Below are positions 1-54,385 of a stretch of DNA of 54,385 nt, one piece after another; positions within the stretch are counted from its first letter, which is position 1; each line of letters starts with the position of its first letter. The DNA is taken from the NCBI RefSeq assembly GCF_964194025.1, contig NW_027449238.1, positions 1 through 54,385 on the forward strand, given 5' to 3'. The translations under genes were made by a program, and so were the position numbers. The DNA is from Convolutriloba macropyga. Its lineage: Eukaryota. The notes under the pieces were generated by a model. It saw only the letters and a program-made list of their open reading frames with translations. It was not told the DNA's origin and made no database searches.

Positions 1-70
1 CCACCGACTCCTGGACTGCCTGACTCGGCTCCCCCGAAGCAGATGAAGCCGAAGTTGGCTCCCCCGAAGC
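1..70 (-). mobile_element. Fragment of an inverted copy of the same copia family (integrase-RT linker, SGEP-repeat region), interrupted by an LTR at ~71
   Basis: 1-70 closely matches ~30383-30452 of the minus-strand copia (ccgactcctg..ctgcctgactcggctcccccga..gcagatgaag..gaagttggctcccccgaag). Confidence 0.85.
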
Positions 71-986
71 GGTCGTGCAGGACGAGTACAGGTACTGTAT
101 GGGTACTAAACTGTTGTTGTACTGATCTGTACTGGTACTCGTACTAAATTGCAGATGCGCTGCTTGTAGGGTACGATACTCGTACGTACCATACAGTACG
201 GTACCGATATGCATGTGTGCTGTGTTTTGACTTGTGAGTAGTTGTATGTGTACTCGTACCAGTAGGGTACGTTTACATGTCGCTAATCACTCTGACTAAA
301 GTACTGTAGGGTGAATACTGCAATCTCCGGAGATGGTGAGATTATTAGTAGTATTAGAGACCGTACGATCTACATCGGATGGTCAGGAGTGTCTGTCAGT
401 GAAACTGCAAGACAAGAGCCTGTAGGCTAAGTAGGATACTCAATATGCGCGAGTGCCGAAACTGTGTAAACCATCTTGATTTGTCACAAACACTCACATA
501 CTTCAACAGGTTATGGGCCCTCTACTCTCCACTACGCTATACTTCTGACTACAGCGAGACTTCTTCGAGACTTCCTGACTTCGAGGCTTCGAGACTTCCT
601 GACTTCGAGGCTTCGAGACTGCAGAGACTTCCTGACTTCCTTCCTTCGAGCCTTCTTCTTCAGACGTATCTTCCTGTGGAGAGCTTCGACTACGAGTGTG
701 TAGAGCTGTCGACTTCGTGATCGAGATCGAGATCGAGTGTTTTCTTGCGAGTGCTGCGAGTTGTGCAGCTGGGCAAGGAGTGGCGACGAGCACGAGACCT
801 GCTGTCTGTGGTTACTCCTCTGCCTGTGTTTCTGGGCGGTGCTATGTGTCGAGTGCCTGCCAATCTGTGCGCGAACCCTGCCTTGTCGGCCCTGTCGAGC
901 GTTGGGACGTCTTTCCGAGTGGCGTTCCTGTTGCTGCTGTTCGGCCTGTTGGCAGTGGCGCTACTGTCCGTGACCGCGAGTATATG
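71..986 (+). mobile_element. Truncated copia copy 0: diverged LTR (~71-508), PBS (509-520) and 5' UTR, cut off by copia copy 1
   Basis: LTR starts ggtcgtgcaggacg (family consensus tgtcgtg) and ends cttcaaca; followed by ggttatgggccc and leader repeats; sequence switches to a new LTR at 987. Confidence 0.9.
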
Positions 987-1000
987 TGTCGTGCAGGACG

Positions 1001-1360
1001 AGTACAGGTACTGTATGGGTACAGCATTGTGTTGTACTGATCTGTACTGGTACTCGTACTATTTTGCAGATGCGGTGCTTGTAGGGTACGATACTCGTAC
1101 GTACCATACAGTACGGTACCGATATGCATGTGTGCTGCGTTGTGAGTAGTTGTACGTGTGTACTCGTACCAGTAGGGTACGTTTACATGTCGCTAATCAC
1201 TCTGACTAAAGTACTGTAGGGCGAATACTGCAATCTCCGGAGATGGTGAGATTATTAGCAGTATTAGAGACCGTACGATCTACATCGGATGGTCAGGAGT
1301 GTCTGTCAGTGAAACTGCAAGTCAAGAGCCTGTAGGCTAAGTAGGATACTCAATATAAGC
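1001..1360 (+). promoter_or_regulatory. LTR U3 with 18 GTAC tetramers (1001-1276) and a TATA-like caatataag (~1351-1359); similar in the other LTR copies
   Basis: Hand count of GTAC; TATA-like box ~60 bp before the LTR end. Confidence 0.6.
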
Positions 1361-1420
1361 GAGTGCTGAAATTGTGTAAACCATCTTGATTTGTCACACA
1401 CACACTCACATACTTCAACA

Positions 1421-1432
1421 GGTTATGGGCCC
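1421..1432 (+). promoter_or_regulatory. Primer-binding site GGTTATGGGCCC, complementary to the anticodon stem-loop of initiator tRNA-Met (half-tRNA priming)
   Basis: Abuts the LTR end directly; same PBS type as Drosophila copia, Ty5 and Volvox Osser; also at 509, 10055, 21658 and (minus) 33279-33290. Confidence 0.88.
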
Positions 1433-1465
1433 TCTACTCTCTACTACGCTATACTTCTGACTACA

Positions 1466-1555
1466 GCGAGACTTCTTGGAGACTTCCTGACTTCGAGACT
1501 TCCTGACTTCGAGGCTTCGAGGCTTCGAGACTTCCTGACTTCCTTCCTTCGAGCC
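1466..1555 (+). repeat. Short tandem repeats in the copia 5' leader (gagacttcctgacttcgaggcttc-type units), variable between copies
   Basis: Unit number and order differ between ~556-650, 1466-1555 and ~21704-21790. Confidence 0.75.
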
Positions 1556-1963
1556 TTCTTCTTCAGACGTATCTTCCTGTGGAGAGCTTCGACTACGAGT
1601 GTGTGGAGCTGTCGACTTCGAGATCGAGATCGAGTGTTTTCTTGCAAGTGCTGCGAGTTGTGCAGCTGGGCAAGGAGTGGCGACGAGCACGAGACCTGCT
1701 GTCTGTGGTTACTCGTCTCCCTGTGTTTCTGGGCGGTGCTGTGTGTCGAGTGCCTGCCGATCTGTGCGCGAACCCTGCCTTGTCGGCCCTGTCGAGCGTG
1801 GAGACGTCTTTCCGAGTGGCGTTCCTGTTGCTGTTGTTCGGCCTGTTGGCAGTGGCGCTACTGTCCGTGACCGCGAGTACCTGCACGTGTTTCGGTGCCT
1901 GTCTGCTGCTCTTCGACCTATCGACCGATCTTGTTTCGTCTGCCTGATTCTCCTCGCGACATC

Positions 1964-4900
1964 ATGGCCGAGACCGTGAAGGTGCCGACGTTTTCGGGCA
2001 AGGCCGCCGACTTTCCTGTCTTCCGAACCAAGTTCACTGCTTACGCCGACGCTCTGGGGCTCGGAGGTGTGTTGGACTGCGAGGACGACGTCACCACGGC
2101 CCAGCAGAAGCGGCTCTACAGCCTGCTGGTCCTGGCCCTGCCTGAAGCTGCCCTCCATGTCATCCGCAAGGTCGAACGCAAGTCTGTCACTGCTGGCAAC
2201 GATGCGTGGGAGGCCCTGCTGCACCGCTACGAGCATGACGGCATCCACCGGCGCGGTGACCTGCTGAACGCCCTGGATGAGAAGCAGCGCCCCGAGGAGA
2301 CCTGCATGGACTTCTTCAACCGCCTCGTGGATCTTCAGGCACAGCTTGGGCGAGTCGATGAGGAGGTGCCAGATCGCCGCCTGGTGATGAACATCATCCG
2401 AGGTCTGCGCCCCGAATATGCCGCCATGACCGACACCATCAACGAGAGAGACTCTGCGGTGACAGTGGAGTTCATGGAGACCCTGCTGGCTACCACTGGA
2501 CAGCGCATCGAGCGCCGCCTGGGTGAGCAACGCGAGCCTAAGCCTGCTGCTACAGCGTTTCCTGCGTCTGGTGAGGAGCCCGAGGATCTGCGGAGCATGA
2601 TGCAGAAGCTGAAGCAGGAGGTGGCAGCTCTGACAACCTCCAGACGCCGCAACGGGGGAGGCAGTGAGTTCAAGGGCACCTGCTGGCACTGCGGCGAGTC
2701 TGGACACCGTCGCAAGGACTGCCCCAAGAAGAGCACTCCCAGCGCCAATGCTGCGGACCTGGAGGACTCCAAGGCTGTGGCGTTTCCTTCAGTGGCTCTG
2801 TCTGGCACGGGCTCCAAGGTGGCTTCACTGGTGCAGGGCGAGGTGGAGACCTGGATGTGGCTGGTGGACAGTGGCGCCAGTCATCACATGACCAGCGTAC
2901 GCGAGGACTTCGTCGAGTTCCGACCCATTCCACAGCAGTGGGTGAAGGGCATCAGCGCCTATGCTACAGGCATGGGATCTGTCCGACTGACGATGCGAGC
3001 CGAAGATGGGGAGGTAGTTCCTGCTATGCTGCACGACGTCTACTTCGTGCCGGACCTGGCGGCGAGAGCAATGAGCAGTCACCACCGCCTCTTCAGCGTC
3101 ACCCAGGCCAGGCAGCGCGGCCATCGGATGGTGTTCGAAGATCCGTGTGATGTGCTGTGTGTGCATGAGAGACATGGAGGCGGCATTCGAGTGCCACTGC
3201 GGCGTGACTTCGGGCTGGTGTGGCTGGCTGCTGGCATGACCACCCGCAGTGCCGACGTCTCGGCCTGTCCTGCAGCAGCCCCGCCAAGCAAGCCCCTCTG
3301 GCACCTTCGGCTTGGTCATCTGAGTGAGTCTTGCATGGACCGGATGCGGCGCGCTGGAGCTACTGGCCTGACCTTCGATGCTTCGGAGCGGTTGTGCTTC
3401 TGCGAGTCATGTGCCGTCTGCAAGTCCCGAGTGAAGGCCATTCCGCGGGAGCCGTGCGCAGATCCGGAACGTGTCTTCCAGCAGGTTGGCGTGGACTTCT
3501 GCGGGCCGATGACTGTGCCAGCGCTAGGAGGCGGGCGGTACAGCTTCTTGGTGACGGACTTCAAGTCGCGCATGCTGCTGCATGATGTTCTGCGGACCAA
3601 GGACGAGGCGCCGAGATCCTTCCGAGGTGTTCTGGACGCTGTGCGCAAGCTTGGGCACAGAGTGGAGCATGTTCGCCTGGACAATGACAGCGTGCTGCTG
3701 GGGACCGACTTCATGACGGTGCTGCAAGAGCATGACATCACCCATGACCTCATCGCGCCGTACTCACACTGGCAGCACGGCCGTGTTGAGCGGCAGTGGG
3801 GCACCTTGGTGCCGATGGCCCTGGCGATGCTGCACACTGCAGGCCTGGAGAAGTGCTTCTGGGGCCTGGCCATGAATGCCGCCGTCCACATGCGCAACCG
3901 ATCGTGGAGCGAGGCCGCTGGAGGACCGCCGCTTGAAATCGTTACCAAGTGCCCAGTGGATCTCAGTCGTCTGCGTGTCTTCGGGTGCCCTGCATATGTC
4001 CACATCGACAAGTCTCGTCGGCGCAAGCTGGACGACCGCGCGTGGAGAGGCATCTTTGTGGGCTATGCTACAGACTCGCCGGTGTGGCTGGTGTACAACC
4101 CGCGAACTCGGCGAGTGGAGCGCAGCCGCAACGTGGACTTCGATGAGATGGCGCTGATGGGATCCGTCAGCGTGGGGGAGAAAGCGCCGTCTGCTAAGGA
4201 CGATGACGGAGTCCCAGTGTTCTTCGAGGAGCCTGTGGAGCGCTCTGGCGGCGACACCACTTCGGGGGAGCCAACTTCGCCTTCATCTGCCTCGGGGGAG
4301 CCGAGTCAGGCAGTACAGGAGTCGGGGGAGCCAAGTCAGCCTGCTGTTGAGCTCCGCCGCAGCTCGCGCGCCAGACAGCCGCCGACTGAGTGGTGGATCA
4401 GCCAGCCTGCTGTCAACCTTGCTGCTGCTGCCGGAGCCGTCCCTCATCAGGAGCCGGCCTCGTACAAGCAAGCGCTGCGGAGCCCGCAGGCTGAGCAGTG
4501 GAAGGCTGCCATGGAGACTGAGTACGACGCGCTGACGTCGCGCAAGACTTGGAGACTGGTACCCCGACCTGCAGGACGCAAGCTGGTGGACTCCAAGTGG
4601 GTCTACAAGCTGAAGCGCAACCCTGACGGCAGTATCGCCAGGTACAAGGCTCGGCTTGTGGCCCGTGGCTTTACCCAGGAGCACGGCGTGGACTACCAGG
4701 AGACCTTCGCCCCCACGGTGAAGGTGGCGGCCATCCGAATCATACTGGCGTTGGCAGCGCACTTCGACTGGGATGTGGAGCAGATGGACGTGGTGACAGC
4801 CTTCCTGGAGGCCGACATCGCCGAGGACATCTACATGAGGCAGCCTGAGGGATACCGCCAAGTGGACCAGCATGGCGACGAGCTGGTGTGCAAGGTGTTG

Positions 4901-6004
4901 AAGTCCATCTACGGGCTGAAGCAGGCTCCACGCAACTGGAACAAGACTGTGTCGGCGTGGTTGGTGGAGTATGGCTTCAAGCAGTCGACTGTGGACCCGT
5001 GCATCTACACCTTCGCTGCTGCTGGAGACCTCTACATCCTGGCTCTGTATGTGGACGACAGCATCATGGCGGGACCGCCAGGCAGCTTCATCTCCGACTT
5101 CAAGCGGGCGTTTGGCAAGCGCTTCAACGTGCAAGACCTGGGGCCGGTGTCTTGGCTACTGGGCATGACTGTGGAGCGTGACCGAGCAGCTGGAGTCCTC
5201 AAGGTGGGGCAGCGTCAGTACATCCTCGACATGCTGGAGCGCTTCAACATGTCGGACTGCAAGCCCGTCAGCACTCCCATGACCGTGGGTGCTCTGAGTG
5301 AGGCAACTGCCAGTGAAGTGCTGTCCCCAGATGTGCCGTATCAGAGTCTCATCGGGAGTCTGCTCTACGCATCTGTCAGCACCAGGCCAGACATCACCAT
5401 GGCCGTCAGCCATCTCAGCCGGTACATGGCCCGTCCTTCCACTGTACACTGGGAGCAAGCCGAGCGAGTGCTTCGGTACCTGCAGGGCACTCTGGACTGG
5501 CAGCTGGTGTATGGAGCCGGTGAGTCCACGGCGACCTTGACAGGCTACTCAGATGCTGACTTCGCTGGAGATGCAGACGGACGACGCTCTCGCACCGCCT
5601 TTGTGTTCCTGCTGAATGGCGCGGCGGTCAGCTGGAAAAGTCAGCGACAACCCACAGTGGCGCTCTCCACTGCCGAGGCGGAGTACATGGCTCTGACGGC
5701 TGCAACTCAAGAGGCTGTGTTTCTGAGGCAGCTGTTGCAGGAGATGGGGCAGCCTCCGGCATCTGGCACACTCATCCACGAGGACAACCAGAGCTGCATT
5801 GCCCTCTGCAAGAACACCATGACCACTGGCAGGAGCAAGCACATCGAGGTGAAGATGCACTTCTGTCGTGAGAAGCAGGAGAGCGGCGAGATCGTGGTTG
5901 ACTACTGCCCGACTGAGGAGATGTTGGCTGATGGTCTGAGCAAGCCGCTGGCTGGAGAGAGGCACAAGAAGCTGTTCAGGAGCGTGATGGGCTCGAGTGA
6001 GTAG
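1964..6004 (+). CDS. Copia Gag-Pol polyprotein, 1,346 aa from the first ATG (MAETVK...)
   Basis: Gag CCHC CWHCGESGHRRKDC; protease LVDSGAS; integrase WHLRLGH..CESC with D,D,E (VDFC, LDND, RVER); RT KARLVARGF, LKQAPR, YVDD; RNase H YSDADFA, AEAEY, EDNQ, LADGLSK; copia order PR-IN-RT-RH. Confidence 0.97.
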   Translation: MAETVKVPTFSGKAADFPVFRTKFTAYADALGLGGVLDCEDDVTTAQQKRLYSLLVLALPEAALHVIRKVERKSVTAGNDAWEALLHRYEHDGIHRRGDLLNALDEKQRPEETCMDFFNRLVDLQAQLGRVDEEVPDRRLVMNIIRGLRPEYAAMTDTINERDSAVTVEFMETLLATTGQRIERRLGEQREPKPAATAFPASGEEPEDLRSMMQKLKQEVAALTTSRRRNGGGSEFKGTCWHCGESGHRRKDCPKKSTPSANAADLEDSKAVAFPSVALSGTGSKVASLVQGEVETWMWLVDSGASHHMTSVREDFVEFRPIPQQWVKGISAYATGMGSVRLTMRAEDGEVVPAMLHDVYFVPDLAARAMSSHHRLFSVTQARQRGHRMVFEDPCDVLCVHERHGGGIRVPLRRDFGLVWLAAGMTTRSADVSACPAAAPPSKPLWHLRLGHLSESCMDRMRRAGATGLTFDASERLCFCESCAVCKSRVKAIPREPCADPERVFQQVGVDFCGPMTVPALGGGRYSFLVTDFKSRMLLHDVLRTKDEAPRSFRGVLDAVRKLGHRVEHVRLDNDSVLLGTDFMTVLQEHDITHDLIAPYSHWQHGRVERQWGTLVPMALAMLHTAGLEKCFWGLAMNAAVHMRNRSWSEAAGGPPLEIVTKCPVDLSRLRVFGCPAYVHIDKSRRRKLDDRAWRGIFVGYATDSPVWLVYNPRTRRVERSRNVDFDEMALMGSVSVGEKAPSAKDDDGVPVFFEEPVERSGGDTTSGEPTSPSSASGEPSQAVQESGEPSQPAVELRRSSRARQPPTEWWISQPAVNLAAAAGAVPHQEPASYKQALRSPQAEQWKAAMETEYDALTSRKTWRLVPRPAGRKLVDSKWVYKLKRNPDGSIARYKARLVARGFTQEHGVDYQETFAPTVKVAAIRIILALAAHFDWDVEQMDVVTAFLEADIAEDIYMRQPEGYRQVDQHGDELVCKVLKSIYGLKQAPRNWNKTVSAWLVEYGFKQSTVDPCIYTFAAAGDLYILALYVDDSIMAGPPGSFISDFKRAFGKRFNVQDLGPVSWLLGMTVERDRAAGVLKVGQRQYILDMLERFNMSDCKPVSTPMTVGALSEATASEVLSPDVPYQSLIGSLLYASVSTRPDITMAVSHLSRYMARPSTVHWEQAERVLRYLQGTLDWQLVYGAGESTATLTGYSDADFAGDADGRRSRTAFVFLLNGAAVSWKSQRQPTVALSTAEAEYMALTAATQEAVFLRQLLQEMGQPPASGTLIHEDNQSCIALCKNTMTTGRSKHIEVKMHFCREKQESGEIVVDYCPTEEMLADGLSKPLAGERHKKLFRSVMGSSE

Positions 6005-6448
6005 CGAGGGGGAGTGTCGTGCAGGACGAGTACAGGTACTGTATGGGTACAGCATTGTGTTGTACTGATCTGTACTGGTACTCGTACTATTTTGCAGATG
6101 CGGTGCTTGTAGGGTACGATACTCGTACGTACCATACAGTACGGTACCGATATGCATGTGTGCTGCGTTGTGAGTAGTTGTACGTGTGTACTCGTACCAG
6201 TAGGGTACGTTTACATGTCGCTAATCACTCTGACTAAAGTACTGTAGGGCGAATACTGCAATCTCCGGAGATGGTGAGATTATTAGCAGTATTAGAGACC
6301 GTACGATCTACATCGGATGGTCAGGAGTGTCTGTCAGTGAAACTGCAAGTCAAGAGCCTGTAGGCTAAGTAGGATACTCAATATAAGCGAGTGCTGAAAT
6401 TGTGTAAACCATCTTGATTTGTCACACACACACTCACATACTTCAACA

Positions 6449-6982
6449 CTCTCAAAGAGAGGTGGGGGGGTAGGGTAGGGTAGAACTCATTGCTCTCCCA
6501 ATTGTTAACGGAGGGATAGTCTCAAGCAAGGTGCTGACAGACAGAGCTGTCCCTAGCACTCTCCCCTAAAAGACCCAATCTTTTCTCCCAGCGCAACGCC
6601 GAGCCACACACAGACCAGCAGCACACGGAGGACCGAGTGGAGGTGGACGACAGGGCGAGACGAGCGGCGCAAAAGGCGGTACTAGGGCGTCGTCTTCGAG
6701 AACTCTCCCAGGAGCATCTCCTACACATCCTCAAGGTCAGAAGCATAAGAATACAAGAAATAGCACAGCCGGGACCTGGCCAGCCCGGCTCCGGACCCCC
6801 TCCCAGGCCCCCTTTAAAATAACCCCTCGGGGGGCTCCCTCCTGGCCGGGTTGCCACCCCCTACCCTAAGGTTTTAAAGGCTACTAGATACGGACCACCG
6901 GCAGTGGACGTGTTAGGACGTAATGACGTCTTCATGTACCCTACACTTGTAAGGACTTCTCTCTCTCTCTCTCGCTCTACTA
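6449..6982 (+). mobile_element. 3' end of non-LTR element A, related to element B: RLE C-terminus, 3' UTR and (CT)n-CTACTA tail
   Basis: LKERWG..GRVELIALP, KRPNL and LRELSQEHLLHILKVR align with LQRRWGRVKLIGIP, KRPNL and LRSLAQEHLLHVLRAR at 19081-19400; shared 3' UTR motifs. Confidence 0.82.
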
Positions 6983-7405
6983 ATATTATAGTATATATTA
7001 TAGACGACGGGATAGCCGACAAAAACAGTAGAATCAAGTATCGTTACGGGGCCGGACCGTTGTACGCGACTAGAACATACTGATAATATACTGTATCGTT
7101 ACGCTGTGGCTCATTAGTCCCGGGTGATTCTAACGGGTACCCCGCGGCTACACTGGAGTACGCTGCACGGAGCGTCGGGGGCACAGGCGTCGTTCCACCA
7201 ACATTTGGACGGCGCGGAATACGGAAGGACGTTTAGGGGGGACTAGGGGGGCATGTTCTGGTTGGACAGGAGGGCGGTTCGTATAGTGACTTACAGAGTT
7301 GAACGCATTGGAGGCCTTTACGTTAAATGCAGCCAAGGAGTTCGGTACGCATGCCTCCTGCGCGGCCTGAATGATCCACTGGATCATATCGGTACCAACC
7401 CAACT
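6983..7405 (+). repeat. Copy 1 of a ~420-bp direct duplication (TA-rich stretch, unique segment, CRE-like RT fragment); copy 2 at 19594-20025
   Basis: gacgacgggatagccgacaaaaacagtagaatc...ccaacccaact occurs at both sites with a few substitutions and indels. Confidence 0.93.
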
Positions 7406-8375
7406 GCCAGCCGACTTTGTCACACTGGTAGGGAATTTGTATGGGGCCACCACTGCTTACCTCACAAGGTGGGGAAAAACTGGGACCATCCCGGTGAATC
7501 GAGGCACCCTGCAGGGAGACCCCCTCTCCCCTCTGCTCTTTGAACTAATGATTGAACCTCTGGTAAGATGGCTGGCTCAGGGGGGCAGAGGCTGTGCGGG
7601 ATGCTCCTCCTTCCCAGAGCACCCTAGCCAGCAAATGGTACGCAGATGATGGCACCCTAGTGGCCAACAGCCCGAGCAGCCTCCGCCTCCAACTCCAAAA
7701 GGTGGATAGGTAACGGGGAGTGGTCTGGTATACGCTGTAATGTCTCGAAATGTAGGTTGACAGGCTACGTCCACCAGCTGCAATCCCTCCCCGCTGCTGA
7801 GGCTCTGCAAGCAATTGAAGGGATGCTGGCAGATGTCACCATTGACAGCAAACGAGTCCCGGTCATTGGGCAGAATGCCCCACTCCCAGGCACTTACCTG
7901 GGCACCTGCCTCACGGCCTCACTCAGATTTTAAGGCGCATTGGCAATGGGTCCAATCTACAATCACACCAGCCTGTGAGGCGGTGGTGGGGTCCCCCGTC
8001 CCTGTCCCGATTAAACAACATATGCTCGCCTGCACCAGTAAGGCTAAACTGGCACACACGCACACTATGATGGGCCTGACAGAGGACCAAATCAGCGCCC
8101 TGGATGCCAAGCTTGCTACGTATGTCAAACGAATACACTGCCTTCCCCCGACCATGGCCACAGCGGCCGTCCACTCCCCCCAGTCCGAGCTGGGCCTCGG
8201 CTTCCCCTCTGTGAGGGAAGACTATGCTTCGGCTGCCTCCCAGATGTGGCTCTTGCTCAACGAGGGGGGGGCGTTGGGGGAGGCAGCACGGCACTCCTTT
8301 GACCGCAGCTGGCCTCAGATTTCAACCCTGGCCCGCCTCCCTAGCTTTATCTTACTGCCCGTTCCTAATGGGTAG
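7404..8375 (+). pseudogene. Non-LTR reverse transcriptase (C-terminal palm motifs and thumb), frameshifted
   Basis: LPADFVTLVGNLYG, RGTLQGDPLSPLLFELMIEPL, WYADDG (7636-7653), thumb VHSPQSELGLGFPSV. Confidence 0.92.
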
Positions 8376-9065
8376 GGTGGTGGCAGTTCTTCAGAAATTC
8401 GGGATACACACTGAAGGCCCCCCCCCCCTGTGGCGAGGCAACTCCATAGCAACCAGCTCTCACTGTTCCCCCCAGTTAGACGCCGAGGGCTGCCAGCTCC
8501 CGGACCACCCCTACCCCCCGACAAACACAATTCTAGGCCGCCTCTCACCGCTCTGGGACAGTAATGTCCTGGAGTGGCATGAGCTCTTGTATTCCCTCCC
8601 GAGCGGGCGGATAAGGGTAGTTTCCTGGCAAGAGCTAACGTCCCGGAATCCCAACCTGGTGAAGAAGACGGCGGCCCCAAAGGGCGCTGGGCTATCTCCA
8701 GGACCTCCTAACTACCGAGTCCCTGCTTCACAAAGAGGGAAGCGAACTAGTAGGAGCCTCACCCCCAACGAATACTTGGTGAGCCCTCGCTGGAGAGCTA
8801 TGCTCCCACAGGCTAGTGAACTCCCACAGGAGCCGACCCCTACCCACATTCTAGAAGCCATGGGACTGCAGCCCATCACTACTTTCTGTGTCAAGGCCGG
8901 GCCAGGGGCCGACACACGGGCTACCCGTAGTGACAGCATGCCGTCGCCTGGGCGGTCATATCAGTCTAGTGCAGTGCATAAGCGAGTCAGAAAAAGAAAA
9001 GGCAGGTGCCGAAGCTCCCCCAGGGCTGGCCCCCCCATGCAGTGCCTGAACAGTGCCCCTGGCCG

Positions 9066-9620
9066 CAAGTGGCGCAGATCACCACCCACAGAGAGGGGTG
9101 CCCTGAACCCGTGTTAGAGCCTCCCCACGGCAACACAACTGAATACTTGGTTGAATGGACCCCCTCTTACTGCAGACATATACTACAGCTCCTAGAGCAG
9201 GTAAGTGATGTGTCCTCGGATGGGGAGGCGCCTGCCACCCTCCTGCACTTCATGGAGGGGCTGAGGAACCGGTCCCCTTTGAGTTGTGCCCTTTGCGGGA
9301 ATGGCGATCACACCTCGCCACAACAAGGACTGCGGCTCTGTGTCAGGTGCCTCTGCTTGTCCCACACAGATTGTGCCCAGGCTAGGGCTGAGGCGCTGGG
9401 TGTAGCCAAGCCCACAGGTCCCAATATCTCCCAGTGGAGCTGCCCGGGCTGCCCCGCCAAAGGGAGGCGATGTCCACTCCCAGGCTTTGTTTGTTTGGTC
9501 AGCTGGGAACCATTTTGGATGGTTGGGAATGTGATAACTTCGCTCCACAAAGGCATTAAGGCCCTAGAAACCTACAATGAGAGGTACCTGACAGCCCTCT
9601 GGATGAAAAGGAGGCGCCTC
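9066..9620 (+). pseudogene. Chromo-like segment plus PHD finger of element B
   Basis: VAQITTHR..EYLVEW; C4HC3 pattern CALC..CVRC....HTDC..WSCPGC at 9285-9452; followed by SWEP. Confidence 0.7.
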
Positions 9621-12600
9621 TGTCGTGCAGGACGAGTACAGGTACTGTATGGGTACAGCATTGTGTTGTACTGATCTGTACTGGTACTCGTACTATTTTG
9701 CAGATGCGGTGCTTGTAGGGTACGATACTCGTACGTACCATACAGTACGGTACCGATATGCATGTGTGCTGCGTTGTGAGTAGTTGTACGTGTGTACTCG
9801 TACCAGTAGGGTACGTTTACATGTCGCTAATCACTCTGACTAAAGTACTGTAGGGCGAATACTGCAATCTCCGGAGATGGTGAGATTATTAGCAGTATTA
9901 GAGACCGTACGATCTACATCGGATGGTCAGGAGTGTCTGTCAGTGAAACTGCAAGTCAAGAGCCTGTAGGCTAAGTAGGATACTCAATATAAGCGAGTGC
10001 TGAAATTGTGTAAACCATCTTGATTTGTCACACACACACTCACATACTTCAACAGGTTATGGGCCCTCTACTCTCTACTACGCTATACTTCTGACTACAG
10101 CGAGACTTCTTGGAGACTTCCTGACTTCGAGACTTCCTGACTTCGAGGCTTCGAGGCTTCGAGACTTCCTGACTTCCTTCCTTCGAGCCTTCTTCTTCAG
10201 ACGTATCTTCCTGTGGAGAGCTTCGACTACGAGTGTGTGGAGCTGTCGACTTCGAGATCGAGATCGAGTGTTTTCTTGCAAGTGCTGCGAGTTGTGCAGC
10301 TGGGCAAGGAGTGGCGACGAGCACGAGACCTGCTGTCTGTGGTTACTCGTCTCCCTGTGTTTCTGGGCGGTGCTGTGTGTCGAGTGCCTGCCGATCTGTG
10401 CGCGAACCCTGCCTTGTCGGCCCTGTCGAGCGTGGAGACGTCTTTCCGAGTGGCGTTCCTGTTGCTGTTGTTCGGCCTGTTGGCAGTGGCGCTACTGTCC
10501 GTGACCGCGAGTACCTGCACGTGTTTCGGTGCCTGTCTGCTGCTCTTCGACCTATCGACCGATCTTGTTTCGTCTGCCTGATTCTCCTCGCGACATCATG
10601 GCCGAGACCGTGAAGGTGCCGACGTTTTCGGGCAAGGCCGCCGACTTTCCTGTCTTCCGAACCAAGTTCACTGCTTACGCCGACGCTCTGGGGCTCGGAG
10701 GTGTGTTGGACTGCGAGGACGACGTCACCACGGCCCAGCAGAAGCGGCTCTACAGCCTGCTGGTCCTGGCCCTGCCTGAAGCTGCCCTCCATGTCATCCG
10801 CAAGGTCGAACGCAAGTCTGTCACTGCTGGCAACGATGCGTGGGAGGCCCTGCTGCACCGCTACGAGCATGACGGCATCCACCGGCGCGGTGACCTGCTG
10901 AACGCCCTGGATGAGAAGCAGCGCCCCGAGGAGACCTGCATGGACTTCTTCAACCGCCTCGTGGATCTTCAGGCACAGCTTGGGCGAGTCGATGAGGAGG
11001 TGCCAGATCGCCGCCTGGTGATGAACATCATCCGAGGTCTGCGCCCCGAATATGCCGCCATGACCGACACCATCAACGAGAGAGACTCTGCGGTGACAGT
11101 GGAGTTCATGGAGACCCTGCTGGCTACCACTGGACAGCGCATCGAGCGCCGCCTGGGTGAGCAACGCGAGCCTAAGCCTGCTGCTACAGCGTTTCCTGCG
11201 TCTGGTGAGGAGCCCGAGGATCTGCGGAGCATGATGCAGAAGCTGAAGCAGGAGGTGGCAGCTCTGACAACCTCCAGACGCCGCAACGGGGGAGGCAGTG
11301 AGTTCAAGGGCACCTGCTGGCACTGCGGCGAGTCTGGACACCGTCGCAAGGACTGCCCCAAGAAGAGCACTCCCAGCGCCAATGCTGCGGACCTGGAGGA
11401 CTCCAAGGCTGTGGCGTTTCCTTCAGTGGCTCTGTCTGGCACGGGCTCCAAGGTGGCTTCACTGGTGCAGGGCGAGGTGGAGACCTGGATGTGGCTGGTG
11501 GACAGTGGCGCCAGTCATCACATGACCAGCGTACGCGAGGACTTCGTCGAGTTCCGACCCATTCCACAGCAGTGGGTGAAGGGCATCAGCGCCTATGCTA
11601 CAGGCATGGGATCTGTCCGACTGACGATGCGAGCCGAAGATGGGGAGGTAGTTCCTGCTATGCTGCACGACGTCTACTTCGTGCCGGACCTGGCGGCGAG
11701 AGCAATGAGCAGTCACCACCGCCTCTTCAGCGTCACCCAGGCCAGGCAGCGCGGCCATCGGATGGTGTTCGAAGATCCGTGTGATGTGCTGTGTGTGCAT
11801 GAGAGACATGGAGGCGGCATTCGAGTGCCACTGCGGCGTGACTTCGGGCTGGTGTGGCTGGCTGCTGGCATGACCACCCGCAGTGCCGACGTCTCGGCCT
11901 GTCCTGCAGCAGCCCCGCCAAGCAAGCCCCTCTGGCACCTTCGGCTTGGTCATCTGAGTGAGTCTTGCATGGACCGGATGCGGCGCGCTGGAGCTACTGG
12001 CCTGACCTTCGATGCTTCGGAGCGGTTGTGCTTCTGCGAGTCATGTGCCGTCTGCAAGTCCCGAGTGAAGGCCATTCCGCGGGAGCCGTGCGCAGATCCG
12101 GAACGTGTCTTCCAGCAGGTTGGCGTGGACTTCTGCGGGCCGATGACTGTGCCAGCGCTAGGAGGCGGGCGGTACAGCTTCTTGGTGACGGACTTCAAGT
12201 CGCGCATGCTGCTGCATGATGTTCTGCGGACCAAGGACGAGGCGCCGAGATCCTTCCGAGGTGTTCTGGACGCTGTGCGCAAGCTTGGGCACAGAGTGGA
12301 GCATGTTCGCCTGGACAATGACAGCGTGCTGCTGGGGACCGACTTCATGACGGTGCTGCAAGAGCATGACATCACCCATGACCTCATCGCGCCGTACTCA
12401 CACTGGCAGCACGGCCGTGTTGAGCGGCAGTGGGGCACCTTGGTGCCGATGGCCCTGGCGATGCTGCACACTGCAGGCCTGGAGAAGTGCTTCTGGGGCC
12501 TGGCCATGAATGCCGCCGTCCACATGCGCAACCGATCGTGGAGCGAGGCCGCTGGAGGACCGCCGCTTGAAATCGTTACCAAGTGCCCAGTGGATCTCAG

Positions 12601-15082
12601 TCGTCTGCGTGTCTTCGGGTGCCCTGCATATGTCCACATCGACAAGTCTCGTCGGCGCAAGCTGGACGACCGCGCGTGGAGAGGCATCTTTGTGGGCTAT
12701 GCTACAGACTCGCCGGTGTGGCTGGTGTACAACCCGCGAACTCGGCGAGTGGAGCGCAGCCGCAACGTGGACTTCGATGAGATGGCGCTGATGGGATCCG
12801 TCAGCGTGGGGGAGAAAGCGCCGTCTGCTAAGGACGATGACGGAGTCCCAGTGTTCTTCGAGGAGCCTGTGGAGCGCTCTGGCGGCGACACCACTTCGGG
12901 GGAGCCAACTTCGCCTTCATCTGCCTCGGGGGAGCCGAGTCAGGCAGTACAGGAGTCGGGGGAGCCAAGTCAGCCTGCTGTTGAGCTCCGCCGCAGCTCG
13001 CGCGCCAGACAGCCGCCGACTGAGTGGTGGATCAGCCAGCCTGCTGTCAACCTTGCTGCTGCTGCCGGAGCCGTCCCTCATCAGGAGCCGGCCTCGTACA
13101 AGCAAGCGCTGCGGAGCCCGCAGGCTGAGCAGTGGAAGGCTGCCATGGAGACTGAGTACGACGCGCTGACGTCGCGCAAGACTTGGAGACTGGTACCCCG
13201 ACCTGCAGGACGCAAGCTGGTGGACTCCAAGTGGGTCTACAAGCTGAAGCGCAACCCTGACGGCAGTATCGCCAGGTACAAGGCTCGGCTTGTGGCCCGT
13301 GGCTTTACCCAGGAGCACGGCGTGGACTACCAGGAGACCTTCGCCCCCACGGTGAAGGTGGCGGCCATCCGAATCATACTGGCGTTGGCAGCGCACTTCG
13401 ACTGGGATGTGGAGCAGATGGACGTGGTGACAGCCTTCCTGGAGGCCGACATCGCCGAGGACATCTACATGAGGCAGCCTGAGGGATACCGCCAAGTGGA
13501 CCAGCATGGCGACGAGCTGGTGTGCAAGGTGTTGAAGTCCATCTACGGGCTGAAGCAGGCTCCACGCAACTGGAACAAGACTGTGTCGGCGTGGTTGGTG
13601 GAGTATGGCTTCAAGCAGTCGACTGTGGACCCGTGCATCTACACCTTCGCTGCTGCTGGAGACCTCTACATCCTGGCTCTGTATGTGGACGACAGCATCA
13701 TGGCGGGACCGCCAGGCAGCTTCATCTCCGACTTCAAGCGGGCGTTTGGCAAGCGCTTCAACGTGCAAGACCTGGGGCCGGTGTCTTGGCTACTGGGCAT
13801 GACTGTGGAGCGTGACCGAGCAGCTGGAGTCCTCAAGGTGGGGCAGCGTCAGTACATCCTCGACATGCTGGAGCGCTTCAACATGTCGGACTGCAAGCCC
13901 GTCAGCACTCCCATGACCGTGGGTGCTCTGAGTGAGGCAACTGCCAGTGAAGTGCTGTCCCCAGATGTGCCGTATCAGAGTCTCATCGGGAGTCTGCTCT
14001 ACGCATCTGTCAGCACCAGGCCAGACATCACCATGGCCGTCAGCCATCTCAGCCGGTACATGGCCCGTCCTTCCACTGTACACTGGGAGCAAGCCAAGCG
14101 AGTGCTTCGGTACCTGCAGGGCACTCTGGACTGGCAGCTGGTGTATGGAGCCGGTGAGTCCACGGCGACCTTGACAGGCTACTCAGATGCTGACTTCGCT
14201 GGAGATGCAGACGGACGACGCTCTCGCACCGCCTTTGTGTTCCTGCTGAATGGCGCGGCGGTCAGCTGGAAAAGTCAGCGACAACCCACAGTGGCGCTCT
14301 CCACTGCCGAGGCGGAGTACATGGCTCTGACGGCTGCAACTCAAGAGGCTGTGTTTCTGAGGCAGCTGTTGCAGGAGATGGGGCAGCCTCCGGCATCTGG
14401 CACACTCATCCACGAGGACAACCAGAGCTGCATTGCCCTCTGCAAGAACACCATGACCACTGGCAGGAGCAAGCACATCGAGGTGAAGATGCACTTCTGT
14501 CGTGAGAAGCAGGAGAGCGGCGAGATCGTGGTTGACTACTGCCCGACTGAGGAGATGTTGGCTGATGGTCTGAGCAAGCCGCTGGCTGGAGAGAGGCACA
14601 AGAAGCTGTTCAGGAGCGTGATGGGCTCGAGTGAGTAGCGAGGGGGAGTGTCGTGCAGGACGAGTACAGGTACTGTATGGGTACAGCATTGTGTTGTACT
14701 GATCTGTACTGGTACTCGTACTATTTTGCAGATGCGGTGCTTGTAGGGTACGATACTCGTACGTACCATACAGTACGGTACCGATATGCATGTGTGCTGC
14801 GTTGTGAGTAGTTGTACGTGTGTACTCGTACCAGTAGGGTACGTTTACATGTCGCTAATCACTCTGACTAAAGTACTGTAGGGCGAATACTGCAATCTCC
14901 GGAGATGGTGAGATTATTAGCAGTATTAGAGACCGTACGATCTACATCGGATGGTCAGGAGTGTCTGTCAGTGAAACTGCAAGTCAAGAGCCTGTAGGCT
15001 AAGTAGGATACTCAATATAAGCGAGTGCTGAAATTGTGTAAACCATCTTGATTTGTCACACACACACTCACATACTTCAACA
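9621..15082 (+). mobile_element. Full-length copia copy 2 (5,462 bp); LTRs 9621-10054 and 14649-15082; 5-bp TSD GCCTC
   Basis: gcctc at 9616-9620 and 15083-15087; LTRs appear identical; PBS and PPT present. Confidence 0.98.
10598..14638 (+). CDS. Copia Gag-Pol polyprotein, intact
   Basis: Same as copy 1 except EQAKR versus EQAER. Confidence 0.97.
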   Translation: MAETVKVPTFSGKAADFPVFRTKFTAYADALGLGGVLDCEDDVTTAQQKRLYSLLVLALPEAALHVIRKVERKSVTAGNDAWEALLHRYEHDGIHRRGDLLNALDEKQRPEETCMDFFNRLVDLQAQLGRVDEEVPDRRLVMNIIRGLRPEYAAMTDTINERDSAVTVEFMETLLATTGQRIERRLGEQREPKPAATAFPASGEEPEDLRSMMQKLKQEVAALTTSRRRNGGGSEFKGTCWHCGESGHRRKDCPKKSTPSANAADLEDSKAVAFPSVALSGTGSKVASLVQGEVETWMWLVDSGASHHMTSVREDFVEFRPIPQQWVKGISAYATGMGSVRLTMRAEDGEVVPAMLHDVYFVPDLAARAMSSHHRLFSVTQARQRGHRMVFEDPCDVLCVHERHGGGIRVPLRRDFGLVWLAAGMTTRSADVSACPAAAPPSKPLWHLRLGHLSESCMDRMRRAGATGLTFDASERLCFCESCAVCKSRVKAIPREPCADPERVFQQVGVDFCGPMTVPALGGGRYSFLVTDFKSRMLLHDVLRTKDEAPRSFRGVLDAVRKLGHRVEHVRLDNDSVLLGTDFMTVLQEHDITHDLIAPYSHWQHGRVERQWGTLVPMALAMLHTAGLEKCFWGLAMNAAVHMRNRSWSEAAGGPPLEIVTKCPVDLSRLRVFGCPAYVHIDKSRRRKLDDRAWRGIFVGYATDSPVWLVYNPRTRRVERSRNVDFDEMALMGSVSVGEKAPSAKDDDGVPVFFEEPVERSGGDTTSGEPTSPSSASGEPSQAVQESGEPSQPAVELRRSSRARQPPTEWWISQPAVNLAAAAGAVPHQEPASYKQALRSPQAEQWKAAMETEYDALTSRKTWRLVPRPAGRKLVDSKWVYKLKRNPDGSIARYKARLVARGFTQEHGVDYQETFAPTVKVAAIRIILALAAHFDWDVEQMDVVTAFLEADIAEDIYMRQPEGYRQVDQHGDELVCKVLKSIYGLKQAPRNWNKTVSAWLVEYGFKQSTVDPCIYTFAAAGDLYILALYVDDSIMAGPPGSFISDFKRAFGKRFNVQDLGPVSWLLGMTVERDRAAGVLKVGQRQYILDMLERFNMSDCKPVSTPMTVGALSEATASEVLSPDVPYQSLIGSLLYASVSTRPDITMAVSHLSRYMARPSTVHWEQAKRVLRYLQGTLDWQLVYGAGESTATLTGYSDADFAGDADGRRSRTAFVFLLNGAAVSWKSQRQPTVALSTAEAEYMALTAATQEAVFLRQLLQEMGQPPASGTLIHEDNQSCIALCKNTMTTGRSKHIEVKMHFCREKQESGEIVVDYCPTEEMLADGLSKPLAGERHKKLFRSVMGSSE

Positions 15083-15479
15083 GCCTCCCAGCCCAGGGAG
15101 GCGCCTCCCCGGTGGCGGAGCGGCTTGCCCCGTCTAGGCGTGCCCCCCCCCTTGCAGGGCCAGCACATCTCCTCCCGTACGATCATTGATGCGACTGAGT
15201 TGAATCCCTCCCTCGACATACACCCCACTGGGAAGTACGCTGCCAATTCAGTCCCTGCCCTCAACCCGGTGGAGCAAGGACGAGTCAGCATTCATGACCC
15301 AGACGGCAGGGCGGTGTCCCCCTACTGCCTTTCCCTAGACAGATACCAATGGCTGTGGGCTCAGCATAGGCGACATGCCCCCCCACAGGCCGACTTCCAC
15401 CAGGACCTGGCCAGACTCTTGCGCAGATACCATCCCAGGGCAAAGACAGTGAACCCTCAGGGAGCATGCCTGGACCTGA

Positions 15480-15960
15480 AGAACCATTGGTCGTTGCAGC
15501 TCTCTCTCACCGAGGATAACCACCGCACGTTTAGCACAGAGTGCGAACTGTTCAGCAGCCCCCTGAACTGTAGCATGGGCAGGGACCTGGCATGCTGCTC
15601 CCCGTTCCAGGAAGATGCTAGGTTCGGGGCTGTGGTGAACTCGTTTGGGTATCGGTGGACTGGTTCATGTGTGGCCAACCAGGAGTATACTGCCGCGGAT
15701 ATGCGGCAGGCTATGGAGCACGCGATCCGCTCGTCAGTCTCGACGGAGAACCCTTTCCTCTGCCTGCTTGTCCTCCCGGCCTGGGATGATTCGCCATGGC
15801 GCAGCGCCGGGCTTCTCTCCCACAGGCCTGTGCGCCGCCTTTTACAAATCCCCCACGGCAGGTTCCGGTTTATACCAGCTCATATGCACAGGGGTAGACC
15901 CGGCTGCCCTCACGCCAGCTGAGTGTGCGGTAGACGTAATGCTAGTGGCCAACGACCGGG
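15480..15960 (+). pseudogene. PCIF1/CAPAM-like N6-adenine methyltransferase domain of element B
   Basis: ECELFSSPLNC..CSPFQEDARFGA..GSCVANQEY..MRQAMEH..PFLCLLVLPAW parallels PCIF1 ECFASPLNC..CSAF..FGS..GSFEANPPF..MVSH..PLSFIVFIPEW (recalled, not aligned by software). Confidence 0.82.
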
Positions 15961-16236
15961 GGATGTCTGAATACATTGACATGACCGCGCTGGAACACAC
16001 CCTGGTTCCTGCCCTACGGCATAGCTGTGCCTTTAAAGACCTACATGTTGAACTATTCCCCCCGATGCAAAATCAGGGGGAAGGTATACAGCCAAGAACC
16101 ACACGCCCAGCCCCCCTTACCGTCCCGCATGGGTCTCCACCCCCCATGCAAGGGCTTGGATGACCCCCTCTGGCCAAGAGACCCCACTCTGGAGGCATCA
16201 GCAGAGGATATACGCCCCCTCCCCCAAGATAAACCC

Positions 16237-17175
16237 TTGGTGGTGGTGGAACTGTGCGCTGGCATTGCCACGGGGCTGGAAGCCCTTCTCAGAGGGGGAC
16301 ATTACATATCGTCGTATACATGGGCGGACATCAACCCAGATGCTCACCAAGCCACTGGACACAGGCTCGCTAAACTGCAGAGGCGGTTCCCGGCACAGCT
16401 CCCCCCTACTGCGGTGGAGGGATGGGACAGGCGCATACCTTTCAACGTCAACTGCATTACCCCGGAACTGCTGAGCCCCTCTTTCCCGGACGGCATCGAC
16501 CTGGTAATAGCGGGGCCCCCCTGCCAGCCGTACTCTACCGCTGGGATACAAAAGGGGCTCGGTGACCCGAGAAGTGGAGCGCTCATAAATATGGCTCGGC
16601 TTATAAGCTATTTGCACTCCACGCAGAGGAATGGGGTTAGATATATCATTGAGAAGGTTCCGGGCACTGAGAGGCACCCAGAGGTGGCAAGAATGTTGGA
16701 CGCCCCGGTCAAGCTGGATGCCCCGCCGTGTGGGTCGGCTGCACGCCGGAAGACACTATTCTGGCAGAATCTTGCCCCTGTAGGCGAGATCCTCTCTCAA
16801 TTCAAAGCTCTCCCGCCCTTCACTGCTACAGTAAATGAGGTCCTCTCCAGGGCGGGTCTCAACAACTGGCGCTCACAGCCGCAGACCCTAGGAGTGACTT
16901 GCTTCCCCGGGGACCCATACAATGTCCCGGGGCAGCCCCAGTGAGCCATCCCCAAAATGGTGTGCTTCGAGGGCTCCCACGCTTTTCCTTTCAAAAAGAT
17001 AAGAGGGAGGACGCTGCCAGGGCCTGGCATGTTATACAAGGGCAGCGATCTCACTGAGCCCGATGCGGACGTGGCTGAGGCTCTGATGGGTTTCGTGTTA
17101 GGGGACACAGCTGCCACGGGGCTGTTGCCGGCCCAGCGCCGCCACCTCTTCGGACAGTGTATTGACATAAACCTG
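16237..17175 (+). pseudogene. C5-cytosine DNA methyltransferase domain (DNMT3-like motif style), split by one in-frame stop at 16942
   Basis: Motif I ELCAGIATG; II ADIN; IV AGPPCQPYS; VI IIEKV (ENV variant); VIII RRKTLFWQNL; IX EALMGF..DT; X RRHLFGQ. Confidence 0.9.
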
Positions 17176-17484
17176 TTTTCCTGGCTTATCGCCACTGCCT
17201 CCCCCCGCACGACCCCGATTCCCCCCGTCCTCCCGCTCGCAGCGAGACACACGGTGCCGAAGGAGCAGGCAGGCTGCTGCAGATCGCTGCGGCCCAAGAG
17301 GCGGGCCGTTGGGGAGGGGCCCCTCTGCCGTGGGACTGTATGCACCCCCTGGATGCCCCATCCTGTCCACACTCGCCATCGAAAGATGATAATGGCCCCG
17401 CCCTACCCTGGGGCCGAGGTGATCGCTCTGTTGTGCCTGCCCCCTCCCCCCCGTGCCGCCCTCTTGCCCATAATGCCTCTGCTT

Positions 17485-17885
17485 GGGTATACACAGATGG
17501 TTCCAGGAGCGAGTCGTCTTCGACACTGGGAGCGGCGGTGGTACACATGCCATCTGACACATACATAAGAGTGGCCTGCACGGGGGAGGCAGAATGTAAC
17601 ACGGGTTTCAGAGCTGAACTAGTGGGCATACATTCCTCTCTGTGTGCGTTTGAAAAGGCTGAGCACCTGTACGTCCTAAGTGACTGTGCGTCTGCCATTC
17701 AGGCGATGGAAGCCTCCCTCCTCCGCCCCCATGAGAAAGGGTACCATCATCACAGGCCCCTCCTACAAGCCATCTGCTACGGCATCGCAGACACGGACAG
17801 GAGGGGCTGGCATACGGTCATCAGAAAGGTCAGGGCTCACGTTGGAATTGAAGGGAATGACCTGGCGGACTGGCATGCTAAGTTT
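17485..17885 (+). pseudogene. Ribonuclease H domain of element B
   Basis: WVYTDGS, NTGFRAELVGI, LSDCASAI, KVRAHVGIEGNDLAD (D-E-D-D plus H). Confidence 0.93.
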
Positions 17886-18483
17886 GCGGCCAAAAACCCA
17901 TTGGGAACGGAGGAATACCACGTAAAGGTGCACACCCTGGGGGCAGTGCCGACCAGACCTAGCTACTGGCTCTTCTATGACCCCGCCAAACCTGCTGCAC
18001 ATGATCCTGGGGCTGAGGTTCTCGCAGCGCTGGCGGGGCATCCGTCCCAAAAGCGTAAATCTCCGGATGTAGGTGAGGCAGCGGACACTACCGTCCAGAA
18101 GAGGCCTTCCCCCACCCCGGCAACGGATGCCCGGCCTTCGGCCTCGCAGAAAAGGCAACTGGGAGCCGTCCATCAGCCTCCCCCTCCCGACGTAGAGCCT
18201 GAGCCTGCCCGGTATGCATTCACTGACCCGCAGAGACAGATTAGAGCTAAGGTCAGGCCCCAAGTGCTGGAGCTTACTGCTGCAACGTCCCTCTATAGAC
18301 GGTTGATAGTGGATGCCAAGCAGAGAGGGGATAGGATAGACGAGACAGCTGCAGGTGAGCTGCGACAGACAGGAAGGCAGGCACAAAGACGCCACCCGGA
18401 TCTTCAAATTTCTGTGGGGAAACCCTAAAGTACTATAATGGCAAGCTGGCTAAGAGGTATGGGCATTCGGCCAATGATAGGCG

Positions 18484-19460
18484 TGCCCTCTGCGCTTTGC
18501 CTGAGTCGTGCACTCGAATAGGGGCGGGCTGCCCTGCCCTGGCACCCCATTACCTCCTTCGCCATCAGGCCGCTGTCCAGGCGGTGCATCTGTTTATCCG
18601 AAAGAGTGAGAAGGGTGCAGGAGCCCTGTTTGGAAACCCGTGGACCCTGGTCTCATGCGACGGGGGGAGTGAGTCGACTGGGACAAGAGATATTACACTG
18701 CAGAGAATAGTGCCGGACGCTGCCGCAGCTACGCCGCCTGCAGGACCCCACAGACGCTGTGACCCTAGCCTGTGCATACAGGACTGTCTGCCGTCTCTCA
18801 GATCCTATGCTCCGCTGGCTGAATGTGCCTCCGCCCCCAGGTACCTGAATGAGTGGGTCTTGCCCCTGGGGGAGAAGCAACGCCTGATCTCTGAAGGAGC
18901 GGGGCTGGCCCCCGACATTGTGTACGCCAGGGGTGTACCCAACTTGACTCCCCCTCCCCTGCACTCCTATACCCCGCGCCAGTGCAGCCTGCTGCTGGTT
19001 GAGGTGGGATTCCGTCAAGATCTGCGGTTGCAAACGAAGGAACAGCTTAAACTGGGCAAATATGAGGCTTTGGTTCAAGCCCTACAGCGACGCTGGGGCA
19101 GGGTGAAGCTCATAGGGATCCCATAGGGATAGGAGGCACAGTGTCAGGGGAGACAGCCCAGGAGCTGCCACTGGCTTTGTGTACAAAGCGACCTAACCTA
19201 ACAGGGGCACCGGGGCCTCCCGGTGGCAGTACCACTGCAGCATCTAAGAGATCGGAACAGGGGGCGGTGAAGACGGAGTGGGCGCCAGGGCTCTGAGGGC
19301 TACGAGGAAGGGAATGCGAGGCCTGACCAAGGAGCTAAGGAGCCTGGCGCAAGAGCACCTATTACACGTCCTGCGAGCACGAGTATGTAAGCTGCTGAGC
19401 GCCGGAGACTCGGCCGGGGGAGGCACCGGGGCCCCCGCTTTAAGACCAAAAAGTAAATAA
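18484..19460 (+). pseudogene. Zinc knuckle, restriction-like PD-(D/E)xK endonuclease and C-terminus of element B
   Basis: Degenerate CxxC..(H to R)....C, RHQAAV, APDIVY, LLVEVGF..D, K..KYEAL; ORF ends ~19460. Confidence 0.8.
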
Positions 19461-19593
19461 CCGTTCGGGGAGCAGTCCCGTAGCCTGGCTGCTCCCCCGT
19501 ACGTTCTTTTAAGGCTACTAGGTACTACCCTGGTACTTAGGGCTGGGTGCTGATGTCTACATGTTCCCTGCCTAAATGCTCCTCCTCCTACTA

Positions 19594-20025
19594 TATATTA
19601 TATATAGACGACGGGATAGCCGACAAAAACAGTAGAATCAAATATCGTTACGGGGCCGGTCCGTTGTACGCGACTAGAACATACTGATAATATACTGTAT
19701 CGTTACGCTGTGGCTCATTAGTCCCGGGTGGCTCATTACTGATTCTAACGGGTACCCCGCGGCGAAACTGGAGTACGCTGCACGGAGCGTCGGGGGCACA
19801 GGCGTCGTTCCACCAACATTATGGACGGCGCGGAATACGGAAGATCATTTAGGGGGACTAGTGGGGCATGTTCTGGTTGGACAGGAGGGCGGTTCGTATA
19901 GTGTCCCGACTTACAGAGCTGAACGCATTGGAGGCCTTTACGTTAAATGCAGCCAAGGAGTTCGGTACGCATGCCTCCTGCGCGGCCTGAATGATCCACT
20001 GGATCATATCTGTGCCAACCCAACT
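19594..20025 (+). repeat. Copy 2 of the ~420-bp direct duplication flanking element B
   Basis: Matches 6983-7405. Confidence 0.93.
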
Positions 20026-21221
20026 ACGAACCGCAAATTTATGCGGACCGAACGCGTCGGCTAGTAAATCTTGTAGTAGGCAGATCGAGGCAAGGCGGAC
20101 CAGTACCATACCATACCCGATGGGACGTAGCGGTAGCCTTAGGCGGGGTCAGACTGCATGTCCACCGTGTCGGGGTCCTTCTTCAGGGGGAATTAGGGAT
20201 GTAAGCACCTAAAGGAGTTTATCACATTAGATTTTACAGGAATTGGAGGATTCGAGTGCTAAATTTATCTGTCCAGGTCGGGCACCGGCCAAGGCCGCAG
20301 CACAGCGATCATCCGCGACCAGACAGGCCAGATACTCTTACCAACTGTCCCGATAAGCAGCAGAGCGGCGGGGCTACGCCTCAATACTCTGCGAAGGGTT
20401 TCAACTACACTCTCCGGGGCAGGACGGGACTCAAAAGGCCGGGTCAGGGCTTGTCTGACGGCGAAAAAAGTAGGTGAAGGGAATCCAAGGAGTCAGTCAG
20501 GTCGCTGCAGGGGTCGGAGGGTCTGAGGCGGACGGGGCAGCGGCATCCCGAAAGAGAGAGCCTTCAGTTCTTTCTGTGTCGTCAACCCCGCAGCTCTCTG
20601 CTGCTCTGACATTCTTCCAAAGCTGCTGCGGTCTCTCCAACCTCTTCATATTGCTCGTGGACGCCCCCTCGTTACTTTTGACGGTGAGAGACCACCCTGC
20701 ACAGACGAAACCCGCACTTCTCGGCCGCTTTGACGTGAGACCGCTCCGCTGGTGCTTCCGACAAGCGCCCCTGACTGTTTCCTCTCTGACGACACTTTCC
20801 GACACGATCACGACCTCGAAAAGATCGACACGCCTCGGATCTGGTAGCTCTGGCCCCCAGCTGCTCAACACGACCGAGATTCTCAATTTTGGCCGACGGA
20901 CGGCGGAGTTCTAGCTCGTGTCCGCGGCGTAGTGGCGGTGGCGGCGCTGAGTTTAGCCTGACGACATTTCCGCCGGTCACCGCGGCCGGACGGCGCTCCG
21001 AACCTTCGCCAAATGTGCTGGAACGCATCGGAACTGGTAGCCCTGAGCTGTCCGACACGACATAGATTCTTCGTTATGGTCACCGGACGGCGGAGTTCTG
21101 ACCTGATTCCTCGGCGGTGGCGGCGGTGGCGCCGTGTTCCCCTTGCGACTACCCGCAAAGCTCTGCGGCCCGAGTGCAGCTGGAACCCATCTGGAAGCCC
21201 AGAGCGTCAGCTTCCTGACAC
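19750..21221 (-). pseudogene. Degenerate CRE/SLACS-like non-LTR RT relic; its 5' part is low-complexity and is cut by copia copy 3
   Basis: Minus strand LIP(fs)LKKD..LRPIGYGMVLVRLA..KFAV...GTDMIQW..SNAFSSVSRDTI fits CRE-clade RT motifs 1-3; extent beyond ~20300 is uncertain. Confidence 0.65.
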
Positions 21222-22206
21222 TGTCGTGCAGGACGAGTACAGGTACTGTATGGGTACTGCATTGTGTTGTACTGATCTGTACTGGTACTCGTACTAAATT
21301 GCAGATGCGGTGCTTGTAGGGTACGATACTCGTACGTACCATACAGTACGGTACCGATATGCATGTGTGCTGCGTTGGGAGTAGTTGTGTGTAGTTGTAC
21401 TCGTACCAGTAGGGTACGTTTACATGTCGCTAATCACTCTGACTAAAGTACTGTAGGGTGAATACTGCAATCTCCGGAGATGGTGAGATTATTAGCAGTA
21501 TTAGAGACCGTACGATCTACATCGGATGGTCAGGAGTGTCTGTCAGTGAAACTGCAAGTCAAGAGCCTGTAGGCTAAGTAGGATACTCAATATAAGCGGG
21601 TGCTGAAATTGTGTAAACCATCTTGATTTGTCACACACACACTCACATACTTCAGCAGGTTATGGGCCCTCTACTCTCCACTACGCTATACTTCTGACTA
21701 CAGCGAGACTTCTTGGAGACTTCCTGACTTCGAGGCTTCGAGACTTCCTGACTTCGAGGCTTCGAGACTTCCTGACTTCCTTCCTTCGAGCCTTCTTCTT
21801 CAGACGTATCTTACTGTGGAGAGCTTCGACTACGAGTGTGTGGAGCTGTCGACTTCGTGATCGAGATCGAGATCGAGTGTTTTCTTGCAAGTGCTGCGAG
21901 TTGTGCAGCTGGGCAAGGAGTGGCGACGAGCACGAGACCTGCTGTCTGTGGTTACTCGTCTGCCTGTGTTTCTGGGCGGTGCTGCGTGTCGAGTGCCTGC
22001 CGATCTGTGCGTGAACCCTGCCTTGTCGGCCCTGTCGAGCGTGGAGACGTCTTTCCGAGTGGCGTTCCTGTTGCTGTTGTTCGGCCTGTTGGCAGTGGCG
22101 CTACTGTCCGTGACCGCGAGTATATGCACGTGTTTCGGTGCCTATCTGCTGCTCTCCGACCTGTCGACCGATCTTGTTTCGTCAGCCTGATTCTCCTCGC
22201 GACATC

Positions 22207-25200
22207 ATGGCCGAGACCGTGAAGGTGCCGACGTTTTCGGGCAAGGCCGCCGACTTCCCTGTCTTCCGAACCAAGTTCACTGCTTACGCCGACGCTCTGG
22301 GGCTCGGAGGTGTGTTGGACTGCGAGGACGACGTCACCACGGCCCAGCAGAAGCGGCTCTACAGCCTGCTGGTCCTGGCCCTGCCTGAAGCTGCCCTCCA
22401 TGTCATCCGCAAGGTCGAACGCAAGTCTGTCACTGCTGGCAACGATGCGTGGGAGGCCCTGCTGCACCGCTACGAGCATGACGGCATCCACCGGCGCGGT
22501 GACCTGCTGAACGCCCTGGATGAGAAGCAGCGCCCCGAGGAGACCTGCATGGACTTCTTCAACCGCCTCGTGGATCTTCAGGCTCAACTTGGGCGAGTTG
22601 ATGAGGAGGTGCCAGATCGCCGCCTGGTGATGAACATCATCCGAGGTCTGCGCCCCGAATATGCCGCCATGACCGACACCATCAACGAGAGAGACTCTGC
22701 GGTGACAGTGGAGTTCATGGAGACCCTGCTGGCTACCACTGGACAGCGCATCGAGCGCCGCCTGGGTGAGCAACGCGAGCCTAAGCCTGCTGCTACAGCG
22801 TTTCCTGCGTCTGGTGAGGAGCCCGAGGATCTGCGGAGCATGATGCAGAAGCTGAAGCAGGAGGTGGCAGCTCTGACAACCTCCAGACGCCGCAACGGGG
22901 GAGGCATGGAGTTCAAGGGCGCCTGCTGGCACTGCGGCGAGTCTGGACACCGTCGCAAGGACTGCCCCAAGAAGAGCGCTCCCAGCGCCAATGCTGCGGA
23001 CCTGGAGGACTCCAAGGCTGTGGCGTTTCCTTCAGTGGCTCTGTCTGGCACGGGCTCCAAGTTGGCTTCACTGGTGCAGGGCGAGGTGGAGACCTGGATG
23101 TGGCTGGTGGTCAGTGGCGCCAGTCATCACATGACCAGCGTACGCGAGGACTTCGTCGAGTTCCGACCCATTCCACAGCAGTGGGTGAAGGGCATCAGCG
23201 CCTATGCTACAGGCATGGGATCTGTTCGACTTACGATGCGAGCCGAAGATGGGCAGGTGGTTCCTGCTATGCTGCACGACGTCTACTTCGTGCCGGACCT
23301 GGCGGCGAGAGCGATGAGCAGTCACCACCGCCTCTTCAGCGTCACTCAGGCCAGGCAGCGCGGCCATCGGATGGTGTTCGAGGACCCGTGTGATGTGCTG
23401 TGTGTGCATGAGAGACACGGAGGGGGCATTCGAGTGCCACTGCGGCGTGACTTCGGGCTGGTGTGGCTGGCTGCTGGCATGACCACCCGCGGTGCCGCCG
23501 TCTCGGCCTGTCCTGCAGCAGCCCCGCCAAGTAAGCCCCTCTGGCACCTTCGGCTTGGTCATCTGAGCGAGTCGTGCATGGACCGGATGCGGCGCGCTGG
23601 AGCTACTGGCCTGACCTTCGATGCTTCGGAGCGGTTGTGCTTCTGCGAGTCGTGTGCCGTCTGCAAGTCCCGAGTGAAGGCCATTCCGCGGGAGCCGTGC
23701 GCAGATCCGGAGCGTGTCTTCCAGCAGGTTGGCGTGGACTTCTGCGGGCCGATGACTGTGCCAGCGCTAGGAGGCGGGCGGTACAGCTTCTTGGTGACGG
23801 ACTTCAAGTCGCGCATGCTGCTGCATGATGTTCTGCGGACCAAGGACGAGGCGCCGAGATCCTTCCGAGGTGTTCTGGACGCTGTGCGCAAGCTTGGGCA
23901 CAGAGTGGGGCATGTTCGCCTGGACAATGACAGCGTGCTGCTGGGGACCGACTTCATGACGGTGCTGCAGGAGCATGACATCACCCATGACCTCATCGCG
24001 CCGTACTCACACTGGCAGCACGGCCGAGTGGAGCGTCAGTGGGGCACCTTGGTGCCGATGGCCCTGGCGATGCTGCACACTGCAGGCCTGGAGAAGTGCT
24101 TCTGGGGCCTGGCCATGAATGCCGCCGTCCACATGCGCAACCGATCTTGGAGCGAGGCCGCTGGAGGACCGCCGCTTGAACTCGTGACCAAGTGCCCAGT
24201 GGATCTCAGCCGTCTGCGTGTCTTCGGGTGCCCTGCATATGTCCACATCGACAAGTCTCGTCGGCGCAAGCTGGACGACCGCGCGTGGAAAGGCATCTTT
24301 GTGGGCTATGCTGCAGACTCGCCGGTGTGGCTGGTGTACAACCCGCGAACTCGGCGAGTGGAGCGCAGCCGCAACTTGGACTTCGATGAGATGGCGCTGA
24401 TGGGATCCGTCAGCGTGGGGGAGAAAGCGCCGTCTGCTAAGGACGATGACGGAGTCCCAGTGTTCTTCGAGGAGCCTAGGGAGCGCTCTGGCGGCGACAC
24501 CGATTCGGGGGAGCCAACTTCGCCTTCATCTGCCTCGGGGGAGCCAAGTCAGGCACTACAGGAGTCGGGGGAGCCAAGTCAGCCTGCTGGTGAGCTCCGC
24601 CGCAGCTCGCGCGCCAGACAGCCGCCGACTGAGTGGTGGATCAGCCAGCCTGCTGTCAACCTTGCTGCTGCTGCCGGAGCCGTCCCTCATCAGGAGCCGG
24701 CCTCGTACAAGCAAGCGCTGCGGAGCCCGCAGGCTGATCAGTGGAAGGCTGCCATGGAGACTGAGTACGACGCGCTGACGTCGCGCAAGACTTGGCGACT
24801 GGTTCCCCGACCTGCAGGACGCAAGCTGGTGGACTCCAAGTGGGTCTACAAGCTGAAGCGCAACCCTGACGGCAGTATCGCCAGGTACAAGGCTCGGCTT
24901 GTGGCCCGTGGCTTCACCCAGGAGCACGGCGTGGACTACCAGGAGACCTTTGCCCCCACGGTGAAGGTGGCGGCCATCCGAATCATCCTGGCGTTGGCGG
25001 CACACTTCGACTGGGATGTGGAGCAGATGGACGTGGTGACAGCCTTCCTGGAGGCCGACATCGCCGAGGACATCTACATGAGGCAGCCTGAGGGATACCG
25101 CCAAGTGGACCAGCATAGCGAGGAGCTGGTGTGCAAGGTGTTGAAGTCCATCTACGGGCTGAAGCAGGCTCCACGCAACTGGAACAAGACTGTGTCGGCG

Positions 25201-26132
25201 TGGTTGGTGGAGTATGGCTTCAAGCAGTCGACTGTGGACCCGTGGATCTACACCTTCGCTGCTGGTGGAGACCTCTACATCCTGGCTCTGTATGTGGACG
25301 ACAGCATCATGGCGGGACCGCCAGGCAGCTTCATCTCCGACTTCAAGCGGGCGTTTGGCAAGCGCTTCAACGTGCAAGACCTGGGGCCGGTGTCTTGGCT
25401 ACTGGGCATGACCGTGGAGCGTGACCGAGCAGCTGGAGTCCTCAAGGTGGGGCAGCGTCAGTACATCCTCGACATGCTGGAGCGCTTCAACATGTCGGAC
25501 TGCAAGCCCGTCAGCACTCCCATGACTGTGGGTGCTCTGAGTGAGGCAACTGCCAGTGAAGTGCTGTCCCCAGATGTGCCGTATCAGAGTCTCATCGGGA
25601 GTCTGCTCTACGCATCAGTCAGCACCAGGCCAGACATCACCATGGCCGTCAGCCATCTCAGCCGGTACATGGCTTGTCCTTCCACTGTACACTGGGAGCA
25701 AGCCAAGCGAGTGCTTCGGTACCTGCAGGGCACTCTAGACTGGCAGCTGGTGTATGGAGCCGATGAGTCCACGGCGACCTTGACAGGCTACTCAGATGCT
25801 GACTTCGCTGGAGATGCAGACGGACGACGCTCTCGCACCGCCTTCGTGTTCCTGCTGAATGGCGCGGCGGTCAGCTGGAAAAGTCAGCGGCAACCCACAG
25901 TGGCGCTCTCCACTGCCGAGGCGGAGTACATGGCTCTGACGGCTGCAACTCAAGAGGCTGTGTTTCTGAGGCAGCTGTTGCAGGAGATGGGGCAGCCTCC
26001 AGCATCTGGCACACTCATCCACGAGGACAACCAGAGCTGCATTGCCCTCTGCAAGAACACCATGACCACTGGCAGGAGCAAGCACATCGAGGTGAAGATG
26101 CACTTCTGTCGTGAGAAGCAGGAGAGCGGCGA
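22207..26132 (+). pseudogene. Copia Gag-Pol of copy 3: protease DSG changed to VSG, and RNase H tail separated by the insertion (remainder 35910-36024)
   Basis: WLVVSGAS; ...KQESG then transposon then EIVVDYCP...GSSE stop. Confidence 0.93.
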
Positions 26133-26331
26133 CACGACAAATCAGAATTCCAAAAATAGTACATTTAAGAACCCCAAAATTGCTCAGACGCCACCCACCC
26201 TCCTGTGTCCAAATGATGTCCAATTGGCATCCTGAAAATTTTGTCCAGAAGCTGAACATGTTAGCTTGGACACTGTGTAATTTGATTTCAAATCCCCTAC
26301 GTCTGTTGACTGCGACCGGTCAATTTCCGAG

Positions 26332-29300
26332 ATGTGCAATCGCACGATCAATTGCGATGTGCAATCGATCACATCATCAACACCACTCACCGAACACCAA
26401 TTGTCGATCATCATGCCGACTCGAACGAGGACTCCAGACGAAGAATGTGAATCTCCACCGCCTATGCCTGCTGTCGATGCACGGCGGGCCGAAATCTGGG
26501 TGTACGCCAAGAACATCCGTGCTGGATGGGCCCGCACGCATGCGTTGATGGGCCATCAACGCGTCACAATTGCGACACGCGATGACAGCATCTCCGCGTT
26601 GGCCAGGCAGCTTCATGACTTGAAAATGGAGGTGGAATCTGTTAAGCAGACACGGAGGAGTGACCTCGCAGCTGCGCGCACGGAGAGGAACCGACTGCGG
26701 CGTCAATTGGAGGCCGCGAAACAGCTTGCCGACGAGTCGTCGGGTCGCCGCACCGGCCAGCTCCTCGCCAACGCTCGCGAGCAGATCTCTCGATTAGAGA
26801 CCGACCTCGAGGCAGCTAAAGAACAGGCCGACACTGTCTTGAGGGAAACTCGGAGCCAGTTGCGTGGAGAGCGGGATGAGGCAGTACGGCAGCTTGTTGA
26901 GGCGAAGGAGGCAGCCCGCCGAGCCGAGGCGTCGGAGGCCAGCTTGCGAGCTTGGCACAATCTGGATGGGCGGAACCGACCCAGAGCTGGCCCTGCAGCA
27001 GATTCCAGCTCTCAAAGCGTCTACAGATGCAATGCCAGGCTGGTAGAGGACCTGAGGCAATTCATGGACGAGAAATTCGAAGGTGGTCATGAGGGGGAGG
27101 TCGCTCGCATGGCAGTGGTGGCATACCTGAAATCCAAGCCTGGTATAGCCTCATGTGTTGTCTCACAGCTCGGACTCAGGGAGCAGGTGCAGGCAGAGTT
27201 CATATCCATCCTGAAGGAGCATTACAACGTCGAAAACTGTGCAGCTCTTTTCATGCACGGCAATCTAACGCATGCGGGCTACCAGGCTATCTCGAACCTG
27301 ATGGCTGGTGTGTGGGACAGCGTGGACGAGAAGTTTGTTAGATTGATGGCGCCTGATGGGAAGACACCTATCCCTCGCATGGCGTCTCTGCATGTGCTGC
27401 TGGATTACTTCAAGAAGTGTGCAGAGGAGTTTGGTGTGGAGTCTCTGCACGAGGGACAAGGAGGAGCGCTGAATATCCAGAGGGTTCTGCAGTCTCAGGT
27501 GGAGTACTTACTGAAGGACGCCGAGCCGGAGAGTATCCCTCAGCAGATCCCTGTCCAGTTCGCCGCTGACTCAGCAGGCTGGAGTAAGAAGCCGACCGAC
27601 AAGATCATGAAGAACTTCACAGCTCTTGTGGTCAGGCCGATCCTAGGGAAGGCAGGCAGGAGCGACAGGGTGGGGGACACTGTCAACAGCTGTCACAACA
27701 ACAGGCTAGCCGCTCTGTACGCCGGGAGTGACAGCCATCACCTGATGCACAAGTTCCTCAACACCAGCAACACCTCGTCAGGGCAGATGGTGCTCACCTT
27801 GAGGCAGCAGATGGAGCAGCTCGCAGCCAACAGCCTGCACACATCTCAGGGTGTCATAGGAGTGCTGTGGAGACTTGGCGGTGACCTTAAGTTCTTGGTG
27901 GAGTCCATGGGGATTAGCAGCAATGCTGCCACCTACCCCTGCCATCAGTGCACCTGCCACAAGGACCACATGTGGAGGCTGCCTGAGGACTTTCCCTTGG
28001 CAGAGGTGCCACAGCCTCGAACCTACCAATGGATGCTGAAAATGGCCCATGCTTTCGGAGAGGAGGTAGGCATCACTGAGCCGTACGTCTGCCCAGGCTG
28101 CAACAGGGAAATATCAGCAGAGCAGCGGCACCAACCTGTGACTCGAGAGGAGCTGCGGCAGTATGGCTTGGACAATTTCTCCCATGTTTGGGGGAAGCTA
28201 CCACTGACTGCCATCGAGCCAGAGGATGCAGTCCCTGATGGGTTGCATGGCTTCCTGAGGACTGTTGAAGTATGTGAGTGTGTGTGTGACAAATCAAGAT
28301 GGTTTACACAATTTCAGCACTCGCTTATATTGAGTATCCTACTTAGCCTACAGGCTCTTGACTTGCAGTTTCACTGACAGACACTCCTGACCATCCGATG
28401 TAGATCGTACGGTCTCTAATACTGCTAATAATCTCACCATCTCCGGAGATTGCAGTATTCGCCCTACAGTACTTTAGTCAGAGTGATTAGCGACATGTAA
28501 ACGTACCCTACTGGTACGAGTACACACGTACAACTACTCACAACGCAGCACACATGCATATCGGTACCGTACTGTATGGTACGTACGAGTATCGTACCCT
28601 ACAAGCACCGCATCTGCAAAATAGTACGAGTACCAGTACAGATCAGTACAACACAATGCTGTACCCATACAGTACCTGTACTCGTCCTGCACGACACTCC
28701 CCCTCGCTACTCACTCGAGCCCATCACGCTCCTGAACAGCTTCTTGTGCCTCTCTCCAGCCAGCGGCTTGCTCAGACCATCAGCCAACATCTCCTCAGTC
28801 GGGCAGTAGTCAACCACGATCTCGCCGCTCTCCTGCTTCTCACGACAGAAGTGCATCTTCACCTCGATGTGCTTGCTCCTGCCAGTGGTCATGGTGTTCT
28901 TGCAGAGGGCAATGCAGCTCTGGTTGTCCTCGTGGATGAGTGTGCCAGATGCCGGAGGCTGCCCCATCTCCTGCAACAGCTGCCTCAGAAACACAGCCTC
29001 TTGAGTTGCAGCCGTCAGAGCCATGTACTCCGCCTCGGCAGTGGAGAGCGCCACTGTGGGTTGTCGCTGACTTTTCCAGCTGACCGCCGCGCCATTCAGC
29101 AGGAACACAAAGGCGGTGCGAGAGCGTCGTCCGTCTGCATCTCCAGCGAAGTCAGCATCTGAGTAGCCTGTCAAGGTCGCCGTGGACTCACCGGCTCCAT
29201 ACACCAGCTGCCAGTCCAGAGTGCCCTGCAGGTACCGAAGCACTCGCTTGGCTTGCTCCCAGTGTACAGTGGAAGGACGGGCCATGTACCGGCTGAGATG

Positions 29301-32300
29301 GCTGACGGCCATGGTGATGTCTGGCCTGGTGCTGACAGATGCGTAGAGCAGACTCCCGATGAGACTCTGATACGGCACATCTGGGGACAGCACTTCACTG
29401 GCAGTTGCCTCACTCAGAGCACCCACGGTCATGGGAGTGCTGACGGGCTTGCAGTCCGACATGTTGAAGCGCTCCAGCATGTCGAGGATGTACTGACGCT
29501 GCCCCACCTTGAGGACTCCAGCTGCTCGGTCACGCTCCACAGTCATGCCCAGTAGCCAAGACACCGGCCCCAGGTCTTGCACGTTGAAGCGCTTGCCAAA
29601 CGCCCGCTTGAAGTCGGAGATGAAGCTGCCTGGCGGTCCCGCCATGATGCTGTCGTCCACATACAGAGCCAGGATGTAGAGGTCTCCAGCAGCAGCGAAG
29701 GTGTAGATGCACGGGTCCACAGTCGACTGCTTGAAGCCATACTCCACCAACCACGCCGACACAGTCTTGTTCCAGTTGCGTGGAGCCTGCTTCAGCCCGT
29801 AGATGGACTTCAACACCTTGCACACCAGCTCGTCGCCATGCTGGTCCACTTGGCGGTATCCCTCAGGCTGCCTCATGTAGATGTCCTCGGCGATGTCGGC
29901 CTCCAGGAAGGCTGTCACCACGTCCATCTGCTCCACATCCCAGTCGAAGTGCGCTGCCAACGCCAGTATGATTCGGATGGCCGCCACCTTCACCGTGGGG
30001 GCGAAGGTCTCCTGGTAGTCCACGCCGTGCTCCTGGGTAAAGCCACGGGCCACAAGCCGAGCCTTGTACCTGGCGATACTGCCGTCAGGGTTGCGCTTCA
30101 GCTTGTAGACCCACTTGGAGTCCACCAGCTTGCGTCCTGCAGGTCGGGGTACCAGTCTCCAAGTCTTGCGTGACGTCAGCGCGTCGTACTCAGTCTCCAT
30201 GGCAGCCTTCCACTGCTCAGCCTGCGGGCTCCGCAGCGCTTGCTTGTACGAGGCCGGCTCCTGATGAGGGACGGCTCCGGCAGCAGCAGCAAGGTTGACA
30301 GCAGGCTGGCTGATCCACCACTCAGTCGGCGGCTGTCTGGCGCGCGAGCTGCGGCGGAGCTCAACAGCAGGCTGACTTGGCTCCCCCGACTCCTGTACTG
30401 CCTGACTCGGCTCCCCCGAGGCAGATGAAGGCGAAGTTGGCTCCCCCGAAGTGGTGTCGCCGCCAGAGCGCTCCACAGGCTCCTCGAAGAACACTGGGAC
30501 TCCGTCATCGTCCTTAGCAGACGGCGCTTTCTCCCCCACGCTGACGGATCCCATCAGCGCCATCTCATCGAAGTCCACGTTGCGGCTGCGCTCCACTCGC
30601 CGAGTTCGCGGGTTGTACACCAGCCACACCGGCGAGTCTGTAGCATAGCCCACAAAGATGCCTCTCCACGCGCGGTCGTCCAGCTTGCGCCGACGAGACT
30701 TGTCGATGTGGACATATGCAGGGCACCCGAAGACACGCAGACGACTGAGATCCACTGGGCACTTGGTAACGATTTCAAGCGGCGGTCCTCCAGCGGCCTC
30801 GCTCCACGATCGGTTGCGCATGTGGACGGCGGCATTCATGGCCAGGCCCCAGAAGCACTTCTCCAGGCCTGCAGTGTGCAGCATCGCCAGGGCCATCGGC
30901 ACCAAGGTGCCCCACTGCCGCTCAACACGGCCGTGCTGCCAGTGTGAGTACGGCGCGATGAGGTCATGGGTGATGTCATGCTCTTGCAGCACCGTCATGA
31001 AGTCGGTCCCCAGCAGCACGCTGTCATTGTCCAGGCGAACATGCTCCACTCTGTGCCCAAGCTTGCGCACAGCGTCCAGAACACCTCGGAAGGATCTCGG
31101 CGCCTCGTCCTTGGTCCGCAGAACATCATGCAGCAGCATGCGCGACTTGAAGTCCGTCACCAAGAAGCTGTACCGCCCGCCTCCTAGCGCTGGCACAGTC
31201 ATCGGCCCGCAGAAGTCCACGCCAACCTGCTGGAAGACACGTTCCGGATCTGCGCACGGCTCCCGCGGAATGGCCTTCACTCGGGACTTGCAGACGGCAC
31301 ATGACTCGCAGAAGCACAACCGCTCCGAAGCATCGAAGGTCAGGCCAGTAGCTCCAGCGCGCCGCATCCGGTCCATGCAAGACTCACTCAGATGACCAAG
31401 CCGAAGGTGCCAGAGGGGCTTGCTTGGCGGGGCTGCTGCAGGACAGGCCGAGACGTCGGCACTGCGGGTGGTCATGCCAGCAGCCAGCCACACCAGCCCG
31501 AAGTCACGCCGCAGTGGCACTCGAATGCCGCCTCCATGTCTCTCATGCACACACAGCACATCACACGGATCTTCGAACACCATCCGATGGCCGCGCTGCC
31601 TGGCCTGGGTGACGCTGAAGAGGCGGTGGTGACTGCTCATTGCTCTCGCCGCCAGGTCCGGCACGAAGTAGACGTCGTGCAGCATAGCAGGAACTACCTC
31701 CCCATCTTCGGCTCGCATCGTCAGTCGGACAGATCCCATGCCTGTAGCATAGGCGCTGATGCCCTTCACCCACTGCTGTGGAATGGGTCGGAACTCGACG
31801 AAGTCCTCGCGTACGCTGGTCATGTGATGACTGGCGCCACTGTCCACCAGCCACATCCAGGTCTCCACCTCGCCCTGCACCAGTGAAGCCACCTTGGAGC
31901 CCGTGCCAGACAGAGCCACTGAAGGAAACGCCACAGCCTTGGAGTCCTCCAGGTCCGCAGCATTGGCGCTGGGAGTGCTCTTCTTGGGGCAGTCCTTGCG
32001 ACGGTGTCCAGACTCGCCGCAGTGCCAGCAGGTGCCCTTGAACTCACTGCCTCCCCCGTTGCGGCGTCTGGAGGTTGTCAGAGCTGCCACCTCCTGCTTC
32101 AGCTTCTGCATCATGCTCCGCAGATCCTCGGGCTCCTCACCAGACGCAGGAAACGCTGTAGCAGCAGGCTTAGGCTCGCGTTGCTCACCCAGGCGGCGCT
32201 CGATGCGCTGTCCAGTGGTAGCCAGCAGGGTCTCCATGAACTCCACTGTCACCGCAGAGTCTCTCTCGTTGATGGTGTCGGTCATGGCGGCATATTCGGG

Positions 32301-34552
32301 GCGCAGACCTCGGATGATGTTCATCACCAGGCGGCGATCTGGCACCTCCTCATCGACTCGCCCAAGCTGTGCCTGAAGATCCACGAGGCGGTTGAAGAAG
32401 TCCATGCAGGTCTCCTCGGGGCGCTGCTTCTCATCCAGGGCGTTCAGCAGGTCACCGCGCCGGTGGATGCCGTCATGCTCGTAGCGGTGCAGCAGGGCCT
32501 CCCACGCATCGTTGCCAGCAGTGACAGACTTGCGTTCGACCTTGCGGATGACATGGAGGGCAGCTTCAGGCAGGGCCAGGACCAGCAGGCTGTAGAGCCG
32601 CTTCTGCTGGGCCGTGGTGACGTCGTCCTCGCAGTCCAACACACCTCCGAGCCCCAGAGCGTCGGCGTAAGCAGTGAACTTGGTTCGGAAGACAGGAAAG
32701 TCGGCGGCCTTGCCCGAAAACGTCGGCACCTTCACGGTCTCGGCCATGATGTCGCGAGGAGAATCAGGCAGACGAAACAAGATCGGTCGATAGGTCGAAG
32801 AGCAGCAGACAGGCACCGAAACACGTGCAGGTACTCGCGGTCACGGACAGTAGCGCCACTGCCAACAGGCCGAACAACAGCAACAGGAACGCCACTCGGA
32901 AAGACGTCTCCACGCTCGACAGGGCCGACAAGGCAGGGTTCGCGCACAGATCGGCAGGCACTCGACACACAGCACCGCCCAGAAACACAGGGAGACGAGT
33001 AACCACAGACAGCAGGTCTCGTGCTCGTCGCCACTCCTTGCCCAGCTGCACAACTCGCAGCACTTGCAAGAAAACACTCGATCTCGATCTCGAAGTCGAC
33101 AGCTCCACACACTCGTAGTCGAAGCTCTCCACAGGAAGATACGTCTGAAGAAGAAGGCTCGAAGGAAGGAAGTCAGGAAGTCTCGAAGCCTCGAAGCCTC
33201 GAAGTCAGGAAGTCTCGAAGTCAGGAAGTCTCCAAGAAGTCTCGCTGTAGTCAGAAGTATAGCGTAGTAGAGAGTAGAGGGCCCATAACCTGTTGAAGTA
33301 TGTGAGTGTGTGTGTGACAAATCAAGATGGTTTACACAATTTCAGCACTCGCTTATATTGAGTATCCTACTTAGCCTACAGGCTCTTGACTTGCAGTTTC
33401 ACTGACAGACACTCCTGACCATCCGATGTAGATCGTACGGTCTCTAATACTGCTAATAATCTCACCATCTCCGGAGATTGCAGTATTCGCCCTACAGTAC
33501 TTTAGTCAGAGTGATTAGCGACATGTAAACGTACCCTACTGGTACGAGTACACACGTACAACTACTCACAACGCAGCACACATGCATATCGGTACCGTAC
33601 TGTATGGTACGTACGAGTATCGTACCCTACAAGCACCGCATCTGCAAAATAGTACGAGTACCAGTACAGATCAGTACAACACAATGCTGTACCCATACAG
33701 TACCTGTACTCGTCCTGCACGACAAGGACAGCCATCAATATGTTCTTCGTGGGCATCTCGATGAATCTGCACAGCCTGGAGCGAGCAGAGGAGGTCTGTC
33801 AACTGATGCGGGAGCTGGTGCAGGTGGAGGCAGATCCAGTTTTTAGCCAGAGGAGCAGGGAGGCTACAAGGAAGCAGGTTCAGAGCTGGAATGGGAAGGA
33901 GTGTTGGAGAGTGCTAGCAAGCATTGGGACCATTATGGATGAGACCTTCAAGGGCCGGGCAGCAGGCGCCGATGCAACCCCAGCTGAGCGGCAGGCTGAG
34001 GAAGGCTACAACCTGGTCTCCAGCATGTTCAGCAGCTTTGTGGAGCTGATGGCAGCCTGGATGCTAGACGTGTCACAGGAACATTGGCAGCAGGTGGCAC
34101 AGCTACTGCGGGAGAAGGCGAAGAAGTTTAGAGATGCCTTTGTGATGGCTGCTGGTAGTACAGTAGACTGCACCCCCACCATGCACTCTATTCTTTACCA
34201 CTACCCCCACATGTATGCACGGCATGGACCCATCATGAGGTATTCCATGCAAGGACTAGAGGCGAAGCACCAGCCCATCAAGAGGGCTAGGAGAGGGCAC
34301 TGCAATCAGAAGTCTTTTACACATCTAGGAAGAAACAATGCTCGGGGGTTCACGACTGTGCATTCTGTCTCTACCGACATCATGCAAGTTACTAGGCGCA
34401 TGACCGCCCGGGACTACATTATGACCATCGTTCCCACAGGCAAGGGCACTAAGAAGAGGGCTAGGTCTGAGCTGCAAACTGATCCGCTGTCAGCTGTTAT
34501 TAGGCAGCTGCAGCAGGACTACCAGCTTGACCTTCAGGGCGGGCAGGCATAG
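26332..34552 (+). CDS. RAG1/Transib/Chapaev-type DDE transposase, ~917 aa when 26332-28257 is joined to 33725-34552; disrupted here by copia copy 4
   Basis: Join is in frame (LHGFL-RTAINMFF); motifs FAADSAG, GGDLKFL..MG, YPCHQC, PDGLH, WNGKEC, TPTMHSILYHYP, YSMQGLEAKH; N-terminal coiled coil; true start codon uncertain. Confidence 0.88.
28263..33724 (-). mobile_element. Full-length copia copy 4 (5,462 bp); LTRs 33291-33724 and 28263-28696; 5-bp TSD AGGAC
   Basis: aggac at 28258-28262 and 33725-33729; LTRs appear identical. Confidence 0.98.
28707..32747 (-). CDS. Copia Gag-Pol polyprotein, intact
   Basis: Translation matches copy 2. Confidence 0.97.
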   Translation of the reverse strand: MAETVKVPTFSGKAADFPVFRTKFTAYADALGLGGVLDCEDDVTTAQQKRLYSLLVLALPEAALHVIRKVERKSVTAGNDAWEALLHRYEHDGIHRRGDLLNALDEKQRPEETCMDFFNRLVDLQAQLGRVDEEVPDRRLVMNIIRGLRPEYAAMTDTINERDSAVTVEFMETLLATTGQRIERRLGEQREPKPAATAFPASGEEPEDLRSMMQKLKQEVAALTTSRRRNGGGSEFKGTCWHCGESGHRRKDCPKKSTPSANAADLEDSKAVAFPSVALSGTGSKVASLVQGEVETWMWLVDSGASHHMTSVREDFVEFRPIPQQWVKGISAYATGMGSVRLTMRAEDGEVVPAMLHDVYFVPDLAARAMSSHHRLFSVTQARQRGHRMVFEDPCDVLCVHERHGGGIRVPLRRDFGLVWLAAGMTTRSADVSACPAAAPPSKPLWHLRLGHLSESCMDRMRRAGATGLTFDASERLCFCESCAVCKSRVKAIPREPCADPERVFQQVGVDFCGPMTVPALGGGRYSFLVTDFKSRMLLHDVLRTKDEAPRSFRGVLDAVRKLGHRVEHVRLDNDSVLLGTDFMTVLQEHDITHDLIAPYSHWQHGRVERQWGTLVPMALAMLHTAGLEKCFWGLAMNAAVHMRNRSWSEAAGGPPLEIVTKCPVDLSRLRVFGCPAYVHIDKSRRRKLDDRAWRGIFVGYATDSPVWLVYNPRTRRVERSRNVDFDEMALMGSVSVGEKAPSAKDDDGVPVFFEEPVERSGGDTTSGEPTSPSSASGEPSQAVQESGEPSQPAVELRRSSRARQPPTEWWISQPAVNLAAAAGAVPHQEPASYKQALRSPQAEQWKAAMETEYDALTSRKTWRLVPRPAGRKLVDSKWVYKLKRNPDGSIARYKARLVARGFTQEHGVDYQETFAPTVKVAAIRIILALAAHFDWDVEQMDVVTAFLEADIAEDIYMRQPEGYRQVDQHGDELVCKVLKSIYGLKQAPRNWNKTVSAWLVEYGFKQSTVDPCIYTFAAAGDLYILALYVDDSIMAGPPGSFISDFKRAFGKRFNVQDLGPVSWLLGMTVERDRAAGVLKVGQRQYILDMLERFNMSDCKPVSTPMTVGALSEATASEVLSPDVPYQSLIGSLLYASVSTRPDITMAVSHLSRYMARPSTVHWEQAKRVLRYLQGTLDWQLVYGAGESTATLTGYSDADFAGDADGRRSRTAFVFLLNGAAVSWKSQRQPTVALSTAEAEYMALTAATQEAVFLRQLLQEMGQPPASGTLIHEDNQSCIALCKNTMTTGRSKHIEVKMHFCREKQESGEIVVDYCPTEEMLADGLSKPLAGERHKKLFRSVMGSSE

Positions 34553-34670
34553 GAACTTTGTAATGCAATGCAGACTGGCCGGCACTAGTGCAGGCCGGCC
34601 GGCATGGGAGCCGGCGAATGCATGAAGTGAATGCAAGGCAGTGCCCGGCGTTGTAAATGAATATTATATA

Positions 34671-35411
34671 TTACACCATTCGCTGCACTAACATACCATC
34701 AAGGCCGCTCATTGGTGGCCCGTTCTCAAACGAAGCTATCACTCGATCCCAAACATACTGCTTGGGATCTACATAAGCTGTGTTTACTGGCCAATGCTTT
34801 CGAACTGTTACATCGCTGGGATAGTCAGCGCTAAACCCGATCATCCTCTGCATCGCATGAATGGGAGTAACAATGCATAGGTTGAATGTTATCTTTACTC
34901 TCTCTTCTTGCACTCCCCCATACGATTCAGTCCTGTGAGTGACTTTGAGAGGGGGTGCAACTAGGCCTAGGGAACCACTAGAGTAAGCAAACATGTTACC
35001 CCGCACTCGAGCGACGGGCCCCTGCCCGCTTCGGCTAGCTGGAACATGGAAGCTGCATAGCTGACCGATCGCTCTCCAGTCTGTGCACATGTAGTCGTTG
35101 AAGGTGACCGCTCCCCTGCGCCTCTGGCCAGTCAGCTGCCAGTCCGCTGACTCCGCCAGTCCCAAGGCTGACGTGAGCTGTGGCAAGCTAACGTTCTTGA
35201 CCGTGCAGTTCAGGAAGCTGACTGGCCTTTGCACCTTTATCCTGTCATATATGGTCCGAGAAATGCTCCCTCTGCAATCATTTCTGACTAAAACGACGGG
35301 CTGTGGGGTTTCTAGCTGATGGCAGAAGAAGCAGGGCCGAGCCAGCGTGGCATCTTGGACGCCCTGAAAAGCACAAGTGGCACAGAAGAGGCGAGAATGG
35401 CCTGAAGCCAT
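34671..35411 (-). CDS. Second, convergent gene of the DNA transposon (~246 aa, N-terminal CxxC..CxxC), function unknown
   Basis: Open frame MASGHSRLFCATC..RPCFFCH..; candidate 5' UTR intron (donor aag/gtgagt ~35792, acceptor ttgttttcag ~35425); lies inside the TIRs. Confidence 0.65.
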   Translation of the reverse strand: MASGHSRLFCATCAFQGVQDATLARPCFFCHQLETPQPVVLVRNDCRGSISRTIYDRIKVQRPVSFLNCTVKNVSLPQLTSALGLAESADWQLTGQRRRGAVTFNDYMCTDWRAIGQLCSFHVPASRSGQGPVARVRGNMFAYSSGSLGLVAPPLKVTHRTESYGGVQEERVKITFNLCIVTPIHAMQRMIGFSADYPSDVTVRKHWPVNTAYVDPKQYVWDRVIASFENGPPMSGLDGMLVQRMV

Positions 35412-38271
35412 AGCATACCCCCACCTGAAAACAAAACAATGGCTCAGTAACGGCACACGGCGTCATGATGACCGCTATACTATGCCTTCATATGGTCATA
35501 TACTACAAGTCTGCGGCGGGGTTCGCACAGATTTTCGTTGTGTCGAGAACAATTCCGGATCTCCCAGATGTGACTGGGTTGGCAGATCTGTTTGTAATGG
35601 TTGCAAGCGGCTATGTTCGGTTACGAGCTCGGAGCCAACAGCAGCAACCGCTAGGTCGAACGGCCAGCCACCCGGTATACAGTGAGTCAATGATGTATAT
35701 AAACCACTCGCGAAGTGGTGTGCGTGCTGGTGCGCGGTGGCGCCGGAACCCGAGCCGGTAGATCTGGTGGGTGCTGGTCGATGGCGACTCACCTTTCAAC
35801 CGCTTTTTGAGCGCGTGAAACACGCCTGTGCGAACAGGGGTTGTGGTCCGCGGGGCCCCCTGATACGTTCTTAAATGTACAGGCCCGGCCTGCCCTGATT
35901 TGTCGTGGAGATCGTGGTTGACTACTGCCCGACTGAGGAGATGTTGGCTGATGGTCTGAGCAAGCCGCTGGCTGGAGAGAGGCACAAGAAGCTGTTCAGG
36001 AGCGTGATGGGCTCGAGTGAGTAGCGAGGGGGAGTGTCGTGCAGGACGAGTACAGGTACTGTATGGGTACTGCATTGTGTTGTACTGATCTGTACTGGTA
36101 CTCGTACTAAATTGCAGATGCGGTGCTTTCAGGGTACGATACTCGTACGTACCATACAGTACGGTACCGATATGCATGTGTGCTGCGTTGTGAGTAGTTG
36201 TACGTGTGTACTCGTACCAGTAGGGTACGATTACATGTCGCTAATCACTCTGAGTAAAGTACTGTAGGGTGAATACTGCAATCTCCGGAGATGGTGAGAT
36301 TATTAGCAGTATTAGAGACCGTACGATCTACATCGGACGGTCAGGAGTATCTGTCATTGAAACTGCAAGTCAAGAGCCTGTAGGCCAAGTAGGATACTCA
36401 ATATAAGCGAGTGCTGAAATTGTGTAAACTATCTTGATTTGTCACACACACACTCACATACTTCAACAATGTGGCCAGGGACTCGTACGACCCTTCGGTG
36501 GAGGCTTCGGCGTCCTGGTTGCCGGATGTCGTCTGACAGTCTGTCGGTTGGATACCGAGGCTTTAGAGGCGCTCCGCTGGTGGCACGGTCGCATGGTTCT
36601 GGTGGTCGACCCCGGCGGATATTCTGGGGCGAGGAGACCCGTGGCTGTCTATGGGGACCCGCCGTGTTGCAGCACTTGCCACGCGATGACCAAGTGGAGC
36701 AGCTGGATGGCCAGATAGCGATGATTACAAATGACGCCAGTGGTTGGGCAGGTGGTGCCTGGTGGGGGCAGCGCCGACTGCACTATGCCTTCACGGACGC
36801 CCAGCTGGCCGGCTTATGCGGTGGTCTGCCAACCTCCGCGAGCTGTACGTGCCCCCCTTCACAGTCGAGAAGTGGCAGCCCCGGGGGGTCCGGGTCCTGT
36901 TTCGCATGGATTCTGCCGCGTCAGTGGGGGCTATCAGTCGCCGGGGTTCTATCTATGGTGCCCCACTTTAACGCCCTGGTGCTACAGCTGATGGAACTGC
37001 TGGAGAATTTTGGGCTCGGAGGCTGTTTTCGCCACTTGCCAGGCAAGGAGAATGTCCTGTCTGATGGTATCTCTCGCCTGTCTGGCAATCCGGAACACGG
37101 ACCCCTCCGATTGGATGCTGTCTTCAGCAGTATTCCACGCCCTACGGAATCTATACGGGCCGTTTGAGGTGGATGCGTGCTGCGAGGCTTTGGGCAACAA
37201 CTCCCTCTGCTCGGTGTTTTGATCGGCCTTGGACTCTGCTCTGACGAGGTCATGGGCTGTGTGGGAAGGTGATTTGGTGCTACTCCCCCGATTAGGGAGG
37301 CGTAGGCACTTCTGGCAGAGCTCCTGCGAGGCACCTGAGAGCACTTCAGCCGTGTTTCTGCTTCCAGTGTGGCCCACTGCCGGGTGGTGGCGGTTTGTCT
37401 GGGGCGGCAGGGTTGCAGCCTACTACCCTGCTGGGGCCCGTCTGTTCTCTCGGCCAGATTGGTCCCCTGCCTCACGTCGACATCCGCTCACTACGACTCG
37501 GATCAGTGAGCACTAACTGGGTTGTGGTGGCTGGGTTCTTCGCCTCTGCTCTCAGCAGGCTGGACGGGCTGCCGTGGTACTCAGCGCTGCCCAGCCTGCG
37601 CGGCGTCGATGCCCCGGATATTCTTTTCTTGCGCGGGATACCCTCTGGTCTTGTGCCCGTCGTGCGCCGCCCGACCACCTCCTGTTCATCCTGAGCTCTT
37701 CGTTTGTGTGGAGTGCGCGTTGAGGGGTGTGAGGCTTCCAGTAGCTGGCGCTGGCTCGGCTTCCCAGCAGGCAGAGCGGGTAAGATTGGTCCCATGGGGC
37801 TGACTCCTTGGCGTCGGCTCGCCACCGTGTATCCACCCGGGGAGGGTATAACCGGACTGTGTGGCCGACTTCGTGGACTTCTGCCGGGCTCGTGGTGTGG
37901 AGCCTCTGCCGGAAGCGGTGAGGGCTTATGTATGTCACTGTACCGCCGACAGGGGGCTGGATGCACAGACTGTGGAGGGCCGCATGTCTGCGCTTGGGGA
38001 CTGGCATGGTCGCCAGTCGAGTGCCTTGGTGCGCGTGGGGCCGCCAGCTTCGGGGAACCACTGCAGGACAGCGCCGGTTACGGAGCTGCTAGCGGTGGTG
38101 CGGAGGACGGGCAGGACCGGCCACTGGGGGTGGCTTCATCTTACTCGGTCCGAGTTCAGGGGGATGTGCGCCTTTGGCTTCGACCTGTCCAAAGCATCTG
38201 GTCATCACCGTCGTCTCATCAGCACGCTGGGCTGTGCGAGGCGCAAGGCGGCGGTGAGCCTGCGAGTGTCC

Positions 38272-38354
38272 TAGTAGGAGTAAAATCCTGGCACACGCCA
38301 GTGACAGATTGGGGCATACAAGGGGCATCAAAACTTTCGCTTATATAGCCCACA
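38272..38354 (-). mobile_element. 83-bp non-LTR 3'-end remnant with CTA tail and 12-bp TSD CTGCGAGTGTCC, inside the YR gene
   Basis: Direct repeats at 38260-38271 and 38355-38366; insert is similar to 40103-40167. Confidence 0.78.
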
Positions 38355-38954
38355 CTGCGAGTGTCCCATTATACTATTTCGGGCAGTATCATATCTTTTT
38401 CTTCTTCTTCCGGTGTGTACATCACTTATGATCGGGAGACCCAGATGGAATACATTGGCCTGAGCGTCAACGTGGATAAGAATGAGGACTCCAGCATGCA
38501 GGCACATGCTTACATTCCGGCGGCAGTGCCGGTGCTGGGTGTGCGGCCTGTTGACCTATTGCGGGATTACCTGCTTCGGTTCAGGCCTCCCTCTAGCGGC
38601 TACCTGCTGGCAGCCCCTCGGACCCAGGGCCTCGGTTCGGCCACCTTCCACCCAGGGTTGTATACCTGCTTGGGCCGGGCCTACCGGACGGCGTACTTGC
38701 GGGCCTTTCCTGATGAGCACACGGTCTGCCGACATGTCCCGTCTGTCTGCTCACTCGGGCCGCAGATCCCTTTCACAGTTGTTGTGGGACGCTTACCAGT
38801 CTATCCGCCGGATTGAGGAAAGATGTTGGCCACTGGCGGTGTGCGAAGGATGCCGTTCATTTGTACTTCAAGTCTACGCCTTCAACAATCCTGCGCTGCG
38901 TTGCAGCCCTGTGACCTTCGCCTTCGGCTCCGGCAAGTTCGTGTGGAGTGACAT

Positions 38955-39515
38955 GGGAGATCACAAAGGGCATCCTCATCCTCCAGTGACTCTGCGCTGC
39001 AGGGACTTGCCACCCATGTAAGACGAAGCCCAGAGTCAAGCAAAAGCGAGGTGTTGCCGTAGGACGCAGTCTCGTAGCAACTCCAGTTTTTGCAAGGCTT
39101 GACATGCGAGAAGAGCGGGAGCGGCCAACAAGGGACTCTGCGAGAATATTTGAAATGTTTAGAACACTCAGGAGATATGACATATTTAGGATGTTCAGGA
39201 TACTTGAGATATTTAGAATATTCAGAATATTCCTCGCAGGATAGGTCAAGGTAGCGCTTGCGTAGGGCAGGCGAGGTTGTTGGTTAGGTAGGGTTTTTCC
39301 GGGTGGCACTTGTGCTACCACTGTAGCAAGAGTGCCGGCTGTTGTTGATATAGGGCAGCTGGCGGCTAGAGGTTGGCTAGAGAGCCTTCAGTTTCTTTCT
39401 GTGTCCCCGCCCTCCCGCCCTCTAGCATTCCGGGAGATCACAAAGGGCAGCCTCATCGATTCTGCGCGGCAGGGACTTGCCACCCATGTAAGATGAAGCC
39501 CAGAGTCAAGCAAAA
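38955..39515 (+). repeat. Split direct repeat terminus B1 (38955-39045) - A (39046-39431) - B2 (39432-39515); A contains degenerate 9-bp tandem repeats
   Basis: gggagatcacaaagggc...gcccagagtcaagcaaaa occurs twice; atattyag-type 9-mers at ~39143-39231. Confidence 0.85.
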
Positions 39516-39725
39516 CCTCACTCTGTAGCGAGAGCCCCTATCGCACGGTCCGCAACCTAGCGCTCGCCCAGCTGCAAGCTAGTATAATGTGGCACTGCCC
39601 TAGTATAATGTGGTTAGTAGGTACCTGCAAGGCAACGGTGTCCGGGACAAGGGAAGTAGACCGTTGGGTGGGTGTGGGGGGCGAGAGCTATCAAGACTGC
39701 AGCATTATGTATGTAGACATCGTAG

Positions 39726-40298
39726 TTTTGCTTGCCTCTAGGCTTCGACTCACATGGGTGGTAGGTCGCCGCCATGCAAAATCACTGGGGGTTGCCAGAT
39801 GAGGCTGCCCTTTGTGATCTCCCAGAATGCTAGATCGAGGGCAGGAGGGCATGGAAAGAAACTGAAGGCCCTCTAGCCAGCCGCCAGCTGCCCTATATCA
39901 TCTGCAGCTGGCACTCTTGCCACAGTGGTGACACAAGTCCCACTTGATAACCTGGAAAAACCCTACATAACCATCGACCTGGCCTACCCTAGCTAAGCCC
40001 TACATTGACCTAAACACCTACTCTGCGGGGACTATTCTGAATATTTTAAGTATCGCAAGTATCCTGAATATCATAGGAATGTCAAATATTTTGAGTGTTC
40101 TAGTAGTAGTAGTAAAATGCCTGGCAGCCGCCAGAGATACATGAGGGACATCAAAGCTATCGTTATCTGAGTCTTCTAAATATTTCAAATATACTCGCAT
40201 ATCCCGTGCTGACCGCTCCCGCTCTTCTCGCCTGTCAACTGTCAAGCCTTACAAAAACTGGAGTTGCTACCGGAAAACGTCCTACAACAGCACCGCGC
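39726..40298 (-). repeat. Inverted, diverged solo A-B unit of the same YR-element family
   Basis: Reverse complement aligns with 39046-39515 (B at 39726-39823, A at 39824-40298). Confidence 0.85.
40103..40167 (-). mobile_element. ~65-bp non-LTR 3'-end remnant with (CTA)n tail and ~11-bp TSD (tgagtgttcta / tgagtcttcta)
   Basis: Absent from the A repeat at ~39150-39180; flanking repeats at 40092-40102 and 40168-40178. Confidence 0.78.
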
Positions 40299-40499
40299 AT
40301 TGTGCATCTCTTGCGGTTGCGGCCAGGCATTTTACTGCTATTACTATGCTATAACGTGGAATGTGCTGGTGGAATATCCTTCAAGGTGTTTGATAGCGGC
40401 CGATGTCACCGCCAGGACTCAAGTGACACTCTCTGGCTGTTCTGGTCAGGTGTAAGCAATTCATATTCACAACAGGACGGCTTCTCAGCCGGGACAGAG

Positions 40500-43400
40500 A
40501 TGCAGTGTCCATGCAGGCTATCAGTTTTGCATTGGATGATGCCACTCAATTTCCCATACCACGGGTGCATTGGTCTCTCCCAGCCTGTTTAGAGAGATTG
40601 GAGTCAGAGTGGGTGTGCATACCGAGACAGTTCTTGACTAATTCGGGATGAAGGTTGTCTCCCAGTTCAGCCGACAATGTCTGAAGGCACTCTCCGAGAC
40701 TTATCGTTTCGCCTACCCTGGAACATTCCCTTACGTACCATCATCGAGTTGCTCTTTCTTGGAATGTGGTGGCCCTACCTATCTGCTGGCTGTTGTTTGC
40801 AATTGGAGTTGAAGAATATGAGCAGCCCTTTTCAGGAGCCTGGATCCACCCCTCTGCACCGGTCAGGGTCAAGCGCGCAGTTGTGGTTTTCCATCAACAC
40901 GAGTCAGGAATTCCGTAGTTCAGCGTGTCTTCAGTCTCCACCTGGTTCTGATGTATGGTGCGTGATACTAGTTGACCGAGTCAGGAATTGGCCTGACCTC
41001 TTCTGCCTTGTCACAGTATCCAAGTACGAAAGAACTGCGTGCTTGCTGCTATTCTTCCTTGCCTCATCAAACGGAGTTTCATTCCATCTATCCCTATCAT
41101 GTGCACAGAGAGCGGAATTCTGAGGAATTACAGGCTTGTCCCACTGCCGCAATGTCCTCCCCACAGCATATAATATATCACATTGGTTCCGCAGCAAGTA
41201 GACATGGTGAGTGCCGACGGTGCCTCTTACCTTAGATTCTCGTCTGCTCCATACTGCATCAACAGTTTGACCAACGGTAACAATCCTTCCGCACATGCTA
41301 TGTGTAGGGCGGTGCGGCGGTCGTAGTCGCCAAGAGAAGGATCAGCGCCGTGTTCCAGGTACAACTTCAAGAGGTCAGCCTTTCCCCTGGATGGATGTAG
41401 CAGCAATGCATGTCAGACAAAAGTCAATAGGTTTGGCTTGACCCTCCAGTCTCATCCAGGCACAGACAGCACCTCACGTTGCTGAGAGGAGAGGCGCTGT
41501 TCACCTGTAAACAACATTGCACAGGACAGATCCAGCGTCTTCCAGGCAGAGGTCAGCGCCATACTGTCTCAAGAGCGCGGCGGCATCTGAGTTCAAACTC
41601 TTCACGGCATCATGTAGCGGGGTGCCGCCCATGATATCCTGCAAAGCAACAGGCAATCATGCAGTCAACTTCCGCCTTGGGCCACCAACATTCTGGGGGT
41701 CAGAACAAGCATGAACCTCAGGAAACTACAACAAGTATAAGTGCAACCATCTGGTACGTACTCTTTCCAGTTCCAAGGACGGCAAAACAAGTTATAGCTG
41801 GAGAAAAGCCGAACCGTGGGGTAAGGGGAGGATCACGTCACCTTGACATTCACGTCTGCTCCTTTTTCAAGGATAAGGAATCGGAGAACTTCGAGGCGTC
41901 CGTTTGCGGCCGCCACATGCAACGGTCGGCGTCCATCGTAGTCCCCCCTGTTATGTGTGATGTGGCCAGGATCAGTGAGTGACTTACGGATGCTGCTGTA
42001 GAGACGCTGCAATCCGACATGTGCTGACCCGTGTGCGTTGAGTTGGGGGAGTTACATATTGATGTCGTGCTGCGGGTCGGACTGGAGAATGTATTTCAGC
42101 TGCCGTACATTGCCACTGGAGCAGGCGTAGCACAGCTTGGTCACCAGGTCTGTTTTCATTGCTGTGACAAATGCCATGACCTGTACAGAACCCAATCGAT
42201 CATATGAACTGACAGCAAGCATTCACAAATCGTTTTGCACTGCCATTCGAAGCTCAACCACAAACACTTCTGGCGCCGAGCAGAGAAGTGCAAGTACCTT
42301 TGAGATCCTAGTCTCCACGTCAGGCGCTTCTGCGGCATCCAGTTTCCTCAGGATCTGCTCAAGGTTGAAACAGCAAATCCTGTGATCCATCTTGTTGCGC
42401 TTGCATGCATCTTGCATGGCCGCGACCGGGATCACCAGCATCTTCACAAGGGTTTCGGACCAGTAGGAAAACGCCTGCATGCCCAGCAACCGAAACGTGC
42501 ATCACAACAACTCCTCCCATACGTTTCAAGCTCGCAGACAGTGCTGACAACGTGCAGATCGATGGGTAGTGCAGTCCAAGGGGAACAGCTGAAGAATAGC
42601 CAGCTCCATGCAAACGCCAGCGGCTGTCTTTACCACCGGCAGGTCGCAGAGAACAGTCTCCTCGCCAAACACGGCGCCTTCTGATTGACATCTCAGGCGG
42701 TGTCCGTCGGCATTGTACACAGCCACAGTGCCTGACAATACGAAATACAGGTGAGGTGATCGCTCTCCTGCGTGCACTATTGGTGAGTGGCAGTGAACGA
42801 ACTCCGAGTGAGCGGTCTGTGAAATGCTGTCGATAAAGGAGTCTGAGACGCCCTGCACGCAGCATTGGAATCGCACACAAAAACAGCATACAGTTGATTT
42901 TCGAGCCAAAACCGTTTGGCGGGTAGCCCCAAGGCTGTAGCGTTGTTTTTGAAGCAAAGCTGCAATGTGAAACAGGGCTCGCTCCCCCGCAGCCATCTGC
43001 ATCTATGCAGGATGCGGCGCCATCTTTCCAGTGACGCATGGTTCTGTCCACGAAACGCCTGACCGAAATTAAGACAGGTGATGCAGGAATGATTTCTGGC
43101 TTCGAGGGCCATCAGAACCGTGGAGTTTCCTATCCGCGTCGCCCCACAAACAAGACACCTCCGGCTGCACGCCCCTCCATCTCTCATGCTGACAGAGGGA
43201 CCAAACATCGTGTGCGCTCCAGTGGATTCAAAAGGATACCACTACATGCTAGCGCCAGAGAGGCCAAGCCTCGGAAATCACCGACCGTACGCAACAAAAC
43301 GGAGCCAACAAATGGTGTGGGCCGTGCCTCCGGGTCGATTGATCCTGTAGCAAGTAATGGTGTCTAGACAGAGAGGCAGGGAGAGACCAGGGCAGAGCCC

Positions 43401-45832
43401 AGTTGTCACCTGCAAAGATGGCAGCAAGCATTCGCGCCCTCAAAGCCTGGGAGAGCATGGCAGACTCACCCGGAACAAAATGCAGTCTATGAGCTTGCCC
43501 CTGTAGAGAGACGAGAGTATGCGGGTGCGGATGGAGGGTGCGCAATGCTGCAAGACATCATCTCGCTCGCCCTGCATGTCTTGATTGAGCTTCAGATGCT
43601 TCAGGGCTGCGTCCATCAGCTCAGGATCGATGTTCTGTGGGCAGGACACCAAGCATGCAGCACAACAGCTCAGTGATGGAAGGCGTGCTCGTTTGACTGC
43701 ACGTTCTCTTTGCACTCCACGGCTGCAGGCAGCATCCGGGTCTGGAGGAATGGCCAAGCCACAACAGGAAGCAATCGTGGCAAGAGACAGGTACAAAAGC
43801 GCTCGATACGATAATGATGACATTCCCAGGGGGGGGGGGGGGGTATTGTACCTTGCGCTGCAGGAATTGCTTCACTTGGGTTACGGTGGCCCTGTACTCC
43901 AAAACACACGAGTCTGCCTTCGTTGCAAGCATTGTTGTGTTGCCAACAATGTAGGCTGTGAGGCCAATATTGAGAATCTGCAACAAGCACAAGTCTGGCC
44001 ATCAGTGCTTGCGTTCGTCCACCACGGGGCTGGGGATGGCAGGCCTCCATGCCCTGTGATGGTTTGCAAGTCAGCCCATGCTGCCCCGTACTCTCCTTCT
44101 CAAGCAGAAGCGGCACGCACATTGAATAGGGGACCCTGGCGCCACAACGGATTGCCCTGAGTTCGCATGAACAAAGGTGAGACGCCAATGCCATACCATT
44201 GTGCAGAGGGTATAAAACCTCTCGTCATCATTCATGGGTGTAAGATCTCCGTATCCCGTTGTGGATATCGTCGTGTACGTCCAGTAGAGGCTACTCAAAT
44301 AGTGATCCCAAGCCGTCTGGAGGGCAGCCAGAACGTATGGATGGATGGGATGCATGCGCGTCATCGATTCGCAAATCACAGGAAAACGAAATGCCTGCTT
44401 GTCTCCCATACGGCTCGGGACAGGCTTGGATGGCGCGCCGAAAACGCAGGGGGGTCCAGTGTCGCCAAGAATGCATTACCTGTCCTTCCTGCAGCTCACC
44501 AAAATGGGTCACCCAGGTGGTGCTGTCGAAGTCCTTCATGTATGCCAGGTACCAGAAACCGCACGCTTGGAAGTGCGCCACCAGCAACAGGATGGAAAGC
44601 AGCTTGAATACAACGGCGGTGTAGTAGTTGAACTCAATCTGTCGGCAGCCGAGCACAGTGTGTCACTTGGTGTCTTCTGACATCCAGGAGCTGAGTGGCG
44701 GAACACGCAGCAAGCAAACAGGCAGTGTAGGGACAGCTGCACGTTACATTCTCCTCCATGCTTCGAATGAGATGCGCCACCCATCGCAGCCGCAGCAGCC
44801 GCAGCAGTGACAGGGCCGTGCATAACCCGACAGCCTCCCGGTACCATAAAAGGAGCAAGCTGCAGGGTGGCAGGAGCACACAATCAACAGCCCGAAATCA
44901 AACTTGGCAGGCAGGCTTTCCAAGGCAGGTACTGAATGGCCTGGGGACGATGAGATGGCCGCTCAGCGATTCTATCACCTGTCCATGGGATAGGCGGCCA
45001 TCATATCCATGAAGAAGTACCCTCCACAGAGGTATGTCCAGGCGATCTCTCTTGGTTTAGCGATGACAGCTCCATGGTGATATTTGGGGATGAAAAATTT
45101 GGAGAGTACGTCCAGCACAAAGAGCGCATCCATCACGGCTGTGAGGACGGGGAAGTTTGCTTGGAACGCAACGGTGACCGGAACCTGAGGAGGCCAGAGA
45201 CACTCAGAATGGATGGGTGGAAGGCTCACGGTGAGCCGTGTAAGGGAGGTCATCGATGCGTGGGGAATCATGCCCAGAAAAACAGCATTACCGACTCACC
45301 TGGAAAGCAGTTACGTAGGCCAGCAGAATCATCACGCCCGACCAACAGGCATACGCCAGGCTTTCTGTCTTGATCAGGACTGAGTTCTGGCCGCCCCATC
45401 TTGCCTGGTGACTGCGCTGGCTGGCGGGAGGCTCACCGCCCCCGACAGTGGTCTGGCCAGCAGGACTGCTACTTTCCTCGCAGGTAAAAGCGTGCAGGCT
45501 TCTCTGCATTCCAGCAAAGGGATGGCGGGATGAGACGCGACATGAGCTTCTGGAGATATGCATATAGATAGAAGGAAACCAGGCAAGAATCTGAGGCATA
45601 TATATACGCACTGAAATGAAGCATAATTCCGGCAACTCCAGAGGAAGGCCAGGGCATCAATCACCCCCCAACGGAAAGGCGGATGAACACAAGCAAGCCA
45701 ATGAATTAAATTAAGTCTGCTCTGCCCAAGTCAAAGATGAAGAGTACTTACTGGAATAGTGTCCGTCAGCAAGGGCTCGTGCAGTGATGTACAGGTCTGC
45801 GCATCCATGGGTCGCTGCGAGAGAACCGGCAT
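40500..45832 (-). CDS. Multi-exon plant Shaker-type voltage-gated K+ channel with CNBD and ankyrin repeats (ends approximate)
   Basis: S4 LLRLLRLRWV; S5 AHFQACGFWYLA; pore YLSSLYWTYTTISTTGYGDLTP; S6 ILNIGLTAYIVGN; CNBD LYFVLSG and FGEE; ankyrins GTPLHDA, DYDRRTALHIAC, DRWNETPFDEA; GT-AG introns. Confidence 0.93.
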
Positions 45833-46339
45833 GGTTTGCAATCCTATGCACGCATAAACTTGAACTTAAAACCAAGGTAAGAGCAAGAGTTGTCCTGCGA
45901 ACAGGTGGATATCTTTCAACCTCATGTCATGAGCAGCCAGGGTGAGCAAGAACAGTCTCTGCTTGGACCATACTGAATCATGGTCGTACCTACCTGGCAG
46001 AGAATTCAACGTTTGAATATATCTTCCCTTCCAAACATATATAGGCTGGTTTCTTCAGCTGCCAAGCGAAGGGAGTTGCAGAGTTGAGTACCCTACTGTA
46101 ACCATGGCGCAGAGCCAAACGGAATTATCAGCAACTACCAGTTGTGGTACACGGATATCTAGTGAATAGAGACATCAAACGCCCCAACTGCAGAAGCGAT
46201 CAGCAACACATGGATGCGGCTGGCATTCGCAAACGTCGATCGAAACACACTTGAGTCGAGGATACGGCCCCAAGGTTTCCCAAAAGTGGGTGTCGACATG
46301 AACGACACAGCCGGCCCGAGCAGCCCACCCCTTCTCGCT

Positions 46340-47000
46340 ACAGTACGGGGGCTATGGTAGGTGTGAGAGGTGTTTACAATACCTTAGTCGACAGCAGATA
46401 GAGTATGGGCCCCCAGCTTCCGGTCCACCATCAGTCATCTCTGAGGGCACAGTAACTGTTGCGATCACCAGTTTGCGATCGTAGCCGATCGATACGTTGG
46501 AGAGTACAGATACGGCGTTGTACGAGTAGCAGGTACGAGTATAAATTATAATAATCATTACGGCGGTGATCCTGTATACAGAGTATATACGCACTGCATA
46601 CTCGACCGGTAGGGGTAGGTACTGGGTAGGAGATACCTAGTACGAGTACGAGTACTTACCCCACCTGCAGCTCCAGAGGGCTGACGACTCCCGAGGCCGG
46701 ATTGAGATATCGCAGATGTCGGTAGTACCCTAGCCCTTTAGTTAGTAGGGTCCGACTATAATATGGATATACCCTAGATGGCATACTCGTATCCGTACGG
46801 GTGCGCTATCTATGTAGATAGGGTCATAGGGTACCCTACCGGTAGCCAGTACAGTAGCCGGTAGGCGGTAGGACGTAGCGCGTACATTATTTATTAACGT
46901 AGGGTAGGGTACGCAGTACGCACCTCTGTAATGAATGTACACTGCTTGTACGAGTAGGGTACCCTACTCTCGATATAGAGAAATGGCAGTAGGTTCGTAC
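46340..47000. promoter_or_regulatory. GTAC-rich putative bidirectional promoter between the channel and protease genes
   Basis: 19 GTAC by hand count; lies between divergently oriented genes. Confidence 0.55.
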
Positions 47001-47090
47001 AGCTGAACAGCATGCGCCTGCGGCGTGCGCCTGCCGGGCTGGGCCTCGCAAACCGGCCCCGCTCCACCTGTAATCACCAATTGTCGACGT

Positions 47091-49467
47091 ATGGACACGC
47101 CGGGTGACGGCGGACATGTAATGCCTTTTGTATCGCAAGTAAGATACGTGGATAGGGATACTCTGCGAAGCCTTCGGTTCCTTGTACGTATCTCAACGCG
47201 TCTCCCGAACCTACATTTCAATCGTTCGGAGAATCAGTGCCTTGAGCCGCGTTCCAACGACTGATCGGACAGCGGGAGGCAGACTTGGCACTCTCAAACG
47301 CCTCAGCGAAGGACTCCATGTTTTGTCACACCCAAGGCATAGGGCGGCTTGCGTGGGGGCCGCTAACTCTTGGAGAGAGCCACAGGCAGGTCCACGGCAT
47401 CACATCAGCGAAGAAGAGTAAAGGGTCAACCTCCAAGAAGAGGAGGAGGAACAAGAAGAATAAGAATGCAAGGGTTGGCAGTGAAGCTCCGGATGATGTT
47501 CTCAGCTCTGATGTGATCGCTGCACCCATGGCCATGGAGTCTTCACCCAAGTCAGGTGACATGCAGAAACCTGAGACTCTGCAAGCAGGACCAGAACTGG
47601 GCTGGAGCTTTCTCCCAAAGGAAGAGGAACCCAGGCCCGAGCCCTTTGAGTCAGAGGAAGAGGAAGAGGCGCGCACTCCCCCCCCCCCCCCCCCCATCTC
47701 GTCCCAGGCTTTATGCCACGAATCACCACCCTGTTGCATAGCCCCATCCCTGCCCAACGCTGATGTCTGATGCGTTTCTCAAGGCTTCCACATTCTGCAC
47801 TGCTCCCACTGCACCGATACGACAAGTCAGTTAGTATTAACTTTCGTGCGCCAATTCCCAGGATTATCAGCCCACCCTTGACCTTGTAGCGGGTGGATCA
47901 GCCGATGCCGGTGAACAGCTTCCAGCCGTGACCAGGTCTCAGGTGAATGCAGAGCCCCATGTGAAAGTAGTTGATCCCAAGCCCCATCTTCAACCGCTCT
48001 GCGTGCATGGCTGACTGTGTGTGGCGCCTTTACAGATCCTGGGAGCATGCGTCCGGGTTTCCCTGGGTATGCTGGCGGTGACCCTGCCTTCGCGGGGATA
48101 CGCTTCCATTATGGCGGCGAGCGCAATGGGGACCAACCAGGATGACGTGGACCGTCTCCTCAGCTGTGAGTGGATTTTGCTGATGCGTGGGGTTTTGGCC
48201 TGTACTTGTGAGTGCTCCAGATGTTGTCGCATCCCTGGCGCTTTCTCAGTTGTGTCTTCTGCTGCTGTCTGAGCGACGCTGTGCTGTGTGCAGTGCCGAC
48301 ATCCGTCGATGGTGCACATATTGCCTCGGCTGTTGCGGTCGCCGCATTAGTGACTGCTGCGCGATTCTCTTTGCTCCAGGTGCTGTTGACTTTCAGATCC
48401 CAGTGCTCACACCGTTTGCTTGCATTGTGTTGTGTCATTGGCTGTTGTCCCGATATCCTTAGCTTGGATCGGGCACCCCTGCTGCGCAGGTCTGGCCAGA
48501 CTTTGCAGCTGCAACCGATCGCTCCAACCAGCAGGCAAGTCCAATCACCACCACACTTTGCCAGGCTCCGCTCGCCTGAAAGTTGGTTCCCTTCTCTCGC
48601 GTATGCATGGCAGATGCACCCTCGTGCCGCGTTGACAGTTCTTTGCTCGGTAGGTGTTGCCGGTGCTGGGCCCCTTGGATCTGGCCGTGGTTGCTGTCCT
48701 GCCCGGGATTTCCGAGGAGGTTCTCTTCCGCGGCACCCTCATACCTGCAACATTTCCAGATTGGTACGAATTTGTGCACCTTGTGCCATTGCAACTATCC
48801 GTGAAGCACAAATTCCACCCCCAGCGCTGCCGCTTTGCTGCCTCATGGGTCTGTGGCCCAATGCTACCCCCGAATCGCACGCACTCTGTCCCTAATCCTT
48901 CCTACCACTTTGCAGCCCCCGTCCCTTTCTGCCCCTTCCGACCTGTCCCCTTCTGTCCTTCTCTTCCCACCCATAGCCTTCCCTTCCCCCCCAGCGTAAA
49001 TCACTTGCATGCTAATGCAGGAGGGGAGTTATTCTTGCCGGAGCCTTGTTTGGTGTCTTGCACAACAATGGTGGCCGCAACTGGGCTTTCGCAGCTTGGG
49101 CAGGTGCTGTTGGGGTTCTTTATGGGATGCTCTTCCTCTACACTGAGGTAAGTCCATGGCACTGATGTAGATGCACTGCCTCTTTGCGTTTTACTGCACC
49201 TGCCAGGGCTGTGATCTTGCTGCGATATGTTGAGGCTGCCTGGTCGCACTGACACCGCTTGCGGAGCACCCCACCTCCCGCGCCCTGTGCATTTTGGCGA
49301 CATCGTCGCCGGCCAGCACTTGGTAACATAACAAACTGTTGATACCAATACTTTTGCGTTGGTTGACCCACCAGGATCTGTTAGCACCGGTGATGGCTCA
49401 CTCGCTTGCCAACCTCGGATCAGCCAGCCTATGGCTAGCAACTCGGAATGGCAAAAGTCTCAGCTAG
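47091..49467 (+). CDS. Multi-exon CPBP/Abi (CAAX protease, Rce1-like) intramembrane endopeptidase; start codon and middle exons uncertain
   Basis: LPGISEEVLFRG (EExxxR), ALFGVLHNNGGRNWAFAAWA (FxxxH), APVMAHSLANL (HxxxN); stop at 49465-49467. Confidence 0.88.
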
Positions 49468-50399
49468 CTGCCCAAGGGCGCCAGTCCTTGGCCGATCGAA
49501 GTTGCTCGAACAACGCGTTGATGCGATACCCCCTTTTTGTTCACTGGTAAACACAGCAGACAAGGGGAAGTTCCACAGCACAAAACGGATAGTGCTCTTC
49601 AGAGCTGCAGCGGAGGTGTTGGAGATGCACCTGGACGCAACTTGATGGTCTTCCTTGGAGGGCAGCGTGAGCAGGATGGCACTCAATGTTGACAGCGGTT
49701 GGCTAGGGATAGCTGAAGGGTGGTTCATCGGTAGACCTTGACGAGCCTTCCCTGAACCCACTCCGGGTATGTGTGCAGGCTGTCAAAATCAACTTGATGC
49801 TTGGTTGAATCCACTTGACGTGTGTTAGCTCTGTGTCCACCGAGGTGGCATGCCCTGCAGCGATGTGGGGGCCAGAGACAAGGGTGAAGGGAGAAGGGTT
49901 AGGTCCGATGGCTTCGTTACGACATCCATGCGGAAAGCAGAAAAGCCATAGATAGGGAACACCACTATCAAGGATAGAATTGGAACAGTGTGGATGGCTA
50001 AGACTCAATCGTGCTGGAGGAATGACTGGAAGGACAGTCACTGGAAATGGATGGTAGGAGGACGCGTTATGTACGAGGAATGACTGAAACCTCGGATGAC
50101 TTGGTGGCCATGCGGTTTTACGCCTGAGTACGCGGCATGCCATTCTGCTATGTGCGGTTCATAGCAGGGTGCCCCCTCCTGCCCCCGCGCGGGCGAGCCG
50201 CTGGCCACACCCCACTCAGGCCCTTCAGATTCGTTGTATCTGGAGTCGAAGGCGGCCAATCTTCCCACACGGCTGGACCTGGACAGTAACCATACATGCT
50301 ACTAGGCCCTGTCCTTAAACACTAAATTAGTTAACGGTGTATACATTGTCACCTGTACATGGGTGTACTTCTTGTCAGTTCCTTGCAGACAGAGAGCAT

Positions 50400-50880
50400 G
50401 CAGATGACTGATAGCGGACAGACTCAAAACGAAATCAGACAGACAGAAAAACGTACTTAGACAGCAGTGACACACACGGGGAGGCAGGCAGAATGCCAAA
50501 CTGATCACAGGATGCAGACGTGCAAACAAAGAAAGCAGACAGGCACAGAGAATAGGCAGGCCGGAAGACAAAGAACGCAATCAGACAGGCAGACAGCAAG
50601 CAGCAGCAACAGCTGGGCATCGGATGAGATCGCAACTAGGCAGACAGCAACAGTATGGGAGTAGGCGCAGAGTTAGGCAGGACCGGCAGACTGCGGCAGG
50701 CAAGGAACAGGAGCACATAGGCAGGCAGCCACGCCGCAGAAAGATATAGTCGGCCAGCAATAAAAGAGGACAAGCAAAAGCTCAGTGGGAGACCAAGAGC
50801 TACGTGCCCAGAGAGATTGAGGGAAACAGAGCTGTGGTGGGGACTCATACCGGGACATAAACAGACAGGGAGCAAGGGGA
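50400..50880 (+). repeat. Degenerate (GACA/GGCA)n low-complexity tract; a complementary (TGTC/TGCC)n tract lies at ~51800-51960
   Basis: Repeated agac/aggc tetramers with strong purine skew. Confidence 0.6.
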
Positions 50881-50939
50881 TCAGGACTGAGGGGAGCAGG
50901 GACGAAGGCGACAGGAGTGTGAGGAGTTTGTGATAAGGA

Positions 50940-51185
50940 TACCAGCTACGTGTGGAAGGGGGCAGGGGTGGGGGCAGGAAGGGGGGCTAGGAAAGGGACG
51001 GGAGCCACAGAGGGCTAGGGCAAAGGTAGCAGGTACGGGGGGCAGGAAGGGGGAGGGGGAGTTAAGGATGAAGGGCAAGAGGGAGGGGGGAATGGGGGGG
51101 AGGGGCAGAATTGTTGGGAACGACCTGAAAACGATGAGAAGGAGTAGAGAGGGAGGGAGGGTGGGTGGGGTGGGGTGGGTGAGGC
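50940..51185 (+). repeat. G-rich polypurine tract with many G3+ runs
   Basis: For example ggggcaggggtgggggcagg and gggggaatgggggggagggg. Confidence 0.7.
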
Positions 51186-54100
51186 ACAGCAAAGAGGACA
51201 TGGATGCAACTGTGAATAGGGGAGAAAAGTTGGGCGAGCTACAGGACAAAACCGAAGGGTGTCATTTGCGTCGGCGGGCACCGGGGAATCTGCCCGATCG
51301 CATTCGGCTCACTCATCGAAGAGGCGCAAGGTCACATATCGCTATGTGACAGTCGAGCACCGGTCACTGACTACTGAACCAGCCAACCAGGAGGCTCAGA
51401 ATCAGGATAAATGGAGATTCGAAACAACCGCGGTCACAGTTTCTGAACCGTCATGGTTTCAGGTAGGATCGAGTAGCAGGTATCGCTATATAGGGGTATG
51501 GGGAATTGGGGACACGCACGTCCCTGCGTAGGTAGGGATACCTACCCGATACCAAGTGGAGTGTTTGGGGGCGGCGGATCACATACACTCATACTACAAA
51601 AGTTTTGTCGCGTAGATTCCTACCCAGGGACCACTATACAGCCAGTCTCGCAATGTGGTTTAGAAGGTTGTCAGCCGATCCCTACCACGGAAGCCCTTGA
51701 CCGCTCGAGCAGGATCACTCATTGATGCACCCCACCCCTCACGCGGGCTGGGGAGCTGCCTGCATCTGCGCTCTTTCGTTTCTCAGTCACCCTGCAAGTG
51801 CAAGTACGTCTGTCTGCTGCGTGCGTGCCGGTCTTTCTTCTGGTTGTTTGTCATGCCTGTGTCTGCCTGGCCTCTTGTCCTGTCTTCCCGACTATCCGCT
51901 GCACGCCTAACAGTCTGTGTGTCTGTCTGTCCGACTCTGTCTGTGTGTCTGCCTGCATGATTACCTGGGATCAGTGTGTGCATGAGTGCTTTCACACATG
52001 CATGTCTATGTGTTGCGATAGCTTGTTGATATCCGGAAAGTAAGAATTTGTTGCATACTTGAAGCGGCAGCACAGACATGGCGTCACTCAAAACTCCATT
52101 CGTTCTCAAGCCACCATGAGTAGTTGTAGAAGAGGCCAATCATCGAAGCACGCGCCGATCAGTCCTTGGCGCCATGCTGATATCTCCAAACCCCAACCCA
52201 CCGATTCGGAGGCCTTGATCACGAAACTGGCGTTGCTGGGCTGGCTAGAGAGGCCGGATGGAAAGATGCGCGCAAAACACATGTGTCAGGAGGACTGCTG
52301 TCACCACTTTGAGAGAACCAGAGCGATATTCGGCAAAAGTTGCTTACCGTAAGCCCGTGGGGGTTCTCAGAGTATATTTTCTCCTCAATTGCAGCCTGGA
52401 AGCATTGCATTCAGTGAATGTGCAAGCGCAATTGACATTGACATGTGGCCACTGCTCCTGAATGTGGCTGAATGTTATAGATGATAGCACACCTGCATCT
52501 TGTTCAATTCTTGTTCTTCTGAAGCCTTGCGTCGCCGTTCCTGGCACCAGCGCACACCGAAGTCTTATCAGTTGTGGCAACTTTGCCGGCAACTGGCAAT
52601 CAAATCAGCTACCGCAACATCTGATGCTCCTCGTTTACTGTAATGCTGCTCAGTGGTCCAGAACATGAGTGATCTGACGGAAACGGTGGATAGACAGTAC
52701 AAACAGCTGCACGTCCTGCCGGCATGGGCAAGATACCTGTTCGACGGGATCGTCAGGATGAAGATAAATGCCCAGAGTATCGGTGGACTGAAACATGTTG
52801 CGATGTGCATCTCTGGCGATCCCTTGCTTTGGGGGCTCGGATCCTGACACAAACCCCAGATTGCGTAGCAACACATGCAGGAGATGAGAAAGATGTCAAA
52901 TGACAGCATCAAGCGCGGAATGATTGACGAGGGATGTGTCTCCACACAAACACGTGATGTACTGCAGGTAGGGGCTACCTTCCTGGGCAGCTTCAGGAAG
53001 CATGTCAACTGTAGAGGATACGCGGAGAGGGTTATCCTCGGACATGCGGTACAGATGGTGATTGGTCCCAACGCGGCTGTCTCTAACCTGGATCGAGGCA
53101 GGGCCGAGAAACCTTAGCATCCAGAGCAAACTTGGCAATCCGCAGGGTCAACGGGGCAGCCTGGGGCCTTCCAGAAAGCCAGCCATCATCTCGGTACCTT
53201 TCCAGTCATAGAATTCGCACGTAGGGTGGCAATCTCACATCTGCTACCAGAATCAGAGAAAAAAACGTGACCAAAACCCAAACGATGCGCCCTCCACCGT
53301 CCATTTGAGAAACAAAACATCAGAGCTTACCCTCGCAGCTTTCTCCTCGATCCTCTGAGCTTCCACTCTGAGATTCTCTTCATAAGCTACCTTGAGGGAC
53401 TGCACATAGACAGTCTCAGAAGGATTCGGCAGTATGCCCACCGGCTCCCTTTTTGTTCCACCAGTCAGGCTCAAATGAATATGTGCCCATGGGAGATCAA
53501 AGAACTGTGCCGTGCGCCTCGGATCTCCAAGTCAAACACAGGCCACGAACGACCTACCTGCTTCCTGAGACTTGGAGCCAGCTGCTCAGCTTGCTTCCTC
53601 AAGTTTTCCTCATACTTGCCCTGCTCGAACTGCTCCCTGTTCCCGTTTGGGTTTCATTGTAAGCCATGCCATGTGAGGTACGCAGGGTGGTTTGCAAACC
53701 ACGTGCACCCTGATCACTTGCATACACACTTTTACCTCTTGGAATACAGTACCGGGCCTCCTTCCGGAAGTCCAAACACGGCGCGCCCTGAATGTGGGGA
53801 ACAGGAGATCGGCTCAGGGGGCTGTCTCCATCACACGGCAGGCCAATGAACCGAACATCAAGGAGCACCGCCAGGAGCGGAAGCACCAGCAGTTGTATCA
53901 CAGAATGTGTTTCAAGTCCATGGCAATGGAGAGACTCACCTTGCTTGTCATATGTGAGGCTGGCCCGGGGCTGCTGGAATCGGTCCTGAGGCAAGTGGAA
54001 TCACCGTTTCAGCTTGCTGGTCCACTGACAGTACTTCAATTGTGCTGAAGAACAGTTGGCAAAATAACGGAAGATTGGCTAGGATGGCCCTATACCACAG

Positions 54101-54385
54101 CGGTTTTTGCGTCGAAGTATCCTCTGCCTGGCGTCCGAACAGCTGGCTCGTCTTCGCTCCTTGTCATCGCCGCGAGCTGTTGAGGCGCAGAAAGGCACAG
54201 AGCAAATGTGCTTTCGCTGGGTTGCAGTGTGTAACAGTATTCGCTGATGAAAGGATATGGGGCTGGGGCTAGAACCAACTATGTTCTGGCAATTCTGGGT
54301 TGCAGCTGTCCTCTCCTAGGAGCACCCGACCTTTAGGGGGAGAAAACTGAAGAAACCCAGAGCAACCCTTGCAGAAGGCACGCTG

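Follow-up and report, generated by a model that had tools for sequence, protein, structure and literature searches.

The question raised by this locus is whether two methyltransferase (MTase)-like domains lying within one retrotransposon copy are working parts of the element or cargo picked up by that copy, and, if they are parts, what they might do for it. The locus lies in the genome of Convolutriloba macropyga (GCF_964194025.1, contig NW_027449238.1); the whole stretch analyzed, here called the window, comprises positions 1–54,385 (54,385 nucleotides) of the forward strand. A reading of the letters alone (the sequence-only reading) had proposed a non-LTR retrotransposon whose polyprotein includes both an N6-adenine and a C5-cytosine MTase. 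A small number of transposable elements in protists and algae are known to encode DNMTs of their own; what the element gains from them is unsettled.

Results

A decayed LINE copy in a nest of transposable elements

The window is a nest of transposable elements, with three copias and a second LINE fragment. When the copia nested within it is removed, the region 7404–19442 is collinear with residues 1633–3813 of an intact 3815-aa ORF on another contig of the same genome, C1707, which served as the tblastn query. The copy is broken by ~12 frame changes and one in-frame stop (TGA at 16942–16944). Positions 7404–19589 without the copia are one copy (copy B in Table 1), 5′-truncated and frameshifted, of a giant Dualen-type non-LTR retrotransposon whose family is present at low copy number in this animal genome.

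Table 1. Features of the LINE copy (copy B) and its immediate surroundings
Feature	Positions	Strand	Evidence or remark
Copy A: 3′ fragment (ORF end, 3′ UTR, (CT)n tail) of an older, diverged LINE of the same family	6445–6978	+	
Left repeat copy, brackets copy B	6979–7413		Aligned with 19590–20033
RT, 5′-truncated, from RT motif 3–4 onward	7404–8354	+	RVT_1; tblastn to C1707 aa 1633–1954; QGDPLS; YADD at 7639
Post-RT (thumb/linker) region, frameshifted	8269–9048	+	tblastn to C1707 aa 1921–2189, 48% identity
PHD finger region	9141–9518	+	C4HC3 pattern 9285–9452; weak Pfam PHD/PHD_4
Copia copy 2, young, nested, not part of the LINE	9621–15083	+	Intact 1369-aa ORF, identical LTRs
PCIF1/CAPAM-like MTase	15089–15919	+	PF12237 (PCIF1_WW) E 2.4e-11, above cut-off; 75% identity to C1707
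DNMT3-like C5 MTase	16078–17265	+	PF00145 (DNA_methylase) E 4.6e-9, above cut-off; motif alignment
RNase H	17223–18377	+	PF00075 E 8e-10, above cut-off; YTDGS at 17490; tblastn to C1707
CCHC knuckle (decayed, 18488–18532) and R2-type RLE	18428–19129	+	Motif positions, family profile
ORF C-terminal tail, 3′ UTR, (CCT)3 tail	19120–19589	+	Stop at 19458–19460
Right repeat copy	19590–20033		Unique flank beyond 20033

Pfam was run on stop-free pieces of the copy. The RVT_1 match (piece 7371–7646, E 7e-5) is truncated and the PHD match (piece 8982–9620, E 0.01–0.05) weak; the DNA_methylase and RNase_H matches fall in pieces 15985–16941 and 17166–18425. Many diagnostic motifs survive despite the decay. 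The PCIF1-like domain has SPLNC at 15557, its catalytic tetrad having decayed to NQEY within 15674–15691. In the DNMT, motif I (16249), PCQ (16513), RR..FW.N (16738) and GQCID.N (17149) are recognizable, with ENV decayed to EKV (16645), and in the RLE, RHQ (18560), PD (18908), E (18989) and K..KY (19049). The 3′ UTR (~130 nt) contains a conserved stem-forming block and is followed by the short (CCT)n tail.

These results bear out most of the sequence-only description. Its boundaries for copia copy 2 and the GCCTC target-site duplication (TSD; 9616–9620 and 15084–15088, with LTRs starting at 9621 and ending at 15083) held as stated, as did its view that the copy is dead through frameshifts, stops and 5′ truncation. 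Its collinear order of RT, PHD, PCIF1-like domain, C5 MTase, RNase H, knuckle, RLE and tail was confirmed by Pfam, tblastn and motifs. Its end of the element, 19593, was 4 bp off, the (CCT)n tail ending at 19589, and it missed the direct repeat described next.

A long direct repeat brackets the copy

An alignment of the two repeat copies (~435 and 444 bp) spans 437 columns and contains 11 mismatches and 7 gap openings. Elsewhere in the genome the repeat is essentially absent. Immediately before its left copy ends copy A, which is truncated on its upstream side by copia copy 1, shows 40% identity to C1707 aa 3693–3796 by tblastn and has a 3′ UTR that aligns with those of copy B, C1707 and a further contig, C4029. 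We consider it likely, by analogy, that the repeat is a long TSD, as very long TSDs are documented for active Dualen-4b_cRei (PMC9977147). Self-BLAST revealed no long TSDs around the copies on C1707, C4007, C4596, C2229 and C333. We also considered an RNA gene as the target; Rfam searches of the whole window at gathering thresholds and of 19400–21250 at relaxed E gave nothing.

Intact relatives encode both MTases in one polyprotein

Intact relatives have ORFs of 2487–5061 aa. Both MTases lie within one uninterrupted ORF on C1707 (3815 aa), C4007 (5061 aa), C4596, C333 and C2229 and in metagenomic ORFs, and near-identical, intact and recently active copies of the element are present in the animal genome. 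Intact members encode a single polyprotein of ~3800–5100 aa, split in some copies into two overlapping frames, whose order is a variable N-terminus, one or two copies of a Ulp1/C48-like peptidase, APE, RT, PHD, PCIF1/CAPAM-fold MTase, DNMT3-like domain, RNase H, CCHC and R2-type RLE. RVT_1, PCIF1_WW, DNA_methylase and RNase_H exceed their Pfam cut-offs in the family; PF00075, between RT and RLE, does so in the window copy and all intact ones. Sequences that cross the PCIF1–DNMT junction form at least 12 clusters at 50% identity, and in every member the DNMT runs directly into RNase H. In live copies the RT YADD, RNase H DGS and RLE PD are all intact.

Support for the terminal modules is more variable. 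APE is seen N-terminal to RT through Pfam Exo_endo_phos in C1707 (E 1.2e-3), C4007 (E 7e-3) and P0014 (at cut-off), and a six-sequence APE profile matches the L1 endonuclease (E 1e-6) with the catalytic E, D and DH aligned; it is missing from the window copy because of the 5′ truncation. The only PDB matches of a CCHC/RLE profile are R2 proteins (E 3.6e-4 and 6.5e-4), over the CCHC/RHN and E..K..KY blocks, and the motifs are kept in all members. The peptidase has modest support: in a match at E 0.009 between its profile and a Ulp1-like SUMO protease, the H, D, Q and C residues line up. The module is repeated in C1707 (aa 61–340 and 373–650, mutual E 6e-20), and relatives without a DNMT have OTU or Josephin in its place. 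The 938-aa ORF1 of C1707 and aa 1–1500 of C4007 gave no Pfam match even at E 5.

Large protein searches returned relatives only as metagenome proteins, and only one full-length copy of the subfamily was found when its 5′ end was sought. Searches for sequencing runs that might show expression returned only DNA assemblies (contigs up to 87 kb); their alignment to C1707 documents presence and polymorphism and is not evidence of transcription.

The PCIF1/CAPAM-like module

That the element contains a PCIF1/CAPAM-type fold is shown by Pfam, AF2 and Foldseek together. The AF2 model (pLDDT 90.4) retrieves human and zebrafish CAPAM as its top six Foldseek matches (E 3e-12 to 6e-11; the next match is at 1e-3), with a TM of 0.62 normalized to the query, and phmmer aligns the domain to 6irv (E 7e-7) with NPEY opposite NPPF. 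All 12 intact relatives with a DNMT have NPEY in place of NPPF, as do 47 of 62 related sequences. In a 25-sequence alignment, where the members are only 26–50% identical, NPEY, SPLN and D..FGA are invariant; a few relatives retain the domain with degenerate tetrads (VPPM in P0011, HPGQ in P0118).

What the domain does is less clear, and methyl transfer remains an inference. Because the tetrad does not fit the (D/N)PP(Y/F/W) consensus, adenine-N6 catalysis cannot be taken for granted, and with only ~270 of the ~490 CAPAM core residues aligned to the model, the domain may be unable to recognize a cap. Pfam found no WW domain in family members. The fold in the original claim of an N6-adenine MTase thus held, but the chemistry is unproven given NPEY for NPPF. 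The module is also not special to this element: LINEs of the APE–RT–PCIF1-like–RNase H type without a DNMT are common in metagenomes, and the module is common to this much larger group.

The DNMT3-like domain and its neighbors

DNMT motifs I (FxGxG-like), IV (PCQ), VI (ENV), VIII (RxR) and IX/X are all conserved in intact copies, and the best PDB matches are DNMT3A/3B. No ADD or PWWP companion of the DNMT was matched; a PHD lies upstream, with the PCIF1-like domain in between. In the RT tree the DNMT-bearing elements form one branch (support 100/99), and the DNMT was added once, in one subclade. PHD was not seen outside that subclade; within it, most members have the domain and some do not. 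The AF2 model of the PHD region is moderate (pLDDT 72), and Foldseek places PHD fingers first, at E > 0.7. The chromo-like reader that had also been proposed is only weakly suggested: two conserved Y/V-x-V-x-W motifs (9141 and 9492) either side of the PHD may be chromo-like, and Foldseek gave a few chromodomain matches of ~30 residues, all at E > 0.7, which do not establish it.

The host genome itself has a multi-exon DNMT locus and a DNMT2-like ORF. A search for host DNMT1 via the RFD domain gave no match, and the control was equally silent.

Both MTases are under purifying selection

Between C1707 and C4029, dN/dS is 0.19. In the comparison of C1707 with the window copy, pN/pS is 0.17/0.71 for PCIF1, 0.13/0.67 for DNMT and 0.13–0.18/0.60–0.69 for RT. 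Both MTases are thus at least as constrained as RT; they are integral, vertically inherited and under purifying selection. CpG observed/expected is 0.43–0.59 in all LINE copies versus 0.81 in copia and 0.8–1.2 in the flanks, a depletion that could also come from host methylation or composition.

Discussion

The element is likely a Dualen/RandI-type LINE, a placement that rests on domain architecture and not on RT placement against reference LINE clades; the PDB matches of the family RT to R2 (E 3e-24) and L1 ORF2p (E 3e-20) are about equally good. What defines Dualen/RandI is the possession of two endonucleases. The backbone proposed at the outset gains support from the intact copies, with an APE ahead of RT and an RLE at the C-terminus. 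The element shares with published Dualen/RandI LINEs (Kojima & Fujiwara 2005; Lescot et al. 2016, PMC5029228; Lopez-Cortegano et al. 2023, PMC9977147) a giant single ORF with cysteine peptidase, APE, RT, RNase H, CCHC and RLE, and very long flanking duplications. It differs in its PCIF1-like, DNMT and PHD modules, which are absent from the published descriptions, and in its host, an animal (Wnt genes are present and LHC genes are not) rather than a green alga or cryptophyte. There is precedent for an accessory MTase in the SET domain of the cryptophyte Dualen-1_GCr (PMC5029228).

Several other retroelements carry MTases. SymbioLINE-Dnmt, SymbioDIRS-Dnmt3 and KnitGypsy-Dnmt3 (de Mendoza et al. 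2018, PMC5890265) likewise have C5 DNMTs under purifying selection, and the DNMT-bearing LINEs in that study are CpG-poor too. However, they have neither an adenine-MTase fold nor a PHD, and the SymbioLINE DNMT is of an orphan type, located in ORF1 upstream of the RT ORF, whereas that of the present family is DNMT3-like and lies downstream of RT in the same ORF, between the PCIF1-like domain and RNase H. DIRS elements with Dam-like MTases also bear an adenine-MTase-type domain, but of an unrelated family, in a tyrosine-recombinase element with another replication mode. PCIF1/CAPAM itself (PDB 6irv–6is0) shares the fold, the SPLNC, D..FG and N-P-x-aromatic blocks and PF12237 above its curated cut-off, but the LINE domain has NPEY for NPPF, has no Pfam WW match and sits in a LINE polyprotein. 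The literature that we searched for PCIF1/CAPAM and transposons contained no description of a transposon with a PCIF1-like domain.

How might such an element use these modules? We propose that it integrates by target-primed reverse transcription with two nucleases, that widely staggered nicks would yield the ~435-bp duplication around the window copy, and that priming would have started precisely where copy A ends, at its 3′ junction. While the cDNA is being made, or afterwards, the DNMT3-like domain would methylate CpGs of the new copy, possibly gated by a PHD finger reading the H3 tail; the idea of cDNA self-methylation originates with de Mendoza et al. (PMC5890265). The substrate of the PCIF1-like domain would be adenine, either in the capped RNA of the element itself or in the RNA/cDNA intermediate. 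In this view, the element writes its own epigenetic or epitranscriptomic marks. Such self-marking of RNA, cDNA or insertion site, already suggested by the sequence-only reading, is still an unproven inference from sequence alone, without enzymatic, methylome or RNA evidence. For the explanation as a whole, a giant Dualen-type LINE with integral MTases and the proposed self-marking, our confidence is ~0.8.

Several alternatives deserve consideration. The MTases could be passenger host-gene fragments of this copy only, or have been juxtaposed by chance through nested insertions, as the nest of three copias and a second LINE fragment might suggest. The copies that we found refute this and all but exclude it: unbroken ORFs with the same order occur on five other contigs and in metagenomes assembled independently, clusters at 50% identity (at least 12) cross the junction between the two domains, there are no internal TSDs, and both domains are under purifying selection. 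The view that the MTases are polyprotein parts, not cargo, would have been refuted had other copies lacked them, had the MTase segments carried TSDs or introns of their own, or had profiles missed the domains; the five contigs and metagenomic ORFs carry both, no such TSDs or introns were found, and every domain was recovered by profile, PDB and fold searches. The flanking repeats could alternatively be LTR- or DIRS-like terminal repeats, or units of a tandem specific target, since the related copies A and B end at an identical junction with the repeat, as site-specific RLE LINEs do. This seems unlikely. The copy has lost its 5′ end within RT, finishes in a LINE tail and encodes neither an integrase nor a tyrosine recombinase, and the left repeat comes after copy A; moreover, the repeat is essentially single-locus, matches no RNA family and is unrelated to the C1707 and C4029 flanks, and long flanking duplications are a documented signature of active Dualen.

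The alternative that is hardest to dismiss is that the MTase-like domains are integral but that one or both are non-catalytic, contributing RNA/DNA binding or a scaffold to the LINE ribonucleoprotein; the PCIF1-like fold might, for example, hold a capped 5′ end or an adenine-rich template segment without methylating it. In favor of this possibility, 47/62 members have another residue in place of the second proline of the N6-MTase motif, P0011 and P0118 keep the domain despite degenerate tetrads, and the SymbioLINE DNMT did not methylate DNA in yeast (De Mendoza 2018, PMC5890265). Against it, the strict invariance of NPEY, SPLN and D..FGA at 26–50% identity resembles an active site, the DNMT keeps PCQ, ENV and all other catalytic motifs, and RT is under no stronger selection than either domain.

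Returning to self-marking, a bolder reading is possible, though we consider it less likely than not. In it, the CAPAM-fold NPEY MTase would date back to the ancestor of an entire major group of Dualen-like LINEs and be indispensable to them, modifying adenine in their own capped RNA or RNA/cDNA intermediate, and one subclade, alive in an animal germline, would have gained a DNMT3-like enzyme, gated by PHD, with which it places 5mC on its new insertions. If so, this would be a transposon-encoded two-layer (RNA and DNA) self-marking system.

In general, a cap-adenosine-type MTase fold and a complete DNMT3-like domain, whose activities are inferred from sequence alone, are hard-wired into a LINE polyprotein, selected, and intact in an animal genome. 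The family provides a tractable system for asking whether retroelements mark their own RNA or DNA, to evade or to recruit host silencing. A previously unrecognized CAPAM-like module with a new NPEY active-site variant is, further, widespread in giant LINEs of environmental eukaryotes, which extends both the range of the PCIF1 family and the annotated architecture of the Dualen group.

Results

Protein searches of the 1.18-Gb Convolutriloba macropyga assembly show that the two methyltransferase (MTase) segments of the window's non-LTR element lie side by side within very long open frames on other contigs. These measure 3815 aa on C1707 (77–80% identical to the window copy, with an overlapping 938-aa frame upstream), 5061 aa in a single frame on C4007, 3626 aa on C4596 (plus a 1383-aa frame upstream), 2665 aa on C333, and 2487 aa on C2229; C4029 carries a 5′-truncated copy 98% identical to C1707. 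Pfam orders the domains of the intact ORFs as Exo_endo_phos, RVT_1, PHD, PCIF1_WW, DNA_methylase, and RNase_H, an assignment that leaves out the N-terminal 900–2100 residues, and the YADD motif of the reverse transcriptase (RT), DGS of RNase H, and PD of the restriction-like endonuclease (RLE) are all intact in these copies. The sequence-only reading had taken both MTases as parts of one polyprotein, a view that would have been refuted had other copies lacked them or had they been inserted later. Neither is the case: the MTases are in frame in other copies, and in the relatives they carry no insertion signatures of their own.

In C1707 and C4596, the N-terminal part is encoded in a frame of its own, which overlaps the main ORF by 116 and 475 nt, respectively; these splits could represent programmed frameshifting or recent mutation. 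Samples also differ by SNPs within the C1707 copy. In four same-species DNA assemblies, the contig graph forks within the conserved 3′ UTR of this element, with an alternative path running into AAT/ATT-rich sequence, conceivably a very short truncated copy or a different element with a common 3′ end.

Within the window, copy B is a dead copy whose 5′ truncation falls inside the RT. With the intact C1707 ORF as tblastn query, it is collinear with residues 1633–3813, interrupted by ∼12 frame changes and a TGA. Its catalytic tetrad has become NQEY and its DNMT motif VI EKV, and its zinc knuckle lacks one Cys and the His. When window 7404–9620 was joined to 15089 onward and stop-free pieces were searched against Pfam, PCIF1_WW (E = 2.4e-11), DNA_methylase (E = 4.6e-9), and RNase_H (E = 8e-10) exceeded their curated cut-offs, RVT_1 gave a truncated match, and PHD gave a weak one. 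The nested copia proposed earlier, with its GCCTC target-site duplication (TSD), is real and young: GCCTC lies on either side, and two compared 300-nt LTR segments are identical. The window holds three copia copies and an older partial fragment. Because copies 1 and 2 share the same intact 1369-aa ORF and their compared LTR segments are identical within and between copies, this family has probably been active very recently.

Coordinates of features in the window and elsewhere in the genome (assembly G000; L044 and L045 are stretches of C1707)
Feature	Location	Remark
Older partial copia fragment	window 77-1020	
Copia copy 1	window 987-6449	
Copy A, 3′ end of diverged relative, aligned part	window 6445-6753	40% amino-acid identity
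Left direct repeat	window 6979-7413	
Copy B, part collinear with C1707	window 7404-19442	
Copia copy 2, LTR start to LTR end	window 9621-15083	nested in copy B
TGA in copy B	window 16942-16944	
Right direct repeat	window 19590-20033	
Copia copy 3	window 21222 onward	
Paired peptidase modules, C1707	L045:3885-5654	ORF2 aa 61-340 and 373-650
Frame overlap, C1707	G000:C1707 15719-15834	
Frame overlap, C4596	G000:C4596 14681-15155	
3′ UTR fork, C1707 element	L044 4253-4328	
Host multi-exon C5-DNMT locus	G000:C1:3302631-3328224	
DNMT2-like ORF	C15:23969286-23970380	single exon, full length

The PCIF1-like domain, which spans roughly aa 2395–2713 in the C1707 ORF, matches human PCIF1 by phmmer (E = 7e-7) in an alignment that sets NPEY against NPPF. 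Its AlphaFold2 model, built from a 25-sequence alignment, has a pLDDT of 90.4, and its six best PDB matches are human or zebrafish cap-specific adenosine methyltransferase (E = 3e-12 to 6e-11, TM 0.57–0.62); the seventh has E = 1e-3. NPEY, SPLN, and D..FGA are invariant in 25 PCIF1-like domains only 26–50% identical to that of C1707, and 47 of 62 sequences carry NPEY. The DNMT domain, whose best PDB matches are DNMT3A/3B, keeps motifs I, IV (PPCQPYS), VI (ENVPG), and VIII (R..FW.N) and a C-terminal LLGQCID.N in every intact member, and it continues unbroken into the YTDGS motif of RNase H. The comparison of C1707 with the window copy is saturated at synonymous sites; as proportions, pN/pS is 0.17/0.71 for the PCIF1-like domain and 0.13/0.67 for the DNMT, compared with 0.13–0.18/0.60–0.69 for the RT. 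Thus, both MTase domains are at least as constrained as the RT. The near-identical pair C1707 and C4029 gives dN/dS of 0.19 at dS of 0.04.

A six-sequence profile of the N-terminal endonuclease (APE) matches the LINE-1 endonuclease (E = 1e-6), with catalytic residues aligned. A profile of eight C-termini covering the RLE matches, in the whole PDB, only R2 retrotransposon proteins (E = 3.6e-4), across both the CCHC/RHN and E..K..KY blocks; PD-(x∼25)-E-x-G...K..KY is kept throughout the family. Upstream of the APE lies a peptidase module, single in C4007 and C4596 and present as a tandem pair in the C1707 subfamily (mutual E = 6e-20). The best match to its profile is an Ulp1-like SUMO protease (E = 0.009), in an alignment that pairs His, Asp, Gln, and Cys. 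DNMT-less relatives have an OTU or Josephin peptidase where this Ulp1/C48-like module sits. Of the two chromatin readers proposed from the sequence, the PHD was recovered with weak support: its Pfam matches recur below the cut-off, reaching it only in the relative P0014, a C4HC3 pattern is present, and PHD fingers rank first, without significance, in a Foldseek search with a moderate model. The chromo-like part is not established: its support consists of a pair of conserved Y/V-x-V-x-W motifs and a handful of 30-residue matches.

Direct repeats bracket copy B; aligned with each other in 437 columns, they show 11 mismatches and 7 gap openings. To the left of the left repeat lies copy A, which terminates at precisely the same junction as copy B. 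The flanks of C1707 and C4029 are unrelated. Three other readings of the ∼435-bp repeat were considered: an LTR was rejected, a known RNA gene was ruled out by the lack of any RNA-family match, and a dispersed repeat was ruled out by genome search. For one active Dualen element of Chlamydomonas, more than half of insertions have flanking duplications of >50 bp (median 900 bp), ascribed to two endonucleases (PMC9977147), a picture that copy B matches. Given these exclusions and this analogy, the repeat is likely the TSD of copy B, ∼435 bp long. On this reading, the first strand was nicked at the 3′ junction of copy A, from which tail-homology-assisted priming or a local sequence preference may be inferred.

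The host genome is that of an animal, because Wnt genes are present (172 bits) and light-harvesting-complex genes were not found in it. It has a multi-exon C5-DNMT locus and a DNMT2-like ORF; a search for DNMT1-RFD, run without a positive control, gave no match in the genome. CpG observed/expected is 0.43–0.59 in every LINE copy, intact ones included, 0.81 in the adjacent copias, 0.8–1.2 in the flanks, and 0.70 in the rest of the window; for GpC, the LINE copies give ∼0.84–0.99 and other segments as much as 1.2. This depletion, which parallels that of the CpG-poor SymbioLINE-Dnmts (PMC5890265), is compatible with germline CpG methylation and does not identify the writer.

Discussion

The element has the domain set that defines Dualen/RandI (dual endonucleases, RNase H, and peptidase); this assignment rests on domain content, not on RT placement among reference clades. 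An accessory SET methyltransferase has been described in giant Dualens (PMC5029228), and DNMTs borne by transposons have been reported in LINEs of dinoflagellates (in ORF1), in DIRS, and in gypsy or copia elements of charophytes (PMC5890265, PMC12344493). Not one of those DNMTs is part of a LINE RT polyprotein or accompanied by a PCIF1-like domain; the one described here is both. No published transposon carrying a PCIF1/CAPAM-like domain turned up in the literature searched. What comes nearest is a remark that the Pfam PCIF1_WW entry actually represents a CAPAM-like MTase, present in choanoflagellate and haptophyte fusion proteins (PMC7641849).

How these domains might work together is inferred, without RNA, methylome, or biochemical data behind it. 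The polyprotein, possibly cut by its own peptidase, would bind its own RNA; the two nucleases would make widely staggered nicks, the RT would copy the RNA, and RNase H would remove it. The DNMT3-like domain, tethered to nascent cDNA, would methylate the new copy at its CpGs, and the PHD finger might gate it much as the ADD domain does in DNMT3. The substrate of the CAPAM-fold domain would be adenine, either in the capped RNA of the element or within the hybrid. It is also possible that the NPEY domain is a non-catalytic binding module.

A word-indexed search returned eight metagenomic proteins with the PCIF1_WW/DNA_methylase core in the same order, from contigs of three unrelated assemblies, and with RVT_1, RNase_H, or PHD as well, depending on the ORF portion in each fragment. 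When 1.84 billion representatives were searched exhaustively with HMMER, 2050 matches were returned, 76 of them below 1e-30, with at least 12 clusters at 50% identity spanning the PCIF1–DNMT junction. DNMT homologues also occur in LTR-retrotransposon polyproteins (P0009 and P0010, gypsy-type; P0012, copia-type, from Tetraselmis striata in EukProt) and in many other long ORFs of the C. macropyga genome (C1925, C3484, C3042, C4446, C3925, C3642, and others), and thus DNMT modules may have been exchanged among transposon classes. In the ESM Atlas, the clusters nearest the PCIF1-like domain in language-model features are ∼385–433-aa PCIF1_WW proteins that bear the labels Chlorophyta and Nucleocytoviricota; giant viruses may be a further setting in which CAPAM-like enzymes circulate.

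Many other giant ORFs (2100–3800 aa) read (OTU or Josephin peptidase)–APE–RT–PCIF1_WW–RNase H without a DNMT; most keep NPEY, and at least one, P0011, is alignable through the RLE. All PHD matches fall within the DNMT clade, and some of its members show none. In an RT tree of 32 elements, which does not include reference LINE clades, the 11 DNMT-bearing elements form one branch (support 100/99) adjoining PCIF1-only elements. The PCIF1-like domain is therefore likely a long-standing component of a large Dualen-like group, and the DNMT was likely gained later, and only once.

Follow-up and report, generated by a model that had tools for sequence, protein, structure and literature searches.

The window analysed here comprises 54,385 nucleotides, positions 1 to 54,385 of the forward strand of contig NW_027449238.1 in the Convolutriloba macropyga assembly (GCF_964194025.1). 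The contig comes from a GC-rich eukaryote that has been co-assembled with the AT-rich animal. On it lies a dead copy, truncated at its 5' end, of a giant Dualen-like non-LTR retrotransposon (LINE), and this copy contains a methyltransferase domain in a decayed state. The domain is located in ORF2 of this copy, which occupies 7414-9620 and 15088-19602 on the forward strand and is flanked on both sides by a direct repeat (6999-7413 and 19603-20033). In tblastn searches, the copy is collinear with ORF2 of an intact relative, C1707, and residues 1633-2377 of that ORF2 fall on 7404-9617 of the window with 45-78% identity, in several frames. The initial annotation had placed the domain inside a retroelement, and the collinearity confirms this, the retroelement product being a LINE polyprotein.

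The two parts of the LINE copy are separated by a Ty1/copia element that is foreign to it. Its LTRs of 435 bp are identical (9621-10055 and 14649-15082), the target-site duplication GCCTC is found at 9616-9620 and 15083-15087, and a single ORF (10529-14638) encodes 1369 aa with the order gag-PR-INT-RT-RH. The insertion that splits the LINE copy is young. The features of the LINE copy and of the insertion are collected in Table 1.

Table 1. Features of the LINE copy and of the element inserted into it; positions are those of the window.
Feature	Position	Strand	Basis or remark
Upstream half of LINE copy	7414..9620	+	ORF2 from within RT (~aa 1633 of intact relative) through post-RT and chromo/PHD-like region
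Chromo-like/PHD-like reader region preceding the methyltransferase domain	8982..9617	+	matches C1707 aa 2167-2377
Ty1/copia insertion in LINE ORF2, foreign to LINE	9621..15082	+	LTRs, target-site duplication, gag-PR-INT-RT-RH ORF
PCIF1/CAPAM-type methyltransferase domain, decayed	15088..16064	+	PF12237 43.8 bits; 75-78% aa identity to intact C1707 copy
ECELFSSPLN block	15539..15568	+	alignment to 6IRV, opposite CAPAM ECFASPLN
EDARFGA block, PCIF1 D..FG(A/S) motif	15611..15631	+	aligned to CAPAM D..FGS
Catalytic-loop tetrad NQEY, mutated NPEY	15677..15688	+	corresponds to NPPF 553-556 of human CAPAM
Frameshift within methyltransferase domain	15881..15890	+	frame 2 ends ...RFRFIPA at 15880; frame 0 resumes GVDPAALTPAE at 15891
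DNMT3-like C5 cytosine methyltransferase domain, decayed	16237..17175	+	PF00145; in-frame stop 16942-16944
RNase H domain	17481..17891	+	PF00075, E 5.8e-10, aa 48-184 of ORF 17340-18428
C-terminal region, like CCHC knuckle and restriction-like-endonuclease-like tail of intact relative	18428..19442	+	tblastn aa 3490-3813; several frame changes
3' untranslated tail of LINE copy	19443..19602	+	ORF2 match stops at 19442; ends at start of duplicated flank

The Pfam profile PCIF1_WW (PF12237) matches the window copy at E 2.7e-11 over profile positions 6-146 of 176, and its score exceeds the curated cut-off of 31.1 bits by a margin that excludes a chance match. The intact C1707 copy scores 48.7 bits, also above the cut-off, and a genome-wide scan with the same profile recovers the window locus as well. 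A domain confined to 15480-15960 had initially been proposed; the location was right, but the conserved domain is longer at both ends. The frame of the ORF at 15053-15922 (+) carries the segments LKNHWS (15476-15493) and LLVLPAWDDSPW (15764-15799), and the last ~60 residues of the domain are read in frame 0, past the frameshift. The apparent start of this ORF at 15053 falls within the copia 3' LTR, which ends at 15082.

Three short motifs of the domain can be read in the window. The ECELFSSPLN block presumably represents the motif-I-like cofactor-binding region of N6-adenine methyltransferases, and its E, F, S, P, L, and N are each kept in at least 126 of ~135 representatives. In the EDARFGA block, the aspartate is kept in 140 of 143 representatives, the phenylalanine in 141, and the glycine in 137. 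The third motif, NQEY, had been described as one substitution away from NPEY, which proves accurate, the difference being a single P to Q change. NPEY is the consensus across copies: it is present in all five intact genomic copies (5/5), which are 40-67% identical to one another, and in 111 of the 143 public cluster representatives, and NQEY in the window copy is therefore a decay mutation.

The DNMT3-like domain downstream retains the motifs ELCAGIATG and GPPCQPYS, while IIENVPG has become IIEKVPG. The top PDB sequence matches of its C1707 orthologue are DNMT3A and DNMT3B. On the RT tree, the DNMT-bearing elements form one group with support of 100/99, and the domain was acquired once, within one sub-lineage. 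The marks of decay in the window copy thus comprise the copia insertion, frameshifts, one stop, the P to Q change in the catalytic motif, and the change of ENV to EKV. With its 5' part missing, a copia element in its middle, frameshifts in its coding sequence, and a mutated catalytic motif, the window copy is non-functional.

In other parts of the assembly, intact relatives carry single open ORF2s of 2487 to 5061 aa. The methyltransferase domain lies in frame within such giant ORFs on five or more further contigs, and numerous public polyproteins contain it as well. The order of ORF2 is APE, RT, a split chromo-like segment with or without PHD, the PCIF1/CAPAM-type domain (~300 residues), in one sub-lineage only the DNMT3-like domain, RNase H, and a CCHC/RLE-like tail. 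In the ORF2 of C1707, the PCIF1/CAPAM-type domain spans aa ~2385-2705. The corresponding Pfam order is Exo_endo_phos (weak), RVT_1, PCIF1_WW, DNA_methylase, and RNase_H; in one intact ORF, RVT_1 scores 95.8 bits and RNase_H, downstream, 46.7 bits. The Exo_endo_phos match (E 0.0012, 19.1 bits) is under its cut-off of 24.5 bits and spans profile positions 2-225 of 225; the match is also weak in P0064. The CCHC/RLE-like motifs of C1707, CPLCSLPDSCTHIGAGC and PDIVY...EVGYCQD, have been read by eye; the tail has no Pfam match, and the C-terminal 336 aa matched no sequence in the PDB. ORF1 of the intact element (938 aa) likewise has no Pfam match.

The reader region has been assigned from more distant similarities. 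PHD matches are weak in the ORF at 9006-9674 and reach 28.5 bits in the relative P0003. From the PDB, a profile built on the split chromo-like segment retrieved chromodomain chains only, and these sub-threshold matches (best E 0.0077) weakly suggest a chromo-like segment.

The layout of the intact ORF2 appears to be Dualen-like. The Dualen/RandI elements, dual-endonuclease LINEs reportedly described by Kojima and Fujiwara in 2005, also encode RT and RNase H in one giant ORF, together with an AP-like endonuclease and a CCHC and RLE-like tail, and they too tend to carry extra enzyme domains, a likeness to be read with the sub-threshold APE match and the by-eye RLE of the present LINE in mind. 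The cryptophyte Dualen-1_GCr, for example, encodes 5287 aa with a SET methyltransferase and a C48 peptidase (PMC5029228). The Dualen descriptions consulted in the literature make no mention of a PCIF1-type or DNMT domain.

The methyltransferase domain of the LINE family appears to be maintained by selection. Across 51 aligned domains, the residues of the catalytic loop are kept in 45 (N), 47 (P), 46 (E), and 47 (Y) cases, and among the 143 cluster representatives the conservation of the ExFASPLN and DxxFGA blocks exceeds 90%. Values of dN/dS lie between 0.06 and 0.19 wherever dS is computable and are rough because dS is saturated. These data argue that the domain holds its cofactor-binding blocks and the N-P-E-Y loop under purifying selection. 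Compared with the canonical (D/N)PP(Y/F/W) motif, NPEY keeps the asparagine, the first proline, and the aromatic residue, while the second proline is replaced by glutamate.

Whether such a loop would still catalyse is a fair question, given that the glutamate replaces the second proline throughout the family and that Drosophila PCIF1 is, as we take it, a homologue that has been retained but is inactive. The domain could then be a catalytically dead module that is kept for RNA or protein binding or as a spacer between RT and RNase H, as Iyer et al. (2016) propose for the PCIF1-clade domains of DIRS1 elements (PMC4738411). The predicted SAM-binding and catalytic residues are, however, the most conserved columns among sequences that are only 22-45% identical, and binding alone would not require the N, P, and Y of the loop, which are kept in ~80-90% of the representatives. 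We therefore regard a dead module as unlikely.

The PCIF1/CAPAM-type fold claimed by the initial annotation is borne out by the profile, by sequence comparison with solved structures, and by structure prediction. A phmmer search of the PDB matched 6IRV (E 6e-7) and placed NPEY opposite NPPF. The AF2 model of the C1707 orthologue domain has a pLDDT of 93.2, and its strong Foldseek matches are six CAPAM entries only (E ~1e-12; next 1e-3). Alignment of the model to 6IRW with VIA-align gives a Z of 21.6 and an rmsd of 2.9 Å over 235 aligned residues (next Z 9.1), residues 22-288 of the model corresponding to 417-668 of human CAPAM. Among the 30 AFDB cluster matches listed, all have PCIF1-family names or no name. 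The LINE domain and CAPAM (PDB 6IRV-6IS0, PF12237) thus share the catalytic-domain fold, the ExFASPLN and D..FG blocks, and the position of the catalytic loop. They differ in that CAPAM is a free nuclear protein with a WW domain, a helical domain, and NPPF, whereas the LINE domain has NPEY and is set between RT and RNase H.

Of CAPAM, the model retains the entire catalytic domain and the active-site loop region, together with the final ~60 residues of the helical domain (human 417-668). Cap-specific CAPAM enzymes are the nearest relatives of the LINE domain by sequence and by fold, and LINE ORF2 proteins associate in cis with the RNA that encodes them, all of which would suit a CAPAM-like cap enzyme that writes m6Am on the LINE's own mRNA, stabilising it or aiding its translation. 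On the other hand, residues ~174-416 of the crystallised core of CAPAM, which make up most of its helical domain, have no counterpart in the LINE domain, and a search for a WW domain, which in CAPAM is N-terminal and binds the RNA polymerase II CTD, gave no match at E<=1 in either half of the 3815-aa intact ORF2. The sequence upstream of the LINE domain is variable or chromo/PHD-like. A CAPAM-like helical domain was sought there by alignment and by folding 631 residues (upstream sequence and domain), and none was found; in the model, its place is taken by a beta-rich chromo/PHD region and by disorder. CAPAM holds the m7G cap between its helical and catalytic domains, and both the m7G pocket and full activity need the helical domain (PMC8287941). 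For a domain that lacks WW and the greater part of the helical domain that helps to bind the cap, the initial label "Cap-m6Am-type" went too far as a statement of function, and a cap enzyme of this kind is quite improbable.

The domain is widespread in public data. A search returned 1054 matches at E<=1e-3 and 405 at E<=1e-10 (50%-identity representatives), and the long matches are RT-PCIF-RNH polyproteins. Free-standing enzymes were considered for the short matches and rejected: the sequences are incomplete pieces from short contigs, and RNase H follows one of them. Pairwise distances of RT and of the methyltransferase domain are closely correlated (Mantel r 0.96; 0 of 5000 permutations as high). 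The methyltransferase domain co-evolves with RT and is an old, vertically inherited part of the LINE lineage. The cellular PCIF1 found on a GC-rich contig of the assembly contains introns, reads NPPF, and scores only 18.8 bits against the LINE-domain profile, and the LINE domain is not a recent host capture. An accident of the locus (a host PCIF1 exon that happens to adjoin a transposon, a single transduction event, or a motif matched by chance), which the fragmentary window copy and the ORF start in the copia LTR might have suggested, is refuted by the in-frame giant ORFs, the public polyproteins, and the co-divergence with RT. The distance of the intron-containing cellular PCIF1 also counts against it, and it is virtually untenable.

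A PCIF1-like methyltransferase in a retrotransposon is not new in itself, because Iyer et al. (2016) had already assigned the methyltransferase domain of DIRS1 to the PCIF1 clade; they judged the PCIF1-clade domains of DIRS1 elements inactive (PMC4738411). No description of a PCIF1-type domain in LINEs was found in the literature. The DIRS and DAM-LTR elements ("EpiLTR"; PF05869; bioRxiv 10.64898/2026.05.21.726589) also carry an adenine-N6 methyltransferase domain in their pol polyprotein, and some lineages likewise combine it with a C5 DNMT and a chromodomain. They belong to another Pfam family (PF05869) and another element class, while the element described here is a LINE using target-primed reverse transcription. 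The window domain had been set apart from the Dam-like methyltransferase of DIRS elements, and that separation stands: it has no PF05869 match at E<=1, and its structural TM is 0.70 to PCIF1 clusters versus 0.45-0.49 to Dam/DIRS-type polyprotein clusters, its next structural neighbours after PCIF1. A DIRS element as the host of the domain was rejected on the same Pfam and structural results and on the identity of the element as a LINE.

C5 cytosine methyltransferases have likewise been described in retrotransposons, LINEs included, namely SymbioLINE-Dnmt and SymbioDIRS-Dnmt3 of Symbiodiniaceae (PMC5890265). In SymbioLINE-Dnmt, the DNMT belongs to an orphan lineage and is a product of ORF1, which precedes the RT ORF, whereas the DNMT3-like domain described here is in ORF2, downstream of RT and adjoining the PCIF1-like domain. 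PCIF1 goes unmentioned in that work (de Mendoza et al. 2018, PMC5890265).

Taken together, we consider it likely that the window preserves a dead copy of an old PCIF1-type domain of a Dualen-like LINE that is most likely active in intact copies. In these, the domain would act as a SAM-dependent adenine-N6 methyltransferase. It would work in cis while target-primed reverse transcription is under way, modifying nucleic acid bound in the ribonucleoprotein that the ORF2 product of the same element forms. The substrate may be the new cDNA, the RNA:DNA hybrid, or the target DNA, which would receive 6mA, plus 5mC from the adjoining DNMT3 where present. To our knowledge, every characterised PCIF1-family member is an RNA-cap enzyme, and a DNA substrate would therefore need a substrate switch. 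The element's RNA is a plausible, if tentative, alternative substrate, true cap-adjacent m6Am being a slender part of that possibility. That the domain works without any catalysis seems rather doubtful.

A broader proposal, which we put forward tentatively, is that one widespread clade among the Dualen-like LINEs has since its origin carried an active PCIF1-derived adenine-N6 methyltransferase. Having lost the means of binding a cap, this enzyme would now mark the RNA of the element, or place 6mA on the element's cDNA or at its insertion site, and in one sub-lineage it would do so jointly with DNMT3 and chromo/PHD readers. If true, the enzyme would be the first of the PCIF1 family to act on something other than a cap and the first adenine methyltransferase to be encoded by a LINE, and the sub-lineage with DNMT3 and readers would be the LINE counterpart of the "EpiLTR" epigenetic toolkit. 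Methyltransferases borne by retrotransposons (DIRS Dam-like, the DNMT elements of Symbiodiniaceae and Klebsormidium, DAM-LTRs) are a theme of recent years and suggest that elements write epigenetic marks on themselves. To these the present family adds the LINE class with its target-primed reverse transcription, the PCIF1 enzyme lineage, and a spread over hundreds of diverged public clusters. With a domain of ~300 residues, a confident fold, and natural intact copies, action of a PCIF1-type domain on DNA, hybrid, or internal RNA becomes directly testable. Knowledge of the substrate would also be relevant to the debate over whether the DIRS methyltransferase domain derives from the PCIF1 clade or from prokaryotic Dam.

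Some further observations concern the window and its source. A Dam-like stretch is present in the window at 37109-37393; a DIRS context was looked for around it and none was found. The RNA runs that were searched do not contain the stretch. As to copy number, the assembly search returned only eight protein-level and three DNA-level matches; these figures are not very informative, since the source organism contributes only a minor share of the assembly. A dinoflagellate origin was considered, and the 21-nt spliced-leader pattern of dinoflagellates has no match in the assembly; this is not decisive, since the GC-rich organism seems to have been assembled only to a small extent. For a giant-virus link, IMG/VR was scanned with the alignment of the domain; it gave 28 pattern matches, none of which was confirmed as a relative. 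The atlas neighbours of the domain carry haptophyte, chlorophyte, and giant-virus labels, which serve as loose pointers only.

The initial annotation described four PCIF1-like blocks and an NQEY tetrad in the window. These are real and well past chance, since the window domain scores 43.8 bits (E 2.7e-11) against the Pfam PCIF1_WW profile (PF12237), for which the curated cut-off is 31.1 bits. Among PDB sequences, an intact copy of the domain matches only human and zebrafish CAPAM (PCIF1, the mRNA-cap m6Am methyltransferase; E 6e-7 and 5e-6), with ELFSSPLN, D..FGA, and ANPEY aligning to ECFASPLN, D..FGS, and ANPPF of CAPAM. An AlphaFold2 model built from 51 aligned homologues has a mean pLDDT of 93.2 and a pTM of 0.89. 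In a Foldseek search of the PDB, this model matches six CAPAM entries (E 1e-12 to 5e-11), the following match being at 1e-3. VIA-align places model residues 22-288 on human CAPAM 417-668 with Z 21.6 (rmsd 2.9 Å, 235 aligned residues), while the runners-up (KsgA/Dim1, Erm, METTL5, CamA, RlmJ, and M.TaqI) reach Z 9.1 or less. The AFDB cluster matches listed carry PCIF1-family names or are unnamed. The domain is thus a PCIF1-family catalytic domain, with the PCIF1/CAPAM fold originally proposed for it. The proposed distinction from Dam-like methyltransferases also stands, as PCIF1 clusters in the ESM Atlas have a TM of 0.70, against 0.45-0.49 for phage and bacterial Dam (PF05869) clusters and mollusc and chordate RT-containing polyprotein clusters. 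The Dam-like family is separate from the domain, yet it is the next structural neighbour.

When the assembly was searched at the protein level in all six frames, seven further copies of the domain came to light, five of them in very long ORFs (3815, 3626, 5061, 2665, and 2487 aa). The closest to the window copy, on contig C1707, shares 76-78% amino acid and 73% DNA identity with it and belongs to an element with a 938-aa ORF1, in which Pfam finds no match, and a 3815-aa ORF2. The location of the domain inside a retroelement is confirmed by this giant ORF2, which also contains RVT_1 and RNase_H. The motifs ELCAGIATG, PPCQPYS, and ENV of its DNMT3-like domain are all intact, and the best PDB matches of that domain are DNMT3A/3B. 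Two endonucleases and an RNase H in a single giant ORF are the layout of Dualen/RandI LINEs. The family studied here is called Dualen-like, with an APE match below threshold and a putative RLE motif read by eye in the ORF2 tail, for which there is no supporting database match. Cryptophyte Dualen/RandI members reach 5287 aa and carry a SET methyltransferase (PMC5029228).

Features of the window and of ORF2 of the closest intact relative (contig C1707)
Feature	Location	Strand	Remarks
LKNHWS block	window 15476-15493	+	frame of ORF 15053-15922
ECELFSSPLN block	window 15539-15568	+	frame of ORF 15053-15922
EDARFGA block	window 15611-15631	+	frame of ORF 15053-15922
NQEY tetrad	window 15677-15688	+	frame of ORF 15053-15922
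LLVLPAWDDSPW block	window 15764-15799	+	frame of ORF 15053-15922
Match to C1707 ORF2 aa 1633-2377	window 7404-9617		tblastn
Match to C1707 ORF2 aa 2387-3813	window 15119-19442		tblastn
DNMT3-like domain of LINE	window 16237-17175	+	in-frame stop 16942-16944
Ty1/copia element	window 9621-15082		intact; inserted in LINE ORF2
copia polyprotein ORF	window 10529-14638		1369 aa; intact
copia LTRs	window 9621-10055 and 14649-15082		435 bp; identical pair
Exo_endo_phos, weak	C1707 ORF2 aa 894-1132		19.1 bits, sub-threshold
RVT_1	C1707 ORF2 aa 1530-1752		95.8 bits
Chromo-like beta-barrel signature, split by insertion	C1707 ORF2 aa ~2190-2350	-	equivalents in public relatives P0003, P0026, P0064, P0070
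PCIF1_WW	C1707 ORF2 aa ~2385-2705		Pfam
DNA_methylase, then RNase_H	C1707 ORF2, 3' of PCIF1 domain		Pfam
CCHC knuckle and PD...E.K-like motif	C1707 ORF2, C-terminal tail		read by eye

The sequence 5' of the methyltransferase domain differs between copies. Most family members have in common a bipartite signature (Y.V.W.P...hL...GY ... V.W.P.WEP), and a profile of the split segments finds only chromodomain chains (CDYL, CDY1, MPP8, Chp1, CBX1/5/7, and LHP1) or the PHF19 chromo-like region in the PDB, at marginal E-values (best 0.0077). In several members a PHD finger lies between the two halves (28.5 bits in P0003, weaker elsewhere), and the members on contigs C4596 and C333 no longer have any of the chromo-like region. 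Judged from these profiles, the region is a probable split chromodomain.

The window copy, mapped by tblastn with the C1707 ORF2 as query, is dead. It is truncated 5' within the RT, split by the copia element, and interrupted by at least six frame changes, one of which falls between 15880 and 15891, inside the methyltransferase domain. Position 15053, at which the PCIF1 ORF seems to start, belongs to the copia 3' LTR. The C5 DNA_methylase and RNase H matches 3' of the PCIF1 domain are on the same strand, each in a different frame, and the DNMT motif reads EKV in place of ENV. At the position of NQEY, all five intact copies have NPEY, so the motif is indeed one substitution away from NPEY, as had been suggested, and NQEY is a further decay mutation. 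A direct duplication of ~415-430 bp (6999-7413 / 19603-20033; 95-98% identical) flanks the LINE copy; it could represent an extended target duplication, or insertion may have recurred at one 3'-end sequence. Just 5' of the first duplicate, 6445-6753 codes for the C-terminus of another LINE ORF2 (40% identical).

A profile of six genomic copies was searched against 1.84 billion public 50%-identity cluster representatives, of which 1054 reached E<=1e-3; 405 of these were at 1e-10 or below and 67 at 1e-30 or below. All long matches examined have the domain between an RT on its N-terminal side and an RNase H on its C-terminal side, and DNMT is confined to the nearest group; precomputed Pfam annotations of P0064 and P0003 concur with the RT-PCIF1-RNase H order. 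The short matches are contig fragments. The catalytic and cofactor blocks are conserved: the consensus motif is NPEY in 111 of the 143 representatives covering the site, most exceptions being one residue off, and the ExFASPLN and DxxFGA blocks are >90% conserved. Between genomic copies, dN/dS is 0.06-0.19 where computable, with dS saturated. RT and methyltransferase pairwise distances are strongly correlated in the 18 elements with both domains (Mantel r 0.96; 0/5000 permutations as high), and in the RT tree all eight elements with a DNMT fall into a single group (support 100/99). Based on this conservation, the Mantel test, and the RT tree, our reading is that the PCIF1-like domain probably dates back to the ancestor shared by these LINEs and was passed down together with the RT, and that the DNMT3-like domain was probably gained once, later.

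GC content is 31-33% and CpG o/e ~0.9 in the chromosome-scale contigs C1 and C5 (89 and 78 Mb), whereas the window has 57% GC and a CpG o/e of 0.73. All LINE-bearing contigs have 50-57% GC and a CpG o/e of 0.60-0.74; in this comparison, which covered C142, C1707, C4007, C4596, C333, C2229, and C2565, the window, the LINE-bearing contigs, and C2565 are GC-rich and CpG-depleted. The window DNA therefore comes from a second eukaryote in the sample, GC-rich and probably CpG-methylating, that was co-assembled with the AT-rich animal, and LINE copy counts in the assembly say little. The dinoflagellate spliced leader has no match in the assembly, which is weak evidence. Contig C2565 (59% GC) encodes a cellular PCIF1 (15744-16253) whose motif is the canonical NPPF and which is presumably the cap methyltransferase of the source organism itself. 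Recent capture of the LINE domain from the host is rejected, as this gene has a 117-nt GT..AG intron directly before the NPPF motif and reaches no more than 18.8 bits with the LINE-domain profile.

CAPAM consists of WW, linker, helical, and catalytic domains in that order. It holds the m7G cap between the last two of these and requires the helical domain for full activity (PMC8287941; PMC10544176). The LINE domain lacks the WW domain of CAPAM and the greater part of its helical domain. The conserved block covers human CAPAM 417-668 only (helical-domain tail, active-site loop, and catalytic domain), Pfam detects no WW domain in the C1707 ORF2, and a model of 631 residues, 330 of them upstream, contains disorder, a beta-rich region, and a linker in turn, but no large helical domain. 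Intact copies would be active adenine-N6 methyltransferases, acting in cis within the ORF2 ribonucleoprotein. We tentatively incline to DNA, cDNA, or an RNA:DNA hybrid as the substrate, at somewhat less than even confidence: the cap-recognition parts are lost, the domain's neighbours are the chromo/PHD region and RNase H, joined in one sub-lineage by a DNMT3, which necessarily works on DNA, and Dam-type domains set a precedent, as they occur in DIRS and LTR elements and the insertions of these elements are 6mA-enriched (bioRxiv 10.64898/2026.05.21.726589). RNA is a possible substrate at roughly a one-third chance, with true cap m6Am a distinctly improbable form of it; all PCIF1-family members characterised so far are RNA-cap enzymes, and the next structural neighbours are mostly RNA N6-adenine methyltransferases, although the remaining ones (CamA and M.TaqI) are DNA adenine methyltransferases with similar Z. 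A domain without catalysis is rather unlikely, the points in its favour being the non-canonical glutamate of the motif and the argument made by Iyer et al. for DIRS1 (PMC4738411).

Retrotransposon-encoded nucleic-acid methyltransferases are known as a kind of system, and Iyer et al. (PMC4738411) put forward PCIF1-clade domains for DIRS1 polyproteins in 2016. De Mendoza et al. (2018) described a LINE with DNMT in ORF1, whereas the DNMT3-like domain here is in ORF2; PCIF1 is not mentioned there (PMC5890265). Full-text searches, with most subscription journals and Repbase outside their scope, returned nothing relevant joining PCIF1 and non-LTR, nothing joining PCIF1_WW or PF12237 with reverse transcriptase, only Iyer et al. 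for PCIF1, polyprotein, and retrotransposon, and only the cryptophyte SET domain (PMC5029228) for Dualen and methyltransferase. Within that scope, there appears to be no description of a LINE ORF2 that has, as a permanent component beside chromo/PHD and DNMT3, a PCIF1-type domain that is conserved and looks intact.

Elsewhere in the window, 37109-37393 (+) contains a decayed piece of a Dam-like (PF05869) adenine methyltransferase, broken by an in-frame TGA; at 30.4 bits, it is the sole such match that the genome scan gave in the assembly; the adjoining ORFs contain no RT or recombinase. The copia insertion in the LINE is very recent, because its LTRs are identical and flanked on both sides by a 5-bp target-site duplication (GCCTC). 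At least two further members of this copia family lie in the window (ORFs 22138-26235, +, and 28707-32816, -), together with an ORF of 681 aa (26332-28377, +) that has a copia copy on either side and solo or partial LTRs at about 77-1458, 6015-6486, and 36035-36506.

Follow-up and report, generated by a model that had tools for sequence, protein, structure and literature searches.

What kind of cut-and-paste transposon combines a RAG1-like transposase, CAC ends and a 2-bp target site duplication (TSD) with a second gene converging on the first? This question is raised by the element at positions 26133-35907 of the window, the whole stretch of 54,385 nucleotides analysed here. Our results argue that it is an autonomous cut-and-paste transposon from a rare green-algal branch of the CMCT clade, encoding a RAG1-type DDE transposase and a companion protein, ORF2. 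We regard this reading as very probable, the placement being drawn from HMM thresholds and structure scores.

Ends and insertion site of the element

The transposon measures 4308 bp once a nested copia retrotransposon is discounted. It lies within copia copy 3 (21222-36468): in self-BLAST this copy breaks at 26132/35908, and its two parts overlap by 2 bp when placed on the sister copies. The uninterrupted sequence GCGGCGA/GATCG, that is, the empty site GCGGC-GA-GATCG, is found in copia copies 1 and 2, and the filled site reads GCGGCGA/CAC...GTG/GAGATCG. Because the empty site has GATCG where the filled site has GAGATCG, GA was duplicated at insertion; comparison with the sister copies places the left copy of the duplication at 26131-26132 and the right copy at 35908-35909. 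The GA duplication that the initial annotation had read from the empty sites is confirmed, and so are its exact 13-bp terminal inverted repeats (TIRs) starting with CAC: CACGACAAATCAG occupies 26133-26145 on the plus strand, and its exact copy occupies 35895-35907 on the minus strand. These are the only two exact occurrences in the whole window, where 0.07 would be expected by chance, and two matches were reached in none of 100 shuffles.

Further inward, each end carries the subterminal motif GTACATTTAAGAAC, located at 26159-26172 (plus strand), 13 bp from the 5' TIR, and at 35867-35880 (minus-strand reading), 14 bp from the 3' TIR. Its core, TTAAGAAC, is present at both ends of the family members L016, L017 and L019B and at the 3' end of L014, and is diverged in L018; the spacer separating TIR and motif is not conserved among the elements compared. 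The ends are bipartite: the CAC repeat at the terminus is followed by a spacer of 13-14 bp, which is not conserved, and then by the conserved motif GTACAYTTAAGAAC.

A RAG1-type transposase split by a retrotransposon

The transposase gene lies on the plus strand in two parts. The N-terminal part (26332-28262, from the ORF list and the mapping of protein P0001) has its called ATG at 26464, from which 873 aa follow, and contains a coiled coil, the predicted catalytic residue D369 (27568-27570), D474, C493 and C496. The C-terminal part (33730-34552) contains WNGK, H752, H757 and the predicted catalytic residue E777 (34259-34261), and ends with a TAG stop at 34550-34552. The gene is broken within codon 600 (P0001 numbering) by copia copy 4 (28263-33724, minus strand), an LTR retrotransposon foreign to the DNA transposon, with a 5-bp TSD, AGGAC, at 28258-28262 and 33725-33729, LTRs that are 100% identical, and Pfam matches to RVT_2, rve and gag. 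Excising 28263-33729 fuses the two parts in frame into 917 codons and a stop, as foreseen by the initial annotation, which had expected a stop-free transposase of about 917 aa once this copy was removed. Indeed, such an uninterrupted gene exists: ENA contig ERZ25071359:ctg24702 (L015) is 100% identical to window positions 16464-28262 and then 33725-44551; the locus is the same, but copia copy 4 is absent, and the transposase gene is called intact there as the 873-aa protein P0001.

In an alignment of 25 family sequences, D369 (within AADS) and C493 are the two invariant columns, and D474 and C496 are near-invariant. Searched against PDB sequences, the profile of these 25 members matches mouse RAG1 (E 5.6e-6) and amphioxus RAG1L (E 0.019), with no match to HzTransib at E <= 10; the sequence identity of the transposase to RAG1, RAG1L and Transib is 12-14%. 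The profile alignment pairs GGDLKF..PCxxC with YDEK (D708)..C727/C730 of RAG1 and MHxxxxH..QGxE with H937/H942/E962, and the spacings are the same in both proteins (second D to the cysteines, +19/+22; first H to E, +25). Seven motif correspondences to RAG1 had been proposed initially, of which five recur in the alignment to mouse RAG1 (GDLK/YDEK, YPCHQC/YICTLC, WNGK/MNGN, TMHSILYHYP/YFHKTLAHVP and SMQGLE/SEGNE), whereas AADS/CDG and DGLH/DALH are unaligned.

The likeness to RAG1, the enzyme responsible for antibody gene assembly, also holds at the level of structure. The AlphaFold model of the transposase (pLDDT 79.9, pTM 0.70) matches RAG1 in Foldseek (E 1e-12), and VIA-align superposes residues 249-841 of the model on 459-1007 of RAG1 with Z 22.5 and an rmsd of 3.7 A over 466 residues; HzTransib (Z 20.3) and BbRAG1L of ProtoRAG (Z 19.8) follow, and the next fold, the P element, scores 11.0. 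A structure search of the ESM Atlas gave unnamed Streptophyta and Cnidaria clusters, together with clusters annotated as DUF1280, as Transposase_21 and as RAG1_RNase_H, the last covering RAG1 of arthropods and vertebrates. Considering the alignment and the model together, the transposase is predicted to be a DDE enzyme of RAG1/Transib architecture. Its RNase-H-like domain would hold D369, D474 and E777 and be split by a zinc module built from C493/C496 and H752/H757; a long coiled coil lies ahead of this domain.

Placement within the CMCT clade

The CMCT clade, which comprises EnSpm, Mirage, Chapaev, Transib and others, has TSDs of 2-5 bp and CA..TG termini, and its hallmarks include C2C and H3-4H motifs (PMC12730594). 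Our transposase carries the corresponding residues (D369, D474, C493-x2-C496, H752-x4-H757 and E777). The termini are CAC...GTG in 10 of the 11 family elements with credible ends, the 3' end of L018 reading ...GTA, and exact 2-bp direct repeats (GA, AA, AC or TA) flank six of these 11 (P = 2e-5). Repeats of 3-5 bp flank none, and the number of matches in an offset control was 0; the 2-bp duplication first proposed from this single locus recurs in other elements. In the remaining five, matching 2-bp flanks are absent, perhaps because the elements are old, their metagenome flanks chimeric or their ends misjudged. Since motifs, CA..TG ends and TSDs of 2-5 bp are common to the CMCT clade (PMC12730594), the RAG1-likeness is not special to this element and its 2-bp TSD is not unprecedented.

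The transposase family is rare: phmmer, run exhaustively over 1.8 billion representatives, yielded 86 relatives. Among the 20 clusters of relatives looked up, the only named members come from the prasinophyte green algae Pterosperma and Cymbomonas, with no land plant, and a profile search for labelled relatives gave family members only. One copy of the element and one diverged sister are present in the assembly, and the element was not found in the RNA runs searched. Mobility within the family is indicated by L019B, which sits inside L019A with the TSD GA. For the copy described here, the recent activity claimed in the initial annotation is suggested by its perfect TIRs and intact genes, single as it is in the assembly, and judged from its sequence, the element is probably still functional.

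The Pfam models for EnSpm, Mirage, Chapaev and RAG1 are not reached by the transposase family. Neither PF02992 (Transposase_21) nor the RAG1 models match the window protein or 25 relatives, and DUF1258 (PF06869), the Mirage model, has no match in the window protein at E <= 10 or in the 25 relatives at E <= 0.1. The closest model, below threshold, is that of Chapaev (DUF1280, PF06918): it does not match the window protein and gives sub-threshold matches in 7 of the 25 family members, the best reaching 23.2 bits over profile positions 183-218 (36 positions) against a curated cut-off of 25 bits. Chapaev elements have TSDs of 3-4 bp, whereas ours has one of 2 bp, and a conserved second gene is not known to us from Chapaev elements. 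By language-model features Chapaev is the nearest named family, the ESM Atlas score for Chapaev/DUF1280 being 0.95 (208 of 256 features) and that for RAG1 clusters 0.87; DUF1280 itself, which represents Chapaev, clusters with RAG1 (PMC3985635). CACTA/EnSpm elements resemble ours in their CAC termini, their TSDs of 2-3 bp, their two-protein system (TnpD and TnpA) and their conserved subterminal motifs, which in CACTA are bound by the accessory TnpA. Their genes, however, point the same way and are spliced out of a single transcript, whereas those of our element are intronless and converge, and the family profile gives only 21 bits to intact EnSpm ORFs of the same assembly. Mirage is a CMCT lineage that, like our family, duplicates 2 bp. 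ESTA and PlavakaA, both fungal, also have 2-bp TSDs, and it was HHpred similarity to RAG1 that led to the recognition of ESTA, too (PMC12730594); the duplicated dinucleotide of ESTA is specifically TA, however, and the ends of PlavakaA are TGT..ACA, unlike the CAC..GTG of our family.

The branch may nevertheless coincide with a lineage that already has a name, either Lanisha of the moss Ceratodon purpureus (Repbase Reports 2020; GenBank MT647524) or an algal Repbase family filed under EnSpm or Chapaev, and then only the host would be taxonomically new. Lanisha has been put forward as a superfamily of cut-and-paste elements in the green lineage, with similarity to EnSpm and the CMCT motifs. By structure, the best ESM Atlas neighbour (TM 0.56/0.63) is a cluster without a name, in which the known members are Streptophyta, a Klebsormidium protein is found among the AFDB matches at 18% identity, and Kojima's CMCT clade already accommodates 2-bp lineages. 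Against such an identity stand the small number of relatives, the prasinophyte names and missing land plants among the clusters looked up, the failure to reach any Pfam family, and a conserved convergent second gene that is undescribed in the texts found, Lanisha's own description lying outside that search. We consider an already named lineage possible but rather doubtful. These results agree with the initial suggestion that a green-lineage genome harbours a two-gene lineage of the CMC/Transib group that may be undescribed, and the branch seems to be rare, unnamed and found in green algae.

The convergent companion gene

ORF2 lies tail-to-tail with the transposase gene on the minus strand, at 34671-35411, and encodes 246 aa from the ATG at 35411; counted from a GTG, the frame covers 34671-35456 and 261 aa. 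An N-terminal CxxC...CxxC is followed by an alpha/beta domain. No Pfam family is matched, Transposase_24/TnpA included, and the ESM Atlas recognition score is low.

Two convergent genes are also the arrangement of ProtoRAG, and the element could be read as a divergent Transib/ProtoRAG-type transposon whose ORF2 is a degenerate RAG2 counterpart. Among proteins of solved structure, RAG1 is indeed the top match in sequence as well as structure, and RAG1, ProtoRAG RAG1L and Transib share with our transposase the fold from the DDBD/pre-RNH region to the C-terminal domain, as well as CAC termini at the element ends. The bipartite ends recall heptamer-spacer-nonamer signals, and the TSD length of Transib is labile, with 3-bp and TA cases (bioRxiv 10.64898/2026.08.26.747230). 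However, there is no CMC transposase structure among the PDB matches, and RAG1 would therefore be expected to rank first for any CMCT member; HzTransib is unmatched in sequence (E > 10), and the language-model features place Chapaev above RAG1. The spacers of 13 and 14 bp are without the 12/23 asymmetry of RAG, none of the 11 elements has the 5-bp repeat canonical for Transib and RAG-like elements, and the alignment of the model to RAG1 begins only at residue 249, a long coiled coil standing in place of the N-terminal and NBD regions of RAG1. The Pfam model PF12940 of RAG1 finds nothing in this genome, which says little, because the control genomes gave no match either. As for ORF2, its model is only moderate (pLDDT 68.7); a fold search with it gave nothing above background (best Z 6.6), and neither a Kelch propeller nor a PHD fold was found. 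ORF2 was thus rejected as a RAG2-like protein, and the parallel with ProtoRAG is confined to gene arrangement. A Transib/ProtoRAG origin is, in our judgement, improbable.

The partner gene reported by the initial annotation proves to be a constant feature of the CMCT branch that we favour. An ORF2 homologue is convergent with the transposase gene in 12 further elements (C1304, L016, L017, L018, two in L019, L020, C4396, C1367 and C895, and, through weak profile matches, L021 and L022), whose transposases share only some 20-70% of their residues with that of the window, and the profile matches extend to the most distant family members. Amino-acid identities of ORF2 keep step with the values for the transposase (for example, 69% for each). 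Compared with C1304, the ORF2 protein of the window is 40% identical, with DNA similarity undetectable across the gene; against L016, pN is 0.19 and pS 0.70, and dN/dS is about 0.1 with dS saturated. ORF2 is under purifying selection and is co-inherited with the transposase. It might instead be a chance antisense ORF or a piece of host sequence that was captured, with no functional role in the transposon; the GC-rich DNA (53-57%) with its many spurious ORFs and the lack of a known domain might suggest this, but the conserved position and orientation, the protein conservation and the substitution pattern already refute it in practice and leave it exceedingly improbable.

Proposed mechanism and significance

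We propose the following model for this two-gene transposon. A dimer of the transposase would nick at the CAC termini and, by analogy with RAG and Transib, the element would be released through hairpins on the flanking DNA; integration would then occur with a 2-bp stagger. ORF2 may be an obligatory companion of the transposase in this lineage, acting as a cofactor of transposition, a role proposed wholly by deduction. Two possibilities can be envisaged for it. In the model that we favour, ORF2 would most likely bind DNA as a zinc-ribbon subunit and read the subterminal motif, as TnpA does in CACTA. Alternatively, it might serve as a regulatory subunit, comparable to RAG2.

A more far-reaching version of the favoured CMCT reading, which we put forward only tentatively and think unlikely on present odds, is that the branch is unnamed at the level of a superfamily and confined to green algae, that its transposase requires an ORF2 of new fold to read the subterminal motif, and that the intact L015 allele is active and integrates with a 2-bp stagger. 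If this were true, the family would represent an independently evolved two-component RAG1-type recombinase.

Structure of the element and its natural intact allele

The element at 26133-35907 is best classed as a lineage of the CMCT transposons (CACTA/EnSpm, Mirage, Chapaev, Transib and allies; PMC12730594) that occurs in green algae and is distinguished by its 2-bp target-site duplication (TSD) and by a conserved partner gene that is novel. The reading given in the initial annotation is supported, with the qualifications set out below. The exact 13-bp terminal inverted repeats (TIRs) described in the initial annotation, CACGACAAATCAG, were both found by exact pattern match, at 26133-26145 on the plus strand and 35895-35907 on the minus strand; this pattern has exactly two matches in the window, with a chance expectation of 0.07. 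Self-BLAST identified four copies of one copia-type LTR retrotransposon family, whose polyproteins contain gag, integrase and RVT_2 by Pfam: copy 1 (987-6448), copy 2 (9621-15082), copy 3 (21222-36468), which is interrupted by the element, and copy 4 (28263-33724, minus strand), which lies inside the element. Copy 3 aligns with copy 1 as 987-5889 and then 5888-6448, an overlap of two bases. Copies 1 and 2 carry the uninterrupted empty site ...GCGGCGA/GATCG..., and copy 3 the filled site ...GCGGCGA/CACGAC...GTCGTG/GAGATCG... (slashes mark the junctions). The overlap and the empty sites thus mean that the element inserted into copia and duplicated GA, the TSD originally proposed. Copies 1, 2 and 4 are mutually 99.9% identical, indicating very recent movement of the copia family. 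A partial copia fragment at 72-986 abuts copy 1 on its upstream side and matches the full copies at their 5' ends with 94-95% identity; it represents either an older, truncated copy or a remnant resembling a solo LTR.

Copy 4 is flanked by a 5-bp duplication, AGGAC, and its LTRs are 100% identical. Once 28263-33729 is taken out, the element measures 4308 bp, and 26332-28262 and 33730-34552 fuse in frame to give 917 codons, which agrees with the stop-free transposase of about 917 aa predicted on removal of copy 4. The intact frame does not depend on this reconstruction only, since a natural intact allele exists: ENA contig ERZ25071359:ctg24702 (L015) carries the window locus with 100% identity on both sides and no copy 4, and encodes an intact 873-aa transposase (P0001) followed by a 246-aa gene (ORF2) on the opposite strand. 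Copy 4 is an insertion polymorphism, its position corresponding to 11795-11799 of this otherwise identical public contig.

A RAG1-fold transposase

The transposase P0001 matched no Pfam family, even at E 10, and an exhaustive phmmer search of 1.8 billion representative proteins returned just 86 relatives. In a 25-sequence alignment, D369 and C493 are invariant and G473, D474 and C496 nearly invariant; the consensus contains ADA, GGDLKF, PCxxC, CPxC, DxLH, WxGxxC, HxxxxH and SxQGxExxHQ. Searched against the PDB sequence set, the profile of this alignment matched mouse RAG1 (E 5.6e-6) and amphioxus RAG1L (E 0.019). In the profile alignment, GG.DLKF...PCxxC pairs with RAG1 GTGYDEKL...YICTLC (D708, C727, C730), NGkeC with MNGNF, and yMHvivvHlP...GsL..ysSqGlE with YFHKTLAHVP...GSI..WASEGNE (H937, H942, E962). 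The GDLK/YDEK, PCxxC, NGK, histidine and glutamate pairings, which had been proposed by eye as RAG1 core motifs in order, are thereby reproduced. The spacings equal those of RAG1, from the second aspartate to the cysteines (+19 and +22) and from the first histidine to the glutamate (+25).

The fold comparison with RAG1 and Transib, run by Foldseek and VIA-align on an AlphaFold model of the transposase (pLDDT 79.9, pTM 0.70), points the same way. RAG1 chains occupied the top 37 Foldseek rows (E 1e-12; VIA-align Z 22.5, rmsd 3.7 Å over 466 residues, model 249-841 on RAG1 459-1007), with HzTransib (E 2e-10, Z 20.3) and BbRAG1L (E 7e-8, Z 19.8) behind them; the next fold was the P element transposase (E 1e-4, Z 11.0). 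The model aligns with RAG1 from residue 249 only, and a counterpart of the RAG1 nonamer-binding domain is not established; residues 40-165 are modelled as a long coiled coil.

Placement among the CMCT transposons

Likeness to RAG1 is a property of the whole described CMCT clade, and RAG1 resemblance together with a short TSD is expected for its members. DUF1280, which is Chapaev, has been placed beside RAG1 (Majorek et al., PMC3985635), and TSD length is variable even inside Transib (2026 preprint, bioRxiv 10.64898/2026.08.26.747230). The PDB matches of the transposase include no CMC transposase structure; thus, RAG1 would be expected to rank first for any CMCT member. By language-model features, the nearest named family is Chapaev (Atlas 0.95 versus 0.87 for RAG1). 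DUF1280 matches occur in 7 of the 25 relatives, all of them sub-threshold (best 23.2 bits; the cut-off is 25) and spanning the last 36 profile positions only, and the Pfam search of the transposase and its relatives gave no match to the Transposase_21 (EnSpm), DUF1258 (Mirage) or RAG1 models. The family profile gives just 21 bits with intact EnSpm ORFs taken from the assembly's main chromosomes. In AFDB and ESM Atlas, the structural neighbours are uncharacterised proteins that share 9-18% identity and originate from cnidarians, amphioxus, rotifers, Rhizophagus, Naegleria, Klebsormidium and C. elegans, with similar TM-scores for clusters annotated DUF1280, RAG1_RNase_H and Transposase_21. Taken together, the Pfam and structure results argue that the family lies within CMCT but outside all model-defined sub-families tested, a placement based on HMM thresholds and structure scores.

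A profile search of a 5.8-billion-protein set returned family members only and no labelled relatives, and a metagenome locus scan found no relatives of the element. The family may coincide with Lanisha, the moss superfamily (GenBank MT647524), or with an existing Repbase family, although we consider this less likely than not; in that case, the contribution would be a copy annotated in detail, together with the account of ORF2. PF12940 had zero matches in the assembly and zero in the control genomes too, and therefore does not discriminate; PF06918 detected one decayed remnant on a main chromosome of the assembly. The main genome also carries numerous EnSpm-type (Transposase_21) copies whose open frames are about 1000 aa long (C8:39019338, C4:36410143, C2607:22359 and about 70 other places); they represent a separate, apparently young CMC family of the host organism.

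A partner gene inherited with the transposase

ORF2 (34671-35411, minus strand) is convergent with the transposase gene. Only 118 bp separate the two genes, so overlapping transcripts or a common bidirectional terminator region are possible. ORF2 has no Pfam match, and a 5.8-billion-cluster set holds three entries, namely ORF2 itself plus two relatives (69% and 65% identical), of which one shares a contig with a related transposase. The linkage of the convergent partner held in other copies: the tail-to-tail arrangement is present in every inspected contig with a related transposase, namely C1304, C4396, C1367 and C895 of the same assembly and L016, L017, L018, L019 (two elements), L020, L021 and L022. 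ORF2 similarity by BLASTP and HMM ranges from 69% identity to weak profile matches in L021 and L022, and the evidence in Cymbomonas is marginal only. The identities of ORF2 and of the transposase track each other (69/69, 57/64, 41/46 and 38/46%), and pN is far below pS in both genes (0.19 versus 0.70 for ORF2); as dS is saturated, a dN/dS of about 0.1 is rough. The C1304 element (L014 2229-4937) is a decaying copy, with its transposase broken over at least three reading frames and its ORF2 (263 aa) intact.

The ORF2 alignment contains an N-terminal CxxC...CxxC and a conserved G...PP core. Its structural model is of moderate quality (pLDDT 68.7) and has nothing above background in PDB or AFDB; the best hit of an exhaustive VIA scan had Z 6.6. 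A WRKY/GCM1-like DNA-binding fold was considered but set aside, the matches being at background level (WRKY33 Z 5.3, AFT2 Z 5.1, a FAR1 AFDB entry E 0.02). ORF2 is not a Kelch propeller, and the resemblance to ProtoRAG is therefore confined to gene arrangement. Complex prediction for the transposase core with ORF2 scored 0.00, but with the fold of ORF2 itself uncertain this score speaks neither for nor against binding.

Element ends and target sites

The ends are bipartite, consisting of a terminal repeat CAC(G/A)(A/T/C)CAAATC, a spacer and a subterminal motif. The spacer, 13 and 14 bp long in the window, is not conserved; it is rich in A/T on the transposase side and GGCCGGCC-rich on the side of ORF2. 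The motif GTACAYTTAAGAAC is present at both ends in the window, L016, L017 and L019B, at one end only in L014, and in diverged form in L018. The element ends have no 12/23-type asymmetry. Distant subfamilies have other CAC termini, which are CAC(C/A)(A/G)CGTTCC in L020, L042 and L019A and CACGGCACAC in L022 and L040. The TTAAGAAC motif is absent from these subfamilies, which carry repeated (C)GTAC(C/G) words just inside the TIRs (L020 544-600, L022 55-110, L042 2657-2700); as sequence patterns, these words fit putative subterminal binding sites co-varying with ORF2.

An exact 2-bp direct repeat flanks 6 of the 11 elements with credible termini (window GA, L017 AA, L019B GA, L019A GA, L040 AC, L042 TA) and none has a 3-5 bp repeat (binomial P 2e-5; zero matches in the offset control), in line with the 2-bp TSD expected of other copies. 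The candidate TIR of C1367 (L041) is at chance level, and this element was excluded from the tally. Five elements have no 2-bp repeat (C1304, L016, L018 with a mutated terminus, L020 and L022), possibly owing to age or to chimeric flanks in short-read metagenome contigs; no empty sites were found for these five. At C1304, the repetitive part of the left flank ends well before the junction, and the right flank is single-copy. L019B (L019 610-4884, 4275 bp) is nested in L019A (L019 397-9353, TIR CACAGCGTTCC). It is a second documented insertion event of the family, and the elements insert into each other. A search of the assembly for non-autonomous copies with the TIR and subterminal pattern yielded no further element; besides one chance match, it recovered just the window element and that of C1304.

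Host and activity

The assembly comprises 1.18 Gb in 4694 contigs. GC content is 33-37% in the main chromosomes (68-89 Mb; C1 and C8 compared) and 52-57% in the 54-kb window contig and every family-bearing contig, including C1304 and C4396. The only named members among 20 clusters looked up are a transcript of Pterosperma sp. CCMP1384 and Cymbomonas tetramitiformis KAK3250216.1, both from prasinophyte green algae; the remaining clusters come from metagenomes. TGTAA, the chlorophyte polyadenylation signal, lies at 34559, 7 nt past the transposase stop, and a second TGTAA overlaps the ORF2 stop (34671) on the other strand. The window contig is probably from a green-algal cobiont and not from the main organism of the assembly.

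The assembly contains one element and one diverged sister. We infer recent activity from the perfect TIRs, the two intact genes and the arrival of the element later than copia copy 3, which has LTRs of 96.5% identity. No run recorded as RNA contains the element; in one small run that is presumed to be RNA and derives from a different organism, two short pieces (153 and 167 nt) match it at 95-99% identity. Logan contigs of two samples (runs X1 and X3) include a 4393-nt contig with the copia-free element. Beyond 35905, GGCAACGTCGTACGACTAAGATCGTACGA replaces the window flank in this contig, with 29 differing nucleotides that are absent from the assembly; this alternative flank may be a second insertion or an assembly-graph artefact.

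Discussion

A DDE/zinc enzyme of RAG1 fold, an obligatory second protein inherited along with it, CAC ends and a 2-bp stagger characterise this transposition system. By analogy with RAG, Transib and CACTA, we propose that the transposase pairs the element ends, probably as a dimer, with dimerisation possibly mediated by the N-terminal coiled coil. It would then nick at the CAC boundary and form hairpins on the flanking DNA, and the 3'-OH ends of the element would be joined to target phosphates 2 bp apart. There are two possible roles for ORF2. The likelier one is that ORF2 binds the subterminal motif through its putative zinc ribbon, a role like that of TnpA in CACTA elements; on this analogy, we tentatively regard ORF2 as a DNA-binding cofactor, with slightly less than even confidence. 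Alternatively, ORF2 may regulate the transposase, as RAG2 does RAG1.

RAG1-fold transposases attract study because V(D)J recombination descends from them, and, to our knowledge, solved structures cover RAG, ProtoRAG and one Transib only. The family bears on how RAG1-fold enzymes recruit partner proteins, and documents the CMCT clade as reaching prasinophytes. The difference between a 2-bp and a 5-bp stagger is useful for asking what determines the spacing of two active sites. The partner gene and the intact natural allele make this a good experimental system; compact, intronless and of two genes, it lets one ask directly if an enzyme of this fold can rely on a second protein that is not related to RAG2. 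It may also provide a transposon tool for green algae.
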